Source: an uncultured virus (IMG/VR IMGVR_UViG_3300028883_000006)
Lineage: Duplodnaviria; Heunggongvirae; Uroviricota; Caudoviricetes
DNA length: 64,000 nucleotides
Direction: 5' to 3' (one strand)
IMG/VR virus record: IMGVR_UViG_3300028883_000006
The notes under the pieces are model-generated. The model had not been told where the DNA came from. It saw only the letters and a list, made by a program, of their open reading frames with translations, and made no database searches. Each line of letters opens with the position of its first letter. Within the stretch, counting starts at the first letter, position 1. Position numbers and translations under genes: made by a program. Below, in pieces: positions 1 to 64,000 of this stretch.

Positions 1-374
1 TTAGTGAATTGTCAAAGAACCTTACAAGCCTTGATCCCAATGACATGAGTGTATTAAGGAGTTTGCTTGTGGAAGGAACAAAAAACAGGGGGCAGTCTGT
101 CCAGGTGCTTTTAAATAAATACTGGGACAGAGTACGTCACCTGCATCCCGGCCTTCAGGTTATGGAGCAGGCAGAAGTACCATTAACCCCTGAGCAGGAA
201 AAAGCTCAATCATTACTCGCTGTTAAGATCAGGAACGTATTGGGAAACACATCATATAAAGAAAATAAGAAGAAAAGGCTTATCAGGAAAGCACTGCAGG
301 AATATAACCCTGACATAACAGATGAATATGCAGACGAGATGGCTTCCTATTACTTGCAACAGAGTGGTAATTAA
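1..374 (+). CDS. C-terminal part of a hypothetical phage protein (5'-truncated), possibly an internal virion protein
   Basis: Frame is open to the window edge; stop lies 12 bp before the giant ORF. Confidence 0.6.
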   Translation, partial: SELSKNLTSLDPNDMSVLRSLLVEGTKNRGQSVQVLLNKYWDRVRHLHPGLQVMEQAEVPLTPEQEKAQSLLAVKIRNVLGNTSYKENKKKRLIRKALQEYNPDITDEYADEMASYYLQQSGN

Positions 375-386
375 AAGACAGCAGTA

Positions 387-3300
387 ATGCCTACAAGTTT
401 AAAAGATCCAGATAAAAAAAAGAAAATCCAGGATCCGAAGGATAGAATGAAGGAAATACAAAAGATGTTTGCCCTTCCTTCTGTTGATTTCGGCCCTGGT
501 GTTGAAGCATTGCCCGACTTAGATGCTCAGGTGCTTGGTGATGATTACCTCCCACAGACTGATGAACAAAAGCAATTTGAGAAAGAATGGGGAGAGAAAG
601 GACCTGGTGAAAAGTTTGGCTTAGGATGGAAGAAAGGTGTTAACTGGTTGAAAGGAGGGGTTGGTAATTTTTTTGCTGAAACATTACCACAGATATCAAA
701 GATGGGTACTGCCCTTGCACCTGGAGGAGTACCATACAATCCCTTATTCCCGAACAGCAAGGAGATGTATGAGGGAATGGTCGAGGCAAGTGATAATGAT
801 GAATCTTTCGATAACCTTATAGACAGAGTAACCCAGGCATCAGAGGAAAAGTTTGAGATAGCTGAAGGGATAAAGGGTAAAGGCTTTGTGTTCAATGCAG
901 CCAATATGTTGCCTCAGGCAATGGGAACGGTAGCTGCAGCAGTAGCCACAGCAGCCACAGGAGGGGCACCGGCACTGGCGGCCATACCTGCCCTGGTATC
1001 TGGAGGAAACCTTCTGGTACTGTCAAGTGCAGTAGTAGGTGATCAGTTACGGCAATATGACAAGTACGTTGAAGAAACAGGAAAGGATCCCAATGAACTT
1101 GAGAGATGGGGAGTAGCTTTACTTGCAGGAGCAGCCGAGTATGCATCTGAGAAAATGAGGCTTAATATGGCACTGGATAAGTTTGTGCCTAATGGACTGA
1201 CAGGTAAATTGATGGGTAATATACTCAGGAAAAACCCTGAGGTAAGCAGTGATATCCTTTCCAAGTGGGCAAAAAAATTCCCTAACAAATATCAGAAGCT
1301 AATAGGTTTCATACGGAAGGTAAACATTCAGGGAATGGAAGAAGGAGGCGAGGAGTTATTTGCTGAGTTCATACAGACTCTTGCACAAAACATATACCTG
1401 GATCCTGAACATAAGCATACCATAGGAGATGCAGTACAAAATTCGTTACGAGCAGCAGCCGGTGGTTATGCAATGGGTGGTTTCCTGGGACCGATAACAG
1501 TTTCTTCCAATAAGGCATACCATTACCTGAGAAGGAATAAAGAAGGCAAAGTAACCCTTCTTGAGACAAAAGACGGTGATGTATTTGAATATGTAGGTAC
1601 AGGAAAGAACGGACAGATGACCGTTATTGACAACGACCTTAGACCTAAGACTATAACAAGGGAAGATATAGCCAAGAGTATAACCCTTAAGCCACAGGAA
1701 GTAAGTCAATTCCTGGATGCATATAAGCAGGGACAGGAAAATTTACCACAACTGGAGAGGGAACTGGTTAATAAGAGTGCTGAGAGACAGATCCGTTCAT
1801 TCGGTGAGAAGATATCCTTTGAAGGTAGTGACATGATAAGCTCTGTCCAGGATAAAGAAGGAAATATACTATTCCTGAAAAGTGAAGGACCGAAGGCGTT
1901 GGGCAAGAAAACCTTTGTTGCCCTCAATGCCGAAACAATGGAACTTGTTATACTGAAGGAAACAGATATTGCTGAACGTAATGAAATTTCTCTGGATGAA
2001 TGGATGCAAAGTGAGATGGAGGCTTACTATCAGACCATACAACAATCAGAGGAAGTAGCAGCACAACAGCAGGTACAGGCAGAGGTAGAAGCAGAGATGC
2101 AGGAGAAAGAGGAAGAAACACCCCTTGCTCCCGGGGAGGAAATAAATTACATGGACAGGAAGTGGTCTATTTCCGAGATAGGAACGGATGGTACACTGTA
2201 TGTTGATGAGATAACAGAAGATGGAGTAGGTGAATCAATAGAGATAAAACCTGAGGATGCTGCTAACATACAAAGGACAGGACAGCAAGAGGAAGAACAA
2301 CCAGGGGAACAGGAAGAAATACCCGAACAGGAACTACCTGACTATAGTTTCAATGGTAAAGAAGTAACCAAAGGATATGTCAAGGGGCGTATCAGAGTTG
2401 CTAAGAGCCTTAATGACCTTAACGGACTTGCATGGAAGAATGATAAGGACCTGGATAAGATGGTTGCTGAGAGGTTTCCGGAAGCTGTACCGGAGTATAA
2501 GGTGGGCAAAGATAAGGCGGACAGGGATGAGATAATAGGTATTATCGAAGGAGCAACAGATATATCTGACCTGGAAGGAGTGACTGTTAAGAATGATGAC
2601 GAACTGACAGAGATGTTGGTTGCTAAAGCTACAGAACTCAATCCTGAGGTTATTGAGGAGATTAATAAGGCTGAACCCTTAAAAGAGGAAGAAGAAATTA
2701 AGGCTGAACCCGAACAGAAAGCAGAAGAAACTACCAAAGAAACCTCGGGTGTTGACGAGACTACAACTGTAGTAGGTGAAACCGATCCTGCATGGCGTCA
2801 TATAAGGAACAATATTGTTTCTGAAAAAGGGAAGAGCAGAAAGGAAAGGTCTGAGTTCCAGAGGGTGGCTCAAGAGATGCTTAGGTCTGGTATGCCTGTT
2901 AATGAGGTAATAGGAAAGATAAATAAGAAATATTCCTTAAATATTCCTTTATTTTTCGATGTAGAGGGAGCTGCTAAGGATATAAAAGAGAAGCCGCCAG
3001 AAAAGCCGCCTACAGGTGGTGCTGGTGCTATGGTTGTCAAGCCACAGCCTGAAAAAGCAGAGGGAGAAGTTGATCAGAAGGAACCAACAGAGAGGGAGAA
3101 ATATGGATTAGAACAGTTAAGACCAACATACAGGGGAACCACATTATCGGAATGGGAGGCAATCCAGGATGGAGGAGTAATATCCTCTGACAATATGCAA
3201 GAAGCTACATGGATAACTGATAAAAAGGAATACGCCGATGATTATGCCAAGAGCAAGGATGATGGAGTTATCATTGAGTTTAAGCCTGAGGTAATTGATA

Positions 3301-6300
3301 AATCAGCAGTAGAATCAGGACAAGAGAATGACGAGACAGGCATAAGACTTGGTAAAGGGCTTACTATTGACGATATCCTGAGAGTCACAAATGCAAAAGG
3401 AGAGGTAATCTATGAAGCCGGTAAAGAGGCAACACCGGTTGAAAAGGAGGAAAAAACTGAACAGGAAGAAGAACAAGCTCCCTCCAAACAGGCAGAGGTC
3501 GAAAAAGAGTCAGCAAAGGTAGATACTTCTCCCTCAGAGGCACAAAAGAAGGCAGGTAATTACAAGAAAGGTCATGTGTCAATACAAGGAATGGAGATAT
3601 CTATTGAGCAACCTGCTTTGAGCATACGGTCCGGGAAAGACAGCAAGGGCAACAAGTGGAGTGTGATGCTACATAACCCCTATGGTTATTTCCGCAGGAC
3701 TGAGGGCAAAGATGGCGACCAGGTGGATGTATTCCTGGGTGATAACCTTGAAAGCAAAAAGGTATTTGTCATTGACCAGGTGGTTCCCGGAACAGGCGAG
3801 TTTGATGAACATAAAGTTATGCTTGGCTTTGAGAACTTCAAAGAGGCTGAGGATAATTACCTGGCTAACTATGAACCCGGATGGAAGGGTCTGGGTGAAA
3901 TAGTAGAGATGGATATTGATGAGTTTAAAGAGTGGTTAGGAAATGGTACCAGGACCAAGAAGCCAGTAGGTGAATTACTGAAAGAACAAGAGGATAAGCA
4001 AGAGGAGGTTAAAAGACAGGCATACAATGAGTTTAGCGAGAAGTATAAGTCGATAGAAAATATTGAAACACTTAATACAGCTATAGAGGAGCTATTTGCC
4101 TTACAACGTAAAGTTGGTTACTTGAAACATGGTGATCCTGATTACCCCTGGGGAACTATAGGCAAAGGTTGGGGGTTCAGTGATGAGCTTGCTAACAAAA
4201 CACCAGGAGAGCAAAACTGGGAAAGAGAAGAAGTGGGATTAACGCCTGATAAAAAAGGATGGGCAGTTATGAACCGTATAGACCTTGCGAAAAGTCCGAA
4301 TGGGTATTGGGCCTCAGAGTATTCATGGAGTTTAGGTTCTTCAGGTGGTGGTTCTGCTCCTTCAATTCATTCTAAGGCATTTGCAACCCGAAAGGAAGCA
4401 CTCAGGCATGGACTTGAAAGGTTTATTGAAAATATGTCCAAACGGAAAGAAGGTGCAGAAACGAAATCAGATATCGCTTATGCCGAGAAGCTATTAAAGG
4501 AAGCAAAAGCAAAACTTAATGAAATAGGTGGCCCTCTAAAAAAAGCTGAGTTCGCCGGTGACATACTTGAGAAACCAAAGACACAGAAAGAACAGGTCAA
4601 ACAGGTATTGAAGGGTGAAGAATCCAAGTCTATAAAGGAGATAGCAGATGAAACAGGTATAGTAGAGCCTAGCATTCGCAGGATACTTGGAGTAGGTACC
4701 AAACAAGGAGAGTTTGAACGAGTTGACAAAGGTGTATATAAACTTGTCACAGAAGATGGCAAGACTACAGCATGGATCCATGCAGGTGATGCAGTGGAAG
4801 TATTACCCAGGCTTGCAAAGGAAGGGTTTAAGGCGGATATGATATTTCTGGATATTCCTTATACAACATCAGCTATCAAGTCAGGTAACAGGGAACTGAA
4901 CTTTGATAAGATATCCCCACAGCAGTTTGATAAGGTTGTTCAGAGCATATCACAGATAGCAAGGTCAGAAGATACCCCAGTCCTGTTTATGCACTCAACC
5001 TCCAAGACCGGTACAAAGGATATGGAAGAATACCTGCAGGTGATCGAAAAAGAGTTTAAACCTGTAGCAAAAGGGTTCTATACCAAGTATTACCGTAATG
5101 GTAACAGGGTGACTATGCCTATGCGTAAAGACTTCCTTCCCCCTGAAGCTATTGTATTAATGACAAAATCAGGCGAATTTACCCCTATAAGCAAGGAGTT
5201 TGACCTTGACTTTGACCTGGTAAGACCTAAGGGTTATCCTACTGAGAAACCGGCTGAAATGCTCCGTAAACTCATTGAGATGACCACATACGAGAAAGAT
5301 ATGATACTGGATCCCTTTGCTGGTAGCGGTGTAACAGGTGCAGAGGCAGTCAAGGCTGGAAGGGATGTAACGCTTATCGAGAAATCCGAGAAGGCGGTAG
5401 AGGGTGTAATAAAACCCAGGGTTGAAAGGGCAGCCAAAGAATCAGAACCAACGGTATCAACTGAAGGTATTACATCACCAGCTATTGAGATTACAAAGGA
5501 TGAATGGGCCGTAATGGATGTTACCAAAACATTGAAATCACCTTACCGCAGACAGTATCTTAAAAATCTTGGAATAGACGAGGAGAGATACAAAGAGATT
5601 AAGGACAGTCTATACAGAAAGAAAATACTGCTTGCCAATGGTGGTATTACCGGCTTAGGATTAGCAGTTGTAGATGGACTATATAAGAGGGCAGGAGTTA
5701 AGTCTATTGTTGGCAGGTCATACGAAAAGCCTGACAGCCCGGTATGGAACCTATGGAAGAAGGAGGAACCAGTCAGTCAGGAACAAGGACTAAGGGAAAG
5801 CTGGAGAGAAACATTGATTAAAGCAAGGGAGGCAGCAGTAAGTGTATTCACTAAAGAGGAACTGGATGAACTAAGAGAAAAAGGATTGGACTGGACTGAC
5901 AGGGAGGCTATTGTTAAGGCTGTAGATAATAAGTTAAACGAGAAACCAACAGAGGAAGGACTTGCCCCTGAAGTAGGACCAGGAGAGGAGAGAATGAATG
6001 ATCCGGGAACCGACCTGGCTAAGATACTTAAACCCGGGATGGTATTCAGGAATATCTATATCGGTCCAAGTTATAAATGGAAAAGAGAGGATTACGGTAT
6101 CTATTCATCCGAAGGTTATCCTGTTCAGGGAATGGAAGTATTGACAGTAAAAAGAGTGGAGGATAAACAAGGCAGACCTGGCTATCATCATTATTGGGTT
6201 ACAGCAATACGCACTGATGCACCCAGGAAAAAGGATGGAGGATTTAAACAGAATGTCTTAGATGCAGAAGAAAGCATTTATAATTTCGTTCTCCACAGGG

Positions 6301-9300
6301 GCAGGATAGAGGAAACACACGCACCTGTACCAGGAACCACAGGTGAAAACATGGAACGAATTTTCGTCATTGACGACAGAGCCAGTGGAGTTAAGCCGAA
6401 ACCAGCAACCCAACAGCAGGAAATAAAGCCGGTAGAGAAAAAGAAACCGGCAAGGAAAAAGAAACCATCCCGGACCGACAAGGTACTTGAAAGGGATCCT
6501 GAATCTTTCCTGGAAGCAACCCTGCAATTCTTTGTTAAGGGTGGAAGGATAGCAACACAGGACTTTGTTGCTCATACTGGCTTCAAACCCAAGACTACAG
6601 AGTTTCGTAAGTTTATTTGGGCAATAAAGAACACAGGTCAATCACTTGACGTATTCAATGAAGCCTTGCAAAATTCCTTCGGCATGGAGGATAAGGGGCC
6701 AATGGATATGATCAATGAGGTTATTGAGATAATGAAAATGTATCCCTCCAGAGGTAAAATGCTTAATGCCCTGGAGGATATACAGAACCAGCAAGAACCA
6801 CAGGACAGGGAAGATATACCCGATATGGAGGTCATAGAGGCTGACCTTGAGGATATGGATAGAGATGAAGATTTTGACTATATACTCAATTCAGAAACTT
6901 ATGGACCTATCATTGATGAGTTTACAAACTGGGAAGGTTACTTCAATGTAGGAAACTTGTTAGCAAAAATTGAGGCTGATCCTTTTTATTTTACTACCTT
7001 TCCTTATGGATTATCAGAGCAAGAGTTAAAGGACTTTAAAAAAACACTTAAAAATGACGGCAAAAGCATCCAAGAACGCATTAAAGCAGCTTATCGTGCA
7101 TTTGGCGATAGCGAAGAAGAAAACACCCCTGGAAGTAGTGAGGGAGATGAGATACGAACTGGAGCAGAAGGAGAAAGAGGAGAAGAAGAAGAAATAGACG
7201 AGGCAGAATTATTTAATGACATTGCAAAAAAAGAAGAAGATGTTGAACATAGACCAATCGATACTGAACGACATAGCCAAGCAGGTACCTCTGAAGTACA
7301 AGCTGATGAACAAGATGTTCCTGAAAAACCAGTGGACAGTAGCGAGGGAAGAAGAAAAACAAGTGAAAGCACTGGCAAAGGCACTGGCACAGAACTATCC
7401 ACTACAGGAACCCGAAAGGATAGCCCTGGCGATATGGGAGATATTGCCCCTGTTTCTGGAGAGAGAGGCGATAGGCAGGTACATAAGGAAGATGAACGAC
7501 CTAAATCTGATGAGGGTTTTGCCGGAGATCTGTTCACCGCAGGAGGCGTTGATTTACATGGAGAAAGACAGGCCCGACCTCGGAGAGAAGGACAAGAAGG
7601 TGATAGAGGAGATGTTGAGAAAACTCGAAAGGTATCTTCCTATAAGGTAAAGGCACAGCTTGAAGCTGAGAGTATCCCAGTAAAAGAAAATGATGTTCAG
7701 AACATAAAGGACACATTACCGTTCCTATTCCCCGAACAACATGATGATGTAATAAAAACTGAAAGACGATTCCAGGAAGGGAAAGGTATGCTTTTTTCTA
7801 ATGCTACAGGCACAGGGAAAACATATACAGGTCTTGGCGTTGCTAAAAGGTTTGATAAACAGGGTAAGAGTAATATCCTTATTGTTGTTCCGACAGACAT
7901 TAAAGCAAAAGACTGGATCAGGGATGGAAGGAACCTGAACCTTGATATACGTCAGCTTGATAATACACAGGATGGAGGGGATAAGATAAATGTAACAACA
8001 TACGCTAACTTTAAACAGAACCCAGAACTACTTAAGAGAGAGTTTGACCTTATTATCTATGATGAGAGTCATCACATTATGGCTAACCAGAAGGGGCAGA
8101 ATACGGCAGGAACAGAAGCTCATTTCAAGATAAGCAACCGTAACTATGGCTGGGCACTGGAGAGACTGAAAGCAAATACAGGACTATGGAAGCGGGAAGC
8201 AGAAATACAACGCAGGATTAGTGAATGGAACGCAGAGAATAACAGCAACCTGGATAAGGGAGAAAATCAGGTATCATGGGAGTACAGTAACGAAATTGAA
8301 CCACTGGAGAGGGAATTAGAAGAAGTCAAGGCAAAACAGGATGAGGTACTACCCGACCTGCAGGAAAAGGCAAAAACAGCCTCAGAACGCACTAAAGTAG
8401 TATTCCTGTCAGCCACACCATTCAAGAGCCATTTCACCCTGAGGTATGCTAACGATTACCTCTATAAGATGGGTAGTGACTCAAGAATGGAATCCGGCTA
8501 TAATGAAGGGAGTTCGGAGGACCAGTTCTTTATATCTAACTTCGGGTACAGGATGCGTTATAACAAACTTACCGCACCTGAAGCCGAGGTTGATGTATCT
8601 GCCCTGGAGAGGATGTTTGTAGATAACATGATTAAGAAGGGATCCTTTGCAGGAAGGATGTTACAGACTGACTATGATTATTCAAGAGACTTTCCTATTA
8701 TCAGCAATAAGGGTAGTGTTTCACTTAATGAAGGTATAAGACTACTGTTGAGCATTAACAAAAACACTCATCCTGAATTTGAAGCACTTGATAAGTATAT
8801 CCATTTCAGATTTTATAATTATCTGTATTCAAACCAGCTATTTGAGGTATTGAAGGCAGGCATGATGATACCCAGGATAAAACAACACCTGGAGATGGGA
8901 AGGAAGGTTGTTATATTCCATCGCTACAAACAGGCAAAGGTGGATCATCCATTTGATTTCAGTAATGCTTATTATGAGTATAATGACTGGTATAATAAAA
9001 TAAGGGTAAGGAAATACCTGAGAGATGATAAAAAGGCTATTGAAGCATGGGAGAAGTTCCAGGCTAAATATTCTGAATATTTAGGTCTTAAACTGGATTT
9101 AAGAAACCCGATACAGCAATTACAGGATGCTTTCCCGGGATTATTGGTTTTTAATGGTGATGTACCTAAGAAAGTACGCAAGGAACGTCAGGCACTCTTT
9201 AATGATCCAAATTCAGGCAGTAATATCATATTAATACAGGAACAGGCAGGAAGGGAAGGAATAGACCTGCATGATATAACAGGAAACAAACAAAGGGTAC

Positions 9301-12300
9301 TTATTAACCTGGGTATGCCGGTGGATCCTATCACTGCATTACAGGCAGAAGGAAGAATAAACAGGATAGGACTTATGAGCAATGCTGTATTCGAGTATCC
9401 TGTACTTGGACTTGATATTGAGAAATACCACTTTGGGAGCAAGATAAATGAAAGGATAGGTACAACTGAGAACCTGTCACTGGGTAACAAGGCAAGGGAC
9501 CTGAGAAGATCATTCAAAGATGGATTCCTTAATGCAGATGTATTTAGTCCTAACGAGCAGCAGGGGACTGGTGGCAAAAAGTTTGATATGCCCGAGACAC
9601 TTGAGAGAGATGATCCATACCAGAAGGCAAGAGCATTATACTATACTAACAAGAAAAAGACCTCCAGGGAAAAATCAGCAGAGGGCATAGATTACTTTGC
9701 TACACCTGAACCTCTTGGTTTTAAGATGTGGCAATGGCTGCAGCTTAACAGGGGCGAAAGAGGACTTGAACCGTCTGCAGGACATGGAGCTATATCAAGG
9801 TTTGCCCCTGATGGAGTAGAGCTAACATCCATAGAGCCGAGCAATGTATTGTTCAGTAAACTTATGGTTAATGCTGAAGGGAAGAAGGTAAACCAGAGAT
9901 TTGAGGATTTTTATGTAGGCAATAAGTTTGAAGGTGTTGCTATGAACCCGCCTTTTGGTACAGGCGGTAAGATAGCAATGGAACACCTGGAAAAAGCCTT
10001 CGGTCATCTTAGCTGGAAGGGTGGAAGGGTTGTTGCTATCATTCCTGCCGGTCCTTCAATGGATAAGAGGCTTGATAAATTCCTGCATGGAGAGGATGAG
10101 AATGGGAAACAACTTCATCCTGATGCTTTCCTGAGGGCCGAAATTAACCTTCCGTCAGTATCATTTGAAAGGGCAGGAACCAGTGTTAATGCAAAGATTG
10201 TTGTTATCGACAAAGTATATAAGGCTGACCAATACGATATACCTGGACCAGTTAACATAGATCTGTCATCACATACCAATATCAATGAGTTCTTCGATGC
10301 ACTTGAGAATGTAGAGGTACCAGCCAAGATAAGCAAGGAAGATAGAAAAGTAGAAGAAGTTAAGAAGCCTGAGAGGTGGAATATACATCATATTGTACGG
10401 TTTAAGGATAATGAAGGGAAAATAAGGGTAGGCACTATCCGCAATATTGTTGAAGTAGCTGGTGTTCAGCGACATTTCTTTATCGTACAGTCAGCAGAGG
10501 AAATGCCAGAGAGTTTTGATATCAAGAACATTATCGGGTTTGCAAGCGAGAAGGACCTGGCGATGAAGGAACTGGATGATGTATTCACAGGCAAGGCTTC
10601 AACGGTCACTCCAAGACAGGAGAAACTAATGACAACCAGCAGGGAACTGGAACTGATAAAGCAGCAGCATACAAAGGAAGGATATGACCTGCATACCATT
10701 AAGCTGAACATACGCCTTGATAAGGACGATTTCTATTCCCTCAAACGTATGGCTAAGAATGAGGGAGGATATTACAGTTCATATAAAGGACAGGGTGCAA
10801 TACCTGGGTTTAATTTTAAAGATGAACAGGCAGCAAAAAATTTCCTTGCAAAAGCTACAGATTTCCTTAATAATCGTAACTTTGAGGTAAATGAAAGACC
10901 ACAAACATACAGACAAGCCGAGAAAGAACCGGTTATACTTGCTGAGTCAGCCTTCGATCAAGAACTCCCTCTTGATAGCGGATCCGCAGAAGTACAACGG
11001 GAAGAAGATACCGGTCAGGATAGAAGTGGTAGAAACAGACCATCCCTCCGAAAATTAGGACCAGGTGAATTTGCACGCCTTGAGGTTAAGTACACCATTG
11101 ACAAGAACCTTGTATTTAATGGTAAGGAAAAGATAGAGTCACAGGATGATGTTGCCTTCCTTTTCCGTAAACTGGAAGATAAAGCTGTTGAGAATATATT
11201 TGCACTCCATGTGCTTGAGAATGGTAAATCAGTTATTCAGCACATATCAGTAGGCAGTAATGCCGGTAGCATTGTTAATTTTAATGCTATAGCAGATGGA
11301 ATTAACAGGTTTAACCCTGTAAAGACGTACTTTATACATAACCATCCCTCCGGTAACATTAATCCAAGCAGGGCAGATATAACTATCCTGAGTAAACTAA
11401 AGGATGCTTTCGGAGATGTTATAAACCCCTTAGGTATAATCATAGATATTGATTCAGGTCTGTATGGCACATTCGGCAGTATTGAAGGCTTTGAAAATTC
11501 ATACGAAATACCGAAACAGGCACCTGAAAAGGAATATAAGGTGTACCGTTTTGATAGGATGGTGTTTAATAAGGACATTGACTATCTGCATGAGAAACAC
11601 GCAAAAATTAAGGAACAGGACGAAGCAGCACAGTATGCTTCCGCACAGAGACATACCAGTGGCAATAAACTGTCCGCATTGATCCTGAGCCGCCAGAACA
11701 AGATAGTTGCTAATATCCATTATCCTTACTCAAATCTTAATGAGAATCGCCATGATTTTATGGCTGACACAAGAGCTTATTGTGCAAGATTTAATGCTTC
11801 CGGATTAATCCTGTATGGCAGGGGTATAAGCGAGGTTGACGTAATTGCGTTGAATAGAATTAAGGAGGAACTGAAAACGACTGATATCAACCTACTGGAT
11901 GCCTTTGATATGAAAAGAATAGAAGCCGGTGAGGGAGGTGGTGCTTCTATTATGATGGAACCACAGACTGACTATACAAACGGACTACAGGCAGAGATTG
12001 AACGTACCAGGGAAGAACTGAGGAAGGTTACAAAGGCAAGGCAGGATAAGAAAAATGAACTGTCCAAGAGGATAAACACCCAGGGGGCATTATTCGCAGG
12101 AGAGGTATTCGGTCCCACCCTGGAACAAAAGACCACCTTTGATGTGGATATGGATGCTACACAGGAGAATATTAAAAGGATCCTGTCAGATTATGATAAC
12201 CAGATAGCCAGGTTGCAGAAAAGGCTTGCAGACCTTGAGAAACAGGCTGAGAGGGCAGCTATTGAGAATAAAGGACAGGGAGTACTATTCAGGCTGGCAG

Positions 12301-15300
12301 ACGAACAGGTATTCTATTCCAACACACAGAAGGCACTGGATGTCATTAAGCAGGATAAAGCTCCCTGGACACAGTGGCAGGCTATGCTTGTAAAGAACGG
12401 AGCCAAGCAAAGTGAGATGGACTGGCTTGACCTGGAAGGGAAGTTTAAGGATCGTAAGTCTGTCACCCGGGAAGAACTGCAACAGCATATTGACCGCAGT
12501 AAGATTGACATAAAAGAGATTGATATGTCAAAAACTACTGATCCTGATGATGAGATGGATTATAATAGGGCTTATAATTATCTTCAAGAAACAATAAACA
12601 AACATGATAGTGAAAGGTACGAGCTAAGATTATCATTAGCAAAATCAGGTGTAAGTGTTGAGGATGCGGAAGGCTGGATCCGTCAGCTTGATGAGCAGAA
12701 CTTTAATAACTTTAATACTAACAAGATGGCAGATGCAGTAAATAACATCCTTAAGTACCTGCCTGATTACGATATTAACGCTTACCATGATGTTGTTGAT
12801 GCTCATAAGAGGGCAGAAGATAGATTCCTGGCTGCCAAGAGCCGTTATGTAGAAAGGGATTATACCAAGTATTCCAGATGGACCTTACCAGGAGGGAAGA
12901 ACTACAAGGAAATACTCCTTACCCTTAAGAAACCTGTTAAAGCTATAGACCCCGCAGAAGAACAGGCAAGGGCAGACAGATGGGAAGAAGAATATGCGGA
13001 TGCACCTTTTGACATACAGGAGAGAGGGGCAACGCTTGAAGGGGACTTCCTTTCAGGTCACTGGGATGAACCTAATGTTATTTCTCATGTGAGGCTTAAT
13101 GAACGTACAGACACACAGGGGAGGAATATCCTGTTTATTGAGGAGATACAAAGCGACTGGGCACAGAAGATAAGGCGGGAAGGGGGAGTTGTAAATACCC
13201 CGGAAAGACTTAAAGAAACATTACAACCCTACCTGGATGATCTTATCAAAAGGGATAAAGCCCTTAATGATATTAAGAAACAGCTTGATGACGTACTTGC
13301 CGAGATGAGAGAATACGGTTTACCACAGGGAGCCAGTAGCGGAGAGATTGAATGGTTTGAACTTGGTGATTATAACTTCCTTGCAGCAAGGAATGAACGC
13401 TTCAGGAGGCTTATGGAACGCCAGAAAGAAGTCCGAAGTAATAAAGAATATTTAGAGATAGACGATGAAATAGAGAGAATAAGGGAGAGAGCAATACTTC
13501 TTGGTCGAAGCAGAAAAGAACTTATTAAAAGGAGAGAGGCAGCAGAGGAAGGCTTGCAAAACGCAAGAACAACATACTATGACCGCAAGGCAAGTCTTAC
13601 CGAGAATATGGTTCCCGATATGCCCTTCAAAAAGACTTCCGAATGGGCAGGTCTGGCTATGCGTAGGATGATACGATATGCTATTGACAATGGCTTTGAT
13701 GCCATTGCCTGGACCACAGGACAGCAACAGGCAGAGAGGTATGAACTAAGCAAACAGGTTCAGAAGATAAAGGCAAGGAAGCTGGATAATGGTAATTACG
13801 CTGTTGATATAACAACCAATGAAGGGGAGGAATATGTAGGTTTTGGAGGAGAGTTGACCGAGAACAGACTGGAAGAATATATTGGCAAAGAACTTGCCAA
13901 GAAGATAGTTGAAGATACCGGTAAGACTAATGACGGTAAAAGAATAGAATATACAGGCACAGACCTCGAAGTAGGTGGCGAAGGCATGAAGTCCTTTTAT
14001 GATAGTATTCTTCCCTCCGTTGCAAATAAGATAGGCAAGAAGTATGGGGCAAGGGTACAGTCTTTAGAACTTAGGTCAAGTAATAAAGGAGTGACATATT
14101 TTACATATAATCCTGATGGAACCCCTATGAAGTTTGCATCTCATAGCCTGGAGGAAGCTAAAGAAGAAATCAAGAAGAACAACGGGTATATTGTTCCAAT
14201 AACCTTTGATTATACCATTGAAAGGGATGACGCAGGCAAATATATAGTTATCCGAGAAGGTATTGACCTGTTTGATAGTTATGACATTGAGGCAGTTGTG
14301 GACTTTGTTCAAGGAGTAACTAAGGTTCATACAATGCCTATCACCCCTGAACTTTTCAATGCCTTCAAGCAAGGTGTGCCTTTGTATCGCAGCATAGAGA
14401 CACCTAAAGGTAAAACCCTGGAGGAACAACTGGAGAAACCTACAATGGCAGGAAAAGCCAAAAAAGAGGTACTGGGAAGGATAGAACTCCTGTCAAAGAA
14501 ATATGGTATTGATATAAACGCAGTAGATACCATTGAGGATCTTCCAAAGGAAATAAGGGACCAGGTAATACGATCAGGCAAGAGTAAAAGGGTACAGGGT
14601 TTATATGATCCTGCAAGTGACTCTATTTATGTTATCCTTAATAACAACCACAGCTTTGATGAGATATTAAAATCTATAATGCATGAGGTGGTAGGTCATA
14701 AAGGGGTACGCAGGTTGCTGGGCGAAGAATGGACCGAGGTGATGAACCTGGTATATAATGGCATGGATATAGAGGATATACAGGCTCTTGAACGCAAATA
14801 CAATACAACAGATAAGGATACTATAGCTGATGAATACCTGGCACTGATGGCAGAGAGGAATGTTAACCCAACACTCCTGCAGAAAGCTATTGCCCGGATC
14901 CGTCAGGCTATACGCAAGCTGTTTAAGCTCAACTACAGCTATAATGATGTTATTAACCTTCTGGCAGATACCCGAAAAATGCTCAGGGAGTCACAGAAGC
15001 CTAAGGCAAGTGATTATACCAATGCACAGGATTACCTGGATGCAGTAGAAGCATGGCATGGCAGTCCTTATGCAGGGATCCAGAATTTCACAACTGGCAG
15101 GGTAGGTACAGGTGAGGGATACCAGTCATACGGATGGGGAATGTATTTCACAGATAAGAGGGAAGTAGCCAAAGGATATGCTGAGGCACTGGCTAAGTAT
15201 GATGAGTATTACGATAAAGCCGAAACATTCATAGGGCAGAAGTCAGCTAAATGGATTGAGAAAGCTGTATTCTATTCTGGCTATGACCATAACAAAGTGA

Positions 15301-18300
15301 TACCCTTCCTGCAGGAAAAGATTGAGAAATACAAGGATAACCCGAATATTACACTGAGGTTTGAGAAAGCAATCAAGTTTATCCAGGATAATCCATTACC
15401 ACAGAACAGACACCTGTATAAAGTATTGATACGCAAAGGGAGAAAACCCGGAGAACTGAACTTTATTAATTTCCTTGAACCTCTTAAAAATAAGGATGTG
15501 GTCCTTATCAGTGACCAACTGGCAAGGGAAGGTATAACAGACGCATCACTTGAACACGCACTTTGGGATATTACACCTGCAAGGGTGCTGTATAAACAAT
15601 TATCACGAATACTGGGATCCGATAAGGAAGCATCATTATTACTGTCCAGGGCAGGTATTGACGGATTTATTTACCCTACCGAAATAAGCGACAGGGAAAA
15701 AGGCAGGGGTAAAGGAGTTAACTATGTAGTATTCAGGGAAGATAATATAACTGTTAAAGACAGGTTAAGCTACAGGCTTAGTGATGAATCCCCCGAGAAA
15801 AAAGGACCTCCTAAAAATCTTATAAAGACCGCAGCAGAGAAAAGACAGGCTACATGGCAGGACAGGATGTTATCTGTTAAGAAATGGCAAAATTCTATAC
15901 GGGGTAGAGGGGGAATGATAACCGAATCATCAAATCCTTATCGTCAGGAAAACCTGTCACATGGAGCCGTTAAACACGCTGTTGAGCAATATAATGAGAA
16001 ATATGTGGATCCCTTACTGGAAACCATAGGTAACATGATGAACACAGCAGGTATTGATTATGAGGAGGTAAACCTGTATATGAAAGCCAAACACGCCCCG
16101 GAACGCAACGCTGAACTAAGGGAGAGGACTGGCAAGGATGTTAATGCAGGTATGACAGACGAGGCTGCAAATGAGATTATAGACAGGTTTGAGAGTAAGT
16201 TTACAGAGGAAACAATTAACACCCTCTGGAATAAGATTAATGCTGCTACAGGATATACGCTAAAGAGATGGATGCAGGATGGTTTTATATCGACTGACCT
16301 GTATAAGAAAATAGCAGGTATGTATGACTATTATGTACCCCTGAGAAACTGGAAGAAAACAGAGCTTGATGAGTTTTACGAATACCAGGGAGAGGATGTA
16401 GGCAAGGTGGTTAACCCGCTAAAGACGGCAAGAGGTAGAAAATCAGAGGCAGATGATCCCCTGCAGTATATAGTCAACATGGCTCATACGGCAGTTGTGA
16501 CAGGTGAGAAAAACCGTATCAAACAACACGCTGCAAGGCTTGTCCGTAACAACAAAGATATGACGGACCTGCATAAGTTTAAGAAGATATACCGGGTATT
16601 TGACGGTTCGTATGATGAAATGGGTAATAAGAACTATTACGAAACAACCGAAAGACCGGCACAGGATATATGGGATAGAGGATGGGTACTAACAAAAGAG
16701 GATACCCAACACATGAAGGGCAGGGCTATGTCACAGGCTAAAGAGCATGAGACAGAAGTATGGATCAATGGCGATAAGTATGTTATGGTTCTTCCGGCTG
16801 ATGTATCCAATGCACTGAATAAGACTCCTTCCAGGTGGGATAATGTGGCTTATATAACACGAAACAACTTTGGAAGGCTTACCAGGTGGCTGTCAAGCAA
16901 CTTTACCAGTAAAAACCCTGCCTTTATTCCCATAAACCAGATGCGAGATTTACAATATGCAGCACTGGCCCATTATTGCAAGGGTGATGCAAAACAGTCC
17001 TTAGAGTTTATGAAAGCCTTGCCTAAAGCCAGGGGAGCAATAATAAGGTATCTGAAAGGCAAAGGGGAGGCTGATAACAAGTATGACCAGATGTACCTTG
17101 ATTTTATGCTCAATGGAGGAGAGACAGGATGGGTACACCTGAAGGATGTGGACCAGCTTGCTAAGGAAATGGAGAAGGAACTGGCAAGGATGACCGGGAA
17201 GAATACAGTATGGGATAAGACCATACATAATAAATACCTGAGAATAGCCGGTCAATGGATGGAACACATGGCTATAAGGAGTGAGAACCTGTCAAGGTTT
17301 GCAACGTATATCATTGCAATAGAAGCCGGTAAGTCGCCCAAGCAGGCTGCCTTTGAAGCTAAGGAGATCACTGTGAACTTTAACCGCAAGGGTAGAGCTT
17401 CATCCTTGATGGGTTCCTTATATGCCTTCTTTAACGCATCCCTGCAGGGAGGTAATAATATATATAACCTGGGCAAGAAACATACTGCTAAATTTTTGGG
17501 CGTAGGTGCCGGATTTATGGCAATGGGGTTCTTGTCTGCTATGCTAAACCATTTATGGGGTGGAGATGATGATGAAGGAGATAATTACTATGAGGGTTTG
17601 AATGATTATGTCAAGTATAATCACCTTGTCATAAAAAGCCCCTTCGGTGACAGGTTCTTGACTATACCCCTGCCTCATGGATTCAGGTGGTTCAATAGTC
17701 TTGGTGTGATAGCTTACGAAAACCTGTTTACCGATAGCAAAACGATAGGGGACAGCGTAAAAGATGCTGTTTCTAATGCCTTTGCATCAATATCGCCTGT
17801 TAACCCAGTTGAGTTCCTGGGAGAAGATGAGCAGTTGACACTAAGGCCCCTTGTTCCAACAGGACTAATGCCCTGGTATGATATATGGGTTAATGCTGAT
17901 TTTACAGGAAGGAACATACACAGGGAACCGTTTACTAAAGCTCTTGATGGAAGAATAGCTGATTCTTCACTTGGGCAGTCCTATGTAAACCCGGGTGTCA
18001 AATGGCTTACCGATAACCTGTTTAAGGTAGGTGGTGGAGATCCTGATGTAGGAAGTAAATTTTACCTTGATGACAATGGTAAGATACATAAGGTAAGCGA
18101 TATGTTCGACAAGAACCCTTCAGATATCGAACACATGATTGAATACTACCTGGGTGGTAGAGGAACATTCTGGAATAATCTTGTCAAGACCAGTGCATCT
18201 ATAGTACAGGGAGCCGGAGAAGTAATGACCGGTGACAAGGACTTTCAGAATATTGTTGATGATGTTAACATGAATAACCTGCCTATTGTACGCAGATTGC

Positions 18301-18596
18301 TTCGTCAGCCCTGGAATAATACTGTATATAGCAAGTACTATAAAATAGTTGATGAGATAGAGGATTATAAGTCACTTATAAGTCAGCGCAACAAAGGACT
18401 GGAGAGATATGAGAAGGAGGGATTTACCCCTGAGTGGCAGATAAAGATTGATATGCTTAATATGTTAAAAGATGACCTTGAATACATAGATGAAGATATT
18501 AAGCTGATAGAGGATCCCCGACAGGTTAAGGAATTTAAGGGCCTTCAGGAGATGTTGATAAGGAATTTTATAGAAGATATATCTAAATATGAGTAG
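387..18596 (+). CDS. Giant polyvalent (DarB-like) protein, 6069 aa: InPase-like domain, two DNA methyltransferases, SF2 helicase, JAB/RadC, metallopeptidase, ADP-ribosyltransferase, LPD38-like C-terminus
   Basis: Motifs: SEAQKKAGNYKKGH/DGDQVDVF/FDEHKVMLGF (~3520-3960); DIPY and DPFAGSG (~4780-5430); NATGTGKT, DESHH, SATP, QAEGRINR (~7720-9540); EPSAGHG and NPPF (~9690-10330); HNHPSG (~11340); HEVVGH (~14680); WHGSP..GTGEG..YGWGMYFT (~15050); IPLPHGF (~17665). Confidence 0.9.
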   Translation: MPTSLKDPDKKKKIQDPKDRMKEIQKMFALPSVDFGPGVEALPDLDAQVLGDDYLPQTDEQKQFEKEWGEKGPGEKFGLGWKKGVNWLKGGVGNFFAETLPQISKMGTALAPGGVPYNPLFPNSKEMYEGMVEASDNDESFDNLIDRVTQASEEKFEIAEGIKGKGFVFNAANMLPQAMGTVAAAVATAATGGAPALAAIPALVSGGNLLVLSSAVVGDQLRQYDKYVEETGKDPNELERWGVALLAGAAEYASEKMRLNMALDKFVPNGLTGKLMGNILRKNPEVSSDILSKWAKKFPNKYQKLIGFIRKVNIQGMEEGGEELFAEFIQTLAQNIYLDPEHKHTIGDAVQNSLRAAAGGYAMGGFLGPITVSSNKAYHYLRRNKEGKVTLLETKDGDVFEYVGTGKNGQMTVIDNDLRPKTITREDIAKSITLKPQEVSQFLDAYKQGQENLPQLERELVNKSAERQIRSFGEKISFEGSDMISSVQDKEGNILFLKSEGPKALGKKTFVALNAETMELVILKETDIAERNEISLDEWMQSEMEAYYQTIQQSEEVAAQQQVQAEVEAEMQEKEEETPLAPGEEINYMDRKWSISEIGTDGTLYVDEITEDGVGESIEIKPEDAANIQRTGQQEEEQPGEQEEIPEQELPDYSFNGKEVTKGYVKGRIRVAKSLNDLNGLAWKNDKDLDKMVAERFPEAVPEYKVGKDKADRDEIIGIIEGATDISDLEGVTVKNDDELTEMLVAKATELNPEVIEEINKAEPLKEEEEIKAEPEQKAEETTKETSGVDETTTVVGETDPAWRHIRNNIVSEKGKSRKERSEFQRVAQEMLRSGMPVNEVIGKINKKYSLNIPLFFDVEGAAKDIKEKPPEKPPTGGAGAMVVKPQPEKAEGEVDQKEPTEREKYGLEQLRPTYRGTTLSEWEAIQDGGVISSDNMQEATWITDKKEYADDYAKSKDDGVIIEFKPEVIDKSAVESGQENDETGIRLGKGLTIDDILRVTNAKGEVIYEAGKEATPVEKEEKTEQEEEQAPSKQAEVEKESAKVDTSPSEAQKKAGNYKKGHVSIQGMEISIEQPALSIRSGKDSKGNKWSVMLHNPYGYFRRTEGKDGDQVDVFLGDNLESKKVFVIDQVVPGTGEFDEHKVMLGFENFKEAEDNYLANYEPGWKGLGEIVEMDIDEFKEWLGNGTRTKKPVGELLKEQEDKQEEVKRQAYNEFSEKYKSIENIETLNTAIEELFALQRKVGYLKHGDPDYPWGTIGKGWGFSDELANKTPGEQNWEREEVGLTPDKKGWAVMNRIDLAKSPNGYWASEYSWSLGSSGGGSAPSIHSKAFATRKEALRHGLERFIENMSKRKEGAETKSDIAYAEKLLKEAKAKLNEIGGPLKKAEFAGDILEKPKTQKEQVKQVLKGEESKSIKEIADETGIVEPSIRRILGVGTKQGEFERVDKGVYKLVTEDGKTTAWIHAGDAVEVLPRLAKEGFKADMIFLDIPYTTSAIKSGNRELNFDKISPQQFDKVVQSISQIARSEDTPVLFMHSTSKTGTKDMEEYLQVIEKEFKPVAKGFYTKYYRNGNRVTMPMRKDFLPPEAIVLMTKSGEFTPISKEFDLDFDLVRPKGYPTEKPAEMLRKLIEMTTYEKDMILDPFAGSGVTGAEAVKAGRDVTLIEKSEKAVEGVIKPRVERAAKESEPTVSTEGITSPAIEITKDEWAVMDVTKTLKSPYRRQYLKNLGIDEERYKEIKDSLYRKKILLANGGITGLGLAVVDGLYKRAGVKSIVGRSYEKPDSPVWNLWKKEEPVSQEQGLRESWRETLIKAREAAVSVFTKEELDELREKGLDWTDREAIVKAVDNKLNEKPTEEGLAPEVGPGEERMNDPGTDLAKILKPGMVFRNIYIGPSYKWKREDYGIYSSEGYPVQGMEVLTVKRVEDKQGRPGYHHYWVTAIRTDAPRKKDGGFKQNVLDAEESIYNFVLHRGRIEETHAPVPGTTGENMERIFVIDDRASGVKPKPATQQQEIKPVEKKKPARKKKPSRTDKVLERDPESFLEATLQFFVKGGRIATQDFVAHTGFKPKTTEFRKFIWAIKNTGQSLDVFNEALQNSFGMEDKGPMDMINEVIEIMKMYPSRGKMLNALEDIQNQQEPQDREDIPDMEVIEADLEDMDRDEDFDYILNSETYGPIIDEFTNWEGYFNVGNLLAKIEADPFYFTTFPYGLSEQELKDFKKTLKNDGKSIQERIKAAYRAFGDSEEENTPGSSEGDEIRTGAEGERGEEEEIDEAELFNDIAKKEEDVEHRPIDTERHSQAGTSEVQADEQDVPEKPVDSSEGRRKTSESTGKGTGTELSTTGTRKDSPGDMGDIAPVSGERGDRQVHKEDERPKSDEGFAGDLFTAGGVDLHGERQARPRREGQEGDRGDVEKTRKVSSYKVKAQLEAESIPVKENDVQNIKDTLPFLFPEQHDDVIKTERRFQEGKGMLFSNATGTGKTYTGLGVAKRFDKQGKSNILIVVPTDIKAKDWIRDGRNLNLDIRQLDNTQDGGDKINVTTYANFKQNPELLKREFDLIIYDESHHIMANQKGQNTAGTEAHFKISNRNYGWALERLKANTGLWKREAEIQRRISEWNAENNSNLDKGENQVSWEYSNEIEPLERELEEVKAKQDEVLPDLQEKAKTASERTKVVFLSATPFKSHFTLRYANDYLYKMGSDSRMESGYNEGSSEDQFFISNFGYRMRYNKLTAPEAEVDVSALERMFVDNMIKKGSFAGRMLQTDYDYSRDFPIISNKGSVSLNEGIRLLLSINKNTHPEFEALDKYIHFRFYNYLYSNQLFEVLKAGMMIPRIKQHLEMGRKVVIFHRYKQAKVDHPFDFSNAYYEYNDWYNKIRVRKYLRDDKKAIEAWEKFQAKYSEYLGLKLDLRNPIQQLQDAFPGLLVFNGDVPKKVRKERQALFNDPNSGSNIILIQEQAGREGIDLHDITGNKQRVLINLGMPVDPITALQAEGRINRIGLMSNAVFEYPVLGLDIEKYHFGSKINERIGTTENLSLGNKARDLRRSFKDGFLNADVFSPNEQQGTGGKKFDMPETLERDDPYQKARALYYTNKKKTSREKSAEGIDYFATPEPLGFKMWQWLQLNRGERGLEPSAGHGAISRFAPDGVELTSIEPSNVLFSKLMVNAEGKKVNQRFEDFYVGNKFEGVAMNPPFGTGGKIAMEHLEKAFGHLSWKGGRVVAIIPAGPSMDKRLDKFLHGEDENGKQLHPDAFLRAEINLPSVSFERAGTSVNAKIVVIDKVYKADQYDIPGPVNIDLSSHTNINEFFDALENVEVPAKISKEDRKVEEVKKPERWNIHHIVRFKDNEGKIRVGTIRNIVEVAGVQRHFFIVQSAEEMPESFDIKNIIGFASEKDLAMKELDDVFTGKASTVTPRQEKLMTTSRELELIKQQHTKEGYDLHTIKLNIRLDKDDFYSLKRMAKNEGGYYSSYKGQGAIPGFNFKDEQAAKNFLAKATDFLNNRNFEVNERPQTYRQAEKEPVILAESAFDQELPLDSGSAEVQREEDTGQDRSGRNRPSLRKLGPGEFARLEVKYTIDKNLVFNGKEKIESQDDVAFLFRKLEDKAVENIFALHVLENGKSVIQHISVGSNAGSIVNFNAIADGINRFNPVKTYFIHNHPSGNINPSRADITILSKLKDAFGDVINPLGIIIDIDSGLYGTFGSIEGFENSYEIPKQAPEKEYKVYRFDRMVFNKDIDYLHEKHAKIKEQDEAAQYASAQRHTSGNKLSALILSRQNKIVANIHYPYSNLNENRHDFMADTRAYCARFNASGLILYGRGISEVDVIALNRIKEELKTTDINLLDAFDMKRIEAGEGGGASIMMEPQTDYTNGLQAEIERTREELRKVTKARQDKKNELSKRINTQGALFAGEVFGPTLEQKTTFDVDMDATQENIKRILSDYDNQIARLQKRLADLEKQAERAAIENKGQGVLFRLADEQVFYSNTQKALDVIKQDKAPWTQWQAMLVKNGAKQSEMDWLDLEGKFKDRKSVTREELQQHIDRSKIDIKEIDMSKTTDPDDEMDYNRAYNYLQETINKHDSERYELRLSLAKSGVSVEDAEGWIRQLDEQNFNNFNTNKMADAVNNILKYLPDYDINAYHDVVDAHKRAEDRFLAAKSRYVERDYTKYSRWTLPGGKNYKEILLTLKKPVKAIDPAEEQARADRWEEEYADAPFDIQERGATLEGDFLSGHWDEPNVISHVRLNERTDTQGRNILFIEEIQSDWAQKIRREGGVVNTPERLKETLQPYLDDLIKRDKALNDIKKQLDDVLAEMREYGLPQGASSGEIEWFELGDYNFLAARNERFRRLMERQKEVRSNKEYLEIDDEIERIRERAILLGRSRKELIKRREAAEEGLQNARTTYYDRKASLTENMVPDMPFKKTSEWAGLAMRRMIRYAIDNGFDAIAWTTGQQQAERYELSKQVQKIKARKLDNGNYAVDITTNEGEEYVGFGGELTENRLEEYIGKELAKKIVEDTGKTNDGKRIEYTGTDLEVGGEGMKSFYDSILPSVANKIGKKYGARVQSLELRSSNKGVTYFTYNPDGTPMKFASHSLEEAKEEIKKNNGYIVPITFDYTIERDDAGKYIVIREGIDLFDSYDIEAVVDFVQGVTKVHTMPITPELFNAFKQGVPLYRSIETPKGKTLEEQLEKPTMAGKAKKEVLGRIELLSKKYGIDINAVDTIEDLPKEIRDQVIRSGKSKRVQGLYDPASDSIYVILNNNHSFDEILKSIMHEVVGHKGVRRLLGEEWTEVMNLVYNGMDIEDIQALERKYNTTDKDTIADEYLALMAERNVNPTLLQKAIARIRQAIRKLFKLNYSYNDVINLLADTRKMLRESQKPKASDYTNAQDYLDAVEAWHGSPYAGIQNFTTGRVGTGEGYQSYGWGMYFTDKREVAKGYAEALAKYDEYYDKAETFIGQKSAKWIEKAVFYSGYDHNKVIPFLQEKIEKYKDNPNITLRFEKAIKFIQDNPLPQNRHLYKVLIRKGRKPGELNFINFLEPLKNKDVVLISDQLAREGITDASLEHALWDITPARVLYKQLSRILGSDKEASLLLSRAGIDGFIYPTEISDREKGRGKGVNYVVFREDNITVKDRLSYRLSDESPEKKGPPKNLIKTAAEKRQATWQDRMLSVKKWQNSIRGRGGMITESSNPYRQENLSHGAVKHAVEQYNEKYVDPLLETIGNMMNTAGIDYEEVNLYMKAKHAPERNAELRERTGKDVNAGMTDEAANEIIDRFESKFTEETINTLWNKINAATGYTLKRWMQDGFISTDLYKKIAGMYDYYVPLRNWKKTELDEFYEYQGEDVGKVVNPLKTARGRKSEADDPLQYIVNMAHTAVVTGEKNRIKQHAARLVRNNKDMTDLHKFKKIYRVFDGSYDEMGNKNYYETTERPAQDIWDRGWVLTKEDTQHMKGRAMSQAKEHETEVWINGDKYVMVLPADVSNALNKTPSRWDNVAYITRNNFGRLTRWLSSNFTSKNPAFIPINQMRDLQYAALAHYCKGDAKQSLEFMKALPKARGAIIRYLKGKGEADNKYDQMYLDFMLNGGETGWVHLKDVDQLAKEMEKELARMTGKNTVWDKTIHNKYLRIAGQWMEHMAIRSENLSRFATYIIAIEAGKSPKQAAFEAKEITVNFNRKGRASSLMGSLYAFFNASLQGGNNIYNLGKKHTAKFLGVGAGFMAMGFLSAMLNHLWGGDDDEGDNYYEGLNDYVKYNHLVIKSPFGDRFLTIPLPHGFRWFNSLGVIAYENLFTDSKTIGDSVKDAVSNAFASISPVNPVEFLGEDEQLTLRPLVPTGLMPWYDIWVNADFTGRNIHREPFTKALDGRIADSSLGQSYVNPGVKWLTDNLFKVGGGDPDVGSKFYLDDNGKIHKVSDMFDKNPSDIEHMIEYYLGGRGTFWNNLVKTSASIVQGAGEVMTGDKDFQNIVDDVNMNNLPIVRRLLRQPWNNTVYSKYYKIVDEIEDYKSLISQRNKGLERYEKEGFTPEWQIKIDMLNMLKDDLEYIDEDIKLIEDPRQVKEFKGLQEMLIRNFIEDISKYE

Positions 18597-18598
18597 CC

Positions 18599-20581
18599 AT
18601 GAGGATAGTAACTAAAGATTTGAAGGATCTCAAGACTAACACATCCCTGGGGATGCGTAAGCAGAAGATCATACGCCTGGAAACAGAGGTAGACCAGGAA
18701 GATGTAAGGGAGAATATACACCTCCTTGAGCAATGCCGTACTTACTGGGAGAGCCTGAGAGATTTCAGGGACCGCAGGAGGCGTAACCGTAGATATTACA
18801 GAGGCGATCAGTGGGGCGACCTTGTGAAGGATCCTGATAGTGTCAGTGATGATTATATTACTGAGAGTGATTATATCAAAAGGCAAGGGAAAGTACCTTT
18901 AAAGCAGAACCAGATCCGTCAGCTTGTAAAGAACCTGATAGGTCAGTATCGTAGCAATCCGTCAAAGAGTATCGTCATTGCACGACAGAGAGATGATGCC
19001 AGTCTAAGTGATATGCTCAGTAATGCTATTGAGTATGCTTCACAGATCAATATGGCAGGAGAGCTTGATGCAAGGCTGTTTGAGGAATACGCTTTGTCTG
19101 GTGCCCCTATCCAGAAGATAGGCTACAAATACTGGAAGGAACGCAACCAGGAAGATGTTTACATAGAAAATGTTAATCCAAACAGGATGTTCTTCAATTC
19201 AGATGTTTCGGATATACGTCTGAAAGACCTCAGGCTGGTAGGTGAAATTATTGATGCCCCCCTGGATGAAGTTATTTCAACATTTGCTAAGAGTAGGGCA
19301 GACCAGGAAAGGATAAGAAACCTTTACAGGGGTGTATATGAGAAAGACCTATATAGGAGAGAAGGACTTACTGCAGACACACTTGATCACCTTGATTTCT
19401 ATATACCGGCAGACCTGAACAAAGCGAGGGTGCTTGAAGTATGGTACCTGGTTGGAGAGACAAAGACATACGCACATGACCCCCTTGATGGTTCCTATGA
19501 TATTGTTGACTATACCCTCAAAGAGATAGCACAGCAAAACAGGGACAGGTTAATATTTTATAAGGAGCAAGGTTATGAAGAAGAAGAAATACCTCTTATA
19601 GAGGCAGAGGAGAAATATGAGCAGATATGGAAGGTTAAGTACCTTACACCTCATGGTCATACCTTATGGGAAGGAGAAACACCTTATGCACATGAAGAAC
19701 ATCCTTATGCTATTACCCTTTATCCTTTACTGGACGGTGAAGTATGGGGTTTTATCGAGGATGTGATAGATCAGCAAAGATATATAAACCGGCTTATTAT
19801 ACTGATGGATTTTATGATGAGTGCTTCAGCTAAAGGAGTGTTGCTTGTTCCTGAAGATGTTATACCGGATGGTATGACACCTGATGACTTTGCAAAGGAA
19901 TGGACAAGGTTTAACGGCATAATAGTTTATAAACCCAATAAAGAACACCTGCAACTACCGAAACAGATATCGAGTAATTCAACCAATGCAGGGGTAAAAG
20001 ACCTGCTTGCAATACAGATGCAATTACTGCAAGAGATATCAGGTGTGCATAGTGCTATACAGGGAATGGATGCCAAGAGTGGTACACCTTCATCCCTGTA
20101 TGCTCAGGAGGCACAAAATGCAACTATCAATACTCTGGATTACATGGAAACATTCTCATCTTTCCGTAAGAAAAGAGACATGAAGATGCTCCAGGTAATA
20201 ACACAGTTCTATAAAGAAAAACGGTTCCTGGCTATCAATGGAAGAAGTTTTGAATATGACACTATGGTATTCGATCCTGAAAAGGTCCGGGATCTGTCAT
20301 ACGATATTGTTGTTACCCAGGGTAAGGATACACCTGTATATCGACAGCTTATTGATGATACTCTTATGACATTACTGGAACAACAGTTTATAGACCTTGA
20401 GATGTTCCTGGAACACACATCACTACCTATAGCACAGAAATTACTGCAGAGTGTTAAGGCACGTAATCAGGAAATGACTGAGGAACAAGCAGGAGTAGTG
20501 CCGGAGGATATGGTCAACCAGGTTAACCAGCAGGCTAATCCGCAGGCAGTTGAATTATTAAAGAAGATGGTAAAAGGGTAA
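18599..20581 (+). CDS. Portal protein, P22-like
   Basis: 660 aa; YYRGDQW, NQIRQLVKNLIG, DVIDQQRYINR and EISGVHSAIQG are typical of P22-type portals. Confidence 0.85.
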   Translation: MRIVTKDLKDLKTNTSLGMRKQKIIRLETEVDQEDVRENIHLLEQCRTYWESLRDFRDRRRRNRRYYRGDQWGDLVKDPDSVSDDYITESDYIKRQGKVPLKQNQIRQLVKNLIGQYRSNPSKSIVIARQRDDASLSDMLSNAIEYASQINMAGELDARLFEEYALSGAPIQKIGYKYWKERNQEDVYIENVNPNRMFFNSDVSDIRLKDLRLVGEIIDAPLDEVISTFAKSRADQERIRNLYRGVYEKDLYRREGLTADTLDHLDFYIPADLNKARVLEVWYLVGETKTYAHDPLDGSYDIVDYTLKEIAQQNRDRLIFYKEQGYEEEEIPLIEAEEKYEQIWKVKYLTPHGHTLWEGETPYAHEEHPYAITLYPLLDGEVWGFIEDVIDQQRYINRLIILMDFMMSASAKGVLLVPEDVIPDGMTPDDFAKEWTRFNGIIVYKPNKEHLQLPKQISSNSTNAGVKDLLAIQMQLLQEISGVHSAIQGMDAKSGTPSSLYAQEAQNATINTLDYMETFSSFRKKRDMKMLQVITQFYKEKRFLAINGRSFEYDTMVFDPEKVRDLSYDIVVTQGKDTPVYRQLIDDTLMTLLEQQFIDLEMFLEHTSLPIAQKLLQSVKARNQEMTEEQAGVVPEDMVNQVNQQANPQAVELLKKMVKG

Positions 20582-20614
20582 ACAGTATAGTATTCACATA
20601 AAATAACAATTAAG

Positions 20615-20920
20615 ATGGCAACAAAGAGATTATTATTAAAGGAGGATGAAAACGGACACCCGATTCAGGCATTTGACCTGTCAGCATCAGAAGATATTGA
20701 TGGAACATCAGCATCAGTACAGAGCAGTGCTATTGATGCACCTCTTGTAAGGATATCGGCTGTAGGTGGGGCAGTAAGGTTTCTGATAGGAGCTAACCCT
20801 ACAGCACTGGATACATCACATTACCTTGCACAAGGAAGTTCTATCATCATGCCTATTGTACCAGGTCAGAAAGTAGCTGTTAAAGGAAATACAGCTAACA
20901 TAGCAGCGTGTGGTGTTTAA
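20615..20920 (+). CDS. Small beta-rich protein, probable virion component
   Basis: 101 aa; follows the portal; VRISA..VRFLIGANPTA pattern. Confidence 0.55.
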   Translation: MATKRLLLKEDENGHPIQAFDLSASEDIDGTSASVQSSAIDAPLVRISAVGGAVRFLIGANPTALDTSHYLAQGSSIIMPIVPGQKVAVKGNTANIAACGV

Positions 20921-20938
20921 AAGTAAACATCTATTGCT

Positions 20939-20976
20939 TAGGCTTAATAACCCTCTTTTGGGGTTTAATAAGCCTA
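20939..20976. promoter_or_regulatory. 38-bp inverted-repeat element, copy 1
   Basis: TAGGCTTAATAACCC..GGGTTTAATAAGCCTA; intergenic; same length and arms as 33924-33961. Confidence 0.6.
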
Positions 20977-20993
20977 TGGATATGAAGTAAATT

Positions 20994-21188
20994 ATGAAAC
21001 TTACGGGCATGAAAAAGATACTTGATAAATTTTTGTCTGCAGTCCGTAGGGTAGTAGTTAAGATACTGGCCTTTTTAAAGGACTTATTTTCTGTCAAGAA
21101 AGTATTTAAGATCCTTACCACCAAGATAGGGACTGCCATTACAACCAGTTTCGGAGAGGAATTAAAACGTAAAAATAAAACAAAATGA
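20994..21188 (+). CDS. Small basic protein with LTT-x-G repeat-like motif
   Basis: 64 aa; ATGA overlap with next gene; ILTTKIGTAITT resembles LITTKSGEQLTT in 37987..41922. Confidence 0.5.
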   Translation: MKLTGMKKILDKFLSAVRRVVVKILAFLKDLFSVKKVFKILTTKIGTAITTSFGEELKRKNKTK

Positions 21189-22309
21189 AGAAAATATTGA
21201 TTATTGCATTATTTGCTGTTTGCACCACACTTGCTTATTCGCAGGTAAGTATCGGAGAATTAACATCGGTGAGCAGTAAATCCGGCACAGACCAGTTTGT
21301 TGTAGAACAGTCAGATTCTACAAGGAAGATATCGTTGACGCAACTATTTACTAATGTCACCCTGGCAGGTACATTAACAATGCCGTCACCTTTTACCCTG
21401 GGTTCAACATCTGTTACAACCTCAGGGACTCAATTTAATTACATTAACTCAGCAACCGGCACGACAGGAACAACGACAAGCAACCTGGTATTTAGCGAGA
21501 ACCCTGTTTTTACTGGTGTTCAGAAGGTAAGTACAACCGACACACTGGCAACAAAAGCCTATGCCAGGAGTGTAAGCGGAGGAGGTAGTATGTCATGGCC
21601 TGGTGATGGGATAGCAGTTGCGAGTAGTTCTTCATGGGCAACATCTATAACCAATTCCTCAGGACTTGCTTCAGCATTATCTGATGAAGTAGGATCCAAC
21701 TATGTTGTTTTTAATAACAACTCAACATTAACTGGAAGCACAACGGCTGATAATATCCAGACAGATATACTCCAGGTAGGTGCAGGAGGTAATACTTTTG
21801 GGATTGACTCAATAACAACAGATGGAAACAATGTTAGGATTTATGATGGAGTTAATCAGTTAGTATGGGACGATCCGGATGCCTCTGAAGTGGATATAGA
21901 TACCGTTGCATATATACTGACAGACACTATACCCCTATATGGTGCAGTCCTGGGAGTGGGCAATACAAACGATACGGCTGCTTTTGCTGTAGATAATGTT
22001 ATATGGGGACAATATATTGATGGATCACATAACATAGTTATAACAGAGGTAAGAGCAGTTGTTGCAGGCACTTCTCCAGATGTAGATGTAGCACTCCTAT
22101 ATGATCCTAACTATAAAGATGGCACACCCACAACGGTCCTTTCTTCTGATCTGACAGTCACAAGCACGACTGCAGGAAACTCAACTACCAGTTTCAGTAA
22201 TGCGACAATAGCACCTGGTAACTGGTTATGGTTGCGAGTTGATCAGGCGACAGCCAAGCCGACACAGTTAGTGTTAAGCATATTCGGATATCGAACTGAA
22301 ACAGAATAA
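21185..22309 (+). CDS. Thr/Ser-rich fibre-like protein with Sec signal peptide
   Basis: MKKILIIALFAVCTTLAYS/Q leader; LASALSDEVGSNYVVF and TGTTGTTTSNLVFSENP resemble phage fibre segments; beta-sandwich-like C-terminus. Confidence 0.6.
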   Translation: MKKILIIALFAVCTTLAYSQVSIGELTSVSSKSGTDQFVVEQSDSTRKISLTQLFTNVTLAGTLTMPSPFTLGSTSVTTSGTQFNYINSATGTTGTTTSNLVFSENPVFTGVQKVSTTDTLATKAYARSVSGGGSMSWPGDGIAVASSSSWATSITNSSGLASALSDEVGSNYVVFNNNSTLTGSTTADNIQTDILQVGAGGNTFGIDSITTDGNNVRIYDGVNQLVWDDPDASEVDIDTVAYILTDTIPLYGAVLGVGNTNDTAAFAVDNVIWGQYIDGSHNIVITEVRAVVAGTSPDVDVALLYDPNYKDGTPTTVLSSDLTVTSTTAGNSTTSFSNATIAPGNWLWLRVDQATAKPTQLVLSIFGYRTETE

Positions 22310-22311
22310 TT

Positions 22312-22806
22312 ATGAAAAATTTACTGATAGGTATATTATTAGTTTTATCATGTGCTCTTAATGCACAAACAGTAACAACAAATGTGTGGTACAATACTTC
22401 CACAGAAGGAGGAGGAGGAAACCCTGAAATTATAAGCCAGGGTACTTTTGAAGCAAGCTCTGACTGGAACACTACTCCAGCATGGACAATATCAGATGAG
22501 AAGGCCAATTATAGTGACGCTGATTATGGTAGTCTATATCAGGATCATGGCGATATGCTTGAAACAATGACTGTCAGTACAACTTATGTTCTTTCATTTG
22601 ATATCGTTTCGACTGGAACTTTAAGGTTAAGGATACAAAATTCAACAGGTTCAACTACTTATCGTGAATATGAAAACTTTGCGACAGGAAGTTATGAAAG
22701 AGAATTTACCACTGCTTCAGATGAAAGCACATTCGGTTTAAGGTTTTTTGCCTCAACAAGCGGGGATGCAGGTTCAATAGATAATGTTTCTTTAAAAGAA
22801 CAGTAA
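22312..22806 (+). CDS. Secreted carbohydrate-binding-module-like protein
   Basis: Signal peptide ALNA/Q; EIISQGTFE..W, YVLSFDI and IDNVSLKE match a galactose-binding-like jelly-roll pattern. Confidence 0.6.
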   Translation: MKNLLIGILLVLSCALNAQTVTTNVWYNTSTEGGGGNPEIISQGTFEASSDWNTTPAWTISDEKANYSDADYGSLYQDHGDMLETMTVSTTYVLSFDIVSTGTLRLRIQNSTGSTTYREYENFATGSYEREFTTASDESTFGLRFFASTSGDAGSIDNVSLKEQ

Positions 22807-25800
22807 TGAGGAATATTTTAGCAAGATTATTCATTGTAATATTTATTGCAATCAGTGTTGGGACAAATGCTCAAAGTGTAAAATATGTTGCTACCAACGG
22901 CAATAACAATAACCCCGGAACAATAAGTCAGCCCTGGGCAACATGGATCTATGGTTTCAGCCAGCTTGATCCCGGTGATATTTTATATATAAGAGGTGGT
23001 ACATACTATAAAGCGAATAATGAAGGGGCATTTCAAAAGAACTACATCACTGGAACATCGTCAGACTCCATCTATATATTAAACTATCCAGGGGAGACTC
23101 CGATACTTGACCTAAGCAATATACAGACCGATGAAAGGGCTGATTGTTGGGGTTTAATCACTGAAACTGCTTATGTTCACTTCAAGGGGTTGATCATACA
23201 GAATATGTACGAGAATGATGGTAATGATTTTGTCAATATGTGGCAATTATATGGGTCACATACCTTTGTCGAAAGATGTGTCACAAGATACGGAGGCGGC
23301 AGGGGGATGTATTGTTATGAGGGAGATGAGTTTTATTTTAAGAATTGCGACAGTTATATGCACGTTGACAGCCTTTCAGGGTCCCTTCCCGGGAATGATG
23401 GATATGGTTTTAGTGCTTCTATTCCGAGTGGCAAAAGCATCTATTATAATGGTTGCAGGGCTTGGGATTGTGGAGATGATGGATTTACTGCTGGAGGTAC
23501 AGGGTTTGTTCACTACGATAATTGTTGGTCTTTTGATAATGGAGAGCTACAGGGTGGTGGTCATGGATATAAACTTAATGGAAGTTCATCTGAATCATCT
23601 GGAATACAGAAAAAAGTTACAAACTGTATAGCAGCATATAACAAGATTGCCGGGGCAACAACAAATGACGATGATATAAGTGGCTATTATACTTCTGGAA
23701 TGAATTTATATAATAATATATTTTATCATAATGGTTATCAAGGTAATCAATATTGGGGTTATGGCTTCGTGTTGTGGGATTCCAATAGTGGACAGACAAG
23801 AGAAGAAGATAGGGTTTTTAGAAATAATATTTCATACGGTAATGAAAAGGGGGCTCTCTTTAAAGAGTCTGGTGCCTATTATACTCACACTTACAACGAT
23901 TGGGATTTAGGAGGAGTTACAATATATGATAATGACTTCTTGAGTGTAGATAGCACAGGTATAAGAGGGGCAAGGCAGGCAGACGGTTCCCTTCCTGACC
24001 TGAATTTTCTAAAGCTGACCTCCGGCTCTGATGCGATAGATGTCGGTACTAATGTAGGATTGCCCTATGACGGATCTGCACCTGACCTGGGAGCCTTTGA
24101 ATATGGGGATAGTCCCCCTGATGGAATTTATTATGTTTCCCCTAATGGTAATGACGGTAACTCAGGAAATTATGATAACCCCTGGAGAACGTGGGCAAGA
24201 GCATTTAACGCAACGGAATTAGAACCAGGGGATATTGTTTATTTCAGGGAAGGAGTATATATACAGGATACTCTTAACCTTAACACAAACTGGTATTGGT
24301 GGCCTTATACTCCAGGCAGAGGTATGAAAATTACGGTGGATGGAGCAGTTAATAACACTATTAAATTTTGGGCCTATCCAGGCGAAACACCTATACTGGA
24401 TGGCACTAATGTTCATTCACATTTTTACACCTATAAGGATAATACCGGGATTAAAGGAGATGAAGTTAATTATATTCATTTAAAAGGACTACATATAAGA
24501 AATTTCAAACAGGGGAGTGGTGCAGTTGATAATGTTTATCAACTATTATTAGAAGATTCAGACAATGTAACCATTGAAAACTGTTCATTCTACAACGGTG
24601 GAGGAAGGGGTGTGACAATAAGGAGGAGTGGTAATATTGATATTATTAATTGTGATGCATATAATAATTATGATCCTTATGGAGATTCCGGTGTGGATCC
24701 GGGAGATGATGGTTACGGTTTTACCTTAGTCCATGAGGTAGGGGATAATATTAAGTTAGATGGATGCAGGGCATGGAAGAATGGGAATAGTGGTTTTTAT
24801 GATGGTAATAATACCGGATATACAGAATATGATAACTGTTGGTCATTCAGAAATGGTAAACTACAAGGAGCAGGGGATGGGTTTAATCTTGGATGGATCA
24901 ATGAGTGTTCAATGACCACAAAAAGGTATATTCATAACTGTATCGCTGTTTATAATAATGCTGCAGGATTTAATGATAATAACTCATTGGCAGATGCAAA
25001 CTCCTATATAAATGAAAAGAGGTACTATAACAATACATCTTATAAAAATTTACATGGTTTTATCTTGTATGAACCTCATAATAATAATGATGACTCCCTT
25101 GAATATAGAAGGAAGTACAGGAATAATATAGCTTATCAAAATACAACCAGTCCTATTACAGCCTATGATGGAAGTTATTATACATCAGAAAATAATTCCT
25201 GGGATAATGGGATTGCCACAATAACGGATTATGATTTTATTTCCCTGGATAGTACTGGTATGTCAGGGGCAAGACAATCAGACGGATCCCTTCCTGACCT
25301 TAATGACTTTTTAGAGCTTTCTTCAACATCGGATGCTGTTGATGCGGGTAAATATGTTGGACTGTCATACAGTGGTAATGCACCCGATATTGGAGCCTAT
25401 GAGTCTCCCTATACTGGTAGCGGGGGTGGAGGAGAAGATGATACATATATAATAGCAGACCATACTATTGTTGATGATTACGAAGATATACCACAAGAGT
25501 ATATTGATGAAGTAAAAAAAATGTGGTTATCGTATGCAGGACAGTCCCATTCTGGAGCAATAAGGGATGGATTAGTCGCATTGGAGGCTATAGACAGTAA
25601 GTACCAGGTTAATGTAACCGAAGAAGGTACACCAGAAGCATACACAACCTCTCATCTCAGGGCAAGCAGGGCTACATGGGGCAGCTATTATAGTTCTTCA
25701 GGATGGACATATAACTATTCAACATGGTCTTGGTTTGTTCAATCTTTGGGTATATCAAGGACAAAGGCAGGAATTTTTTATTGTGACGATAATAACTTAA

Positions 25801-26627
25801 CATTAGGTGCTATTGGATTTGGATGGTGCTGGGATTCAGAGATTGATAGTCCTTCCGAATTTGGACAGTATATATATGCCACAAAACAATATGTTGAATA
25901 TTGTGAGGATGAGGAAATAAATACCACACCATTCTTTACTACCGGAACAGTAGATGGAGGAGAAGATACATTTGGAGAAACAGGATACAATAAACATCTG
26001 GGTTATGAACAAATGAGAGATACGGTAAAAAACGGTTACTCAAGAGTATTATTCGATTATGCCGATATCCTTTGTTATAATAATTCAGGAGCAGTAAATA
26101 CAACTTCATGGAACGGACACACCTATCCTATAATTCATTCAGATAACCTATCTGGTGAATATACAGGGCATATTGGAATGGTTGGTGCTATAAGACTGGC
26201 AAAAGCAATGTGGTGGATGCTTGCAAGAATAGCAGGATGGGATGGGACCTCCTCAGGAGGACCAGAAATAGAACTACCGTCTGTATCAACAATACAGGTT
26301 TATAATATCTCTAAGACTAAATGTGAAGTAAGCGGTAATGTTTATGATACTGGTGGTGGTACGATCTCAGCGAAAGGAATATGTTATGCTATATGGTCTA
26401 ATCCAAACATAGCGGATGATCACACGAATGAAGGAGCAGGATCGGGGCAATTTAGTTCAGTAATTAACAACTTGATTCCTAATACTACATATCATGTAAG
26501 GGCGTATGCCACGAATGAGGAAGGAACTTCTTACGGAAGTGATAAAGAATTTACAACACCTAAAAAGGCTCCTGGTGTGTATAAAGGGAAGATAGGTTTA
26601 TATAACGGTGTAAAAATAAAATGGTAA
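22806..26627 (+). CDS. Secreted protein with two PL9-like right-handed beta-helix domains, an alpha/beta domain and an FN3 domain
   Basis: Signal GTNA/Q; twice YVxxNGxxxNxG..PW.T, PGDI.Y.R.G.Y, YPGETPILD and PDxGAxE; FN3-like PNTTYHVRAYATNEEGTSY. Confidence 0.8.
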   Translation: MRNILARLFIVIFIAISVGTNAQSVKYVATNGNNNNPGTISQPWATWIYGFSQLDPGDILYIRGGTYYKANNEGAFQKNYITGTSSDSIYILNYPGETPILDLSNIQTDERADCWGLITETAYVHFKGLIIQNMYENDGNDFVNMWQLYGSHTFVERCVTRYGGGRGMYCYEGDEFYFKNCDSYMHVDSLSGSLPGNDGYGFSASIPSGKSIYYNGCRAWDCGDDGFTAGGTGFVHYDNCWSFDNGELQGGGHGYKLNGSSSESSGIQKKVTNCIAAYNKIAGATTNDDDISGYYTSGMNLYNNIFYHNGYQGNQYWGYGFVLWDSNSGQTREEDRVFRNNISYGNEKGALFKESGAYYTHTYNDWDLGGVTIYDNDFLSVDSTGIRGARQADGSLPDLNFLKLTSGSDAIDVGTNVGLPYDGSAPDLGAFEYGDSPPDGIYYVSPNGNDGNSGNYDNPWRTWARAFNATELEPGDIVYFREGVYIQDTLNLNTNWYWWPYTPGRGMKITVDGAVNNTIKFWAYPGETPILDGTNVHSHFYTYKDNTGIKGDEVNYIHLKGLHIRNFKQGSGAVDNVYQLLLEDSDNVTIENCSFYNGGGRGVTIRRSGNIDIINCDAYNNYDPYGDSGVDPGDDGYGFTLVHEVGDNIKLDGCRAWKNGNSGFYDGNNTGYTEYDNCWSFRNGKLQGAGDGFNLGWINECSMTTKRYIHNCIAVYNNAAGFNDNNSLADANSYINEKRYYNNTSYKNLHGFILYEPHNNNDDSLEYRRKYRNNIAYQNTTSPITAYDGSYYTSENNSWDNGIATITDYDFISLDSTGMSGARQSDGSLPDLNDFLELSSTSDAVDAGKYVGLSYSGNAPDIGAYESPYTGSGGGGEDDTYIIADHTIVDDYEDIPQEYIDEVKKMWLSYAGQSHSGAIRDGLVALEAIDSKYQVNVTEEGTPEAYTTSHLRASRATWGSYYSSSGWTYNYSTWSWFVQSLGISRTKAGIFYCDDNNLTLGAIGFGWCWDSEIDSPSEFGQYIYATKQYVEYCEDEEINTTPFFTTGTVDGGEDTFGETGYNKHLGYEQMRDTVKNGYSRVLFDYADILCYNNSGAVNTTSWNGHTYPIIHSDNLSGEYTGHIGMVGAIRLAKAMWWMLARIAGWDGTSSGGPEIELPSVSTIQVYNISKTKCEVSGNVYDTGGGTISAKGICYAIWSNPNIADDHTNEGAGSGQFSSVINNLIPNTTYHVRAYATNEEGTSYGSDKEFTTPKKAPGVYKGKIGLYNGVKIKW

Positions 26628-26631
26628 GAAC

Positions 26632-26874
26632 ATGAAAAATCTGTGGCAACAAATATTTCAGTATGCGCTTGGCGCAGTAGTTGTATTGTCTATACTGGCA
26701 ATAATTGTAGTGCTGATATATGGAGAACTATCTGACAGCGTTCAGGATGCTTTGATGATCTTGCTTGGGGTATTAGCTTCAGGCTTCATGGCGGTTATTA
26801 ATTATTTTTTCGGCTCATCAAAGGGTAGTTCAGATAAGAATGATATACTAAGCAGGGGAAACACAAACACCTAA
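26632..26874 (+). CDS. Two-TM holin-like protein
   Basis: 80 aa; two hydrophobic helices then NYFFGSSKGS, a motif common in phage holin-like proteins. Confidence 0.6.
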   Translation: MKNLWQQIFQYALGAVVVLSILAIIVVLIYGELSDSVQDALMILLGVLASGFMAVINYFFGSSKGSSDKNDILSRGNTNT

Positions 26875-26877
26875 ATT

Positions 26878-27273
26878 ATGGGAGGTTTACTGACTATATT
26901 ATTGGTAGCCGTTGGCTATGCCATTATCAGGGCTAACCACGATAGGTACCTGAGGCAGGGAGAATGGAAAACATGGGCCTTTATAGAAGGACTTGTTATT
27001 GCCTTTGCTATATCTTTTCTGGTGGGTGGCCGGTGGTATGAGATAGGTGTTGGAACCTTACTGTTTGGCTTTACCTTCTGGATTATCTTTGACATAGTGA
27101 TGGGGATATATTTCGGTAATCATCCCCTTTATGTGGGTGAGACGAGTTTTGACCTGGAGATGAGAAAAATGTTTCAGTACACTGAGAAGTGGAAGGGAAC
27201 CTGGTATCTTATGGTCAAACTGGTATGGTGGTTGTTTGCTTTTTACCTTTATTATACATTTGGATTTGCTTGA
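26878..27273 (+). CDS. Multi-pass membrane protein
   Basis: 131 aa; about four hydrophobic segments. Confidence 0.6.
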   Translation: MGGLLTILLVAVGYAIIRANHDRYLRQGEWKTWAFIEGLVIAFAISFLVGGRWYEIGVGTLLFGFTFWIIFDIVMGIYFGNHPLYVGETSFDLEMRKMFQYTEKWKGTWYLMVKLVWWLFAFYLYYTFGFA

Positions 27274-27300
27274 GCTTGCAGAAAAGAAATTACAATATGT

Positions 27301-27338
27301 AAAAGATATTCGGCTTTAAGCCGTATTCTTTCCTTTTC
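27301..27338. terminator. Probable bidirectional terminator between converging operons
   Basis: CGGCT-TTA-AGCCG hairpin flanked by AAAAGA and TTCTTTTCCTTTT. Confidence 0.5.
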
Positions 27339-27375
27339 ATAGGTTTTAGGTTAGGTTTGAGAGAGCTGGTACGAG

Positions 27376-27792
27376 TTACCGGCTCTCTTTTATATACTGA
27401 CCCAGGTGTAATAACTGTCCATGATGCTTTATGTTTTTAAAGGGTAGATCCGGGAACCTGTCAAACAGGTCTGCATGATCAGGATAATATGATGATATAC
27501 GCATGAAATATTCAGGATCCAGAAGGTATATGATATACATTACTTCATAGAACCTGGGAAGAAATATTGTTCCTATCCTATCATTGTCGAATATTTCATG
27601 GCATGAAGGATGAGCCAGTCCGGTATTGAGTTTATTAACCTGCATCTCAGACCTTGTTTCAGACCGTCTAACAAGATGAGCAAGCTGACCATCCTTTCCT
27701 ACCCTGTGACCACAAAAGATGCAAAGAGGGTGGTTTATTTCATACCAGGACTTGATTTTGGCGAGCTTGCTATCTATTTGGGATTGGTTCAT
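27376..27792 (-). CDS. HNH-like Zn-binding nuclease
   Basis: CIFCG, AHLVRRS, NTGLAHPSCHEIFD. Confidence 0.6.
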   Translation of the reverse strand: MNQSQIDSKLAKIKSWYEINHPLCIFCGHRVGKDGQLAHLVRRSETRSEMQVNKLNTGLAHPSCHEIFDNDRIGTIFLPRFYEVMYIIYLLDPEYFMRISSYYPDHADLFDRFPDLPFKNIKHHGQLLHLGQYIKESR

Positions 27793-28103
27793 TTAATTGT
27801 TTTATTCTTACGCTTTAGTTCTTCTTTTGAAAGGGTTTTCAGTTTAATACCTGTTTTGGTAGTAAGGATATCAAAATTAGTTTCATTGAGCAGGTCAATC
27901 CTTAGTTTTAAACACTGCCTGTAGGTTTGCATTGCCTGTAGCTGTATCTTCAAAAGGAAGAACTGTAAAGGCTGAATTGAACTTTCATCCACTTTAGATA
28001 GGAAACTAATAAGTTTATCTATCCGTTCATTAACCTGACTATATTCTTCTAAAAGACGAATATAAAATGATTCATCACCGATAATGTTAATTTCTGTGTC
28101 CAT
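27789..28103 (-). CDS. Conserved small helical phage protein (crAss001_48-like)
   Basis: RLLEEYSQVNERIDKLISFL..LLKIQLQAMQTYRQCLKLRI pattern. Confidence 0.65.
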   Translation of the reverse strand: MDTEINIIGDESFYIRLLEEYSQVNERIDKLISFLSKVDESSIQPLQFFLLKIQLQAMQTYRQCLKLRIDLLNETNFDILTTKTGIKLKTLSKEELKRKNKTIK

Positions 28104-28107
28104 GTTA

Positions 28108-28479
28108 TTATTGTTTAGTTAGTTTATCCTTTAACTCATCTATGATAGTTACAAGTTTGGCATGAGTACAATGTGAATGGTCCACCTTTGCCTCAAGTTC
28201 AAATTCCTCTATAAGCCGTTTTACGGCAACATCAAACTCATGTGCTACCAACTGGTCAATAAGGCCATACCGTTCAAAACGGTTAAATAACTTGTCCTTA
28301 ATATTATTCTCCAACAAAGCCTTAAAGATTCTTCTTTCTCTCCAGGTAATATTAAGAGCATCAGCAATTATTTCACTGAGAGCCACAAGAAACTTATTTT
28401 CAATCTGGTCTTGTGGGTTCATCATTTCGCATCCGGCTTCTTCGCCATGTCCGCTTACATTGTAAATATGTGTGTCCAT
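28108..28479 (-). CDS. Hypothetical protein
   Basis: Tightly packed in the minus-strand operon. Confidence 0.55.
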   Translation of the reverse strand: MDTHIYNVSGHGEEAGCEMMNPQDQIENKFLVALSEIIADALNITWRERRIFKALLENNIKDKLFNRFERYGLIDQLVAHEFDVAVKRLIEEFELEAKVDHSHCTHAKLVTIIDELKDKLTKQ

Positions 28480-28486
28480 GTTACTG

Positions 28487-28912
28487 TTATTTTGGTTCAG
28501 TACTATATTTCAATTCGTTCACAAAAACCTCATTTGGCATAGGTATTACAACACCCAGTTCCAGTTCAGCATCAGCACGAACCTTGAGTATGTAGTTCCA
28601 TATTTCCTGCATATCGAGTTTTGTTGTGGATCCTACACCTGTTATCCATTCCATCCGTTTTGTCTCAGTGTTGTATTCCAGGTCAAACCTGAAGTTGTAT
28701 TTTATCTTATATCCTTCATGCACTTCTTCAGGGGACTGTCCTGTAGCCTCTGCAATGGTTGTGTAAACAACAGCCCATAGATAATCATTACTGTCAAGTG
28801 TCCTGATAGGATAGATAGTCTGCCAAGTAATCTTAAAAGGCAACCGTTCCTGATCAAGTAGTTCTTTCAGATCATGCAGTTGTTTCTTATTTCTTATTAC
28901 CTGGTGTATCAT
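28487..28912 (-). CDS. NinB/YbcN-like protein
   Basis: RTLDSNDYLWAVVY, IAEATG..EEVHE and STTKLD motifs. Confidence 0.65.
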   Translation of the reverse strand: MIHQVIRNKKQLHDLKELLDQERLPFKITWQTIYPIRTLDSNDYLWAVVYTTIAEATGQSPEEVHEGYKIKYNFRFDLEYNTETKRMEWITGVGSTTKLDMQEIWNYILKVRADAELELGVVIPMPNEVFVNELKYSTEPK

Positions 28913-28914
28913 TG

Positions 28915-29493
28915 TTAATGAAGGGGATATACTGAGGGTTTAAAATCAAGGATCTCTTGCATAAGGGTATCGATCTTATTATTATCAAAGTTGATTGCCC
29001 TGTCATCAACCAATACATCAAAAACAACTTTGTGGTTGCAAATACCAAGAACATACTTCTTGCTCCAGAATTTTCTTCGTGCAGGAATAATTTTATAATC
29101 AAAGGGGATTAGAGTATTCTCTTTAAATTCCATCCCAAAGATCTCGTGTTCTACTATAAAAGAGTCAAAGAACCGCTTGATTTGTCTCTTTGACCTGGTT
29201 GACATAATGAACACCGAATGGCCTTCTTCAAGCAATTTCTTTATTACCTTTAATACGGAATGCTCAATTTCATCATAGACTGATCCATCTTGCCATCCTT
29301 TACGGTATTTGTGAATAACACCATCAAAATCAAAGGCTATTGTCTTTGGACGGGATTCGCTGGAAGATTTTTTAACTTCATATTCTTTATACATTGAACA
29401 TTCAGGGAAGTCACAATAAGGATCATCTACAAAGCTGCAGCCTAATTCCTTATACAGAGTACAGTGCTTAACAGGATCATTATGTTTTCTCAT
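28915..29493 (-). CDS. HAD-superfamily phosphatase (nucleotidase-like) with Cys-rich N-terminus
   Basis: IAFDFDGVIH, IMSTR, LVDDRA; N-terminal C-x7-C-x7-C-x4-C. Confidence 0.8.
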   Translation of the reverse strand: MRKHNDPVKHCTLYKELGCSFVDDPYCDFPECSMYKEYEVKKSSSESRPKTIAFDFDGVIHKYRKGWQDGSVYDEIEHSVLKVIKKLLEEGHSVFIMSTRSKRQIKRFFDSFIVEHEIFGMEFKENTLIPFDYKIIPARRKFWSKKYVLGICNHKVVFDVLVDDRAINFDNNKIDTLMQEILDFKPSVYPLH

Positions 29494-29520
29494 AGTTTCT
29501 TACTTTATTTGCGAATAATA

Positions 29521-29720
29521 GATAGTGTTCCGGGGCATCATGTGTAGCAGCTAAAATTGGTAAAAAGCTGTTGCCTGGTCTTTATCCAGGTATTTCACAT
29601 ATTAGTCAGGCTACTCCCGACAAATTCCTGACGGAGTTGAATGTTTTACGAAGTCCTACATCTCCGGACGGTTCCTCCTGGACCCTTAGGCCCATACCCC
29701 GGAATACACTCAACACTATC
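29521..29720 (-). ncRNA. Candidate structured non-coding RNA (200 nt, multibranch)
   Basis: GC-rich intergenic gap; ends GATAGTGTT/AACACTATC pair, TTCCGGGGTAT/ATGCCCCGGAA pair, and several internal hairpins. Confidence 0.65.
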
Positions 29721-29904
29721 TGCTTTCAACAGATTGATTTGTGTCCTGTTTTCCAGGATCATCTTCATTGACAGTAGTTCCTCCCCCAGTACCCTCATTA
29801 AATTCTTTATCGTCTTTTTTCTTGTTCGCTGTCTTGTAAATCATATAAAACAGTACAAAGGCAAGAACAATAACAATGAATATCAGTATATAATTAGTTC
29901 CCAT
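29716..29904 (-). CDS. Small single-TM protein
   Basis: 62 aa; N-terminal hydrophobic helix then charged tail. Confidence 0.6.
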   Translation of the reverse strand: MGTNYILIFIVIVLAFVLFYMIYKTANKKKDDKEFNEGTGGGTTVNEDDPGKQDTNQSVESR

Positions 29905-29926
29905 TTCTCGTTGTTTTTAAAGGTTA

Positions 29927-30307
29927 TTATCTTAGTTTACTATCATATACTACCACATCATTGTCGAGTATATGCCATGTTGATACTAAACAGGATGCCA
30001 TAAACCCCAACACGAACAGGGCAAGAGGTAATGCACCTGTTGATATGACAGACCATAATCCCAGTATTCCAAGTATCGGCCCGATAAGTATTAGGAACCA
30101 TTTACCTTTGAAAAAATGCTTCGGGTTCAACAGGTTTACGTCATTATCAACTATGTGCCATAATGATACTATACAGGAAATAAACAATCCTATAAGCAAG
30201 ATCCACAGGGGGAACCCTGCAGTTGACGAAAGCGACCATAATCCGAATACTCCAATTAACGGAGCAATAAGGATCAAAAACCATTTACTTTTAATTAACT
30301 TTTTCAT
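29927..30307 (-). CDS. Four-TM membrane protein with an internal tandem duplication
   Basis: Two copies of KWFLILI.P..G..GLWS..ST...PL......WHI.DNDV. Confidence 0.7.
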   Translation of the reverse strand: MKKLIKSKWFLILIAPLIGVFGLWSLSSTAGFPLWILLIGLFISCIVSLWHIVDNDVNLLNPKHFFKGKWFLILIGPILGILGLWSVISTGALPLALFVLGFMASCLVSTWHILDNDVVVYDSKLR

Positions 30308-30336
30308 GTCTCTATGTGTTTGTTAAACATTATGTT

Positions 30337-30717
30337 TCAGAAGGGATTATCCTCCTCTATATCTTCTGCCGGTTGATCTTTGGAAGGGGCCTTTGACAGC
30401 ATCTTCATCTCATCGACCATTATCTCCGTCTTGTAATGAGTATTACCTTTATCATCCTCCCAGGACCGGGTTTTTATCCTGCCCTCAACAGCTATCAGCA
30501 TACCTTTGGTGATATGCTTTTCTGCTACCTTCGCAAGGTTTCCCCACATGACAATGTTGTGCCATTCTGTTTCCGTTACCTTTTCATTCTGCTTGCTCAT
30601 ATAGGATTCATTAGTGGCAAGGGGGAAGTTTGCCACTACCTTACCACTATCCAGATATTTCACATCGGGATCGTTTCCTACATTGCCTATCAGTTGTACT
30701 TTATTCACTATGCTCAT
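30337..30717 (-). CDS. ssb: Single-stranded DNA-binding protein
   Basis: VNKVQLIGNVGNDP, TEWHNIV, VEGRIKTRSW; acidic tail ending in PF. Confidence 0.95.
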   Translation of the reverse strand: MSIVNKVQLIGNVGNDPDVKYLDSGKVVANFPLATNESYMSKQNEKVTETEWHNIVMWGNLAKVAEKHITKGMLIAVEGRIKTRSWEDDKGNTHYKTEIMVDEMKMLSKAPSKDQPAEDIEEDNPF

Positions 30718-30758
30718 ATCAAAGTCGTTTTTATGTTTGTAAATAATATTGTTTATAC

Positions 30759-31151
30759 TTACTCATCCTTACTAAAGTCTTTATATGTCCTCTTATCGCC
30801 TTCCTTCTTCTCCATTCTTAACTTAATTTGAGTATATTGCCTTTGGATATAATCGTTGCTGGTTACAATAGCATAGCACTTGGCAAGTCTTTCAGTGTAT
30901 CTCATCTTTTCAATAAGGTTTAACTTTTCAAAGATTTTTATTAGTCCTTTGTCCAGGGCATAGAAATTACCGTCACTTGCTTTCATTATGTAATAAGTCT
31001 TGCCATCCTGCCGATTGAACTCCCTGGCTTTGTTTATTGTCCTATTCAGCAATTTGGTTTCTCTATTGATCGACCATTGCTGTCTTTTGTAGGCAATCCA
31101 TTCCTGCCAGTCAAGACGGATCCTTAGCAATATTTCCTTAGCGTAATTCAT
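30759..31151 (-). CDS. Hypothetical protein
   Basis: 130 aa; overlaps the upstream gene in the operon. Confidence 0.55.
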   Translation of the reverse strand: MNYAKEILLRIRLDWQEWIAYKRQQWSINRETKLLNRTINKAREFNRQDGKTYYIMKASDGNFYALDKGLIKIFEKLNLIEKMRYTERLAKCYAIVTSNDYIQRQYTQIKLRMEKKEGDKRTYKDFSKDE

Positions 31152-31665
31152 AGGTCCCCTTTTTTATACCTTCTGCAAACTTCCTTAGGCTTTTAATATT
31201 GAATAGGTATGTAATACATTCTCCTACTAATAGATCATCCCTGTCAGGATCAAACTTTATTTCAATATGATCTTTCTCATCAAGTATCTCTATAAGTTTG
31301 TCAGCTATACTTCTTTTGACTATCCCTGCTATATTCTCAGGTGTAAGGTTAGAACACAATAGTTCAGCCGGTATCTGTAATTTCATGCTAATTTTTGAAG
31401 CTCCCGGGGCATCCCTTACAGGCTCCTCAAAGACTTCCATTATACCAAGTCCATGAGCATTAATGTTTCTTGCCCCATACCAATAAGCATTTTTGAACTG
31501 CCTCTTAAACCTGCAATCAAACTTTATAATCTGTCCCTTCATGGACTCCGGTTCGTTAGCAAGGATATCCAGTTTTTCATCTCTGTCCTTGATATCCTTC
31601 ATTAAGGAATTTGCTAATTCCTTTAGTTCTTTATTTTCTCTTTTCAGTTTTCTTATTCCAAACAT
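31138..31665 (-). CDS. Hypothetical protein
   Basis: 175 aa directly downstream of the terminase. Confidence 0.55.
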   Translation of the reverse strand: MFGIRKLKRENKELKELANSLMKDIKDRDEKLDILANEPESMKGQIIKFDCRFKRQFKNAYWYGARNINAHGLGIMEVFEEPVRDAPGASKISMKLQIPAELLCSNLTPENIAGIVKRSIADKLIEILDEKDHIEIKFDPDRDDLLVGECITYLFNIKSLRKFAEGIKKGTYELR

Positions 31666-31677
31666 GACTTCCTATAT

Positions 31678-33693
31678 TTAAAAACTGGCTTCAGACTGTA
31701 CCTTTTTAACACTGGCTGAAGTCGAAGTTTTGGTTACTATCTTTGGTGGTGGCAGGTATCTGAGAACTATCCAAAGGTCAATAGCTGTAGTAATGACTAT
31801 ATCATCATGTCCTCCATCCACTGCTCCCAGTGTACCATTCTGTTTTATCTCGTACATATCCATCTCATCACAAGCCCTGGAGTCTCTTTCTATATATCCT
31901 TCCTCCCTTAGTACAGCGTTCATCAGGTTTATGACCATTGGCTTAGTTGACAGGTTAGTATGAAATCCATACTTTGCAGGTATTCCTTCCCTTACTCTTT
32001 CGGGATCTGTCCTTGCATACAGGTTAGGGTAGTAGTCCTTTATCTCATCGAGTATTGTAAGTGAGTGTTCACCTTCCGTTCCTTCCGTTTCGGTTCTCAA
32101 GGAGTTTACTTCAATAGCAACTATACCTTTATTATAAAACCATCCTATCTGTGCTGCCTTCCATGCAACAAGGTCCTGGTCAAGGTGTCCTCTCCATGTA
32201 GCAACTACCTCAGGCTTGCCTCCTTCTATCATCCAGTATCTATCAATTACCCGGATAACAGACCAGTCTGCATCTTTAGTTCTTCCCCCGATATCTACAG
32301 ACACCGGATATCTGTTAGGGATATTGAGTGATTTGTCAGGCAATGACCATATCCATAGTTCCCCTGCAGGATTCTTGACAAACCTTATATTCTTCAAGGC
32401 ATCTGGTCCGAAGTGTGAGTCAGCATCTAAATCTCCGATGATTTCAGGTTCCTTGCAGTTCTGTCTTGCTTTCTGGACATATACCGGTGCAAAGGCCCTT
32501 CTTCCTGTTGACTGGAAGGCTTCTTCCGGGGTTGAAGGAAATTCGGAGTTCATACGCCAGTCATCGTACCCTTCACCTTTCTTTGTCCTAATATACCAGT
32601 TAATACCCTCCAGGGTAGCTCCCAGTTCCCATAGGAATTGTGCATACTCATTCCCTTTACGGAACACCCATCTTATAAACTTGGTATAATCTAAGATAGG
32701 TCTTTGGTATATTTCTATCTCCCACCATGCAACAAAGACAGGGCGATAATCGGATATTTTGTTTACAGCACTTATCCATTCTCTATGAAAGAAGTTACCT
32801 ACACCTTTAGCTGTTGACTCCATCACAGCCAGGGTATAAGGTTCATTGGGTATTGTTGCTCTTATGGATTGGGCAAGATCTTCTGCAGACTTTTGTGCTG
32901 TTGACTTCCATAATCCAACCTCAGACAGGTGGCTCATAGCAAAGTCAAATGATCTGAGGTTGTCAGGTTTTTGTACCGACCCTACACCTACAATACAGTT
33001 ACGTTCAACAATCCTTTTGTTCTTAGTACTTCCTTCAAATGCTTCAAAGGTGATGCTCCCTACAGCTTTGGGGTATTCCCTTGCCAGGGTAGTATACATT
33101 CCCCTTATGTTTCGTGCCTGGTCCTCTACATCTGCAATAATGGCTGAGTGCCAGTTTTTCTTATGTTGTGTCTGTATCCAGGCCATGTAATACTGAACCA
33201 TAGTTGAGCCTCCCCATTGTCGTGCCTTAAGCAATATAATTCTTATAGGGATATTGTTCAGCCTCATATCCTCAAGTTCTACCAGGAGTTTCCTTTGAGC
33301 CTTATTAAGCCTGAACTGGATCTGTTCTTTGCTTATCTTATCCTGTATCTTGCCACAGGTATATGCCCAAAACTCGAAGTCGTGTTTCATCCTTTGTTCA
33401 TTGAGGTTAGCCATAAGGATATCGACATCCGACTTTCTTCCCTGCCCCATTACTTTTAGCACAACTTCCTCAGGGGATCCAAGCTGGTTAAGAAGATCAA
33501 TGACTCGTTTGTTTTCCTGGTACATTGACTCCGGGACAAAGAGTGTAAACTTCCGGCTGTTATAGAAGTATTCAACCTTAACCCTTTTTAGAGGCGAACC
33601 TACACCTGTAATAGGATCATAAAAAGAAAATAGGTCATCCCTTCGCTTCTTGTTTTCCTCAAATATTATCCCTATTTCCTTATTTGTTATCAT
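31678..33693 (-). CDS. terL: Terminase large subunit
   Basis: RIILLKARQWGGST (Walker A), HLSEVG (Walker B), MESTAKG; nuclease motifs VDIGG and HDDIV. Confidence 0.92.
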   Translation of the reverse strand: MITNKEIGIIFEENKKRRDDLFSFYDPITGVGSPLKRVKVEYFYNSRKFTLFVPESMYQENKRVIDLLNQLGSPEEVVLKVMGQGRKSDVDILMANLNEQRMKHDFEFWAYTCGKIQDKISKEQIQFRLNKAQRKLLVELEDMRLNNIPIRIILLKARQWGGSTMVQYYMAWIQTQHKKNWHSAIIADVEDQARNIRGMYTTLAREYPKAVGSITFEAFEGSTKNKRIVERNCIVGVGSVQKPDNLRSFDFAMSHLSEVGLWKSTAQKSAEDLAQSIRATIPNEPYTLAVMESTAKGVGNFFHREWISAVNKISDYRPVFVAWWEIEIYQRPILDYTKFIRWVFRKGNEYAQFLWELGATLEGINWYIRTKKGEGYDDWRMNSEFPSTPEEAFQSTGRRAFAPVYVQKARQNCKEPEIIGDLDADSHFGPDALKNIRFVKNPAGELWIWSLPDKSLNIPNRYPVSVDIGGRTKDADWSVIRVIDRYWMIEGGKPEVVATWRGHLDQDLVAWKAAQIGWFYNKGIVAIEVNSLRTETEGTEGEHSLTILDEIKDYYPNLYARTDPERVREGIPAKYGFHTNLSTKPMVINLMNAVLREEGYIERDSRACDEMDMYEIKQNGTLGAVDGGHDDIVITTAIDLWIVLRYLPPPKIVTKTSTSASVKKVQSEASF

Positions 33694-33896
33694 GGTTGGA
33701 CTCTTTTTGTTTTTCTTCTTATCTCCTTCTGTATCACTTTGGCTATATGTGAATTACTACAGAAAAATTCATCTGCCAGGAGATCGTAAAAATGTTTCTT
33801 TGGGAGCAATGCGGAATTTGGCTCAGAGGCTATTAGCTCTTTATATCTTTCAAATATCCGCTTGTGTTTTAACGAAGTTTGCGTAATACGTAACAT
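33690..33896 (-). CDS. Small HTH-like protein (late regulator or terminase small subunit candidate)
   Basis: 68 aa; YDLLADEFFCSNSHIAKVI is helix-turn-helix-like; ATGA overlap with terL. Confidence 0.5.
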   Translation of the reverse strand: MLRITQTSLKHKRIFERYKELIASEPNSALLPKKHFYDLLADEFFCSNSHIAKVIQKEIRRKTKRVQP

Positions 33897-33923
33897 AACA
33901 TTGACTTTTTCACTTAATAAAAT

Positions 33924-33961
33924 TAGGCTTATTAGTCCTGTTCTTAGGGTTAATAACCCTA
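33924..33961. promoter_or_regulatory. 38-bp inverted-repeat element, copy 2, in the divergent terminase/capsid gap
   Basis: TAGGCTTATTAGTCCT-GTTCTT-AGGGTTAATAACCCTA; a TAGATTTG (-7 box) follows at 33982-33989. Confidence 0.65.
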
Positions 33962-34023
33962 TTAGTTACTTACAATTAATATAGATTTGACTCATACGAA
34001 TCATAAAACCAATTTGTATTATT

Positions 34024-35025
34024 ATGGAAGGAAGTACATCAGCAGGTGCAGCAGCCGGAGAAGGAACGCCATCAGGCGAAGCATCAGAGGGTGCCGTACA
34101 AGCACAGCAAACAAATGAGGCAGGGGAAGTACAGGTAACTGAAAAAGCAACCCCCGAGAAAAAGACTGAACCGATAAAAGAAAAGACAATAGCAGATACT
34201 ATTGAGAAGGAACCCGAGAAGAAACCCGAGAAAGATACAGAAGGGGAAAAAACCGAAGGGAAAGAAGAAAAGAAAGATGAAGCGAAGGAGGAGAAGCCAG
34301 TACACAAACACCATGATCGTTTGAGTAAGGCTTTTCCTGATCGTCCATTTGAGAATGATAATGACTATGATACTGCATTGGAAGAATACCTAAGCGACCT
34401 TGAGAGTTATAAGGATAGAGGAGTGACTGCCAACCAGAAACTAATAAATCTGTTTGAAGCATCTCCTGAGGTTGCAGAGGTAGTCCGGGATATGATTGCG
34501 GGGGCCACACTAAGAGAAGCCCTGGCAAGGCATATATCACCTGAGGATCTTAGTCCTGTCGAAGGTGATCCTGATTATGAAGGCTGGGAAAAGAATAAGA
34601 ATGATAGAGTGAAGAAAGCCGAGGATCGCAGGAAATTTGAACAGGAATACAGTGAGAACCTGGAGTTTTCCAGTCAGGCTATAAAGGAGTTTGCTAAGGA
34701 AAATGATATGACTGAAGAAGCAGCCAGTGATTTTCTTGGCAAATTTGATAACATCCTGGCAGACATCTATCGTGGGAAGATAGGCAAGGAAACACTTGCT
34801 CTTATTAAAAGGGCAATGGACTATGACTCTGCAGTGGAGAAAGCAAAGGAAGATGGCAAAATTGTAGGGAGAAACGAAAAGATTGTTGTCAAGAAAAAAG
34901 AGGACAAAAAAGAGGGAGATGGACTTCCTAAGGTCACAGGTTCAACACTTGAGGACCAAGAAAAAGAAGGCAAGCATTTCTTAGAGGACATGCTTGATCG
35001 TATCAATGAAAGGAAGGTGCTTTAA
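34024..35025 (+). CDS. Capsid scaffolding protein
   Basis: Acidic, low-complexity N-terminus and helical body; directly upstream of the capsid gene. Confidence 0.7.
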   Translation: MEGSTSAGAAAGEGTPSGEASEGAVQAQQTNEAGEVQVTEKATPEKKTEPIKEKTIADTIEKEPEKKPEKDTEGEKTEGKEEKKDEAKEEKPVHKHHDRLSKAFPDRPFENDNDYDTALEEYLSDLESYKDRGVTANQKLINLFEASPEVAEVVRDMIAGATLREALARHISPEDLSPVEGDPDYEGWEKNKNDRVKKAEDRRKFEQEYSENLEFSSQAIKEFAKENDMTEEAASDFLGKFDNILADIYRGKIGKETLALIKRAMDYDSAVEKAKEDGKIVGRNEKIVVKKKEDKKEGDGLPKVTGSTLEDQEKEGKHFLEDMLDRINERKVL

Positions 35026-35056
35026 AACAATGTGGAATTTTTAAAACGAGACAAAC

Positions 35057-36421
35057 ATGAAAAACAATATTTTTTATTACGGAACTAAAATACTCGGCTT
35101 TGCCCTTTTTGTGGCAGTGCTGTTAGTATTTAATACTGTCGCTGCTGCAGCTACAGGTGTAGTCTTTGCTATGGCTGATGGTGCTGTTGTAGCTGACCAG
35201 CCGGTGCATACCACACCGGTTAAAGCAGGTAGTGCAGATTTGCTAACTAACCATATATCCAAGATAGTAACGCAGATGAAACCTGCTGCTACTCCCCTGG
35301 ATACGATACTCAGGCAGGTAAATAACCAGGTAAAGATCAATTCATTCAGGAGTGACTTTTACAGGGTTGACTCCAGACCTTTATATGATACTGTTAAGAC
35401 AGCTTATACTAAGACTGGTGACGGTGTAACTAATGTTGAACTTGAGGTTAATAATATTCAGGCATGGAGTGCTGATGACACCTGTATGTTTAAAGGCGTA
35501 ACAGGGGCACAGGACAGTAATGACCTTGTATGTTATGTAATAAGCAAGAATGTCAGTACATCTAAGATAAAGATTCAGCCCCTTAACGGTGATTCTGGTT
35601 CAGGAACTACTGAAGGTTCGATTGTACTGCCAACTATAGCACAGAATACTGTTATAGTACGTATGGGACCTGTTAAGCACGAACTGGATGCTCAGACAGA
35701 TCCTTACGCTATCGTGCCTGTCAAGGACTATAACTATGTCCAGATATTCATGGCACAGGTAGAAGAAGGTACTTACCAGGCCATGCACAGCAAGGAAGTT
35801 GACTGGTCATTCAAAGACTATGAGGCTCAGAATATCTATGATATGAGAGCAAGGGTTGAGTATTCATTCCTATTTAGTTATAGGTCACTGTTTACTTCTG
35901 TAGAAGATAGTAAAGAACGTCACACTACAGGAGGTGTTACAAGGAATATAACCAAAGGTCTTGAGTATGGTACCGGTGGAGCAGACCGTACCGTTACCGA
36001 TGCTAATTTTGTTGACTGGACCAAGAGTATCTTTACAGGTAACTCAGGAGCAGAGACAAGAGTGCTTTTCATAGGTGATGGTCTTGGTGCTAATATATCA
36101 AAGATCACTACAGTACAGAAACAGATCGAAGCCAAGAAGGTAGAGGTTAAATGGGGTATTCGCTTCAATCAGATTGAAACTAACTTTGGTATCCTTCTGA
36201 TGAAACATCACCCACTGTTTAATATTGCTGGATGGGGTGATAATGGACTTGTACTTGATATGAATAATATCGAGAAGCATGTATGGAAGCCGATGGCAGC
36301 TCGTAAACTTGACCTTATAACCTCAGGACAGAGAAATGCTAACGCATCTGTTATAGAGGAGGCAAGTGCAGCTATATGTCGATATCCTGATACTCACGCT
36401 ATAATTGCACCTAAGGCATAG
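35057..36421 (+). CDS. Major capsid protein with hydrophobic N-terminal leader
   Basis: TPLDTIL, YNYVQIF, EYSFLF, TTGGV and IETNFG..LMKHHPLF resemble SU10/DUF5309-type capsids; sits between scaffold and a terminator. Confidence 0.8.
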   Translation: MKNNIFYYGTKILGFALFVAVLLVFNTVAAAATGVVFAMADGAVVADQPVHTTPVKAGSADLLTNHISKIVTQMKPAATPLDTILRQVNNQVKINSFRSDFYRVDSRPLYDTVKTAYTKTGDGVTNVELEVNNIQAWSADDTCMFKGVTGAQDSNDLVCYVISKNVSTSKIKIQPLNGDSGSGTTEGSIVLPTIAQNTVIVRMGPVKHELDAQTDPYAIVPVKDYNYVQIFMAQVEEGTYQAMHSKEVDWSFKDYEAQNIYDMRARVEYSFLFSYRSLFTSVEDSKERHTTGGVTRNITKGLEYGTGGADRTVTDANFVDWTKSIFTGNSGAETRVLFIGDGLGANISKITTVQKQIEAKKVEVKWGIRFNQIETNFGILLMKHHPLFNIAGWGDNGLVLDMNNIEKHVWKPMAARKLDLITSGQRNANASVIEEASAAICRYPDTHAIIAPKA

Positions 36422-36440
36422 TATAGCATAATATAATATT

Positions 36441-36466
36441 AGGGGGCTTACCCAAGCCCCCTTCTT
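36441..36466 (+). terminator. Intrinsic terminator after the capsid gene
   Basis: AGGGGGCTT-ACCC-AAGCCCCCT then TCTT. Confidence 0.7.
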
Positions 36467-36503
36467 AAACTAAAATGTAGCGAGAACCAAAAAACAATTT
36501 ATC

Positions 36504-36989
36504 ATGGCACAAACTAAAATTTATCAATCAATTAGATTTCACACTCTTGACACCTATGTTATGGTGGATGGAAAACAACACCTTATAGAGTTCAGGGGTG
36601 GAACGCTGAAACCTGATATCAAAGGGAAATTCACGACTAACGATCCGAAACTTATCAAGGCTCTGGATAATGATTCAGGCAATGGTAATTCATTCAAATG
36701 CATAGGGGTAATAGGGAAAAAGGATCCTAAACCTGACAATTTTAAAAGTAATCCCCCGGAGGGGACAGACGAACCTGCACAATCCGGGGAAGAACATCCA
36801 GATACACCTGATACAAAAGTCGATCAGAAAGCCATTATAGCTGACGGAATAAGTACCGTTCAGGGAGCAAGGGATTACTTAGTAAGCAATGTAGATGGTC
36901 TGACGGCAAGTAAGCTCCCTAACAAGGCAGCTATCTTAAATGCAGCTAAAGCAAACAACATTGTATTCCCGCACCTGCCTAAAGACTAA
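36504..36989 (+). CDS. Hypothetical head-associated protein
   Basis: 161 aa after the capsid gene; two small domains joined by a Pro-rich linker. Confidence 0.6.
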   Translation: MAQTKIYQSIRFHTLDTYVMVDGKQHLIEFRGGTLKPDIKGKFTTNDPKLIKALDNDSGNGNSFKCIGVIGKKDPKPDNFKSNPPEGTDEPAQSGEEHPDTPDTKVDQKAIIADGISTVQGARDYLVSNVDGLTASKLPNKAAILNAAKANNIVFPHLPKD

Positions 36990-36992
36990 GCG

Positions 36993-37601
36993 ATGGAAAG
37001 GGCAGGGCTGGTTAATAAGGTAAAAATCAAGCTGGATGAGTTCACTCCTGATGGGGTGGACCTCCCTTTTGATGACTATATAGGACCGATGCTTGATGAG
37101 AGTGCTAAAGACATACTTGAACAGGCACCTTTGCACCTTATTATCCCTGAAGAAATACCAACGTCAGCCATTAAGTATCAGAATGATCTTGTTTACATCC
37201 CGGTTCCAGATAATTATATCAGGCTCTATGAGATAAAATTTCCTTCATGGAAGAAATCTATAAGGGAAGCTATCAGTCAGTCACATCCGATGTATGAGAT
37301 TCAGGAAAATGAATATACCAAGTCGGGGTTGGGCAGACCTTCAGTTGTCTTAAAGTATGAGAAGGTCGATAATATACCCGGGAGGTGGCTTGTATGCGGT
37401 AAAGTATCTGATGTAGGAAGCCCAACACCTTCAATAGCACTTTATGTTAGAGAGCTATTACCAGAACAGCTTAGTGATCATTTTGCCGATGCATTGACAT
37501 GGCTTGCTGCATCAAAGATATTTCAGATAGAAGGACTGATATCTCAGGCAGAGATGGCTCTGGCACAGTATAAATTGTCATTACAGAATAAAAGTATCTG
37601 A
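36993..37601 (+). CDS. Head-tail adaptor-like protein
   Basis: RAGLVNKVKIKLDE N-terminus, VPDNYIRL and DALTWLAAS; position in the head module. Confidence 0.6.
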   Translation: MERAGLVNKVKIKLDEFTPDGVDLPFDDYIGPMLDESAKDILEQAPLHLIIPEEIPTSAIKYQNDLVYIPVPDNYIRLYEIKFPSWKKSIREAISQSHPMYEIQENEYTKSGLGRPSVVLKYEKVDNIPGRWLVCGKVSDVGSPTPSIALYVRELLPEQLSDHFADALTWLAASKIFQIEGLISQAEMALAQYKLSLQNKSI

Positions 37602-37603
37602 TT

Positions 37604-37984
37604 ATGTTATTTACAGGCAGCACACCGGAATATTTGCTCAAGATAATTGACAGGGATGGAACACAGAAGGATCCTTCTGTTTCAACCCAGGTAGTAGAGG
37701 TCAAGATATTTATATATAATTCTTTGACCAGGGCAAGTGTGGGAAAGTTTATTCTTAATGAAAATCCTTTACCAAGTGGGTTTAATAGAGCTACTGTTGT
37801 TGATCTTGGAGGAGGAGATAAAAGGGTGAGATTTGAGCTTACTGCAACTATGACAAACGCTGCAGGAGGTAACAGCAACTCTATTCAGGTGGATGTTCAT
37901 TTTTATGATACTGATTATGCTGATAATACAAGAATAGTTAAAAAACAAGGCCGGTTCAGTGAAATTACGAAGGCTCAGACTTAG
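37604..37984 (+). CDS. Beta-sandwich virion protein (BppU-N-like)
   Basis: 126 aa; FTGSTP..LKIIDRDG and VRFELTATMT. Confidence 0.5.
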   Translation: MLFTGSTPEYLLKIIDRDGTQKDPSVSTQVVEVKIFIYNSLTRASVGKFILNENPLPSGFNRATVVDLGGGDKRVRFELTATMTNAAGGNSNSIQVDVHFYDTDYADNTRIVKKQGRFSEITKAQT

Positions 37985-37986
37985 TT

Positions 37987-40900
37987 ATGAAAAGATCGCA
38001 TTATGTTGATGATATCAGAGTTCTTCATGAAAATAAACGCCCCTTACAAGTATTCAATCAGTCTGATAATGTCAGGTTTGAGATAGAGCTTATAGGAGGA
38101 GGAGGAGATGATATTGTCTTAACAGATGCACCTGAAACCGGAATACTATTCATTGACGAACAACCTCTTTCGGTTGAAGTAGCAGATACTCCTGACACCT
38201 TAACAGCCGTATTTATTGAGTTTTTGGACTCATTGTTCATTTTTACACATCCTGCCCAGGGGTTTGTGTCCCCCCTTGATATACACCCCGGGGACCATCC
38301 TTTTATTATTGATACGAGCCTTCAGGGTGGTTTTATAGCAAAGAATACTGGTGAGCCTAAGACACAACAATTTGAAATAGAGCTTGTGGATCAAGCCTAT
38401 GAAGTTAAGAAATCAGCCATATTAGCCAAACATCTTAAGCATGGAGAGGAAAAGGCATTTGATTTTAATATCGATTCATCTGCATCAACAGGACTTCACA
38501 GGTTACGGATAAGAACAAGGGATATTCTCGCAGCAGGGAGTGAGGAGGTTACTATTACAACTAAAGATGAAGAAGATATTACTACTAAGGATGAGAAAAA
38601 AATAATAACTGAAAGAATAATAGCACCTGGCTTTCTTATTACCACCAAGTCAGGGGAGCAGCTAACCACCAAGTCAGGGGAGGAACTTGAAACCAAACAA
38701 GAAGCTGAAATTGCAGTACTGGTAGGAGAGTGGGTTTACAGTAAGTCATTTTATATAAGTGGTGTGCCTGCAGATGTTGAGGTCACTGGCATACAAGACA
38801 TATCAGACGGAGAAGCAGGAACAGTTATCAATCCGGTAATAAATTATTCCAATACTGGAGGTGAAGGAGAGGTGACTATTCTTTGGCAGATAAAGAATAG
38901 TGGAGATAATGTTGTGGATTCAGATTCTATAAGTGTGCTGTTTCCCTCCGGCTCAGGGACAAAACAAATACCAGGGATTTATTACCCTGCACAGGGAGAT
39001 GATTATACCCTTGAAATAAAAGAGTCTGATGACTCATCTTACGAGGTAAGCAATGCTTTTGATACATACACAGTCACACCACCACCACCAACTAATATCG
39101 GAGTAACCTTTGTTACAGCTGAGGCAGGTGTGAATTACGTCAGGGACCTTATTAGCTGTGACATATCAGTGTTTAATAATGGAGGGGAAGGTTCGGCTAC
39201 AATAGAATGGAGAGTTATAGACGTAGAACTGGAGAATATTTACGATACCGGAACCATTGGTACAGGTACGGTAGGGGAAAATTCTGGCAAGTCCGTAGAA
39301 GTAACCGGTATAGAGACACCATCCATAATAGGGGTTTATTTCATACAGGCAAGGATACAAGGATCGGGGGATGCCTGGATGTCCAGTTCAATGCTTACAT
39401 GGGGTGAACCATTAGTGGTAACAAATATAGCTCCTGCATCCAGTCAGTATGATCCAGGGGCACAAATACTAACAGATATTACAGTTCTGAACCGTAGTGA
39501 CCTGTCAACAACAGGAATGTTAGAATGGCAGGTAGTTAACCTTGTAAACGCACTACAGAGTAGCGGAACAAGACCTGTGACAACTATTGCTGCAGGACAG
39601 TCAGAAGTATTCCAGGAAACATACATCTATGCTCCGGTCAATTCTGGCGATTATAGGATAAGGGTAAGGATAAAAGATAGTGGAGCAGATTGGAAGTATA
39701 GCGATATTATCGCAGTAAGATTAATGCCAGACGTATATGTTTCTGAGGTTGGTCATATAGATAACGGACAGGAAGGATCGTTAATAACAGTAGGATTCAA
39801 CTATAACAATACAGGGGGAGAGGGTGATGTAACATTTCAGTGGCAGATAAAGAACAGTGGGGGTTCAGTTATTGATTCGGGCAGCGAGGAGATGCCTTTG
39901 CCTGCAGAACCAGGGACAAGGTATTTGTCAAACATACTATATCCTTCTGAAGGATCAGGATATACAATAGAAATAAAAGAAGAAAATCAGAGTGAGTGGA
40001 AGTCAAGTAATTCATTCAATACCTGGCCTGATGAGACAGATCTTGCTGTGACTATTGTAACACCCGAGTCAGGTTATTTATATACAGATGATAATATTGA
40101 CTGTGATATAACGGTATATAATACCGGTGCCCTGGGATCTGGTATAATTGAATGGAGGGTGATAGATGCAGCTTTGGAAAATGTTTATGATACTGGCACT
40201 AAAGATACCGGGCTTGTAGGATCCTTTAACACGAAAGTTATTGCCGTCAATGGCATAGAAACACCGTCACTGGAAGGTAGTTATTTCATACAGGCAAGGA
40301 TTCAGGGGTCAGGGGATGCCTGGATATCCAGTTCATTAATAACACTACAGGAGCCGCTACTGGTAACTGATGTTATTCCTGCATCTTACCAGTATGATGT
40401 TAATACGCAGATGCCAACCAGTATTTCAGTTTATAACAGAGCATCCCTTTCCCAGGCAGAAACAATAGAATGGCAGGTAGTTAATCTATCTTATTCTGTT
40501 CAGAGTAGTGGTACAATACCAACACCAGATATATCAGGAGGATCGACTGAGATAGTAAACGTACCTAATATATATAGCCCTGCCAACAACGGAAGTTATA
40601 AGATAAGGGCAAGGATACAGGGGGCCAGTCAAACATGGACTTATAGTGATACAATAACCATAGCCGAGTATCCTAAGGTTGAAGTAACAGAATTAAGCAT
40701 TATAGATGACGGACAAAGTGGATCTCCGATAACTGTAACCTTTAATTATAATAATACAGGAGGTGCAGGAAATGCTACGATTTATTGGAGGGTAAAGGAT
40801 AAGTTTGGAACTATTGTTTCTTCAGGATCCTCTGTTATAGCTTTTCCTGCAGAACCAGGAACGGCTCCTCTTTCCGGTATTGTTTATCCGGTGGCGGGTA

Positions 40901-41922
40901 TTGACTACATCCTTGAAGTAAAAGAAACAGACGATAGTTCCTGGGAGGCAAGCAACAAATTTGAAACCTGGCCCAACTATCCAGATATGAGTGTAATTAG
41001 CGTTTTACCTCAAAGTGAGGACAAATATGCAGACGATAATATTAGTTGTGAGGTGGGTCTATTTAACTTTGGGGCAGAGGGGACACAGACCTTAGAATGG
41101 CAGGTAGTGAACCTTTCTGACAATATCCTTAAATCCGGGTCACAATCAACCGGGGTGATTCCTTCCAGGATAGTCAAATCCGTTGACATAAATGTATTAC
41201 TCCCTACAGCAATAGGTACTTACAAGGTAAGGGCAAGGATACTTAATTCAGGGGATGCCTGGGTGTATAGTACGGCGTTCACCACAAAAGAACCTCTTAT
41301 AGTTACACAGGTTAATCCTACAGCCTATGAGTTCGATGAAGGATCACAGATGAAAACCAATTTCTTTATTCAGAACCGGGCAGTCAACTCAAGAGTCGGA
41401 ATACTGGAATGGGAAGTTGTTGACCTGTCCGATAATATTCAAAGTAACGGAATTATGCCGTTCACTTCTATTAGCGGAGGGCAGACTTCATATTTTCAAT
41501 GTAACGCAATTTATGCACCCGAAACAGGAGGCACTTTTCGCATAAGAGGGAGAGTTCAGGGAACAACAGATGCCTGGGTATATAGTAGTAATATTTTAGT
41601 GATTGCAAGTCCTGATGTGGATGTTACAGGTATTGACACCATAATGGACGGAATGGCAGGTATGCCAATATATCCTTTATTCTTTTACTCCAACAGTGGA
41701 GGGGCTGGCAAGGCATTAATATCCTGGACTATAAGGAATAGCTCTGATATTATAATATATCAAGGAAGTGAAGAAGTTGATATTGTTGCCGGATCAGGGG
41801 CAACAACACTTAATTATCCTGAGTATCCTTCAGCAGGCACAGGTTATTATATGACAATAAAAGAAGCAAGCGATGTTTCATACGAGACAAGTAATTCATT
41901 TGATACAACTGAACAAATATAG
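37987..41922 (+). CDS. Large Ig-like repeat protein (ten beta-sandwich domains), probable virion fibre/adhesin
   Basis: Three-domain unit repeated from about 38767, 39727 and 40672, plus a fourth A domain from about 41611; motifs YxNTGGxG, EWQVV, ARIQGSGDAW. Confidence 0.75.
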   Translation: MKRSHYVDDIRVLHENKRPLQVFNQSDNVRFEIELIGGGGDDIVLTDAPETGILFIDEQPLSVEVADTPDTLTAVFIEFLDSLFIFTHPAQGFVSPLDIHPGDHPFIIDTSLQGGFIAKNTGEPKTQQFEIELVDQAYEVKKSAILAKHLKHGEEKAFDFNIDSSASTGLHRLRIRTRDILAAGSEEVTITTKDEEDITTKDEKKIITERIIAPGFLITTKSGEQLTTKSGEELETKQEAEIAVLVGEWVYSKSFYISGVPADVEVTGIQDISDGEAGTVINPVINYSNTGGEGEVTILWQIKNSGDNVVDSDSISVLFPSGSGTKQIPGIYYPAQGDDYTLEIKESDDSSYEVSNAFDTYTVTPPPPTNIGVTFVTAEAGVNYVRDLISCDISVFNNGGEGSATIEWRVIDVELENIYDTGTIGTGTVGENSGKSVEVTGIETPSIIGVYFIQARIQGSGDAWMSSSMLTWGEPLVVTNIAPASSQYDPGAQILTDITVLNRSDLSTTGMLEWQVVNLVNALQSSGTRPVTTIAAGQSEVFQETYIYAPVNSGDYRIRVRIKDSGADWKYSDIIAVRLMPDVYVSEVGHIDNGQEGSLITVGFNYNNTGGEGDVTFQWQIKNSGGSVIDSGSEEMPLPAEPGTRYLSNILYPSEGSGYTIEIKEENQSEWKSSNSFNTWPDETDLAVTIVTPESGYLYTDDNIDCDITVYNTGALGSGIIEWRVIDAALENVYDTGTKDTGLVGSFNTKVIAVNGIETPSLEGSYFIQARIQGSGDAWISSSLITLQEPLLVTDVIPASYQYDVNTQMPTSISVYNRASLSQAETIEWQVVNLSYSVQSSGTIPTPDISGGSTEIVNVPNIYSPANNGSYKIRARIQGASQTWTYSDTITIAEYPKVEVTELSIIDDGQSGSPITVTFNYNNTGGAGNATIYWRVKDKFGTIVSSGSSVIAFPAEPGTAPLSGIVYPVAGIDYILEVKETDDSSWEASNKFETWPNYPDMSVISVLPQSEDKYADDNISCEVGLFNFGAEGTQTLEWQVVNLSDNILKSGSQSTGVIPSRIVKSVDINVLLPTAIGTYKVRARILNSGDAWVYSTAFTTKEPLIVTQVNPTAYEFDEGSQMKTNFFIQNRAVNSRVGILEWEVVDLSDNIQSNGIMPFTSISGGQTSYFQCNAIYAPETGGTFRIRGRVQGTTDAWVYSSNILVIASPDVDVTGIDTIMDGMAGMPIYPLFFYSNSGGAGKALISWTIRNSSDIIIYQGSEEVDIVAGSGATTLNYPEYPSAGTGYYMTIKEASDVSYETSNSFDTTEQI

Positions 41923-41924
41923 CG

Positions 41925-42002
41925 ATGGGTTTAATAATAGGAATATTAATAGTGGTTTTCATGTTCGGTACAGCGTACTGGCTTGAAAGGAAAGTAAGGT
42001 AA
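41925..42002 (+). CDS. 25-aa single-TM peptide upstream of the endolysin
   Basis: MGLIIGILIVVFMFGTAYWLERKVR fills the gap; below the ORF-track cutoff. Confidence 0.55.
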   Translation: MGLIIGILIVVFMFGTAYWLERKVR

Positions 42003-42005
42003 GAC

Positions 42006-42593
42006 ATGAGAGAGGAGTTCTTGATAGCACATTGTCTTGATACACCTACAGACATGGATGTGACTGTAGGAATGATTGACCAGTGGCATAAAGGTCCGAG
42101 GGATCTTACTGATGGGAGGGTAAGATATATGCGTAAAAACTATGAGAGTCGGGATGAACTTCCTGACGAATACCTGGGTGGAGTACATATAAAAAAACTA
42201 CATGGCAGGGGATGGGACCGGAGGGGATACCGGTGGATGATTAAGCGAAGCGGTGCTATATGGATACTTTCCCCTGATAACAGGGATGGCTTTATACAAC
42301 CAGGAGAGGTGACATGGGGAGCTAAAGGATTCAACCGTAACAGTGTTCATGTTGCTCTGGAAGGAGGAAAATTAAAAGAAGGGCAAAAAGCTCCTATGCC
42401 TTTTCTTGATCTGTTTACCGGCAAGCAGTATGATATGTTTGAGAGGGTATGCAGGGATTTTATGATTGAACACCCTGAGGGAAGGATAGGCGGGCATTGT
42501 GATATTGCTAATTATAAGACCTGTCCAAACTTTGATGTGGCAGAATACCTTGATAATATAGGGATACCATCTTATTATATATACGCAGCATGA
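42006..42593 (+). CDS. Endolysin, N-acetylmuramoyl-L-alanine amidase (T7 lysozyme-like)
   Basis: LIAHCLDT, IDQWH, RGWDRRGY, GFNRNSVHVALEGG, GGHCD, KTCPNFDV. Confidence 0.88.
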   Translation: MREEFLIAHCLDTPTDMDVTVGMIDQWHKGPRDLTDGRVRYMRKNYESRDELPDEYLGGVHIKKLHGRGWDRRGYRWMIKRSGAIWILSPDNRDGFIQPGEVTWGAKGFNRNSVHVALEGGKLKEGQKAPMPFLDLFTGKQYDMFERVCRDFMIEHPEGRIGGHCDIANYKTCPNFDVAEYLDNIGIPSYYIYAA

Positions 42594-43192
42594 AAAAGAT
42601 ACTGATTAACATAGTAACGAGCCTTGTGATAATAGGAATAGTCCTGGTTATAATCCGTATAGGGCTGTTTAAAAAGAATGACTGCCCCGGGGAAGGGAAT
42701 GTTATTGTTTCACAGGCTTTCCTGGACAGTCTGGAAGTAGTTGCCAATATGCCCCCTGATACTGTTACAAAAGACACAACAATCTATATGGACAGGGTAA
42801 TATATACTATCCTGGATCCAGAAGGGAAAATAGATACATCTGAAGGGGATAGCCTTATGGTTTACCAAGACAGTATAATTACAGATAATGGTTCGTCAGG
42901 GGTTTCGATATGGGTTAAAGGAAGTCTTGAGAAACTAAAATTATGGAACCAGCCTGTTGTGCGTGTTAGTAAATCTGTCATAACAGACAAGCTACCTGTA
43001 CCGGTTCCTTACATAAAAGAAGTTCCACAGACAGGATATTACGGTATATTAACCCTGGGTGGAGGGAAAGGAGGAGTGATGGTATCGGGATCAGTCCTAT
43101 ACCTGAATGATAAGCATAGAATTTACGGAGGCGAAATAGGCAATTTCGCTGGTAATACATACGCAGCAATTAAGTACGGAATAAAATTTTGA
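42590..43192 (+). CDS. Membrane-anchored lysis-module protein (spanin candidate)
   Basis: N-terminal TM helix; C-terminal amphipathic strands ending YGIKF; ATGA overlap with the endolysin. Confidence 0.55.
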   Translation: MKKILINIVTSLVIIGIVLVIIRIGLFKKNDCPGEGNVIVSQAFLDSLEVVANMPPDTVTKDTTIYMDRVIYTILDPEGKIDTSEGDSLMVYQDSIITDNGSSGVSIWVKGSLEKLKLWNQPVVRVSKSVITDKLPVPVPYIKEVPQTGYYGILTLGGGKGGVMVSGSVLYLNDKHRIYGGEIGNFAGNTYAAIKYGIKF

Positions 43193-43195
43193 ATT

Positions 43196-44002
43196 ATGTA
43201 TATATATAATGCCACAACGAGAATTTATTATGATATCGAAGAATACCTGGAGGCTCTGGCAAGTGATTCGGGAAGTACGTATCATATAGTATTTGTAAAC
43301 AGTCTTGATGATATATTCACCAGGGCACAGAAACTATCTGCTTTAAGGGGCCGTTTTGCAAAGGGGCAGGAGGGATCATCATTACTTAATGAACTTGCAC
43401 TAACTGTTGATGAGCAGGATTTCTTTGACGAGATAATGCCCCAGGGTGCAAGGGAAGTATTCAGGAAGGTATCTGCCTGGGGCAAGAACATTGACCGAGC
43501 TTACCGATATAATGTTAAGTTTGGGGATCCTCAAGAGTCCGGTAGTGTTGACAGTGTAGCAAGTGAAGTTATCACAGATAGCAGTAAGAGCTTCACTATT
43601 GATGAATTGATAGGCATGAAAATGGTTATCACCTCAGGATCACATACGGGTGAGGAGAGGAATATTACTGATAATACCGCAGATACCATAACGGTTGCAA
43701 GTGCTTTTTCAGGCGATGTAACAGGAGCAGACTATGCTATCTTTAACCAGACAGAGGACTGTATAGTATTCCTTATTTCGCAGGATCTTTCATGGGACCT
43801 TAATATGTTACAGGGCCTTGACGACCTTATCACTGAAACGCTGGCGAGGTATATAGTTAAACAATGGTATTGGACCAACCGGTTCCAGGAGGATTACCTT
43901 ATAGAGAATGACATATACAATAGAAATTTGTCAGAGATACGCAGTATGCTTATACAGCACATTACACCACAAAGGAACATAGGTTTCTTCCGGGATTGTT
44001 GA
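43196..44002 (+). CDS. Hypothetical structural protein
   Basis: 268 aa; internal ITSGSHTGEERNITDNTADTITV beta insert of a type seen in virion proteins. Confidence 0.55.
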   Translation: MYIYNATTRIYYDIEEYLEALASDSGSTYHIVFVNSLDDIFTRAQKLSALRGRFAKGQEGSSLLNELALTVDEQDFFDEIMPQGAREVFRKVSAWGKNIDRAYRYNVKFGDPQESGSVDSVASEVITDSSKSFTIDELIGMKMVITSGSHTGEERNITDNTADTITVASAFSGDVTGADYAIFNQTEDCIVFLISQDLSWDLNMLQGLDDLITETLARYIVKQWYWTNRFQEDYLIENDIYNRNLSEIRSMLIQHITPQRNIGFFRDC

Positions 44003-44015
44003 TGTTGTAGTTAAT

Positions 44016-44045
44016 AAAAAAACCCCCTGCAAGGGACAGGGGGTT
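44016..44045. terminator. Terminator hairpin at the end of the late operon (U-tract on the minus strand)
   Basis: A7 tract overlapping AACCCCCTG-CAAGGGA-CAGGGGGTT. Confidence 0.6.
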
Positions 44046-44238
44046 GGGACAAAAAGCTACCAATAATAAAAAGGTCATAAGTACTTGTAAAGTAAACCAT
44101 ATTTAAGGATATTTACCGTTAATAAATGGCATAATAAATAACAAAAAATATAGGTGTCAGCACCAGAATAGCACCAGAACGGATTTTTAAAACTAATATA
44201 ATAAATTAAAGTACAACTGATTATAAGGATATGAGGTT

Positions 44239-44286
44239 ATGATTCATAATCATGAGGTCGGGGGTTCAATTCCCCCTCTCGCTACA
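44239..44286 (+). other. 3' half of tRNA-Met(CAT), the attP core
   Basis: ATGA-TTCATAA-TCAT anticodon arm, GGGGG-TTCAATT-CCCCC T-arm, TCTCGCTA acceptor 3' strand; no 5' half upstream. Confidence 0.85.
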
Positions 44287-44318
44287 GGCCCCGGAGGAAA
44301 CTCCGGGGTTCTTTATTT
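44287..44318 (+). terminator. Intrinsic terminator after the tRNA fragment
   Basis: CCCCGGAG-GAAA-CTCCGGGG followed by TTCTTTATTT. Confidence 0.8.
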
Positions 44319-44460
44319 CCCATTAATTGAGGGTTTACGACACCTGGTAGGTCAGCCTGTTGAAAAATTACCTGATAAGAAAAAACCTACTTTTACCTCA
44401 AAATAATGCCAAATATGTTATATTAGCACCAGAATTGCACCAGAATTAGGTTATAAGCAT

Positions 44461-45636
44461 ATGGCTACATTTAAACCTGTAATCCATAAAACTGATGCTC
44501 GTCAGGATGGAACTGTCAATATAAAGATCCGGCTCGGTCATCACAGAAAGGTTAGTTATCTGCCTACTAAATACTATGTAAAGCCAGAGGAGTTTGATTC
44601 ATCAACAGGCAAGGTAAAGGCAAAGTATATGACTGAACAGGAAGCAGAGGTAATAAATCTTCGCCTGACAGGTCAAATAGGACAATATGCAAGGAAGTTG
44701 GATCATCTTGGGGAGAAGATATCAGGCATGGATATAAAGAGCCTGGTGAGGATCCTAAGGGATAAAAACGAGAAATATGATATCTATTCCCTCCTGGATG
44801 AAAGAATAGCATTACACAAAAAGGTTGGCAACACGAATTATGCATCACTGTTTGAAAGGACAAAGGGCATACTACAGGAATATTATGGATCATCATACCT
44901 TACATTTGACAGGATAGATGCTGAATGGCTCAAGAGGCTGGAGGTCAAAATGAGGGTTGATAAGTTTAAGTCCAACAGCATAGGGATCCACATGAGAAAT
45001 ATCCGCACCATATATAACCAGGCCATATCCTTCGGTCTTGTCGATTTGAATATGTACCCTTTCCGAAGGTATCATATACCAAAAGAAAAGACCAGGAAAA
45101 GGAGTAATACCGCAGAGGAGATGCGTAAGATGAGGTATGCTAAAATCACCAATCCTTTGACAGCATGGGCAAGGGATATGTTCATGCTGTCTTTTTATCT
45201 TATCGGGATAAATATGAAGGATATGATGTTTCTGGACGGAATAGAGGATGGAAGGATATTTTATATACGCAGTAAGGGGAAGAAGGAATATTCAATACTT
45301 GTCCAACCGGAAGCGATGGAGATTATTAATAAGTATCCAGGGAAGAAATACCTCCTTAACACAATGGATAACTATTCTGATTACAGGACCGCAACAAAGA
45401 GGATAAACAAAAAGCTAAAGGATGTTGCCGGTGAATGTAAGATAAATAAGAAGATAACTACATACTGGGCAAGACATTCCTGGGCCACCATTGCCAACCG
45501 TATAGGCGTATCTAGGGATACCATAAGATATGCCCTGGGCCATGCCGGGGGCACTGTTACCGATATATATATTGATTATGACCTGGAACAGGTTGACCAG
45601 GCAAATAGGAAGGTTATTGATTTTATCAAGGAATAA
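44461..45636 (+). CDS. int: Tyrosine integrase, Bacteroidota type
   Basis: Arm-binding N-terminus (DGTVNIKIRL), SAM-like middle, SFYLIGINMKD, YWARHSWAT, ALGH and TDIY catalytic motifs. Confidence 0.93.
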   Translation: MATFKPVIHKTDARQDGTVNIKIRLGHHRKVSYLPTKYYVKPEEFDSSTGKVKAKYMTEQEAEVINLRLTGQIGQYARKLDHLGEKISGMDIKSLVRILRDKNEKYDIYSLLDERIALHKKVGNTNYASLFERTKGILQEYYGSSYLTFDRIDAEWLKRLEVKMRVDKFKSNSIGIHMRNIRTIYNQAISFGLVDLNMYPFRRYHIPKEKTRKRSNTAEEMRKMRYAKITNPLTAWARDMFMLSFYLIGINMKDMMFLDGIEDGRIFYIRSKGKKEYSILVQPEAMEIINKYPGKKYLLNTMDNYSDYRTATKRINKKLKDVAGECKINKKITTYWARHSWATIANRIGVSRDTIRYALGHAGGTVTDIYIDYDLEQVDQANRKVIDFIKE

Positions 45637-45645
45637 TACACTTTA

Positions 45646-45864
45646 TTATTTACGGTCCATAAATTGCACATCTTCGGGATTCACTACAATAACCTTCCCA
45701 TCTTCTTCCATCTCCACGATTGCTGCCTTATAGATGTATTCAGCACCCTCTACAGTTTCGCCTTTCCCCTGAGTCCATCCATGAAAGATACCTTTAACCT
45801 TTTTAATGCCGTAGTCTATTTCGACAGGTCTAAGGGCCTCTTGATTCAAGTTTTCTTTATTCAT
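45646..45864 (-). CDS. Hypothetical small beta protein
   Basis: Likely start MNKENL; KGIFHGW..AIVEMEEDGKV pattern seen in phage proteins. Confidence 0.6.
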   Translation of the reverse strand: MNKENLNQEALRPVEIDYGIKKVKGIFHGWTQGKGETVEGAEYIYKAAIVEMEEDGKVIVVNPEDVQFMDRK

Positions 45865-45884
45865 AATAATCAATTTATATAATG

Positions 45885-46271
45885 TCAAAACTTCATAACC
45901 GCCCCTGTAGGTGTTATTGTCAGTGCCGCTTCCTTCAGGCGGGTATCGGCCCCCCAAAACATTATCCAGGATATAAATTCCATTGCACCGGCACCCATTA
46001 GCAAGTAACCGCCAATTTTCGGATCATCATTTCCTGTAACCAAAAGACCTGCCCCTGCTACCAGGATACCGCTTGCACCGACAAAGAAGGCTGCTTGTCT
46101 TGCTTTGTAGTATTTATACAGGGCAGGATTGACAATTTCTTCTTTAACCTGGGTTGTGTCCTGCTGGACGATATCTTCCTCCTTAGGATTACCAAACACA
46201 TACTTTTTCTGCTGGGCAGAAAGGGTGTTGACAACAAGTGTCAAAACAAATAAAATCAATAATTGTTTCAT
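45885..46271 (-). CDS. Exported membrane protein co-oriented with the repressor (lysogenic conversion/exclusion candidate)
   Basis: Signal TLSA/Q and two hydrophobic helices; starts 2 bp after the repressor stop. Confidence 0.6.
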   Translation of the reverse strand: MKQLLILFVLTLVVNTLSAQQKKYVFGNPKEEDIVQQDTTQVKEEIVNPALYKYYKARQAAFFVGASGILVAGAGLLVTGNDDPKIGGYLLMGAGAMEFISWIMFWGADTRLKEAALTITPTGAVMKF

Positions 46272-46273
46272 GG

Positions 46274-46918
46274 CTAAAACCTCAATCTTTTTATTATACC
46301 TTTAACAGATAGTATCTTATCTATTTCGTGCATCTTAATGATATTTTCGCTTTCAGTATCCGACTCTATCCTGGCAACTAAATTATTTTGTTCGTCAAGT
46401 CTTTTTATTATCCTGATTACTGCAAAGTTTTTCCCTATTATAAGGTATGGTTCACCAAAGACTACCGGTTCTTCATCAGTCTCGCAACATAATACTATAT
46501 CCCCTGGAGAAAAGGTTGGAGTCATACTGGCTCCAATAATATCAAAGGCGTAATCACATCCTTCCATTCCTGAAATTTTAATAACAGAAATGGGGTTTGA
46601 GATTTTATTAATTGCATTATGGAAGTCTTTGAAAGATGATGTTTTATAGTATTTGATTGTTCCAGGTTCATCCCAGGGGGATCTCTTACTGTGTAATATG
46701 TCACCATCTCCGGTTATGAGCCAACGCAAATTAACTTCAGGAAAAGTCTCAGCTATTTTATTTAACACAAGATAAGAGGGTGCCCTTTCTTTATCATTAA
46801 TTATTCTTCCAATAACATTATTACTTGTTAACCCGATATTAACGGAAAATGAGTTTGTATTATACCCAAGATAATTAATTAGGTATCCAAGTCTTTCACT
46901 TACTGTGCTGTGTGCCAA
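46274..46918 (-). CDS. CI-like repressor with S24 peptidase domain
   Basis: N-terminal HTH, VNLRWLITGDG, GASMTPTFSPGDIV; divergent from a small HTH gene. Confidence 0.85.
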   Translation of the reverse strand: MAHSTVSERLGYLINYLGYNTNSFSVNIGLTSNNVIGRIINDKERAPSYLVLNKIAETFPEVNLRWLITGDGDILHSKRSPWDEPGTIKYYKTSSFKDFHNAINKISNPISVIKISGMEGCDYAFDIIGASMTPTFSPGDIVLCCETDEEPVVFGEPYLIIGKNFAVIRIIKRLDEQNNLVARIESDTESENIIKMHEIDKILSVKGIIKRLRF

Positions 46919-46942
46919 AACTATAAGGTTAGGTTTATAAAA

Positions 46943-46997
46943 TAATACAAAATAGTCGTAAAAAAATTTGATTTAATACATAATTGTACTATCTTTG
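46943..46997 (+). promoter_or_regulatory. Lytic promoter with two operator-like repeats
   Basis: TTTG at 46967-46970 and TATCTTTG at 46990-46997 fit Bacteroidota -33/-7 boxes; TAATACAAAATAGTCGTA (46943-46960) and TAATACATAATTGTACTA (46974-46991). Confidence 0.7.
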
Positions 46998-47028
46998 TTT
47001 TGTCTCTAAGATCAAATATAAGCTAAAA

Positions 47029-47265
47029 ATGGCAAAACCACAAGTAGAGAAATCAGCAATTTTTAAACTAAGAGCATCACTGCCTTATGGTTCTATACTT
47101 AAGATCTGTGAAAGACTTAATGTTCCTCGTGCAAAAGTACATAGAGTATTAAGGGGTGAGGTATATGATTCTCAGATTATTGAGGAAGCAATAAAGATTG
47201 CCGAGAAAGAAATAGAAGCTATCAGAAAATCAGAAGAAAGGATCAATCAGTTAATAAATAAATAG
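47029..47265 (+). CDS. Cro-like HTH regulator
   Basis: LPYGSILKICERLNVPRAKVHRVLRG; first gene after the promoter. Confidence 0.7.
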   Translation: MAKPQVEKSAIFKLRASLPYGSILKICERLNVPRAKVHRVLRGEVYDSQIIEEAIKIAEKEIEAIRKSEERINQLINK

Positions 47266-47268
47266 GTT

Positions 47269-47544
47269 ATGGGTTGCTTAGATTATGTAACAAGGGATGA
47301 ATTTAACCAGGCTATAGATCAACTGGCTGATAGTATTGCTGACAAAATTACTACCAAAATCAGCGAGAAAAATGAAAAACCTCTTATCTCCAGACAAGAA
47401 ATAATACGACAAATAGGGCGTACCAAGTTAGACAAATTGGTAAACAAGGGACTGCTAATTCCGATTAGAGGTAATGGGAGAAACGGTAAGATGACATTCT
47501 TAAGAAGTGAATATAAAAAAGCTATTAAACAATTAAATAAATAA
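47269..47544 (+). CDS. Excisionase-like HTH protein
   Basis: LISRQEIIRQIGRTKLDKLVNKGLLIP..GKMTFLRSE. Confidence 0.6.
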   Translation: MGCLDYVTRDEFNQAIDQLADSIADKITTKISEKNEKPLISRQEIIRQIGRTKLDKLVNKGLLIPIRGNGRNGKMTFLRSEYKKAIKQLNK

Positions 47545-47546
47545 TC

Positions 47547-47858
47547 ATGCAACAGGTTGTAGGTGAATTGCAGGATTGTTACTACCTGCGTCAACAATTA
47601 CTCAAAAAGGGTTACACAATTAAATATATAAGGATAGTCCGGGAAGGGTGTAATGGATCCGGACCATTTCATTGTGCCTCATTACAAGCAATAGATAAGA
47701 AAGGTGATTCACGCTTTCTTATTGTCTCCCGGAAGGAATTGGAAAGATATTATAATGATACTGTAAAGGATAAAGACAAGATCACAGTAGGAACTTTCCT
47801 ACCGGCAGTAGCAGAAAGCTACATCATCAACAAGTTTTATCACAAGGTAAGTAAATGA
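47547..47858 (+). CDS. Hypothetical protein
   Basis: Packed in the early operon. Confidence 0.5.
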   Translation: MQQVVGELQDCYYLRQQLLKKGYTIKYIRIVREGCNGSGPFHCASLQAIDKKGDSRFLIVSRKELERYYNDTVKDKDKITVGTFLPAVAESYIINKFYHKVSK

Positions 47859-47880
47859 ATGTTATCAAAAATCTTTAACC

Positions 47881-48399
47881 ATGAAAAAGTTTATAATTGA
47901 GAAACAGATGCTCAACAAGAAAGACGGCTATTATGCTGTTGTCGTTGAAGGGGAAACACACCTGAACAGAACGGTAATAAAATCTTCATTGCAATTCTTC
48001 ACCTTAGAAGGAGGATACGATTTTTGTCACCCCTGGGGTAAGGCAAAGGCTTATGCAGAAGCTATTGCGGAAGGGCTTAATCGCAGCGAACAGGAAAAGG
48101 CCCAACCTAAAAACAATGAGGCTACAATCTCAGAACACACACCCGGAGAATGGAAGAGTTACCAAACCGAGAAAGGGTATAGCATTGAATCAACATCGGA
48201 AAGCGGATCATTAATCCCAGTAGCTACAATTCACAGGTTTTATAAAAATTCACAAGCCAACGCCAAACTCATAGCAGCCGCACCTGATCTACTTGAGGCT
48301 TGTAAACTATTCCTTGAATTTGATAAGCAAGGTGGATTGGATTTAAGACAAAAAGTATTTAATGCAGTTGATAAAGCAATCAAAAAAGCAACAGAATGA
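47881..48399 (+). CDS. Hypothetical phage protein (HTPGxW/ANAxLIAAAP family)
   Basis: HTPGEW and ANAKLIAAAPDLLEAC motifs. Confidence 0.65.
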   Translation: MKKFIIEKQMLNKKDGYYAVVVEGETHLNRTVIKSSLQFFTLEGGYDFCHPWGKAKAYAEAIAEGLNRSEQEKAQPKNNEATISEHTPGEWKSYQTEKGYSIESTSESGSLIPVATIHRFYKNSQANAKLIAAAPDLLEACKLFLEFDKQGGLDLRQKVFNAVDKAIKKATE

Positions 48400-48668
48400 A
48401 TACAGCAACCAAGAAACCTTATGTACTTCAAAAAGATATCCAGGCTGAGTGTAAGGAAGTAAACAGTAAGCTCGGAAGGTATCTATATGTTCCGTATTAC
48501 AAGAATATCAAGGGAAGGGCAACGTATGCTGACCGGTTATTCAAGTACGCTATTGTTGAAGTGAATGAAGGGGTAACGTCAATAATATATCTCAGGAGCA
48601 AACCATTAAATATACCTGCCTTTGTGTATGATGATCCCTCCCTGTATATAATAACCATTAAACAATAA
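48396..48668 (+). CDS. Hypothetical protein
   Basis: ATGA-coupled to the upstream gene. Confidence 0.5.
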   Translation: MNTATKKPYVLQKDIQAECKEVNSKLGRYLYVPYYKNIKGRATYADRLFKYAIVEVNEGVTSIIYLRSKPLNIPAFVYDDPSLYIITIKQ

Positions 48669-48683
48669 CTAAAAGAAAATATT

Positions 48684-49841
48684 ATGGATGATCCAAAAAA
48701 AACTGTAGAAGAAGCCAAGAGAAAGGCATCCCAGTCGGGAAGTCAGGCTCTTGCAAAGGCTCAGACCAAAGGTACTATGAAAGGATTAAACTCCACAGAT
48801 ATAGGTACCGTTCTTAGTGGTTACAAGAGCCAGATTGAGAAAGTTATCCCGAAGCACCTGACAGCAGAGAGGATGATACAAATGGCAACCACACTTATAG
48901 CCAGGAACCCACGAATAGCCGAATGTACTGCATCGTCTGTTGTGGGTTCTGTTGTTTCTGCATCTATATTGGGGTTTCCCCCGGTACAAGAACTTGGTTA
49001 TTGCTATTTCGTCCCTTACAGGCGTAATATCGGAACGAAGTCCAGTCCCAACTATGTGAAGGAATTGCAATTTCAGATAGGCTACAAGGGCCATATGGAA
49101 CTTGCCAGGAGGAGTTCGCAGATTAAAAGTATTCATGCCGAAGTGGTAAGGGAAGGAGATGAGTTCAAATATCAGCTTGGTTTAAACCCTGAACTTAAAC
49201 ATATCCCGGATGCAGATATTAACGCAATGGTTACTCATGCTTATGCTGTTGCTCATTACAAAGACGGTGGATACAATTTTGTTGTTCTCACCAGGAACCA
49301 GATTGAAGCACTCAGATTAAGAAGTCCGGGGCAGTCAGCAGGCAAGCCTTCAGATGTATGGGCAACCGACTATGACAAGATGGCAATGGCTAAGGCTGTC
49401 AAGCAACTCAGTAAGTTTCTTCCTATCTCAATCGATTACCATGAGAATCTTATCGCTGACGAGAAGGTTATACACCTGGAAGATATCGAGGAAGGAAAGA
49501 TAAAGATTGAGAACCTGGAGGGTGATATTACAGACCTCAATGATGTTCAGACTGCAGAGGAAGTGAAAGACGATGAGCCGGATAAAGAAGAAATGGAATT
49601 GATAAGGGAGGCAGGAGAACTTTTTGACGGACAAATCCTTCCGAAAGAAAAAGGAGAGTTAAGAAAGGCTATTGAAACCAGAAAAAAGATCATCAGCGAG
49701 TATGCAAAATACTGGCCTGATGTTGTTCCTGACATTTCTAAAGATAGCTCCTGGTTCCAGAAGGAAACAGAGAGGCGTAAGAAAGCAAATGAAAGTCAAA
49801 TCAAAATACCTGTTAAAGATGACAACAAAGACGCAAAGTAA
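48684..49841 (+). CDS. recT: RecT-family single-strand annealing protein
   Basis: IPKHLTAERM, GYCYFVPY, QFQIGYKG..ELARRS, W..DYDKMA. Confidence 0.92.
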   Translation: MDDPKKTVEEAKRKASQSGSQALAKAQTKGTMKGLNSTDIGTVLSGYKSQIEKVIPKHLTAERMIQMATTLIARNPRIAECTASSVVGSVVSASILGFPPVQELGYCYFVPYRRNIGTKSSPNYVKELQFQIGYKGHMELARRSSQIKSIHAEVVREGDEFKYQLGLNPELKHIPDADINAMVTHAYAVAHYKDGGYNFVVLTRNQIEALRLRSPGQSAGKPSDVWATDYDKMAMAKAVKQLSKFLPISIDYHENLIADEKVIHLEDIEEGKIKIENLEGDITDLNDVQTAEEVKDDEPDKEEMELIREAGELFDGQILPKEKGELRKAIETRKKIISEYAKYWPDVVPDISKDSSWFQKETERRKKANESQIKIPVKDDNKDAK

Positions 49842-50898
49842 AGAGATTAAGGTGGCCTACAAGCCACTTACCCCTTACCCCAATATAAGGGAAGAATTAC
49901 AGCAGATGGTTCAGGACTACAAAGATACAGTAGTCAATGAGGACACATTTGAGGATGCTAAGAAGGTTCGGGCCACAATCCGGGAAAAGAGGTATCTCAT
50001 TCAGAACATTGGAAAGGACAATGCCTCTACCATTGCCCAGGTAAGCAAGCTGAATAAGAAAACTGCCGAGGACCTGATTAATATAATAAAGCCGGTGGAG
50101 GACAGGATCCATGAGGAGATAAAAGCCATAGAGGACAGGAAAGAAGCTGAGAAAGCCGAGAGAGAACGCAAGGACCAGGAAAGAAGGAGGGTACTTGCAG
50201 ATAAGGCAAACGATATTAAGCTGTATGTCCTTGAGAGGATATCCAATGGCCTCACCTCAGACCAGGCAGCCGAGTTGCTTGCAACCCTTTCTGATATGGA
50301 AATCACCGAAGATAAGTTTGAGGACTTTTTCTTCATAGCAGAGGCAAACCACAGGGAGATGATTGAACTCCTGGGGAAAAAGATAGAGGAACTGAAAGTA
50401 AAAGAAGCAGAGGAATATGAGAAAGTGAAGGAGGAATATTTCGAGTGGTGTCCTGAAATGGTTTATACCCCCGAGATGACAATAGAGGACATGAGAGCCA
50501 ACATTAAGGTGGCACAGGATAATACAAGGAAGTTAGCTGATAAGGCCAGAAAAGAGGCTGAGAAGAAGGAGAAAGAGGCAAAACTGTATGATGCTGCAAG
50601 GCAAGCCTACATAGAATACTTTAAGAAGGAGCCAAAAGAAAATGCTCCTGCATCACAGTTGATAATGCTTATAGAGGAAGATAAGAAAGCTGAGAAGAAT
50701 AAGACTGACCAGGAGAGGCAGGAGAGGCTGGAAAGGGACAAAAAACTTCTTACGGCCACTTTTCTTCATTACACCAAGTATTTCTCTGCTAAAGACGAGG
50801 AACTGGAAAACCAGGAGACTATTGAGTTGCATGATGCCTTTAGGAGTGACTTAAATAAATTAGCCCAAAGCTATCTTGATAAACTTCACAATCTATAA
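49819..50898 (+). CDS. Coiled-coil protein (DUF1351-like)
   Basis: YKDTVVNEDTFEDAKKVRA..IIKPVEDRIHEEIK; lies between recT and the exonuclease. Confidence 0.6.
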   Translation: MTTKTQSKEIKVAYKPLTPYPNIREELQQMVQDYKDTVVNEDTFEDAKKVRATIREKRYLIQNIGKDNASTIAQVSKLNKKTAEDLINIIKPVEDRIHEEIKAIEDRKEAEKAERERKDQERRRVLADKANDIKLYVLERISNGLTSDQAAELLATLSDMEITEDKFEDFFFIAEANHREMIELLGKKIEELKVKEAEEYEKVKEEYFEWCPEMVYTPEMTIEDMRANIKVAQDNTRKLADKARKEAEKKEKEAKLYDAARQAYIEYFKKEPKENAPASQLIMLIEEDKKAEKNKTDQERQERLERDKKLLTATFLHYTKYFSAKDEELENQETIELHDAFRSDLNKLAQSYLDKLHNL

Positions 50899-50900
50899 TT

Positions 50901-51863
50901 ATGCATACAGCAGTAAAGAAGTATATCCCCAAAGATCAGGATGATTGGCTGCAGCAAAGGAGTAAGTCCATTGGTGGTAGTGAGATCGCTACCATCATGG
51001 GCCTAAACCCCTTCCAGACACCTTACGAGTTTTGGTTGCAAAAGACTGGCAGAACACCCAGGTTTGAAGGCAATATCTATACCAAAGCAGGTATTCATCT
51101 GGAGGAAGCTATTGCAAGGTACTGGTCCGAAGAAACAGGTCTAAGTATCATTAAATCATCCGAGCAGGATATTATCTATATACATCCGAAATACAGTTTC
51201 ATTACCGGTACCCCTGACAGGAAGTATTGGATTGAAACCAAGTATGGGGTACAGGTTGATAAGGGGATCCTGGAATGTAAAGCTGTCCAATGGGATCCTG
51301 ATGTTAATAAGGACACCCTGGAAGGATTACCTGACTCATGGTTCTGCCAGGCACAGGTTTATATGGGCCTTACCGGATGTAATAAGGCTTATATAGCATG
51401 GCTTAAGAGGGGATTATACCTTGATTATGTTGAAATAGCCTTTGATGAGTCATTCTATAATAAAAGTGTTGAGTTTGCTGTCCAGTGGTACCAGAACCAT
51501 ATTGTAAACGACAAACCCCCTAAGGCTGTCAATTCATCCGATATCGAGAAAATATTTAAGTCTCATAAGGAATATAAATCTTATGAGGCTACAGAGGAAA
51601 TATTCAATCAATGGGAAAGAGCTAAGGAGTTAAAGAAATCCATATCAGAGGCTTATAATGAACTGAATGTTATCACCGAAGATATAAAGATGAAACTCCG
51701 GGATGCCGAAGCCTTTAAGTATAACGGAGATACCTTATTCACCTGGAGGAAGGCAAATGATTCAGCTAAGTTGGATACCGATATCCTTAAAAAAAGATAC
51801 CCTGAGATCTACCAGGAGTGCCTGAGAAAAGAACCAGGGATAAGAAGGTTTTTAATCAAATAG
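50901..51863 (+). CDS. YqaJ-type (lambda exonuclease-like) nuclease
   Basis: WLQQRSKSIGGSE, TPD, ILECK, QAQVYMG. Confidence 0.9.
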   Translation: MHTAVKKYIPKDQDDWLQQRSKSIGGSEIATIMGLNPFQTPYEFWLQKTGRTPRFEGNIYTKAGIHLEEAIARYWSEETGLSIIKSSEQDIIYIHPKYSFITGTPDRKYWIETKYGVQVDKGILECKAVQWDPDVNKDTLEGLPDSWFCQAQVYMGLTGCNKAYIAWLKRGLYLDYVEIAFDESFYNKSVEFAVQWYQNHIVNDKPPKAVNSSDIEKIFKSHKEYKSYEATEEIFNQWERAKELKKSISEAYNELNVITEDIKMKLRDAEAFKYNGDTLFTWRKANDSAKLDTDILKKRYPEIYQECLRKEPGIRRFLIK

Positions 51864-51871
51864 GTTATAAT

Positions 51872-52558
51872 ATGGCAAAGGAGCTTCCATACTTTCGGTT
51901 CACGCCCCAGGAATGGCAAAACGGCAATATATCTATGCTGTCAGATACTCATAAGGGGTTGTTTATTGATATCTGTTGCTGGTACTGGATTAAAGATTGT
52001 AGCATAACTCAAGCAATGCTTAAGCTCCGCTTCAAGCAAAATGAAAATTTGCTTAAGCAACTATTCGAGTATGGTATAATTACTACCAATGATAACGATG
52101 AATTTATAGCAATAAAGTTCCTTGATGAACAGTTTGACCAACTTTCAACGATACGGAAACTCAGACAGGATGCAGGTTGTAAGGGGGGTAAGCAAAGGGC
52201 AAGCAATGCTAAAGCAAAAGTCAAGCAAATGCTTAAGCAAAAGTCAAGCTATAAAGATAAAGATAAAGATAAAGATATAAAGAAAGAAGAAATATTAAAG
52301 AAGAAAGAAAAAACACAACTTAATAAAATACCTCCATTACTGGAAGATGTAAAAGCCTATTGCAAGGAACGTGGTAAGGGAGTGGATCCTGAGAAGTGGT
52401 ATAATCACTATGAGGCTAAAGGATGGATGATAGGTAAGAATAAGATGAAGGACTGGAGGGCTGCCGTAAGGACCTGGGAGGACAGTAATGGGGATGATAG
52501 TAGTAAAAAAGCAGTTGTTATTTCTCCTGAAGAAGTATTAAGCGGGAGGTACAGATGA
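51872..52558 (+). CDS. Replication initiator protein
   Basis: LPYFRFTPQEW N-domain, GxKGG, DKDKDKD linker, YEAKGW..KMKDWRAAVRTW C-domain; precedes DnaB. Confidence 0.8.
   Translation: MAKELPYFRFTPQEWQNGNISMLSDTHKGLFIDICCWYWIKDCSITQAMLKLRFKQNENLLKQLFEYGIITTNDNDEFIAIKFLDEQFDQLSTIRKLRQDAGCKGGKQRASNAKAKVKQMLKQKSSYKDKDKDKDIKKEEILKKKEKTQLNKIPPLLEDVKAYCKERGKGVDPEKWYNHYEAKGWMIGKNKMKDWRAAVRTWEDSNGDDSSKKAVVISPEEVLSGRYR
52011..52300. repeat. Iteron array (probable replication origin) inside the initiator gene
   Basis: AAGC(AA) units at 52190, 52201, 52212, 52223, 52235, 52246 (11-12 bp period) and at 52011-52060, followed by an A-rich tract. Confidence 0.7.
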
Positions 52559-53943
52559 AAAACCTTGACAATATAGGAAAGATACCTCCACAGGCTGTAG
52601 ATATCGAGGAATATGTACTGGGTACATTGCTGACAGACATGGATGCTTATGACAATATAGCAAAGATACTAACTGCCGAAATGTTCTATAAAGCGGTACA
52701 CCAGCAAATATTTTCTATCATAGTTTATCTTTTCAATAACAGTAAGCCTACAGATCTGTTAACCGTAACCGAACACTTACGCAAAAAGGGAATACTGGAT
52801 GATATAGGTGGCCCGATGTACCTGGTTAAACTGACCGAGAAATTTCAATCAAGCAGGTTAATAGAACATCATGCCCTGATAGTCAAAGAAAAATACATGA
52901 AACGGCAACTCATTAAGGTTAGTAGTGAGATTAATTCAATGGCTTATGATGAAACCAATGATCTGCAGGACCTTATCAATTTTGCTGAAAAGAGTTTGTT
53001 TGCCCTGACTGAGAACATGACGGCAAAAGATCCCAGGAAACTATTAGACATCAACATTGAATACGTTGAGAAATTATCAGAGATTGCTAAGAGAGAGGTA
53101 AGATTATCAGGTGTACCAAGTGGACTGACCAGGGTAGATCGCATATCACTGGGATGGCAACAATCTGACCTGATTATAATGGCAGCAAGACCATCAATGG
53201 GTAAAACAGCACTGGCCCTGCAGCTTGCTAAGAACGCAGCATCATTCAATGTGCCGGTTCTATTCTTCTCAGTTGAGATGGCAGAGGAACAACTTGCAAT
53301 GAGGATGATTAGTAATGATACCGGTATTGATAGTCGATACCTTAAAATTGCCAAAGATCTTGATTGGGAAAAGATTGACGAAACAATATACAAATCATAC
53401 AACCAGAATATTTATATTGATGATACACCTTCGATCAGTGTTTATTCGATACGCAGCTTAATCCGAAAGTATAAGAGGAAATATAATATCGGCCTTGTCG
53501 TGGTGGATTATATCCAGCTATGCAAGGGGGATCCTTCCTATAAAAGGGACAGAAACCTGGAGGTTGGTAGTATAACCAAGACTCTTAAGGCTGCAGCGAA
53601 AGAAACAAAGGTGCCTATCATCGCCCTATCACAGCTAAACAGGGATATAGAAAAGAGATCATCACACCCATTTCCTATACTATCAGACCTAAGAGATTCA
53701 GGTGAGATAGAACAAGATGCAGATGTAGTGATATTCCCTACCAGGATATGCAGATTACCGGATCATATTCAGAATAATGATGAGTGGGTTAACCATAAAG
53801 AACACGCTGTAATACAGTTTGCCAAGCATCGTAATGGTGCTACAGGAGGGGTGTTTATTAATGTTTCAAGTGATGCATCCCGGTGGGAAGATATTGATGC
53901 CACCATATATAGCACAGAAGAAGAAAAGAATATACCATTTTAA
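52555..53943 (+). CDS. dnaB: Replicative DNA helicase
   Basis: PPQAVDIE, AARPSMGKT, VDYIQL, LSQLNR, DLRDSGEIEQDAD, KHRNG. Confidence 0.95.
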   Translation: MKNLDNIGKIPPQAVDIEEYVLGTLLTDMDAYDNIAKILTAEMFYKAVHQQIFSIIVYLFNNSKPTDLLTVTEHLRKKGILDDIGGPMYLVKLTEKFQSSRLIEHHALIVKEKYMKRQLIKVSSEINSMAYDETNDLQDLINFAEKSLFALTENMTAKDPRKLLDINIEYVEKLSEIAKREVRLSGVPSGLTRVDRISLGWQQSDLIIMAARPSMGKTALALQLAKNAASFNVPVLFFSVEMAEEQLAMRMISNDTGIDSRYLKIAKDLDWEKIDETIYKSYNQNIYIDDTPSISVYSIRSLIRKYKRKYNIGLVVVDYIQLCKGDPSYKRDRNLEVGSITKTLKAAAKETKVPIIALSQLNRDIEKRSSHPFPILSDLRDSGEIEQDADVVIFPTRICRLPDHIQNNDEWVNHKEHAVIQFAKHRNGATGGVFINVSSDASRWEDIDATIYSTEEEKNIPF

Positions 53944-53962
53944 TCATTAATAAAGGGCAATT

Positions 53963-54160
53963 ATGGATAATAAGAAAGTTAATTCAAAAGAAATACACGA
54001 AACAATACTCCAGGTAATGAGTGATATCAAAACCTTATACCAGGACCAGACGGAGTATAAGCCAATAATGATGAACCTTACAACTGTGGCTAAAGAAGTT
54101 AATGCTATAAGGATAAGGGAAATAACAGGTGAGTTGAACGGTAGTACAACACAAACATAA
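53963..54160 (+). CDS. Hypothetical protein
   Basis: Short ORF in the operon. Confidence 0.45.
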   Translation: MDNKKVNSKEIHETILQVMSDIKTLYQDQTEYKPIMMNLTTVAKEVNAIRIREITGELNGSTTQT

Positions 54161-54174
54161 AGGAGGATAAAGAA

Positions 54175-54573
54175 ATGATAACATCAACTACAAATTTAAA
54201 AGACAAATTTTCTTATATGAGCTTTCCGGGGATCATTAAGAGAATTACACTGACAGAAGCTATCTGTCAGGAATGGGAATTAGATACTAAGACTTACACA
54301 GACCATTATAGATGCAGGCGAAAAGAATTTTCTATTCCCAGGTTCTTCCATCGTTACGTACTTGATATTGAGTTGGGGTACGGCCCCACAAGGACAGGTA
54401 TGTATTTTGGTGTATCCCATAGCACGATTATTATGAGCAGACCGGCACATAACAACATGATGGATACAAACAAGGAATATCGTGCAAAGGTTGAGAATGT
54501 AATGAAAGCCTTAGAGAGTGGTTTAATACTTACTCCAGAAGATATTGACCTTAACTCAGATACAGCAGCTTAA
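54175..54573 (+). CDS. DnaA C-terminal-like HTH protein
   Basis: RRKEFSIPR..GPTRTGMYFGVSHSTII resembles DnaA domain IV. Confidence 0.6.
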   Translation: MITSTTNLKDKFSYMSFPGIIKRITLTEAICQEWELDTKTYTDHYRCRRKEFSIPRFFHRYVLDIELGYGPTRTGMYFGVSHSTIIMSRPAHNNMMDTNKEYRAKVENVMKALESGLILTPEDIDLNSDTAA

Positions 54574-54585
54574 TAAACTAAATAT

Positions 54586-54786
54586 ATGAACATAGATCTT
54601 AAAGAAGGCGATTATGCTTACATAGAGTGGAACGGTACCCAGTACGTTAAGAAAACACATTATCATATCGTTGAAGTGACGGATAAGATTGTGAAGGTCC
54701 GGGTACCTGGTTCATACATATACCACGAAATACCAATTAAAGACATAAAGGTTTACAGGGTGATACAATTAAAAGGAGATATATGA
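54586..54786 (+). CDS. Hypothetical SH3-like small protein
   Basis: 66 aa, beta-rich. Confidence 0.45.
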   Translation: MNIDLKEGDYAYIEWNGTQYVKKTHYHIVEVTDKIVKVRVPGSYIYHEIPIKDIKVYRVIQLKGDI

Positions 54787-54878
54787 TTACGATAGTTATT
54801 TTTTTAATGATAGGGATTGTGATAGGGATTATTATTATTGCTAAGATCGCCGACAGTCCTAATAATGACTTTGATTGA
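54783..54878 (+). CDS. 31-aa single-TM peptide
   Basis: MITIVIFLMIGIVIGIIIIAKIADSPNNDFD; ATGA overlap with the previous gene. Confidence 0.5.
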   Translation: MITIVIFLMIGIVIGIIIIAKIADSPNNDFD

Positions 54879-54922
54879 AACAATACTAATAATGAGTTGA
54901 AATTATATAAAAGTTAATCATT

Positions 54923-55603
54923 ATGAAAGGGATAATGTTCAAAGAGGATCTGTTCCAGGCTATCATAGAGGGCCGGAAAACACAGACCAGGAGGACCGGA
55001 GGATTAGATATCATCAATGACGGACCACCTGATGACTGGGGGTATGACGGCAATCCTTTGGACCGGGTAAAGTTACTTGGTTGGGAGGAGGATCCCCTGG
55101 TGGTAAATGAGAATGATGATAGCAATGAGCCTATACAGTGGAAGGGGCTATATCCTATGTTCGAGGTTCCCTGGTGGGATTACGAGATAGGATATTTCAA
55201 GCCCAGGTATAAAGAAGGGGAAATACTTTACCTGAAGGAGCCTTATCGCATAGGTATTATGAAAGAACTTATGTATGCTTATGATAAGCAGCCACAGGTC
55301 CGGGAGGTCTTAAAATGGAAGAACAAAATGTTCATGCCGGAGAAATACGCCAGGTACTTTATCGAGATAAACAGGGTAAGGGTAGAGAGGCTTCAGGATA
55401 TATTAGAAGAAGATGCAATCCGGGAAGGCTTTATGAGTACTGCTGTGCTTACTCCAGATATGTTAGATTATAGGGGGTTTTATCCCTCAGAACATTTTAG
55501 AGAGAAATGGGGAACCATTAATGGCCCCGGATCCTGGGAGAAGAACCCCTGGGTGTGGGTGTATGAGTTTAAACTGAATACTAATCAAAACATAGTCAAA
55601 TGA
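54923..55603 (+). CDS. ASCH/PUA-like phage protein
   Basis: AIIEGRKTQTRR, LYLKE, FMPEKYAR, RVERLQDI, WEKNPWVWVYEF. Confidence 0.8.
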   Translation: MKGIMFKEDLFQAIIEGRKTQTRRTGGLDIINDGPPDDWGYDGNPLDRVKLLGWEEDPLVVNENDDSNEPIQWKGLYPMFEVPWWDYEIGYFKPRYKEGEILYLKEPYRIGIMKELMYAYDKQPQVREVLKWKNKMFMPEKYARYFIEINRVRVERLQDILEEDAIREGFMSTAVLTPDMLDYRGFYPSEHFREKWGTINGPGSWEKNPWVWVYEFKLNTNQNIVK

Positions 55604-55953
55604 AAACACGAAATGTATTACTGTTATTAGCTGTCACCCTTTTGTTAGCAATGGTTTCATCGCATCCTGGTCCTGAAAAGGATGAGCCGGTTGTAGATAA
55701 GGTAGAGATGTTTGTTTGCCCTTTATGTGGCGATCTGCACCCTGTAGAGAGACAGGGCGATTACTTAATCTTTAAATGTGACTGTGGGTTTGAAGATGTT
55801 GCATATATGCCCCAGGCGACATTTAGAGATGATCCCCCTGCAGGACTGGATCCTGATGTTGAATGTACCGACTGGGAATATTACGGTGACTATGCTTGCC
55901 AGTGGTGTTCTAAGGATGGAGGCCCCTGGGTTTATACCTGTGTTGAAATATAA
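55600..55953 (+). CDS. Secreted Cys-rich protein
   Basis: Hydrophobic leader; CPLC, CDC and four more Cys. Confidence 0.55.
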   Translation: MKTRNVLLLLAVTLLLAMVSSHPGPEKDEPVVDKVEMFVCPLCGDLHPVERQGDYLIFKCDCGFEDVAYMPQATFRDDPPAGLDPDVECTDWEYYGDYACQWCSKDGGPWVYTCVEI

Positions 55954-55965
55954 TAAAGAAATAGC

Positions 55966-56532
55966 ATGAATATTTTACCAGTCAGGCATCCAGCAGAGAG
56001 TGAATATGATATGCAAGATGATATAGCACACACTTTATCAATAAGGCAATGGTATAATCAGTCTGGATATGAATATCATAATGGAGAGGTGTTTAGAGAA
56101 GTTAAGATCCCTGATATCGGTAGAATATCTGATATAATAGTCTTTGTTACCGACAGGAAGATAATAAATGTTGAATGTAAACTATTGGATTATACTACTG
56201 TGTTAGAACAAGCAAAAGATCATCTCAAGTGGTGTGATTACTCATATATCTGCCTTCATGCAGATGCTTATATCCCTGGTTACATAACTTATAAAATTCT
56301 TAAAGCAGGGATAGGGTTGATAGCTTGGAGGAAGGGAGAGAAACCGACTGAGGTAATTCAGGCATATTGGAATAAAAATAAGGATAAGGAATTAAGAACA
56401 CAGGTGTTGGCTATTTTAAAGAAGAAGAAAAAAGATAAGAAAAGAGAAGCCGAGGCAAGCAAACACATACAGAATGAAATAAACTATGATTATGGAACAG
56501 AGAGCAGTAAAAAAGAAGGAAGTAAGGCTTAA
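55966..56532 (+). CDS. PD-(D/E)xK nuclease-like protein
   Basis: FREVKI, RISDII, VECK, EQA..HLKWCDYSYI. Confidence 0.65.
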   Translation: MNILPVRHPAESEYDMQDDIAHTLSIRQWYNQSGYEYHNGEVFREVKIPDIGRISDIIVFVTDRKIINVECKLLDYTTVLEQAKDHLKWCDYSYICLHADAYIPGYITYKILKAGIGLIAWRKGEKPTEVIQAYWNKNKDKELRTQVLAILKKKKKDKKREAEASKHIQNEINYDYGTESSKKEGSKA

Positions 56533-56860
56533 CCTCAGGGAGATACAATATGTCCTGAAAACGCTTGAAAAAAGGGATCCTGACAATTATCCCCCTACAG
56601 GACTGCAGGAGAAATGTATTAAGGCCCTGGATTATGAGGACAGGATACAGAGGGGAACCTTTGCAGGGAAGCCATCAGTTATCATCCCCGCATCATTCTA
56701 CAGAAGTACAGATAGGGCTAAGGAATATGTGTTTGAAGGAAGGAATTATATCCTGATACCTGATTCTATCCATCGAAACCTATACGGAACCGGCAAGATT
56801 GAAGTTCAATCCTGGTTCTATGAGAAAGAAATAAGACCAAAACTTATAAAAGAGGACTAA
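56486..56860 (+). CDS. Hypothetical protein
   Basis: In the operon; start uncertain. Confidence 0.5.
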   Translation: MIMEQRAVKKKEVRLNLREIQYVLKTLEKRDPDNYPPTGLQEKCIKALDYEDRIQRGTFAGKPSVIIPASFYRSTDRAKEYVFEGRNYILIPDSIHRNLYGTGKIEVQSWFYEKEIRPKLIKED

Positions 56861-56886
56861 TAACCCTATGAATAGGCTTAATAACC
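56853..56886. promoter_or_regulatory. Third copy of the half-sites, in back-to-back arrangement
   Basis: AGGACTAATAACCCTA-TGAA-TAGGCTTAATAACC. Confidence 0.55.
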
Positions 56887-56942
56887 ATATCGTTGTGCTT
56901 GTTATTGTGAACATTTGTATTGTCACCAATTTATACGGCAAT

Positions 56943-57908
56943 ATGAGTTACCCTAATTCAGTAAAAGAGTTTGCCAGGGTGAGAATGGAACAAACTCCAA
57001 ACAATACTCAAATAGCAAGAGATATTAAGAACAAGTTTTCAACCCTATACCATGATAAAGAATTAGATCGGATAAGGAGGATGGTATCAAACTGGCGTAA
57101 CAGTTGGAATGTGGAAGCCAAGAAGATACCTATTAAGCGACTATTCTTTGATATAGAAACAAGCTACTATGAGTTACTGATAAAGACATTTTCCCTAAGA
57201 AACCATATAAGGTTTTTTGATCCTGATACTATCCAGAAAGAAAAGCAAATAATCTGTATATCCTACAAGTGGCAATACGAGAATAAAGTACAGACTCTTG
57301 ACTGGAGTATGGGGGAGAAGGAGATGATAAAAGAATTTGTAAATATAATGGGGGATGCCCATGAATTAGTTGCCCATAATGGATATAGGTTTGACGTAAG
57401 AGAGCTTCGGACCAGGGCAATCTATCATGGTGTATTGATGTTCCCGAACTACCGAACACTTGATACCCTAAAGAAATCACAGCATTATTTCAATTTTGCC
57501 AGTAATAAACTTGACTACATAGGTAAATTCCTGAATGTTGGTCGTAAACTGGACCATGAAGGTAAAGAGTTATGGGAAAAGGTAGTGGATGGAGATGAAG
57601 CGTCACTTCAAAAGATGATTAAATATTGCGAACAGGATGTAATACTCTTGGAGGATGCGTTTTTTGTTCTCAGTCCATTCATTGACCATAACAACAATTT
57701 CTCAGTTCTTACAGGGGGAGAGAAGTGGTATTGCCCGGAATGTGCCTCTGAGAATGTTGAGATGTTTCGTACTTACTCAACACCAATGGGTATCATACGC
57801 CGGGAGATGAAATGCAATAACTGCAAGAAACAATACCGAATATCAAACAAGACATATATGGCAATGCTTGAAGATTCAATGCGTGGCTATAATAGAAACA
57901 ATAAATAA
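56943..57908 (+). CDS. DEDD (RNase H-like) 3'-5' exonuclease with C-terminal Zn ribbon
   Basis: FFDIET, AHNGYRFD, DTLK, YCEQDV; CPEC..CNNC. Confidence 0.82.
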   Translation: MSYPNSVKEFARVRMEQTPNNTQIARDIKNKFSTLYHDKELDRIRRMVSNWRNSWNVEAKKIPIKRLFFDIETSYYELLIKTFSLRNHIRFFDPDTIQKEKQIICISYKWQYENKVQTLDWSMGEKEMIKEFVNIMGDAHELVAHNGYRFDVRELRTRAIYHGVLMFPNYRTLDTLKKSQHYFNFASNKLDYIGKFLNVGRKLDHEGKELWEKVVDGDEASLQKMIKYCEQDVILLEDAFFVLSPFIDHNNNFSVLTGGEKWYCPECASENVEMFRTYSTPMGIIRREMKCNNCKKQYRISNKTYMAMLEDSMRGYNRNNK

Positions 57909-57934
57909 ATTTTACAAACCAATTTTTAAACGCT

Positions 57935-58291
57935 ATGAAAAAAGTAATGTTAATTATCACAGTTTTGTTTGCAGTGATGATATCGTCCTGCAACGAGGAA
58001 AAACCACTGAATGATAACAGCCTATACCGTTATCAAGTTGAAACTACCCTGGGATCACAAGTTGATGTGTACGCCCTGGTAGCACCTAATACAATCTTGG
58101 CTTATCTGGATCAGCCGACACCTTATGACCTGGAGGTTCAGTATGTGGACTGGAGGTTATATTTTAATTGTGACATAAAGGTTGAGGACACAATGATACT
58201 TAAGGTTTATAAGAATGATGTGCTTATAGACGAGAGACAAGTCCAGGGACCAGGACATATAGTATTTATGGAGGAAAGAAGCAAGTATTAA
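57935..58291 (+). CDS. Lipoprotein
   Basis: MKKVMLIITVLFAVMISS-C lipobox followed by NEEK. Confidence 0.7.
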   Translation: MKKVMLIITVLFAVMISSCNEEKPLNDNSLYRYQVETTLGSQVDVYALVAPNTILAYLDQPTPYDLEVQYVDWRLYFNCDIKVEDTMILKVYKNDVLIDERQVQGPGHIVFMEERSKY

Positions 58292-58307
58292 TGACCGGAA
58301 TACAAAT

Positions 58308-58712
58308 ATGAACTTCAAAGAAATAAGCAAGGACTGCCCGAAGGTCTATAACCTGTTGGCAGAATGGTTTGAGATGGTTGTAAGGGCAAAAACCAAAGAC
58401 AGCAGTATTCTTACTGAATTATTCTTTAAGAGGCTGGAGGTGGCTCAAATGGCAACCAGGACGCTATTTGATTTCTTTGACGAGCAGGGGATATATATTA
58501 TTATAGAACCAGAAATACAATATACAAGGGAAATAGACGAAGATGGCAATAATCCGCATTATGTGATAGACCGATGGGGATATGACATCCACGATGAAGC
58601 CTATCAGGTTGCAACGGGTTATCAATTTGATACCCGCACCGATGCAGAAGAAGCAGCCTTTACAAAAGCATTTTATGTACTTGAACGTAAAATCAACCGG
58701 AAGCCGGTGTAA
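58308..58712 (+). CDS. Hypothetical phage protein
   Basis: LFDFFDEQGIYI and TRTDAEEAAFTKAF patterns. Confidence 0.6.
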   Translation: MNFKEISKDCPKVYNLLAEWFEMVVRAKTKDSSILTELFFKRLEVAQMATRTLFDFFDEQGIYIIIEPEIQYTREIDEDGNNPHYVIDRWGYDIHDEAYQVATGYQFDTRTDAEEAAFTKAFYVLERKINRKPV

Positions 58713-58773
58713 ATGGTCTATGATTGTTCCAGACAGGAACATGATGGGGGGTTCGACTCCCCCTTCCGGCTCA
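58696..58773 (+). ncRNA. Degenerate tRNA-like element
   Basis: GGGGG-TTCGACT-CCCCC T-arm, TGTTC-CAGACAG-GAACA arm, CCGGAA/TTCCGG acceptor pairing; D-arm not canonical. Confidence 0.55.
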
Positions 58774-58792
58774 AGTGTAAATATAAACTGAA

Positions 58793-59140
58793 ATGAATTA
58801 CAGAGAATTAAATGGAGTAACAATACGTGAAGGATTTATGAGGTTTCATAAGGAAAACCCTCATGTCTATGAAGCATTTGAGAAACAGGTCTTAAGAGCA
58901 ATAGACAAAGGCAGGAATAAGATAAGTGCCAAGCTCATCATAAACTGGATAAGATGGAATGAGTACATAAAAACTGATGAATACTTCAGGATCAATGATG
59001 CTTACCAGTCTTATTATGCCCGTTTATTTGTTGAGAAACATCCTCAGTATGCCGATATCTTTGATTTTCGTAAACTAAGAAACGAGAAATACGGCCCATA
59101 CATGAATGTTAGTAGAGATGGACAGATATCATTTATGTAA
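58793..59140 (+). CDS. Conserved hypothetical phage protein
   Basis: FHKENPHVYEAF, SAKLIINWIRW, INDAYQSYYARLF. Confidence 0.65.
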   Translation: MNYRELNGVTIREGFMRFHKENPHVYEAFEKQVLRAIDKGRNKISAKLIINWIRWNEYIKTDEYFRINDAYQSYYARLFVEKHPQYADIFDFRKLRNEKYGPYMNVSRDGQISFM

Positions 59141-59162
59141 AGGATCTTAAAACTAAAGCATA

Positions 59163-59372
59163 ATGAAACCAGGTAAGTATATTTTTCAGGAGGAACCAGT
59201 AAAGCAAAACGAGTTTTTTTGCATGAAGCTGGTAGGGTTTATTATGAGAGACAAATGTTCATACCAGGAAACATTCGATAAAGCCAGGGGAGGGGATTGT
59301 CCCTATAAAGGGGAATGTGAAATATATAGAAGGACAGTAGCCAGGGTGGGTAATCAGTTAGCATTATTCTAA
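59163..59372 (+). CDS. Small Cys-rich protein
   Basis: 69 aa with four Cys; ends QLALF. Confidence 0.5.
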   Translation: MKPGKYIFQEEPVKQNEFFCMKLVGFIMRDKCSYQETFDKARGGDCPYKGECEIYRRTVARVGNQLALF

Positions 59373-59389
59373 CCAATAAATATATAGAG

Positions 59390-59983
59390 ATGAAAATATT
59401 TAGCAAGATTAACAAATGCAGGTGGGAGTTAGCCAAAAAGCTAAAAGACACACCTCACATAATAATAAGAATTACTACCAGGTGTAATTTAAAATGTTCT
59501 TACTGTTCTATCAGGACTGTATGTAAGATACCTTCTGATCTTAAGGAGCTACCGCCAGAATACTGGATCAAAGAAATGGATAAGTTTGATATTATTACTA
59601 TCAGTGGGGGAGATCCGTCTGTATATAGAGATGTTCATAAAATTATTAATGCCCTGGTAAAGAAAAAGAAACTTGTAAGAGTAGGGACAAATTTAGTTGA
59701 TATTACTGAATTTAAAAAAGTAATTCCTTCATGGCGTGTTTATTTCATGGCTACATTTCATCGTAGTGAGATGACCGTTAATCAAAGGTCGAGGTTTAAA
59801 GAAAACTATAAGGAAATGAGTAAGAAATATACTATTGTTTCTAAAGAAATGAGACATATAGGTGATAACACCCCGCCTTATTTTAATAAGAGTAAAATAT
59901 ACTGGCTGAAAGAAAGCAGAGAGGAATTGCCAACTCCGGGATATTTCCCCGATGGCAGCATAGAAGAAGGAGAGGCTTGTTAG
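59390..59983 (+). CDS. Short radical SAM protein
   Basis: CNLKCSYC and ITISGGDP. Confidence 0.85.
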   Translation: MKIFSKINKCRWELAKKLKDTPHIIIRITTRCNLKCSYCSIRTVCKIPSDLKELPPEYWIKEMDKFDIITISGGDPSVYRDVHKIINALVKKKKLVRVGTNLVDITEFKKVIPSWRVYFMATFHRSEMTVNQRSRFKENYKEMSKKYTIVSKEMRHIGDNTPPYFNKSKIYWLKESREELPTPGYFPDGSIEEGEAC

Positions 59984-60064
59984 ATGGAATTACTTATCCT
60001 CATAGCATTTTTAGGATTCATCGCTTGGTTTGTAGTAAAAATGGCAGGAAACGAAAAAAGATAA
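59984..60064 (+). CDS. 26-aa single-TM peptide
   Basis: MELLILIAFLGFIAWFVVKMAGNEKR; ATG directly after the radical SAM stop. Confidence 0.5.
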   Translation: MELLILIAFLGFIAWFVVKMAGNEKR

Positions 60065-60069
60065 AACTA

Positions 60070-60720
60070 ATGATAGCAATTATTACATATGACAGACCAC
60101 ATCGTAAGACTCAGGATTTATTAATCAGGCTTATAGACCATGAAGTGATAGTTATTGCTACGCCTTTTAAAAAGCGTACACAGCATCATTCACTTTATCA
60201 ACATCGCCCACCAATGGACACTGGCATATCAACAGAAAAGTTATGCAATAAATTTGGTTTTGATTATATTAATCATCTGCATCCGGCTGAATGGATCAGG
60301 AAGAATAACATAAGTTCAGCTATTATTGGTGGTGCTAATATTTTAGAGACAGATCAGGATTTAAAGATAATAAATTCACATCCGGGATATTTGCCTTATG
60401 GCCGGGGTCTTGATGCTTTAAAATGGTCTATTTATGAAGGATATCCAATAGGTGTAACCACCCACGTTATTAATGATGATATTGATTCTGGATACTTGAT
60501 AGAACAGAAAATTGTACCTGTAAGCTATTATGATACGTTTCATTCAGTTGCTTATCGTCAATATCAGATGGAGATAGATATGCTTATTAAAGCTATTGAT
60601 GCTCCGGTAGTTGAAAAAATACGTACAGACATAGGAGAAATTCATCATCGTATGCCCATGAAACTTGAGCCGATTATGATGGAACGATTTAACAGATTAA
60701 GACAGGTAAAATCAATCTAA
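60070..60720 (+). CDS. Formyltransferase (N10-formyl-THF-dependent fold)
   Basis: INSHPGYLP..RG, GVTTHVINDDIDSG. Confidence 0.85.
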   Translation: MIAIITYDRPHRKTQDLLIRLIDHEVIVIATPFKKRTQHHSLYQHRPPMDTGISTEKLCNKFGFDYINHLHPAEWIRKNNISSAIIGGANILETDQDLKIINSHPGYLPYGRGLDALKWSIYEGYPIGVTTHVINDDIDSGYLIEQKIVPVSYYDTFHSVAYRQYQMEIDMLIKAIDAPVVEKIRTDIGEIHHRMPMKLEPIMMERFNRLRQVKSI

Positions 60721-60734
60721 TAAACAATAGAGAG

Positions 60735-60953
60735 ATGAATTGGATAAATGTTAAAGACAAGTTACCCGATGAAGCAGGGGAAAAAACAAAAGACCCGAAT
60801 AAGGGATGGCTGGTTACTGACCACACAAGAAGGATAAGGATTGAAACAGTACATCCGTCTTATTGGAATAAAGTACAAAACGAAGGACCTGACGCATGGT
60901 GTATCTATGTATCCCATTGGATGCCTTTACCTGAATTGCCTAAAAACCAATAA
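60735..60953 (+). CDS. DUF551-like protein
   Basis: MNWINVKDKLP..VSHWMPLPELP. Confidence 0.8.
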   Translation: MNWINVKDKLPDEAGEKTKDPNKGWLVTDHTRRIRIETVHPSYWNKVQNEGPDAWCIYVSHWMPLPELPKNQ

Positions 60954-60962
60954 ACAATAGAG

Positions 60963-61166
60963 ATGAAAGCATACGCTAAAATAAAAGAAAAGGACAGCAA
61001 TGACGTATGGATTGAAGACTTAAATGTAACAAACATTGAAACGGCAGAAGAAGAAATAAAAGAAATGGTTAATTGGTTTAATAGCACATTAAAATATGGA
61101 GAGAAACCAAGAGAATTTGTTTCATTGACAACTGAAGATGAATTTAATAAATACGTTAACCAATAA
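60963..61166 (+). CDS. Hypothetical protein
   Basis: 67 aa between repeated junction motifs. Confidence 0.55.
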   Translation: MKAYAKIKEKDSNDVWIEDLNVTNIETAEEEIKEMVNWFNSTLKYGEKPREFVSLTTEDEFNKYVNQ

Positions 61167-61177
61167 ACAATAAAGCC

Positions 61178-61516
61178 ATGAATGAACAAAAGATATTAAT
61201 ACCGATAAAGGTAGGTGAGGAATTACCGAAAGAAGAGGGGGTTTATTTTATAGACCTTAATACTGACAAACCAGAGATGGTTAGTAAAGACGTCTCATGG
61301 TTTAGGCCAAATTATGATAATGAAGTATGGGAGGAAAATATAAGAGTTTGGTACAAACCAGTATCAATAGACGAACTGCTGCCGAGTAGGCAAGAGAAGA
61401 TTGACCATATAAAGCAACTAAAGCAGAGAGAATTTATGGATAAAGAAGATGTTATTCAGTTGTCAATAGCATGGGTAATCAACCACATTAAAAACAAATT
61501 AAATGGGACTGAATAA
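61178..61516 (+). CDS. Hypothetical protein
   Basis: 112 aa; ELPKEEGVY. Confidence 0.55.
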   Translation: MNEQKILIPIKVGEELPKEEGVYFIDLNTDKPEMVSKDVSWFRPNYDNEVWEENIRVWYKPVSIDELLPSRQEKIDHIKQLKQREFMDKEDVIQLSIAWVINHIKNKLNGTE

Positions 61517-62159
61517 ATCAAAAGGCAATATGTATGAGTTTGTCACTCATACCTGGAACACAATAAAAGGCAAGTGCCCGCATGATTGTAGTTATTGCTA
61601 CATGAAGCGGTGGGGAAAACTTAATCCGGTCCGATTTGACGAGAAAGAACTTAAAACAGACCTGGGGGAAGGCAACTTTATCTTTGTAGGATCAAGCTGT
61701 GATATGTGGGCGAATGATATTCCGGATGAATGGATCTTCAGAACGCTATGTCATGCAAATAAGTATGAAAAAAACAGTTACTTATTCCAGACAAAGAACC
61801 CTTATAATATCAGGCGAATATTAATTCCTGAATCTTATGTCTGTGTAACCCTTGAAACAAACAGGCATTATCCTGAAATAATGAATAATTGTCCTACACC
61901 TATGCAAAGGACAGAGCAAATGAAACTTATCAGGCATCCTCTATATATTACGATTGAGCCTGTAATTGATTTTGATTTGCCGGAGTTCATAGAAATGCTA
62001 AAAGCCTGTGATCCGGTCCAGGTTAATATCGGGGCTGACAGTGGTAACAACGGACTGCCAGAGCCTCCTATTGAAAAGGTAGAGGAATTGATTGCCGAGT
62101 TATCAAAGTTTACTACCATTCATCAAAAAAGGAACCTTAACAGATTAAAAGCAAAATAA
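61503..62159 (+). CDS. Gp37Gp68/DUF5131-like radical SAM-type protein
   Basis: THTWNTIKGKCPHDCSYCY, IFVGSSCD, FQTKNP, TIEP. Confidence 0.78.
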   Translation: MGLNKSKGNMYEFVTHTWNTIKGKCPHDCSYCYMKRWGKLNPVRFDEKELKTDLGEGNFIFVGSSCDMWANDIPDEWIFRTLCHANKYEKNSYLFQTKNPYNIRRILIPESYVCVTLETNRHYPEIMNNCPTPMQRTEQMKLIRHPLYITIEPVIDFDLPEFIEMLKACDPVQVNIGADSGNNGLPEPPIEKVEELIAELSKFTTIHQKRNLNRLKAK

Positions 62160-62305
62160 GAATGGCTGTAGGGTCCTTGTGGGGAGGAACAGATGATAGC
62201 TGCTGTATAACATTAAAACAAACACAACTTACTTTTCCCTAAATACGTCATGTTAATAGAGGTACGATTTTTGCACTATTATTCGGTTATTTCGATTTAG
62301 TTATA

Positions 62306-62313
62306 TAAATTTG
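62306..62313 (+). promoter_or_regulatory. Possible Bacteroidota -7 promoter box
   Basis: TAAATTTG in an AT-rich gap upstream of 62388. Confidence 0.4.
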
Positions 62314-62387
62314 AAAGCAACATTGTGTTCTGTTAATACTGTCTGTAAACAGTGTCTTTTTTAGTCTTTTTTAAACCTACTCTTAAA

Positions 62388-62654
62388 ATGTTTCATGAAT
62401 TTAATCAAGGATGTGAAAGAAATAGTGATATGAGTTATTCTGACCATGAATATTGTCAAATATTACAGGATATTGCTAAGGTATATTTTTCATCTGAAGA
62501 ATTTGCATCGGGTAATCAAAATCAGAGGGCAGAAGAAGTTGGAATGTTTATTGATATCTTTAAAATGGTAAAAGCAATGGTTAATAAACATATCGAAACG
62601 GAAAAACTTTGTGAATTAGTCGCTGAGTTCAGGAGAAATAAACAGTTGAGCTAA
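62388..62654 (+). CDS. AT-rich hypothetical protein (moron-like)
   Basis: Isolated ORF with its own upstream gap; converges on the tail gene. Confidence 0.5.
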   Translation: MFHEFNQGCERNSDMSYSDHEYCQILQDIAKVYFSSEEFASGNQNQRAEEVGMFIDIFKMVKAMVNKHIETEKLCELVAEFRRNKQLS

Positions 62655-62670
62655 TGATCAGGAGAATTGA

Positions 62671-64000
62671 CTACCTGAGTTTGCCTTCGTACTTTTCCTG
62701 GTAATCACATGCTACATGCGTAAAATGTGTTCCTGGGAATGATTTACCCCCAGCCATAAGAATAAAATACATATTACTGAACGTGGTCCTTCCAATTAAC
62801 AATCTTTTATTGGGAGGGAATACCCTGGAAGCATTAAGCAGATGCCAGGTGTATCCATCAGTGGATCCCCATAAGTATATAGAAAATACAGAGCTTTCTT
62901 CCTGTAGTACCCTTCCATGCATCAGCATCCTGTGTATCTTCTTGTACTGGTTCCTGGACAGCTTGATAGGTCTGGTTTCCAGATAAGCAGGAACACAAAC
63001 ACCTTCTTCTTCCTGTGATATATCAGCCTTCATATAATTACCCACATCCATGTAATATCCATAAGTCTCAGGATAGTCATGTATGAACACTGTATAGACA
63101 GTGCTGATCTTGTACCATACCTTATGTTTGAGTGAGAATACCCATGAGTAATTGTAAACACTATTAGACAATATTATTTCATTGTCCTCATGATTGTAAC
63201 CTATAATGGCCCCGGAGAAGTAGTTTCTGAAGCCTGTAGAGCAGATATAGTCTGAGATTGCGAGTGTGTTTACATCATTAGTCAATGTCTGATACATTAA
63301 TGCCCCTGTGAGGTTTGATTCGTGGTCCCCTTCAGCCGATTCACCTATCTCGAAGGGATCAGGACCAGAGATAACAATGAGTCCGTCAGAGGTGCTAAAA
63401 ACAGCCCCTCCATCAATCGGTGTAATAGAGTCTGCATTGTTACATACATGACGAGAAAGGGGAACAATATTTGAAATAAGAATATCTCCTTGTCCGATAT
63501 TCATAGTCCATATTCCTTCCTGGGTGAAACAGAATAATGGATATTCACCAAACTGTCCCTGTGATAATGCTATTGCGTTGGTTGCAAAGCCTACAATGGT
63601 TCTGTTGCTTACCCTATAGCTGTTCTCTGCTGCAAAATAGAAGGGATTATTAAGCTCACAAGCCTGTACTCTGTTCTCATCGACATAATACTGATCAGTC
63701 GTAGTCATTGTATGGACCGTTTCTGTTCCTGCGTACTCATGTGAGCCACCATCCCCCCAGGAATAGTTAAGAAATTCATGTGCTTTCAATTCTATCTCAG
63801 CCATTATATAATTTGTCCCTGAGAGTTTCATTATTATTCTCATCTTGGTTGCTCTGCGGTCAGGATAACCAATATAGTTCACCCATTCAAACTCAGGCTT
63901 TGTAGCCCCTGAATTATAATAGTTAAATTCTTCCCATCCTGAAAAGATAGTCTTTGTCCCTTCAGGAGTAGTAATATCAACTTCAATACCTACATCGTAT
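62671..64000 (-). CDS. Tail nozzle/stabilisation-like protein (5'-truncated)
   Basis: Frame is open to the window edge; ELNNPFYF, ALSQGQFGEYPLFCFT and LETRPIKL motifs, as recalled from Bacteroidota podophage tail proteins. Confidence 0.65.
   Translation of the reverse strand, partial: YDVGIEVDITTPEGTKTIFSGWEEFNYYNSGATKPEFEWVNYIGYPDRRATKMRIIMKLSGTNYIMAEIELKAHEFLNYSWGDGGSHEYAGTETVHTMTTTDQYYVDENRVQACELNNPFYFAAENSYRVSNRTIVGFATNAIALSQGQFGEYPLFCFTQEGIWTMNIGQGDILISNIVPLSRHVCNNADSITPIDGGAVFSTSDGLIVISGPDPFEIGESAEGDHESNLTGALMYQTLTNDVNTLAISDYICSTGFRNYFSGAIIGYNHEDNEIILSNSVYNYSWVFSLKHKVWYKISTVYTVFIHDYPETYGYYMDVGNYMKADISQEEEGVCVPAYLETRPIKLSRNQYKKIHRMLMHGRVLQEESSVFSIYLWGSTDGYTWHLLNASRVFPPNKRLLIGRTTFSNMYFILMAGGKSFPGTHFTHVACDYQEKYEGKLR

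Follow-up and report, generated by a model that had tools for sequence, protein, structure and literature searches.

Sec signal peptides on three consecutive fibre-like, CBM-like and PL9-like proteins of a temperate Bacteroidota phage suggest host-surface gear that matures outside the cytoplasm

The locus described here raises the question of where the fibre-like, CBM-like and PL9-like proteins of a phage mature and act when each of them begins with a Sec signal peptide. To our knowledge, tailed phages are assumed to make and assemble all of their parts in the cytoplasm. This view is challenged by a large phage protein family whose members almost always bear a leader, which sits at tail-fibre/depolymerase loci and which travels in a cassette together with a lyase and a lectin-like protein. 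The DNA analyzed, referred to below as the window, is the whole 64,000-nucleotide stretch IMGVR_UViG_3300028883_000006 from an uncultured virus. Its source is a temperate phage of Bacteroidota, the temperate lifestyle following from the presence of an integrase and an S24/HTH repressor-like gene. The slot between these two genes, which is the classic moron slot, holds another leader protein (45885-46271). A preliminary description of the window had reported three consecutive genes (A, B and C) with Bacteroidota Sec leaders ending in S/Q or A/Q, with the portal gene upstream and two membrane proteins downstream, and this arrangement was recovered in full, as listed here.

18599-20581, portal gene (PF16510, 3e-45), upstream of A
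20615..20920, + strand, 101-aa ORF (ORF list), first gene of the block missing from the backbone relatives
20994..21188, + strand, 64-aa ORF (ORF list) whose stop overlaps the start of A (ATGA); zero family matches in Pfam and PHROG
21185..22309, + strand, gene A, 374 aa, predicted exported fibre-like protein with a C-terminal jelly-roll head at aa 240-374 (homologs, AF2, VIA, BFVD)
21185..21241, + strand, signal peptide of A, 19 aa, MKKILIIALFAVCTTLAYS/Q, predicted site AYS/Q20 (heuristic; leader aligned across homologs)
22312..22806, + strand, gene B, 164 aa, predicted exported CBM4/9-like jelly-roll with an 18-aa leader, MKNLLIGILLVLSCALNA/Q, predicted site LNA/Q19 (leader heuristic, Atlas)
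22806-26627, + strand, gene C, 1273 aa, tandem PL9-like beta-helix protein
22806..22871, + strand, signal peptide of C, 22 aa, MRNILARLFIVIFIAISVGTNA/Q, predicted site TNA/Q23 (heuristic; alternative starts absent over 80 codons)
22872..24125, + strand, C domain 1, PL9 (Pel9A-like) beta-helix (PF22842; 1ru4 and 5olq alignments)
24126..25403, + strand, C domain 2, degenerate PL9-like beta-helix (NF041899 PelN, best stretch 441-866; 1ru4 alignment)
25404..26261, + strand, C domain 3, about 290 aa, without a family by search (Pfam, PDB and Atlas searches)
26262..26558, + strand, C domain 4, Fn3-like module (weak fn3 match; NCAM2 Fn3, E 0.005)
26632..26874, + strand, membrane protein, 80 aa, 2 TM segments, polar tail at the C-terminus (ORF list, TM prediction)
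26878..27273, + strand, membrane protein, 131 aa, 3 or more TM segments (ORF list, TM prediction)
27311..27323, no strand, terminator-like hairpin CGGCTTTAAGCCG between converging transcription units (hairpin scan)
44461-45636, integrase
46274-46918, S24/HTH repressor-like gene

The leaders of A, B and C each display a basic n-region, small residues at -3/-1 and Gln at +1, and the single hydrophobic segment of each protein is the N-terminal one (residues 4-21). These calls rest on an in-house heuristic (basic n-region, h-region of 8-18 residues, small -3/-1, Gln +1) and on homolog conservation. In Bacteroidota, Sec/SPI signal peptides that expose Gln at +1 are described by the Q-rule (PMC5837995). 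The heuristic flagged a hydrophobic N-terminus in 14 of 66 window ORFs, of which only four, read by eye, have the SPI ending ..A/S followed by Q, and three of these four are A, B and C. The preliminary description had allowed that the true starts might lie downstream of the leaders, a possibility that failed on inspection of the start codons. C has no in-frame ATG, GTG or TTG within its first 80 codons, the sole alternative in B is a GTG at codon 24, and the alternatives in A (TTG4, GTG28, TTG50 and ATG65) all lie within homolog-conserved sequence; moreover, each of the three annotated starts adjoins or overlaps the stop codon of the gene before it. The leaders are also conserved in homologs, as the preliminary description had proposed to check. 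A census of the best 150 of 2945 A-family clusters, with 7 non-Met starts set aside, found a leader in 120 of the 143 representatives scored, comprising 112 SPI leaders with Gln, 7 other leaders (5 with the lipobox LSGC) and one lipoprotein signal; at least 5 of the 23 leaderless members visibly have truncated leaders. All nine B-slot proteins bear a leader, their only invariant columns being Met1 and Gln19, and a leader was present in 105 of 117 Met-starting PL9 relatives among the matches listed. Mature N-termini vary in all three sets while the leader persists.

Since C offers no usable downstream start and the leaders are conserved family-wide, there is strong support for the leaders being real and for genuine export of A, B and C through the host Sec pathway. 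Cleavage by signal peptidase would be expected at Gln, although the leader of B may instead be read as lipobox-like (VLS/C). It is very unlikely that the leaders do not function in export, whether through mis-called starts or because the hydrophobic N-termini have another role, such as an uncleaved membrane tether. In favor of that view, the calls are heuristic, and the capsid protein of the same phage has a hydrophobic N-terminus yet acts in the cytoplasm; in its accessible sections, one report notes capsid proteins with signal peptides in Bacteroidota phages and suggests that a prohead protease removes the capsid leaders (PMC10367356). The view has difficulty with the complete n-, h- and c-regions of all three proteins, with the start codons of C, and with a pattern that is retained across the A family, the B slot and the PL9 relatives.

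The labels fibre-like, CBM-like and PL9-like, given to A, B and C in the preliminary description, all held up, that of B as a lead. For A, AF2 modelled a jelly-roll head at pLDDT >90, distal to a shaft of repeats with low AF2 confidence, which together amount to a fibre architecture. The best VIA match of the head was the tail fibre of phage 7-7-1 (Z 9.4, near the search background of 7-8), followed by PBSX XepA (Z 8.8, rmsd 3.0 over 109 residues, 13% identity), and BFVD returned fibre and collagen-like viral proteins. A direct search yielded 34 homologs and a profile search 2945 clusters at 50% identity. A-family members matched seven PHROG families named 'tail fiber protein' (one member each, 27 scanned), while A itself matched none of the PHROG tail-fibre families. 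Conservation within the family is centered on the C-terminal head rather than on the N-terminus, the opposite of most tail fibres. One peptide pattern for the head found zero matches in 185,579 species genomes. The host O-glycosylation motif occurs 1151 times in the A family against 381 expected, an excess that sits partly in conserved repeat motifs; for the individual proteins, the counts (A, 6 against 3.25, p ~0.08; B, 0 against 0.99; C, 7 against 4.53) show no significant excess. The mature parts of A and B contain no cysteines. A complex prediction of three A heads with mature B gave a median of 0.44 against 0.25 for the control. The A head was also considered as a target of a diversity-generating retroelement, and this was dropped as there was no reverse transcriptase among the window ORFs scanned; according to the Hankyphage paper, phage proteins of that kind lack signal peptides.

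For B, the label stands as a lead. Its Atlas model (pTM 0.68) aligned to CBM_4_9 parts at TM 0.63-0.68, and Pfam gave no match above the cut-off, with DUF7910 (E 0.0023) below it. One homolog was found (46% identity), and it bears a leader too.

For C, the PL9 label is supported by matches to PF22842 (4.5e-23, two stretches), PelN (5.6e-104) and the PDB entries 1ru4 (3.4e-26 and 1.6e-22) and 5olq (~1e-21). Domain 1 retains the Asp of DGYG (DGFG in Pel9A), the DD pair and the Lys of GYKLNG (GFKLGG in Pel9A), with Thr at the position of the fourth Asp; domain 2 retains the first Asp alone, the DD pair being replaced by N-S, Asp by Y and Lys by N. We take these aligned positions to be the Ca-binding aspartates and the catalytic lysine of Pel9A. 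The helix of domain 1 is apparently intact. Homologs of the PL9 part number more than 2212. C has 20 cysteines, a Ca-dependent lyase fold and a C-terminal BT_4170-like segment. In the 1ru4 and 5olq alignments, the catalytic helix follows immediately after its leader, and a docking domain at the N-terminus is missing. For residues 868-1160, Pfam gave no match at E 10 and a PDB sequence search returned Fn3 only; domain 3 scored at most 0.84 in Atlas and 31 in single-sequence AF2 pLDDT. A guess that domain 3 is an SGNH/CE6-type esterase was supported by none of the searches. Residues 1153-1251 produced tblastn matches to uncultured phage records.

The 101-aa ORF that opens the block gave no Pfam or PHROG match and has no counterpart in BS-TP4 or L024, two relatives of the phage backbone. 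The 80-aa membrane protein has matches to phrog_9990 (1.7e-5) and two further PHROGs, all of unknown function, and is holin-like in its shape only. The 131-aa protein may weakly resemble, at 33% and 19% alignment identity, the TM proteins downstream of the cassette in the uncultured phages L012 and L014. The Bacteroidota -7 motif TAnnTTTG is absent from the + strand between 11195 and 21793 but occurs upstream of the scaffold gene (33982) as well as at the early region (46990); its overall count is at chance (59 against 60.7), so that only its positions were considered, the scan being weak evidence, and a sigma-70-type promoter scan was likewise at chance (36 against 37.5). Hairpins like that at 27311..27323 also occur at chance level in the region, so that its position alone is suggestive. 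The cassette is probably co-transcribed with the portal operon.

Comparable cassettes were identified in other phages. The order leader-bearing fibre, leader-bearing protein and leader-bearing PL9/beta-helix protein was found in five unrelated uncultured phages (L002, L004, L013, L014 and L015), and in L012 the leader-bearing fibre is directly followed by the leader-bearing PL9 protein; the records L001, L003 and L020 stop too early to show the order. The recurring cassette mostly lies upstream of genes for a holin or an endolysin. Linkage to TM and lysis genes was seen in the window, L004, L012 and L014, the order in the window being portal, cassette, TM proteins and hairpin. In L002 it lies within the structural operon ahead of the tape measure gene, and in L012 it lies downstream of a Tal-like tail protein and upstream of a TM protein and an amidase. 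Both short-tailed-type and long-tailed backbones carry it. After the portal gene of the four backbone relatives (BS-TP4, BKO1-TP3, BF1-TP2 and L024) it is missing in every case, and the variable slot that it fills here carries other cargo in relatives. Therefore, the cassette is accessory, movable cargo in the window phage, and the particle can be built without it. The nearest record (G001) ends within the portal gene and is uninformative on this point. Among cultured phages, nucleotide and protein searches with the region, A, P0016 and P0006 found no A-family members, P0006 giving two short repeat matches only, and an A2-profile search of parts of phi18:3 and three Bacteroides TP phages gave no match. 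Searches of phages with A, B and C gave no match to cultured phages, and the only similarity was between brief segments of C and four uncultured phage records. In BS-TP4, the accessible text of PMC12694917 gives the diversified protein as the 2645-aa gp14, presumably receptor-binding, and the N-terminus printed there has no leader.

Known systems resemble the cassette in part. The Cellulophaga phage phi18:3 (NC_021794, Pachyviridae) likewise encodes three consecutive leader-bearing proteins, gp085 (..GYS/Q), gp086 (..VSA/Q) and gp087 (..LNA/Q), which lie apart from the main structural block, have small TM proteins and an endolysin downstream, and are annotated in the record as structural or tail proteins from MS/MS. 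They contain no Pfam domains and belong to another phage family and host class, and since none of them resembles A, B or C in sequence, the trio is an analogue only. MS/MS on purified particles can also detect co-purifying proteins. No literature remarking on the leaders of these three proteins was found. Porphyromonas gingivalis phages share Sec leaders exposing Gln and capsid leaders with the window phage; in its accessible sections, the work on them reads five Q-rule leader genes of unknown function as outer-membrane modifiers that use host secretion, and there differs from the present case in having no fibre/CBM/lyase cassette, tail-position link or family-wide analysis (PMC10367356). PBSX XepA (PDB 6i56) is labelled in its PDB entry as an exported protein of a phage-like element, and its beta-sandwich matches the A head; it differs in its Gram-positive host, and the match (Z 8.8) is near background. 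XepA is a pentamer rather than a fibre, and its gene presumably sits in the PBSX lysis cassette, between the tail-fibre and holin/amidase genes. The bacterial PL9 lyases Pel9A (1ru4) and BT4170 (5olq) share with C the fold, the aligned acidic and Lys positions in domain 1 and a leader abutting the helix, whereas C has tandem helices with the second degenerate, an extra domain of about 290 aa, an Fn3 module and no T9SS tail. Classical depolymerases of the tailspike or tail-fibre type, such as the P22 tailspike and the K5 lyase, fold within the cytoplasm, are not known to carry a leader and bind the particle through an N-terminal domain. They resemble the cassette in pairing a glycan-cutting beta-helix enzyme with a fibre among late genes near lysis genes; C differs from them in bearing a leader and in having no N-terminal particle-binding domain. 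The literature searched contained no Sec-exported tail fibre or depolymerase and no exported cassette of the two. The preliminary description had proposed an undescribed system, and this holds in part: the exported fibre/depolymerase cassette was absent from the literature searched, and Q-rule and capsid leaders are already in print, as the accessible text of PMC10367356 attests.

The preliminary description had offered two readings, in which the proteins are either parts of the particle or a glycan-remodelling module. Their shared premise of export is strongly supported by our results, and neither is decisively favored. The three proteins of this host-surface set very probably reach their mature form outside the cytoplasm, the compartment in which the rest of the particle is assembled. 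Our preferred explanation, to which we assign a probability of roughly 0.45, is that A, B and C serve in host recognition and as depolymerase gear, mature in the periplasm and join the particles at lysis. Under this proposal, the three genes would form a horizontally mobile late-operon cassette whose products are all exported by Sec and cut at Gln by signal peptidase I according to the Q-rule. Maturation would take place in the periplasm, as suggested by the 20 cysteines and Ca-dependent fold of C and by the O-glycosylation motifs of the A family. The T9SS C-terminal sorting domain (PF18962, TIGR04183) is absent from A, B and C (Pfam E 0.01; NCBIfam 0.05), so the proteins would be expected to be retained in the periplasm up to the point at which the action of holin, endolysin and spanin brings the compartments together. 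Fibre A, probably with B and C, would then attach to finished particles as accessory recognition and polysaccharide-cutting gear. Tailspikes attach spontaneously to finished heads in vitro, which makes joining at lysis conceivable. Attachment of the three proteins to virions is suggested by the tail-fibre and lysis positions of the cassette in other phages and, by analogy, by the MS/MS annotation of the phi18:3 trio. A core virion role is opposed by the four relatives without the cassette and by the missing docking domain of C, and the virion reading is further weakened by the leaderless gp14 as presumed receptor-binding protein of BS-TP4 and by A-family conservation in the head rather than the N-terminus.

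A full two-compartment assembly in tailed phages of Bacteroidota, in which heads and tails are cytoplasmic and a swappable, Sec-exported, pyroglutamate-capped, O-glycosylated set of fibres, lectins and glycan-cutting enzymes joins at lysis, is proposed tentatively, at somewhat below even odds. If it is true, the 2945 clusters (50% identity) of the A-head family would represent receptor-binding proteins that mature in the periplasm, a large class so far unrecognised. Host-range prediction would be affected, receptor-binding proteins now being sought among leaderless proteins; recombinant production of depolymerases may require export, disulfides or host glycans; and the interpretation of virion proteomes would be touched as well. 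At minimum, this leader-bearing family defines a new class of exported phage effectors in Bacteroidota, the phylum that dominates gut and marine communities.

The main competitor to joining at lysis, doubtful on balance and yet a serious possibility, is that A, B and C are free enzymes that never enter the particle, being exported late to the periplasm and released at lysis to cut or bind capsule or exopolysaccharide. Such factors might, with similar reservation, free progeny, prevent sticking to debris or destroy receptors against superinfection, and in a few relatives they may be lipid-anchored. The accessory nature of the cassette favors this explanation, and its movement among unrelated backbones, including between short-tailed-type and long-tailed ones, fits a virion-independent function more easily. 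The same direction is indicated by the build of C, whose leader directly before the catalytic helix is that of bacterial secreted PL9 enzymes, by the linkage to TM and lysis genes, by the exported XepA as second-best fold match of the A head, and by the membrane-modifying role given to Q-rule leader genes in the accessible part of PMC10367356. Free enzymes explain the leaders less readily, since lysis would release a cytoplasmic enzyme equally and the folding needs of A and B, whose mature parts are cysteine-free, give no reason for keeping a leader. A soluble factor would hardly be expected to take the form of a long, modular fibre containing tail-fibre repeats, the absent T9SS tail puts the surface out of reach before lysis, and the phi18:3 trio is annotated as structural.

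Lysogenic conversion, in which secreted glycan-binding and lyase proteins made from the prophage would benefit the host, in glycan foraging or in remodelling of its surface and with no dependence on the lytic cycle, is improbable. The phage is temperate, the cassette occupies a slot with other cargo in relatives, and the PL9 relatives are secreted enzymes abundant in bacteria, with a T9SS tail (PF18962) present in 17 of the 120 matches listed. Expression from a lysogen is opposed by the missing -7 motif on the + strand between 11195 and 21793 and by genes that abut or overlap on the strand of the portal gene, with no promoter motif between them and a hairpin at the end. Without a T9SS tail, the enzyme would also be unable to leave the periplasm while the lysogen is alive, and the single pattern for the A-head subfamily had no match in the 185,579 species genomes searched. 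Finally, the classic moron slot of this phage is occupied by the different leader protein at 45885-46271.

The window is a temperate phage of Bacteroidota of about 68 kb (the longest record for its proteins). Its closest cultured relatives are the Bacteroides temperate phages BS-TP4, BKO1-TP3 and BF1-TP2 (portal identity 37-39%), with which it has the giant protein, portal, terminase, scaffold and capsid genes in common. The features are arranged as follows.

387-18596: single ORF of 6069 aa, directly 5' of the portal gene
18599-20581: P22-type portal (PF16510, 3e-45)
20615-27273: block under study, including the next four genes
21185-22309 (+): A, fibre-like
22312-22806 (+): B, CBM4/9-like
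22806-26627 (+): C, PL9-like
26878-27273: TM2, second membrane protein gene after C
minus-strand block (-): crAss001_48-like gene, NinB, large terminase (31678-33693)
plus-strand operon (+): scaffold-position gene, SU10-type capsid (35057-36421), three small genes, 1311-aa protein, amidase
44461-45636: integrase
thereafter: S24/HTH repressor-like gene, then early genes RecT, YqaJ and DnaB

The product of the 6069-aa ORF looks like a polyvalent, probably packaged protein; BS-TP4 has a partial homolog of 5391 aa and the phage record L024 one of at least 3330 aa, and the counterpart in BKO1-TP3 bears the annotation 'DarB-like antirestriction'. Within the minus-strand block, 30337-30717 looks like an SSB gene when its sequence is judged by eye.

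The preliminary description had reported three consecutive leader-bearing genes, and this was confirmed for A, B and C, whose leaders end in Ser or Ala before Gln (MKKILIIALFAVCTTLAYS/Q, MKNLLIGILLVLSCALNA/Q and MRNILARLFIVIFIAISVGTNA/Q, respectively; slashes mark predicted cleavage sites). A single hydrophobic segment, at residues 4-21, is present in each protein; the portal and the 1311-aa protein have none. The ATG of A overlaps the preceding stop (ATGA), B starts 2 nt past the A stop, and the ATG of C overlaps the B stop. The first 80 codons of C hold no other in-frame start codon, the sole alternative for B is a GTG at codon 24, and those for A (TTG4, GTG28, TTG50 and ATG65) fall within the leader or within homolog-conserved sequence. 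The start-codon scan, stop overlaps and homolog conservation therefore place the true starts at the leaders; starts downstream of them, the first refuting condition of the preliminary description, do not hold. A heuristic of our own flagged a hydrophobic N-terminus in 14 of 66 non-overlapping ORFs in the window; read by eye, only four of these (A, B, C and a 128-aa protein) have the Ala or Ser before Gln of a SPI-type leader end. The leader-bearing trio is real, and its products are very probably exported.

Protein A matched no Pfam or NCBIfam model. Its 34 word-index homologs have a C-terminal domain of about 135 aa in common, upstream of which lie mosaics of fibre repeats (e.g. PTFTGTVTIPSPFTLGSTSVT and TDTLATKAYARSVGGG). 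Residues 240-374 were modelled as a jelly-roll with pLDDT >90 (AF2, 27 sequences), and the shaft was poorly modelled. The best solved matches to this head were the Agrobacterium phage 7-7-1 tail fibre (Z 9.4) and XepA of the phage-like element PBSX (Z 8.8), both barely above the background of 7-8 for this search, and BFVD returned uncultured-phage proteins that are fibre- and collagen-like (best E 2.4e-13). The jelly-roll head, the repeats and the BFVD matches bear out the earlier label of A as fibre-like. A scan of 185,579 species genomes with one pattern gave no hit to the A-head subfamily. An A-type head is fused behind a leader-bearing, beta-helix-type N-terminus in a 774-aa protein (P0178; 65-2389 of phage record L013) and carries an additional C-terminal extension of 220 aa in another (P0007), so the head is a shuffled module.

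The label given to C likewise stood, and that given to B stood as a lead. The Atlas model of B (pTM 0.68) resembles CBM_4_9 parts (TM 0.63-0.68), making B putatively CBM-like, and its closest Atlas feature clusters are viral. C comprises two tandem Pel9A-like helices, about 290 residues without an assigned family and an Fn3-like module, and is PL9-like. In alignment with Pel9A (1ru4), helix 1 retains the Asp of DGFG, the DD pair and the Lys of GFKLGG, and at these positions, which in Pel9A are the Ca ligands and the catalytic base, helix 2 carries N-S, Y and N. The mature part of C contains 20 cysteines, those of A and B none. A T9SS (type IX secretion) sorting domain was looked for in A, B and C and not found; it is present in 17 of 120 listed PL9 relatives.

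The order of leader-bearing fibre (A slot), leader-bearing protein (B slot) and leader-bearing beta-helix enzyme (C slot) recurs in uncultured phage records, with homologs in the A and C slots and at least three families in the B slot. In the long-tailed phage L002 (= L016, L018), the trio lies within the structural operon, just 5' of a 153-aa virion-type protein and the tape measure gene. In L004 it precedes a 113-aa protein and a TM protein, and the enzyme has additional DUF5018, Fn3 and polysaccharide deacetylase parts. The order in L014 (also seen as L001) is SP-111, fibre, SP-295, SP-beta-helix-643 and TM-113 (SP, signal peptide), and that in L012 is Tal-like tail protein, endolysin-like protein, lipoprotein-type fibre, SP-PL9, TM protein, 137-aa protein and amidase. 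L013, L015 and L020 show the same cassette beginning up to their record ends.

The minus-strand block directly follows the portal in BS-TP4 and BKO1-TP3, and a single 58-aa ORF intervenes in BF1-TP2. L024, whose portal shows 60% identity, has 2.3 kb of small, unrelated genes downstream of it (12020-14358), ending at a homolog of the window gene 27376-27792. The gap from the portal to the converging minus-strand block measures 6.8 kb in the window (20582-27375) and 2.3 kb in L024, and it is close to nil in BS-TP4, BKO1-TP3 and BF1-TP2. None of these four relatives carries the cassette after the portal, so the cassette is accessory here, and the gap is a variable cargo slot. According to the available text of PMC12694917, the diversity-generating retroelement of BS-TP4 targets the 2645-aa gp14, in tail position and without a leader.

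The Bacteroidota -7 motif TAnnTTTG is absent from the plus strand of 11195-21793. It occurs at 33982-33989, 42 nt 5' of the scaffold gene of the scaffold/capsid operon, and at 46990-46997 between the diverging repressor and early genes, there with TTTG at -33 spacing too; a hairpin follows TM2. Co-transcription of the cassette with the portal operon would fit, on weak evidence because motif and hairpin totals were both at chance level overall.

Leader conservation, which had been proposed as a check, holds across all three slots. A profile search for the A family gave 2945 clusters at 50% identity (E <=0.001), 253 of them at E <=1e-30, and leaders were counted in the best 150 of the 2945, of which 143 start with Met and 7 without. 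Among the Met-starters, a SPI leader with Gln is present in 112 and a lipoprotein signal in 1; leaders of another kind occur in 7, of which 5 have the lipobox LSGC. No leader is present in 23, at least 5 of these being plainly truncated leaders (e.g. MGIVAFSQ..). Mature N-termini diverge widely in this family, so what has been retained is the leader as such, rather than a stretch of some conserved domain. When nine B-slot proteins of three unrelated families are aligned, no column is invariant except Met1 and the Gln at the cleavage site, and 105 of 117 PL9 relatives starting with Met have a leader. Several B-slot proteins of differing length share the motif Q-(V/T/I)-(V/M)-x-T-(S/N)-V-(W/Y)-(F/Y) immediately behind the cleavage site, at 22366-22400 in the window and in the B-slot genes of L013, L014, L015 and L020; this pattern suggests that the processed N-terminus is itself functional.

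Beyond export, we infer that A, B and C would build up in the periplasm until lysis, as expected with no T9SS tail and mostly no lipid anchor, and would then join phage particles. We put the probability that they end on the virion at roughly 45%. In favour of this, the cassette stands where fibres and spikes are encoded, there is the fibre architecture, and the leader is universally kept on A and B, where no disulfides can form. The A family contains 1151 Bacteroidota host O-glycosylation motifs (as defined in the available text of PMC8550257) against 381 expected, a threefold excess that includes the nearly invariant D247-T248 and D263-T264 but arises in part from repeat motifs, and the count for A itself is not significant. 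A cultured analogue, Cellulophaga phage phi18:3, also argues for joining particles: its gp085, gp086 and gp087 are three consecutive leader-bearing proteins whose annotation in the record (structural or tail proteins) is given as 'based on experimental MS/MS proteomics analysis', and TM proteins and an endolysin come after gp087.

Against a place on the particle, the cassette is dispensable for this backbone and moves between tail types, C has no docking domain, and the conserved end of A is its head and not its N-terminus. The main rival reading, somewhat less probable, is that the proteins act as free exported enzymes. Lysogenic conversion is unlikely for this trio, and non-functional leaders are very improbable. 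Q-rule leaders on genes with no assigned function and leaders on capsid proteins of P. gingivalis phages were read as membrane modification (available text of PMC10367356). Full-text literature searches found no account of tailed phages that export tail fibres or depolymerases, and the Hankyphage paper took the lack of a signal peptide to indicate phage origin. New here are the definition of a mobile cassette of three genes, the size of the A-head family with its leader statistics, a twin PL9 enzyme with one degenerate helix, and the cassette as cargo in a slot that relatives fill otherwise.

Elsewhere in the window, the SU10-type capsid has a hydrophobic leader (MKNNIFYYGTKILGFALFVAVLLVF..) and an internal Met at residue 39, and its BS-TP4 homolog (L005 24293-25735, 30% identical) starts alike (MKKTMSFFCRITLMILAFVTGASSG..). 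Beside the terminase, the three cultured relatives carry a gene with a rhomboid annotation (intramembrane protease in BF1-TP2, rhomboid domain in BS-TP4 and BKO1-TP3), taken from the product line or a structure-alignment note; a link between it and the capsid leader may exist. Directly after the amidase, 42590-43192 encodes a 200-aa protein with one N-terminal TM anchor and five Bacteroidota O-glycosylation motifs (0.68 expected; five reached by 0 of 500 shuffles), which may be a periplasmic, spanin-like lysis component. The 128-aa protein (45885-46271, minus strand) has the SPI/Q-rule leader ..NTLSA/QQ and lies in the integrase-repressor gap, the classic lysogenic-conversion slot. Among the early genes, 57935-58291 encodes a 118-aa predicted lipoprotein (..MISS/CNEEK), in which the acidic residues after Cys resemble the Bacteroidota surface-export signal.

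Follow-up and report, generated by a model that had tools for sequence, protein, structure and literature searches.

A branched RNA fold predicted in the sole large gap of a packed phage operon: an unproven candidate

The window analyzed here, that is, the whole stretch of 64,000 nucleotides of DNA, is a segment of a tailed-phage genome. It contains a 6069-aa ORF (387-18596) that is intact under translation table 11, and it also encodes a P22-like portal, an amidase, RecT, a YqaJ-like domain, a DnaB helicase, an SU10-type major capsid protein and a crAss001_48-related protein. The gene at 44461-45636 specifies a tyrosine integrase in which Arm-DNA-binding_5 and SAM-like domains are present. 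The presence of the integrase, the 6069-aa ORF, the SU10-type capsid and the crAss001_48-like protein suggests a temperate phage with crAss-like features. The sequence of the window is present in marine-sediment metagenome runs, and relatives of its terminase in GTDB (37-47% identity) were found at four loci, three of which lie on Bacteroidales-labelled MAGs and one on an Eubacteriales-labelled assembly. In another part of the window (59390-62159), neighbouring genes for a radical-SAM protein, a DUF5131/radical-SAM protein and a protein with a formyl-transferase domain form a cluster that may represent a nucleotide or DNA-modification module.

The region of interest belongs to a block of closely packed minus-strand genes. 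The order of this block is a 68-aa ORF, the large terminase, two ORFs, SSB, a 126-aa ORF, a 62-aa ORF, a non-coding gap, a HAD-superfamily hydrolase, a NinB/Orf-like protein and four more ORFs. The 126-aa and 62-aa ORFs between SSB and the gap are two small membrane ORFs. The main features are as follows:

27376-33896, minus strand: packed operon that holds the gap
31678-33693, minus strand: large terminase
30337-30717, minus strand: SSB
29716-29904, minus strand: 62-aa ORF with a hydrophobic N-terminus, upstream of the gap, its stop codon within helix P1
29494-29715, minus strand: non-coding gap of 222 nt
28915-29493, minus strand: HAD-superfamily hydrolase of 192 aa, downstream of the gap

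A first-pass annotation of this DNA had described the gap as the largest one in an otherwise packed operon, which was borne out by measurement (222 nt versus at most 41 nt for the other spacers in 27376-33896). The same annotation placed the gap inside the terminase operon. This is correct in that the terminase belongs to the same operon, but the neighbours of the gap are recombination and accessory genes and not packaging genes. Upstream, the 62-aa ORF is closed by a pair of stop codons in the same frame (TAG-TGT-TGA); downstream, a search of solved structures with the HAD protein gave no matches.

Some variation was observed elsewhere in this operon. In two marine-sediment runs (X2 and X3), 121 nt replace the 8 nt at 30747-30754, a length polymorphism in the spacer between a 130-aa ORF and the SSB gene. 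In run X2, the contig depth over 27000-34000 rises abruptly close to 30.5 kb (roughly 68 before and 125 after), and several contigs diverge into unlike sequence at 27799, 30018 and 30655. Such a pattern suggests a second strain that has a common terminase region and different accessory genes.

The candidate element begins at the stop codon of the upstream ORF and ends some 26 nt short of the start codon of the HAD gene. All helices named in the first-pass annotation could be found in the minus strand of 29521-29720, and the predicted parts of the element are listed below.

29520-29721, minus strand: whole candidate element, non-coding, with a G+C content of 0.47 and a perfect inverted repeat of 10 nt at its ends
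29712-29721, minus strand: 5' arm of P1 (GAUAGUGUU plus one A), which includes the UAG stop of the 62-aa ORF
29520-29529, minus strand: 3' arm of P1, the outer helix
29706-29710, minus strand: AGUGU, which directly repeats a segment of the P1 5' arm and pairs with ACACU
29524-29528, minus strand: ACACU, the partner of AGUGU in the alternative outer register
29694-29703, minus strand: 5' arm of P2 (UCCGGGGUAU), a robust closing helix with one U-G pair
29529-29538, minus strand: 3' arm of P2 (AUGCCCCGGA)
29680-29693, minus strand: hairpin H1, GGGCC-UAAG-GGUCC, pair probability 0.99, stacking directly on P2
29633-29665, minus strand: hairpin H2, GGAG-AUGU/ACAU-CUCC with a 13-nt loop, pair probability only 0.28-0.52
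29605-29632, minus strand: hairpin H3, GUCAGG/CCUGAC with pair probability 0.28 versus 0.71 for the competing GUCGGG/CCUGAC
29540-29600, minus strand: three-way domain H4, closing stem AUGUG/CACAU with pair probability 0.61-0.65
29574-29590, minus strand: inner hairpin of H4, CCUGG/CCAGG, pair probability 0.96-1.00
29548-29570, minus strand: inner hairpin of H4, CAGCU/AGCUG, pair probability 0.96-1.00
29494-29519, minus strand: A+U-rich leader (G+C 0.22), unpaired, between the element and the HAD start codon

The arms of the outer inverted repeat (29520-29529 and 29712-29721) are complementary over all 10 nt, and the inner arm pair (29525-29538 and 29694-29707) consists of 14 nt with 86% complementarity. 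P1 and P2 together comprise 18-20 bp with a bulge of 7-9 nt, and the outer register of this closing helix shifts in context: the pair probability of P1 was 0.94-0.97 for the isolated element and 0.02-0.07 with 50-200 nt of flanking sequence. Two alternative outer registers exist because AGUGU is repeated within the 5' arm of the closing helix, and the AGUGU/ACACU register, which leaves only a 2-nt bulge beside P2, wins in the mRNA context. P2 itself had a pair probability of 0.86-1.00 when isolated and 0.95-0.96 with flanks, and P2, H1 and the two inner hairpins of H4 (H4a and H4b) all held values of at least 0.95 with 50-200 nt of flanking sequence. In a 300-nt context fold, the leader and the HAD start codon were unpaired. 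It should be noted that three G-U pairs on the minus strand correspond to A-C mismatches on the plus strand.

The first-pass annotation had also proposed a possible loop-loop pseudoknot, and this part of its model could not be upheld. The complementarity amounts to 5 nt within the loops, or 6 nt when a stem base is counted, and is at chance level: when the five loops were shuffled with their composition preserved (5000 trials), at least 5 nt of complementarity appeared in 44% of trials and at least 6 nt in 12%. The loop-loop complementarity is not evidence of a pseudoknot.

With regard to composition, the G+C content of the element is 0.47 compared with 0.344-0.378 in the three flanking ORFs measured, which places it about 12 points above its flanks. 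Presumed genuine intergenic gaps in the window, based on rough gene calls, had G+C contents of 0.25-0.37; several gaps with higher G+C in these calls were miscalled genes and were set aside. The ORFs that overlap the gap comprise two on the minus strand (36 and 50 aa) and others of 24-120 aa on the opposite one, none of them fills it, and the translations of all six matched no PHROG and no Pfam family at E values up to 1. The gap is without a credible ORF.

No known RNA family had been recognized in the first-pass annotation, and a search of the whole window with all 4227 models of Rfam 15 agreed with this, giving no match at the gathering score. A relaxed Rfam search of 29300-29950 and 29505-29735 (651 and 231 bases, respectively) returned only matches with E values of at least 3, and these sub-threshold matches (lncRNA, plant-virus CITE, miRNA and snoRNA) were plainly spurious. 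ARAGORN detected neither tRNA nor tmRNA in the window. The minus strand of the gap contains no sigma-70-like promoter, and none of the six terminator-like sites in 27000-34200 lies within the gap. The sequence TAnnTTTG is a -7 promoter consensus of Bacteroidota, and it was not found near the gap on the minus strand.

A number of other candidates were examined and rejected. An intron in a split gene does not fit since no frame stays open from the 3' end of the element to the start of the HAD gene. Stop-codon recoding was dismissed on the grounds that each of TAG, TGA and TAA is met in frame in the first 30 nt or so beyond the 62-aa ORF and that the 6069-aa ORF is intact under table 11. An attP site was dismissed on the grounds that the integrase is 15 kb distant. 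A retron or Y RNA would call for a partner protein, and neither an RT nor a TROVE domain was present among the 53 window ORFs scanned with Pfam, a set outside which the 6069-aa ORF and some small ORFs lie.

We then compared the fold with several kinds of controls. The minus strand of the element folds better than shuffled sequences, contrary to one of the refuting outcomes named in the first-pass annotation, with a minimum free energy (MFE) of -67.6 kcal/mol and a z-score of -3.31 (2 of 200 dinucleotide shuffles were as good). An independent shuffler gave a z-score of -3.04 for the same strand, with none of 150 shuffles as good. By raw MFE, the element ranked 3rd among 3192 windows of 200 nt; by the residual from a regression on composition, it ranked only about 14th of these 3192 windows. 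The plus strand had an MFE of -59.9 and a z-score of -2.99, and the DNA fold of the element had a z-score of -3.79. Among the controls, the antisense strand of the major capsid gene (35121-35320, minus strand) scored -3.87, with 1 of 200 shuffles as good, and a sense coding control window scored -2.80. Ensemble diversity was 33 on the minus strand versus 48 on the plus strand; the minus-strand value was below the shuffle mean, yet 32 of 150 shuffles were equally low. Nested perfect helices of at least 16 Watson-Crick pairs with a span of 60-320 nt occurred twice in the real window, and the same criterion gave a mean of 1.23 per 64-kb window in 30 first-order Markov simulations.

These fold statistics are not specific, since the other strand, the DNA fold and the control windows do about as well. 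Because strand, DNA and gene-internal controls score alike, energy statistics alone fail to single out the region. What remains unusual is a helix that brackets the sole large gap, the raised G+C content and the G-U pairs that favour the minus strand, which is presumably the transcribed one. As a separate observation, the minus-strand fold of 35121-35320 has a long near-perfect hairpin, which may reflect chance, an antisense RNA or mRNA structure.

The occurrence of the element in other sequence collections was also analyzed. Only identical copies were found, on one IMG/VR contig and on contigs from three marine-sediment runs. The IMG/VR contig (4881 bp) is identical over the entire operon segment. 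Searches of GenBank phages by blastn, with either the element or the 6.7-kb operon as query, returned nothing relevant, and the nearest of the virus records compared, a 24.6-kb fragment, does not contain the region. Scans of IMG/VR with the HAD protein and with the terminase detected six and seven loci, respectively; in each scan one locus was identical, and the remaining ones reached at most 58% (HAD) or 50% (terminase). The next IMG/VR relatives share none of the neighbouring genes. A 31-nt word of the element matched only itself across IMG/VR, and three words of 17-18 nt matched seven, two and two non-self loci, none of which (0 of 11) agreed beyond the seed. A HAD scan of JGI/ENA metagenome contigs yielded 10 loci (best 58%), none with the element, and the four loci from the terminase scan of GTDB genomes (at most 47%) gave no covariance-model match.

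The covariance model in question (R1) was built from the single element sequence and a structure in the style of the earlier reader. Over the window and 21 related loci it detected itself plus one fragment with an E value of 0.99, and it found nothing in five viral records, four terminase-relative loci and four genomes. In 151 genomes of one phylum it gave two matches with E values of 0.03-0.05 per genome, which is at chance level. A check for a MITE revealed no extra copies in the window, the related loci, the genomes or the IMG/VR word scans, so that this refuting outcome named in the first-pass annotation did not arise. On the contigs of the three marine-sediment DNA runs there were no differences over the element, and 200 nt is too short for this to be meaningful; one of these runs (X3) showed four substitutions elsewhere in the 7 kb compared.

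Examination of HAD homologs showed that 13 other loci lack the element, and in 8 of the 12 loci with a callable upstream ORF the upstream gap was between -13 and +5 nt. The gene content flanking the terminase was highly variable among relatives. Upstream of a distant HAD homolog on viral contig L003 (2235-2450), we observed an unrelated G+C-rich perfect hairpin of 16 bp, and the fold of this region had a z-score of -5.57 (0 of 200 shuffles as good). The gaps upstream of two further HAD homologs (L022 and L024) were unstructured, with z-scores of -0.25 and -0.03.

On the basis of these results, we tentatively favour, at somewhat less than an even chance, a reading in which the element is a co-transcribed intercistronic RNA structure that might act in cis on mRNA processing or stability, or might be excised as a stable RNA. 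The analysis shows the sequence, its lack of coding capacity, its composition, its predicted fold and no match to a known family; transcription, folding in vivo and any processing are inferred. The 222-nt gap would be a G+C-enriched spacer transcribed within the minus-strand operon, in which P2 (10 bp and G+C-rich) and one of two competing outer registers of 5-10 bp could close a multibranch core, with three core hairpins (H1, H4a and H4b) predicted to be very well defined. The long interrupted closing helix, coaxial with H1, is the feature that would best suit such a role: a double-strand-specific RNase might enter the transcript there, or the helix might protect it by blocking exonucleases, as intercistronic signals do in T7-type phages. 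Cleavage would separate the upstream and downstream cistrons or give them differing stability, and it could also free a core of about 165-200 nt as a stable RNA. Since the upstream stop codon sits inside P1, formation of the outer helix would be tied to, and would depend on, ribosome traffic over the 62-aa ORF.

Several observations led us to favour an RNA reading: the gap is the largest in the operon, has no credible ORF and exceeds its flanks in G+C; the fold combines a z-score of -3.31 with the 3rd raw MFE rank and with P2, H1, H4a and H4b that are stable to flanking sequence; the minus strand has the G-U pairs, the lower MFE and the lower ensemble diversity; and the element fits between the upstream stop and a point about 26 nt before the next start. 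The absence of a promoter, a terminator and TAnnTTTG on the minus strand fits co-transcription. On the other hand, this reading is weakened by the finding of identical copies only, which offer no covariation, by the equally unusual folds of the plus strand and the DNA, by the capsid-antisense control with its z-score of -3.87, by the corrected rank of about 14th and by the expectation of about 1.2 chance helices per 64 kb. It is further weakened by the unstable outer register, the poorly defined H2, H3 and H4 stem and the unremarkable ensemble diversity, and by the fact that terminating ribosomes would open P1, which holds the upstream stop codon. The first-pass annotation had also raised the ideas of a ribozyme, a packaging RNA or a decoy, for which nothing was found in the sequence, fold, Rfam or homolog analyses. 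A more specific version, which we regard as rather unlikely, is that a so far unseen stable RNA of about 200 nt, having a multi-way junction with a long closing helix and lying in the packaging/recombination operon of a temperate, crAss-like-related phage of marine sediment, is cut from the operon transcript, acts in trans and founds an unsampled family.

The RNA reading is only slightly more probable than a neutral spacer or an inverted repeat that matters at the DNA level. In the former case, the gap would be a plain spacer or the decayed remnant of a lost gene or insertion, and the fold a chance inverted repeat that has no function. We consider this doubtful, and still a serious contender, as gene-internal control windows fold equally well or better, both strands and the DNA fold equally well, and chance predicts about 1.2 such nested closing helices per window. 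Moreover, relatives of the HAD gene either lack the gap or have a protein-coding ORF in its place, and the strong variation of gene content near the terminase among relatives points the same way. However, this reading sits less well with the G+C content, which is above that of presumed genuine intergenic gaps, and with the absence of any protein-family trace in the six gap-overlapping translations. The inverted repeat also brackets the gap nearly exactly, for which the chance is about 0.004 (approximately 1.2 x 222/64000). The DNA-level alternative, that is, a small inverted-repeat insertion (MITE-like or a recombination scar) or a site for protein binding or recombination within a module that has genes for SSB and a NinB-like mediator, appears unlikely. 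No second copy was found in the window, the IMG/VR scans yielded no copies (the 11 non-self word loci match in the seed only), the bases beyond the repeat arms do not form a direct repeat and so give no target-site duplication, and no empty-site allele was present among the contigs of the three runs; the G-U pairs also favour one RNA strand. What speaks for a DNA element is the perfect 10-nt terminal inverted repeat with its nested second arm pair, the DNA fold (z-score -3.79), a G+C content 12 points over the flanks as foreign DNA would show, and the intergenic length polymorphism 1 kb away in the same phage population.

A riboswitch or other cis-regulatory leader of the downstream HAD hydrolase gene seems very unlikely to us. 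The element lies directly upstream of that gene and has a multi-helix junction with a P1-like closing helix in two competing registers, and its size of about 200 nt is typical of large riboswitch aptamers. Nevertheless, no expression platform was found, as the element is not followed by a terminator-like hairpin and U tract and the start-codon region is unpaired in the context fold; no Rfam riboswitch was matched even at E values up to 10, and the HAD homologs at 13 other loci do without the element. That the gap encodes a small unannotated protein is hardly credible: the short ORFs noted above do overlap it, but none of them fills it, those on the minus strand either begin at a GTG or share sequence with the 62-aa ORF in a different frame, none of the six has a family match, and the three frames are closed between the 3' end of the element and the HAD start codon.

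To place the candidate intercistronic RNA among known RNAs, we compared it with systems of similar position or architecture. In the polycistronic mRNAs of T7-type phages, the intercistronic RNase III sites are simple hairpins of about 50-60 nt. Like these signals, the element lies between cistrons of an operon, has a helix of about 20 bp with an asymmetric internal loop and has no promoter or terminator attached to it; unlike them, its helix closes a multibranch core of 165 nt, and its cleavage site is only putative. The lysine riboswitch has a five-way junction with a loop-loop contact, and the element resembles it in its size of about 200 nt, its P1-type closing helix, its junction with several hairpins and the possibility of pairing between loops. 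It differs in that neither an Rfam riboswitch match (E values up to 10) nor an expression platform was found, and in that the loop pairing is at chance level. The phi29-type pRNA, a phage-encoded packaging RNA with two mutually complementary loops, is of similar size and likewise comes from a genome region that includes the terminase. However, the element has no Rfam match, the large terminase of this phage is of the ordinary kind and its portal is P22-like, and the complementary loops are A/U-rich here and not beyond chance. The resemblances to the lysine riboswitch and the phi29 pRNA are architectural only.

A parallel in kind is offered by the candidate structured RNAs (csRNAs) predicted in phage intergenic regions, including those upstream of terminase, RusA and similar genes, which are defined by covariation among non-identical IMG/VR homologs (PMC10690425). 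The element is like these csRNAs in being a non-coding intergenic phage stretch for which several helices are predicted and which has packaging and recombination genes nearby, and unlike them in having a single, identical IMG/VR copy. With only that identical copy in IMG/VR, the element could not have entered the catalogue as its method is described there (PMC10690425). At the level of titles and abstracts, no paper on such an RNA in crAss-like phages or Crassvirales was found. The element lies outside every described family and at most resembles predicted phage intergenic structured RNAs in kind.

Taken together, the gap is predicted to be able to fold into a branched RNA, which is an unproven candidate. 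As it stands, the finding is mainly a caution, since a z-score near -3.3 and a tidy multibranch fold also occur in coding and antisense controls here; as these controls fold alike, single-sequence folding should not be read as evidence of a non-coding RNA. If real, the element would be a further structured RNA from Bacteroidota-type phages of a lineage that has been little sampled, and it would show that many phage RNAs are invisible to comparative pipelines as singletons.

Follow-up and report, generated by a model that had tools for sequence, protein, structure and literature searches.

The body of the major capsid protein (MCP) of an uncultured tailed phage, analysed here in a window of 64,000 nucleotides (IMG/VR record IMGVR_UViG_3300028883_000006), is preceded by a conserved N-terminal leader, which is translated and evolves under purifying selection. 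The leader takes up the first ~40 residues of the MCP: a tip rich in K comes first, and behind it an uncharged, TM-like stretch of 29 residues. It can tentatively be regarded as a removable membrane-targeting pro-segment that is cut, in this clade, by a host membrane peptidase, a reading whose chances we put slightly below even. As generally understood, the capsid proteins of tailed phages are soluble and cytoplasmic, and it is a phage prohead protease that removes any pro-segment they have. The presence of such a leader on a shell protein, where one is normally absent, hints, as far as sequence can tell, at a membrane step in head building.

Capsid gene and head module

The ORF at 35057-36421 encodes an MCP of the SU10/DUF5309 type with the HK97 fold, on which Pfam, fold and head-module context agree. 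The body of the protein, residues 64-451, matches Pfam SU10_MCP (PF17236, E 4.2e-31, 109 bits against a cut-off of 24.1), PHROGs places it in phrog_26635 (E 1.9e-59), and a PDB profile search returned chain 9in6_M at E 1.5e-20. The same chain, the capsid of Vibrio phage VP1, was the best Foldseek match (E 5.4e-25) of the AlphaFold2 (AF2) model, whose mean pLDDT is 79.5, with further matches to the capsids of crAss001, SU10 and HK97 and to encapsulins. Neither the MCP nor its neighbouring genes received a name from NCBIfam. The head genes are arranged as follows.

18599..20581, plus strand: P22-like portal protein (Pfam P22_portal, E 3.1e-45; phrog_156)
31678..33693, minus strand: large terminase, TerL (phrog_2, terminase large subunit)
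33690-33896: 68-aa ORF, at the position held by a rhomboid gene in a sister clade
34024..35025, plus strand: scaffolding-like protein of 333 aa (phrog_22323), directly upstream of the MCP gene
35057..36421, plus strand: MCP precursor of 454 aa, SU10/DUF5309-type, HK97 fold

A homologue of the scaffold is present in 70 of 70 related loci, and TerL in 67 of the 70. The phage is temperate and of Bacteroidota type. Its hosts are probably Bacteroidota, as 12 of the 17 genome-contig matches are so named and the Atlas agrees.

Translation and conservation of the leader

A sequence-only reading of this DNA had noticed a signal- or TM-like leader on the MCP, and the ORF indeed opens exactly with the 42 residues quoted there, which span 35057-35182; the end given at the time, 35180, falls two bases before the end of codon 42. 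The leader recurs well beyond the window. A segment with a KD19 value of at least 1.6 (crude Kyte-Doolittle hydropathy in a 19-residue window) lies within the first 80 residues of 113 of 114 full-length homologues, defined as at least 430 aa long and reaching down to 44% identity, and the hydropathy peak averages 2.39 over the set. A more distant set, obtained with the leaderless body as query, comprises 593 cluster representatives at 50% identity; among the best 150 of these, 140 are at least 400 aa long, and 126 of the 140 carry the leader. Conservation across homologues, which the earlier reading had itself named as a check, is thereby borne out in both sets. Seven clearly leaderless relatives begin at the equivalents of window residues ~26-42, and their existence shows that the fold can do without the leader.

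Upstream of the gene the frame is closed by a TAA at 35042-35044, and since no start codon falls between this stop and 35057, the ATG at 35057 is the first possible start. This first ATG is kept in 55 of 55 relatives. That translation might instead begin at the internal Met (MADG, 35171), leaving the upstream 114 bases untranslated, had been offered in the same reading and is close to refuted. The window gene does have an ATG at codon 39, but that column is ATG in 4 of 54 relatives, all 67 full-length loci have a conserved, uninterrupted leader frame, and pN/pS over codons 1-46, pooled over 17 locus pairs, is ~0.22. The upstream A fraction is likewise 0.50 at codon 1 and 0.15 at codon 39. An internal start together with an unconserved leader had been named as grounds for giving up the proposal; what was found is a conserved leader and an unconserved internal Met.

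It is also quite improbable that the gene yields two products in the style of hepatitis B precore and core, the full-length form being exported or membrane-bound for another role and an internally started form building the capsid. The leader resembles an export signal by charge rules, ordinary export signals occur on other ORFs of the phage, and an in-frame ATG, GTG or TTG can be found somewhere in alignment columns 30-58 in 46 of 55 relatives. Against this, no conserved start codon exists in columns 20-66, where the highest value is 0.47; an in-frame ATG is wholly absent there in 20 of the 55 relatives, and any start-capable codon in 9. The DNA before internal ATGs is poor in A, with a fraction of 0.19 compared with 0.56 before the first ATG. 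In addition, four other signal-bearing ORFs have short leaders ending in ...S↓Q or ...A↓Q, and the MCP leader lacks this +1 Gln. The preferred reading, in which the MCP is made from the first ATG, is carried forward below.

Layout of the leader and predicted topology

The leader is composed of three parts.

35057..35089, plus strand: n-region, residues 1-11 (MKNNIFYYGTK), a K-rich tip in which the family conserves N4 and F6
35090..35146, plus strand: hydrophobic core, residues 12-30, a TM-like helix with KD19 = 2.50
35147..35194, plus strand: small-residue (A/G/T/V) segment, residues 31-46, a candidate processing region with G34 and the near-invariant G42

In the n-region, N4 is found in 39 of 60 aligned sequences and F6 in 43 of 60 (alignment A1), and the positive residues of the window leader are K2 and K11. 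Across the 114 homologues the flank N-terminal to the core holds on average 2.7 K/R and 0.14 D/E, the uncharged run has a median of 36 residues (29 in the window), and a D or E follows the run in 110. The core, conserved as hydrophobicity and not as sequence, contains the only TM-like segment of the whole MCP; its hydropathy peak of 2.50 at residues 12-30 is compatible with a TM segment, membrane insertion being a prediction. AF2 places a helix at residues 5-36, with pLDDT of 64-81 over residues 1-30 and below 50 at residues 33-51. In the small-residue segment, where the part common to the leaderless relatives starts, G34 is found in 41 of 60 sequences and G42 in 56 of 60.

Two other classes of membrane signal were considered. 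A lipoprotein signal was rejected, there being no conserved Cys after the core. For a two-helix hairpin anchor, the second segment of the window (residues 35-46, with D41) is too short, and charged residues part the two segments in distant clades; in the close clade such an anchor is possible.

The charges of the leader, a positive N flank and an acidic C flank, predict an N-in/C-out orientation. By the standard rules the capsid body would then be sent across the membrane, to the periplasmic side, which DNA packaging does not allow; a capsid protein has to find both DNA and terminase in the cytoplasm. This topology problem is avoided if the leader is kept and is no membrane signal, serving instead as a hydrophobic assembly element, a mini delta-domain or scaffold-docking helix inside the procapsid or between subunits. 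N-terminal assembly extensions are common in HK97-type capsid proteins, AF2 draws a single long helix, and the tip residues N4 and F6 are conserved in sequence, all of which would suit this role. The separate scaffolding gene of all 70 loci argues against it, as does a core preserved in the manner of membrane segments. Moreover, the membrane-targeting machinery would be expected to pick up an N-terminus with 29-36 uncharged residues and a KD of about 2.4, several hundred such helices within a DNA-filled head seem implausible, and in the sister clade the leader is paired with an intramembrane protease. An assembly element is accordingly judged improbable, and the membrane-targeting pro-segment is retained as the preferred reading.

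Proteases in the window and close relatives

The sequence-only reading saw no standalone prohead protease gene, and this holds: searches of all 65 window ORFs with Pfam and PHROGs gave no prohead protease family, and the only protease-type families to come up were an S24 repressor and a RadC/JAB domain. For G003, a complete relative that has direct terminal repeats, a Pfam search of 95 ORFs found no prohead protease in the head module and only a caspase-domain ORF outside it. A rhomboid was sought in the window and in loci L002-L070 with phmmer and an HMM built from three phage rhomboids, and no match was obtained in the window or in the 69 related loci, each covered to ±10 kb at most. Three complete relatives, standing in for genome sequence beyond the 64 kb, likewise gave none at E ≤1, the positive control being recovered. 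In the searches of the window and loci, the best extra match, a 90-aa ORF at E 0.01, was judged to be noise. The multi-TM ORFs at 26878-27273 and 29927-30307 were considered as membrane proteases and set aside, having no Pfam protease match and no conservation beside the MCP. A host enzyme is at hand, since the rhomboid family PF01694 is present in 14 of 14 control genomes, including Bacteroides thetaiotaomicron.

There is a small chance that the leader is removed by an unrecognised phage-encoded protease and not by a host enzyme. Such a phage protease is suggested in PMC10367356 for Porphyromonas phages whose capsid proteins are predicted to bear signal peptides. Many window ORFs are without a family assignment, and the window may miss a few kb of the phage. 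Set against these points are the absence of any such family from the 65 window ORFs and from the head module of the complete relative, and the absence of a conserved multi-TM protein near the MCP across the 69 loci. The possibility that the scaffold, the one universally linked neighbour, conceals a fused protease was examined and dismissed: after a disordered N-terminal stretch of ~90 residues its AF2 model is made of helices alone and shows nothing resembling a protease fold. We also know of no use of prohead proteases by P22-like or SU10-like podophages. A host membrane peptidase is thus kept as the cutter in the preferred reading.

A sister clade with its own rhomboid

A sister clade includes three cultured Bacteroides phages, BF1-TP2, BKO1-TP3 and BS-TP4 (GenBank PQ571263, PQ571269 and PQ571277), all of which encode leader-bearing MCPs together with a rhomboid of 155-172 aa directly upstream of TerL. 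These phages and their IMG/VR relatives share the MCP family of the window at 32-34% identity. TerL is syntenic between them and the window, and the order is the same: a giant polyvalent protein, the portal, and TerL divergent from scaffold-MCP. Their leaders follow the same plan of K-rich tip, hydrophobic core, small-residue segment and acidic residue, but the uncharged stretch is about 19 residues and accompanied by a rhomboid, whereas the window has 29 residues and no rhomboid.

The sister-clade protein is an intact 6-TM mini-rhomboid. The BF1-TP2 copy scores 24.9 bits, above the Pfam cut-off of 22.6, and all 12 sequences compared have H50, N52, H55, N59 and G105 together with the catalytic S107 and H149. 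Of the 80 viral loci with this rhomboid, 76 have an MCP within 6 kb, and the leader is present on all 76 of these MCPs. The pairing of leader and rhomboid is a single evolutionary event, and the position of the rhomboid beside the head genes is an association, not proof of a substrate. A complex prediction for the sister-clade rhomboid (A3) with capsid residues 1-70 (A4) gave a score of 0.01 (mark 0.32) and weighs neither way. Because the window, the 69 loci and the three complete relatives yielded no rhomboid, the sole protease link comes from a different clade.

Rhomboid substrates are described, in the available text of PMC2941825, by a motif with a large hydrophobic P4, a small P1 and a hydrophobic P2'. 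V26, A29 and A31, invariant in the sister-clade leaders, fit this P4 / P1 / P2' rule. The window sequence V35-V-F-A38↓M-A40 fits as well and aligns with the sister V26-M-M-A29↓D-A31, though a motif this loose cannot serve as a diagnostic in a stretch so rich in A, G and V.

Literature searches found no paper on BF1-TP2-type phages, nothing relevant on DUF5309 and, by title and abstract, nothing relevant joining rhomboid and phage major capsid protein. The available portions of the crAss001 atlas (PMC10172136) and of a rumen phage paper (PMC5723332) are silent on capsid leaders.

Comparison with known systems

The HK97 gp5 delta domain and the T4 gp23 propeptide are soluble segments cut inside the prohead by the phage prohead protease. 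The leader resembles them in being N-terminal, outside the mature fold and absent in some relatives. It differs from them in being a hydrophobic, signal-like helix in a phage where no prohead protease was found. It is likewise distinct from a fused delta scaffolding domain, comprising ~40 hydrophobic residues with a separate scaffold gene directly upstream.

In Providencia stuartii, the rhomboid AarA removes a short N-terminal extension from TatA, allowing a large homo-oligomer to form (accessible text of PMC3712462 and PMC2941825). The parallel with the capsid leader is an extension by or within a membrane helix, predicted in the latter case, and a candidate motif with a small P1 and a hydrophobic P4 and P2'. 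TatA, however, stays in the membrane once cut, whereas the capsid protein must become soluble in the cytoplasm, and the capsid cleavage discussed here is predicted.

Bacteroidota phages of Porphyromonas gingivalis ('Nixviridae') have a comparable predicted capsid N-terminus: the available part of PMC10367356 reports, in a single sentence, predicted signal peptides on their major capsid proteins and ascribes the cleavage to a phage prohead protease, which the window lacks. The earlier statement that HK97-fold capsid proteins are without such leaders is, given these predictions, not strictly true. The same part of that paper cites a +1 Gln rule for the Sec-type signal peptides of Bacteroidota. 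The MCP leader has the positive tip, hydrophobic core and small residues after the core of a Sec signal peptide, but it is longer, has no conserved +1 Gln, and belongs to a passenger that must act in the cytoplasm.

The hydrophobic core of a signal peptide is about 7-15 residues. With its uncharged run of 29 residues, the median of 36 among homologues and the AF2 helix, the leader is longer than the short core of a signal peptidase I peptide. Triplets resembling A-x-A abound in the A/G-rich segment and are therefore not diagnostic of a signal peptidase I site.

Proposed role of the leader

In the preferred reading, the MCP would be made as a precursor carrying an extra N-terminal part of about 30-45 residues, whose hydrophobic helix would bring the nascent protein to the cytoplasmic membrane. 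The leader would then be cut off near residues ~38-47 before the MCP enters the shell. In the rhomboid-less clade the cutter may be a membrane peptidase of the host, with signal peptidase I and a host rhomboid as the two candidates, and the sister clade would have its own mini-rhomboid for presumably the same job. Against this reading stand the predicted orientation of the leader and the active site of a rhomboid, which likewise faces the periplasm. A stronger version, in which the precursor MCP is parked in the cytoplasmic membrane in an assembly-incompetent state until a membrane peptidase, whether a phage rhomboid or a borrowed host enzyme, sets it free, is unlikely. Since a closed shell cannot stay tethered by every one of its subunits, release of the MCP before assembly is more plausible than the membrane-tethered procapsid first proposed.

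Significance

The signal- or TM-like capsid pro-segment is conserved across hundreds of sequence clusters, in a phage group where no prohead protease was found, and, if the proposed role is true, the head assembly of abundant gut and environmental Bacteroidota phages would hinge on a membrane protease. The question of a membrane step is directly testable because the three related Bacteroides phages are in culture. For bacterial rhomboids, few substrates of which are known, the capsid protein would also be a natural one. In the stronger version, proteolysis within or next to the membrane would gate head assembly, a capsid-maturation route and host dependency undescribed for any tailed phage. 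Dependence on a membrane protease would constitute a new control point and a possible determinant of host range or defence.

Capsid gene and its genomic setting

The window appears to hold most of a temperate podophage-type genome, whose main genes are listed below.

Main genes of the window
387-18596 (+), polyvalent protein, 6069 aa
18599-20581, P22-like portal
30337-30717 (-), SSB
31678-33693 (-), TerL
34024-35025, scaffold
35057-36421 (+), major capsid protein (MCP)
36504-37984, three small head or neck genes
37987-41922 (+), repeat protein, 1311 aa
42006-42593, amidase
44461-45636, integrase
46274-46567 (-), S24 repressor
52555-53943, DnaB-type helicase

Of 17 cases in which a related capsid gene lies in a genome bin, 12 have a bin named Bacteroidales, Bacteroidetes, Prolixibacteraceae, Odoribacter or Prevotellaceae and five have one named Mollicutes, Dehalococcoidia, Methanolobus, 'bacterium' or Candidatus Egerieisoma; Bacteroidota is the commonest bacterial phylum for the capsid family in the protein atlas. 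The 6069-aa ORF directly 5' of the portal is DarB-like, with InPase, N6/N4 DNA methylase, ResIII/helicase, RadC-JAB, ART-PolyVal and LPD38 domains, and cultured relatives carry the same polyvalent gene before the portal. The repeat protein, which occupies the expected position of a tail or fibre gene, contains units of ~300 residues repeated four or more times by eye, its sole Pfam match being a weak one to Y_Y_Y. The ORF at 29927-30307 (-) encodes 126 aa with four hydrophobic segments, no family match and an apparent internal duplication, each half opening with K-x-K-W-F-L-I-L-I and closing with W-H-I-[VL]-D-N-D-V. At 59390-62159 (+), two radical-SAM-type ORFs (one DUF5131-like) and a formyltransferase-domain ORF may form a nucleotide or DNA-modification module.

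The MCP comprises 454 residues, and its body is a capsid protein. Residues 64-451 match Pfam SU10_MCP (PF17236; E 4.2e-31), and a phrog_26635 match spans residues 32-449. The AlphaFold2 model (60 sequences; mean pLDDT 79.5) resembles solved HK97-fold shells, led by Vibrio phage VP1 (9in6_M, E 5.4e-25) and followed by crAss001, SU10, HK97 and encapsulins; a profile search of PDB sequences returned 9in6_M as its sole match (E 1.5e-20).

The leader as part of the capsid precursor

The N-terminus is exactly the 42 residues in which the sequence-only reading had noticed a signal/TM-like leader, ending at 35182, 2 bases beyond the end it gave. An in-frame TAA lies at 35042-35044, no start codon separates it from the ATG at 35057, and the scaffold-like gene upstream ends at 35025. 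The hydropathy maximum (Kyte-Doolittle, 19-residue window; KD19) is 2.50, at residues 12-30, and the rest of the protein never reaches 1.6. One helix covers residues 5-36 of the model, with pLDDT of 64-81 for the first 30 residues and below 50 for residues 33-51. A reading of the leader as a retained internal assembly helix is unlikely.

A word-index search found 228 MCP homologues, the best 120 of which were analysed. Among these, 114 are full-length (at least 430 aa), and a leader, defined as a segment of KD19 at least 1.6 within the first 80 residues, is present in 113 (mean peak 2.39), P0113 being the single exception; the conservation across homologues that had been proposed as a check is borne out. 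Across the 114, the median length of the uncharged run is 36 residues (quartiles 33-39), with an average of 2.7 K/R and 0.14 D/E ahead of it; the residue next after it is D in 72, E in 38, K in 3 and R in 1. The sequence of the core varies and its character is constant; conserved leader positions include N4 (39/60), F6 (43/60), G34 (41/60) and G42 (56/60).

Translation from an internal Met had been offered as an alternative, which would make the leader a start-codon artefact. This is very improbable, because the evidence from 67 full-length viral loci, 55 of them non-identical, runs against it. The first codon is ATG in 55/55, whereas the column of Met39 is ATG in 4/54; columns 20-66 of the alignment hold no conserved start-capable codon (highest column fraction 0.47), and an in-frame ATG is absent between columns 30 and 58 in 20/55. 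Upstream DNA has an A fraction of 0.56 before the first ATG versus 0.19 before internal ATGs. For leader codons 1-46, pN/pS is 0.22 when 17 locus pairs, which are not independent, are pooled, nine being too close for any leader change and the other eight showing pN of 0.02-0.16 against pS of 0.03-0.52. The internal start is rejected on these grounds. The leader truly belongs to the MCP precursor and is under selection. That the gene yields dual products is a quite improbable reading.

Search for a phage protease

The absence of a standalone prohead protease gene, noted from sequence, holds for Pfam and PHROGs searches of the 65 called window ORFs, the giant ORF being scanned as two halves; the sole peptidase-type matches are the S24 repressor and the RadC/JAB domain of the polyvalent protein. 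In G003, a complete relative with terminal repeats (71.6 kb; MCP 60% identical), a scan of 95 ORFs found no protease except a caspase-domain (Peptidase_C14) ORF at L156:13141-14058, at a distance from the head module. Scattered through this genome (L154-L157) are also five endonuclease ORFs of the GIY-YIG/NUMOD3 type and one HNH/NUMOD4 ORF; one lies between polyvalent protein and portal and one among the head genes.

The scaffold is the one gene always adjoining the MCP (70/70 loci); in its model, ~90 residues are predicted disordered and the remainder is purely helical. No conserved multi-TM protein was found near the MCP. No rhomboid was matched in the window, in the related loci L002-L070 (+-10 kb or up to the contig end), or at E <=1 in three CheckV-complete relatives, where the BF1-TP2 control was recovered. 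Removal of the leader by a phage protease that escaped recognition is held to be unlikely.

A sister clade with a mini-rhomboid

Among cultured phages in the phage collection, this capsid family is represented solely by Bacteroides phages BF1-TP2, BKO1-TP3 and BS-TP4 (32-34% identity). All three have leader-bearing MCPs, and each encodes a rhomboid-like-annotated protein of 155-172 aa directly upstream of TerL, divergent from scaffold-MCP. That of BF1-TP2 clears the Pfam Rhomboid cut-off (24.9 bits vs 22.6), and H50, N52, H55, N59, G105, S107 and H149 are invariant in 12 diverse phage rhomboids. Such a mini-rhomboid (e.g. L074:6001-6516) fits all catalytic motifs within its 155-172 residues; as read from the sequence, it also has the usual rhomboid layout of six hydrophobic segments whose ends are rich in K/R. 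The match to the rhombosortase model TIGR03902 is weak (E 0.0044), far below cut-off.

A viral-contig scan found 97 relatives of the phage rhomboid, which is present in at least that number of contigs; 80 were kept. An MCP lies within 6 kb in 76/80 loci, and all 76 MCPs bear a leader; the four loci without an MCP comprise three short ones (3.2-7.6 kb) and L118, which covers the full 12.5 kb. The rhomboid loci form one clade, so the leader-rhomboid pairing counts as one evolutionary event. In the linked leaders A22, S23, V26, M28, A29, A31 and L34-G38 are invariant, and V26, A29 and A31 fit the rhomboid substrate rule as given in PMC2941825 (P4 hydrophobic, P1 small, P2' hydrophobic). The window's G34-V-V-F-A38-M-A40 aligns with this motif, which is loose in such composition. 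No literature was found linking rhomboids to capsid proteins, or on the three cultured phages or DUF5309 capsids.

Leader topology and export signals

Judged by its K-rich tip and the acidic residue that follows the core, the leader is predicted to lie N-in/C-out, also the orientation giving a rhomboid or signal peptidase I access to the small-residue segment. The capsid body, of 400 residues, would then be outside the cytoplasm, which does not fit. Possibly only a loop enters the membrane while the folded body remains inside; the leader might also work at the membrane surface, or never meet the membrane. Compared with the usual export signals of this phage, the MCP leader is longer and lacks the +1 Gln.

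Short export leaders of the window
21185-22309 (+), ending ...AYS/Q
22312-22806 (+), ending ...LNA/Q
22806-26627 (+), ending ...TNA/Q
45885-46271 (-), beside the repressor, ending ...LSA/Q

Ends of the form ...S/Q or ...A/Q follow the Bacteroidota +1 Gln pattern that PMC10367356 mentions. The three consecutive Sec-type signal-peptide ORFs after the portal (21185-26627) may encode exported lysogen proteins or virion proteins; the third, of 1273 aa, is a PelN/Pel9A-like beta-helix protein, tailspike-like in appearance. A comparable group of signal-peptide and lipoprotein ORFs is present in G003 (L156:4250-12653). A 118-aa ORF at 57935-58291 (+) has a lipoprotein-like start (...MISS/C) and, together with 45885-46271 (-), possibly encodes lysogenic-conversion surface proteins.

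Distribution across the capsid family

With only the body (residues 61-454) as query, an exhaustive HMMER search returned 593 cluster representatives at E <=0.001, 236 of them at E <=1e-30. Among the best 150 of the 593, 140 have at least 400 aa; 126 of these carry the leader and 14 fall below the threshold, three being borderline (1.47-1.58). Seven clearly leaderless representatives begin at equivalents of window residues ~26-42, wrong start calls being possible; from these starts, tip and core (roughly residues 1-30) are an add-on. The small-residue segment after the core is partly common to leaderless relatives.

In a quick, arbitrarily rooted tree, the window belongs to a clade of 27 rows (SH-aLRT 100) with a rhomboid in none of its loci. 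The nine rhomboid-linked rows sit in a 12-row clade (99) within a 23-row group (100) that also contains 5/7 leaderless rows, and all main branches contain leader-bearing rows.

Rhomboids occur in 14/14 control genomes, Bacteroides thetaiotaomicron among them, so a host enzyme is available. The leader is, tentatively, most likely a removable membrane-targeting pro-segment that would be cut by a host membrane peptidase. The window adds to the biology of the family that the leader occurs well beyond the rhomboid-bearing clade, and that one large clade retains a longer version of it with no phage protease found.
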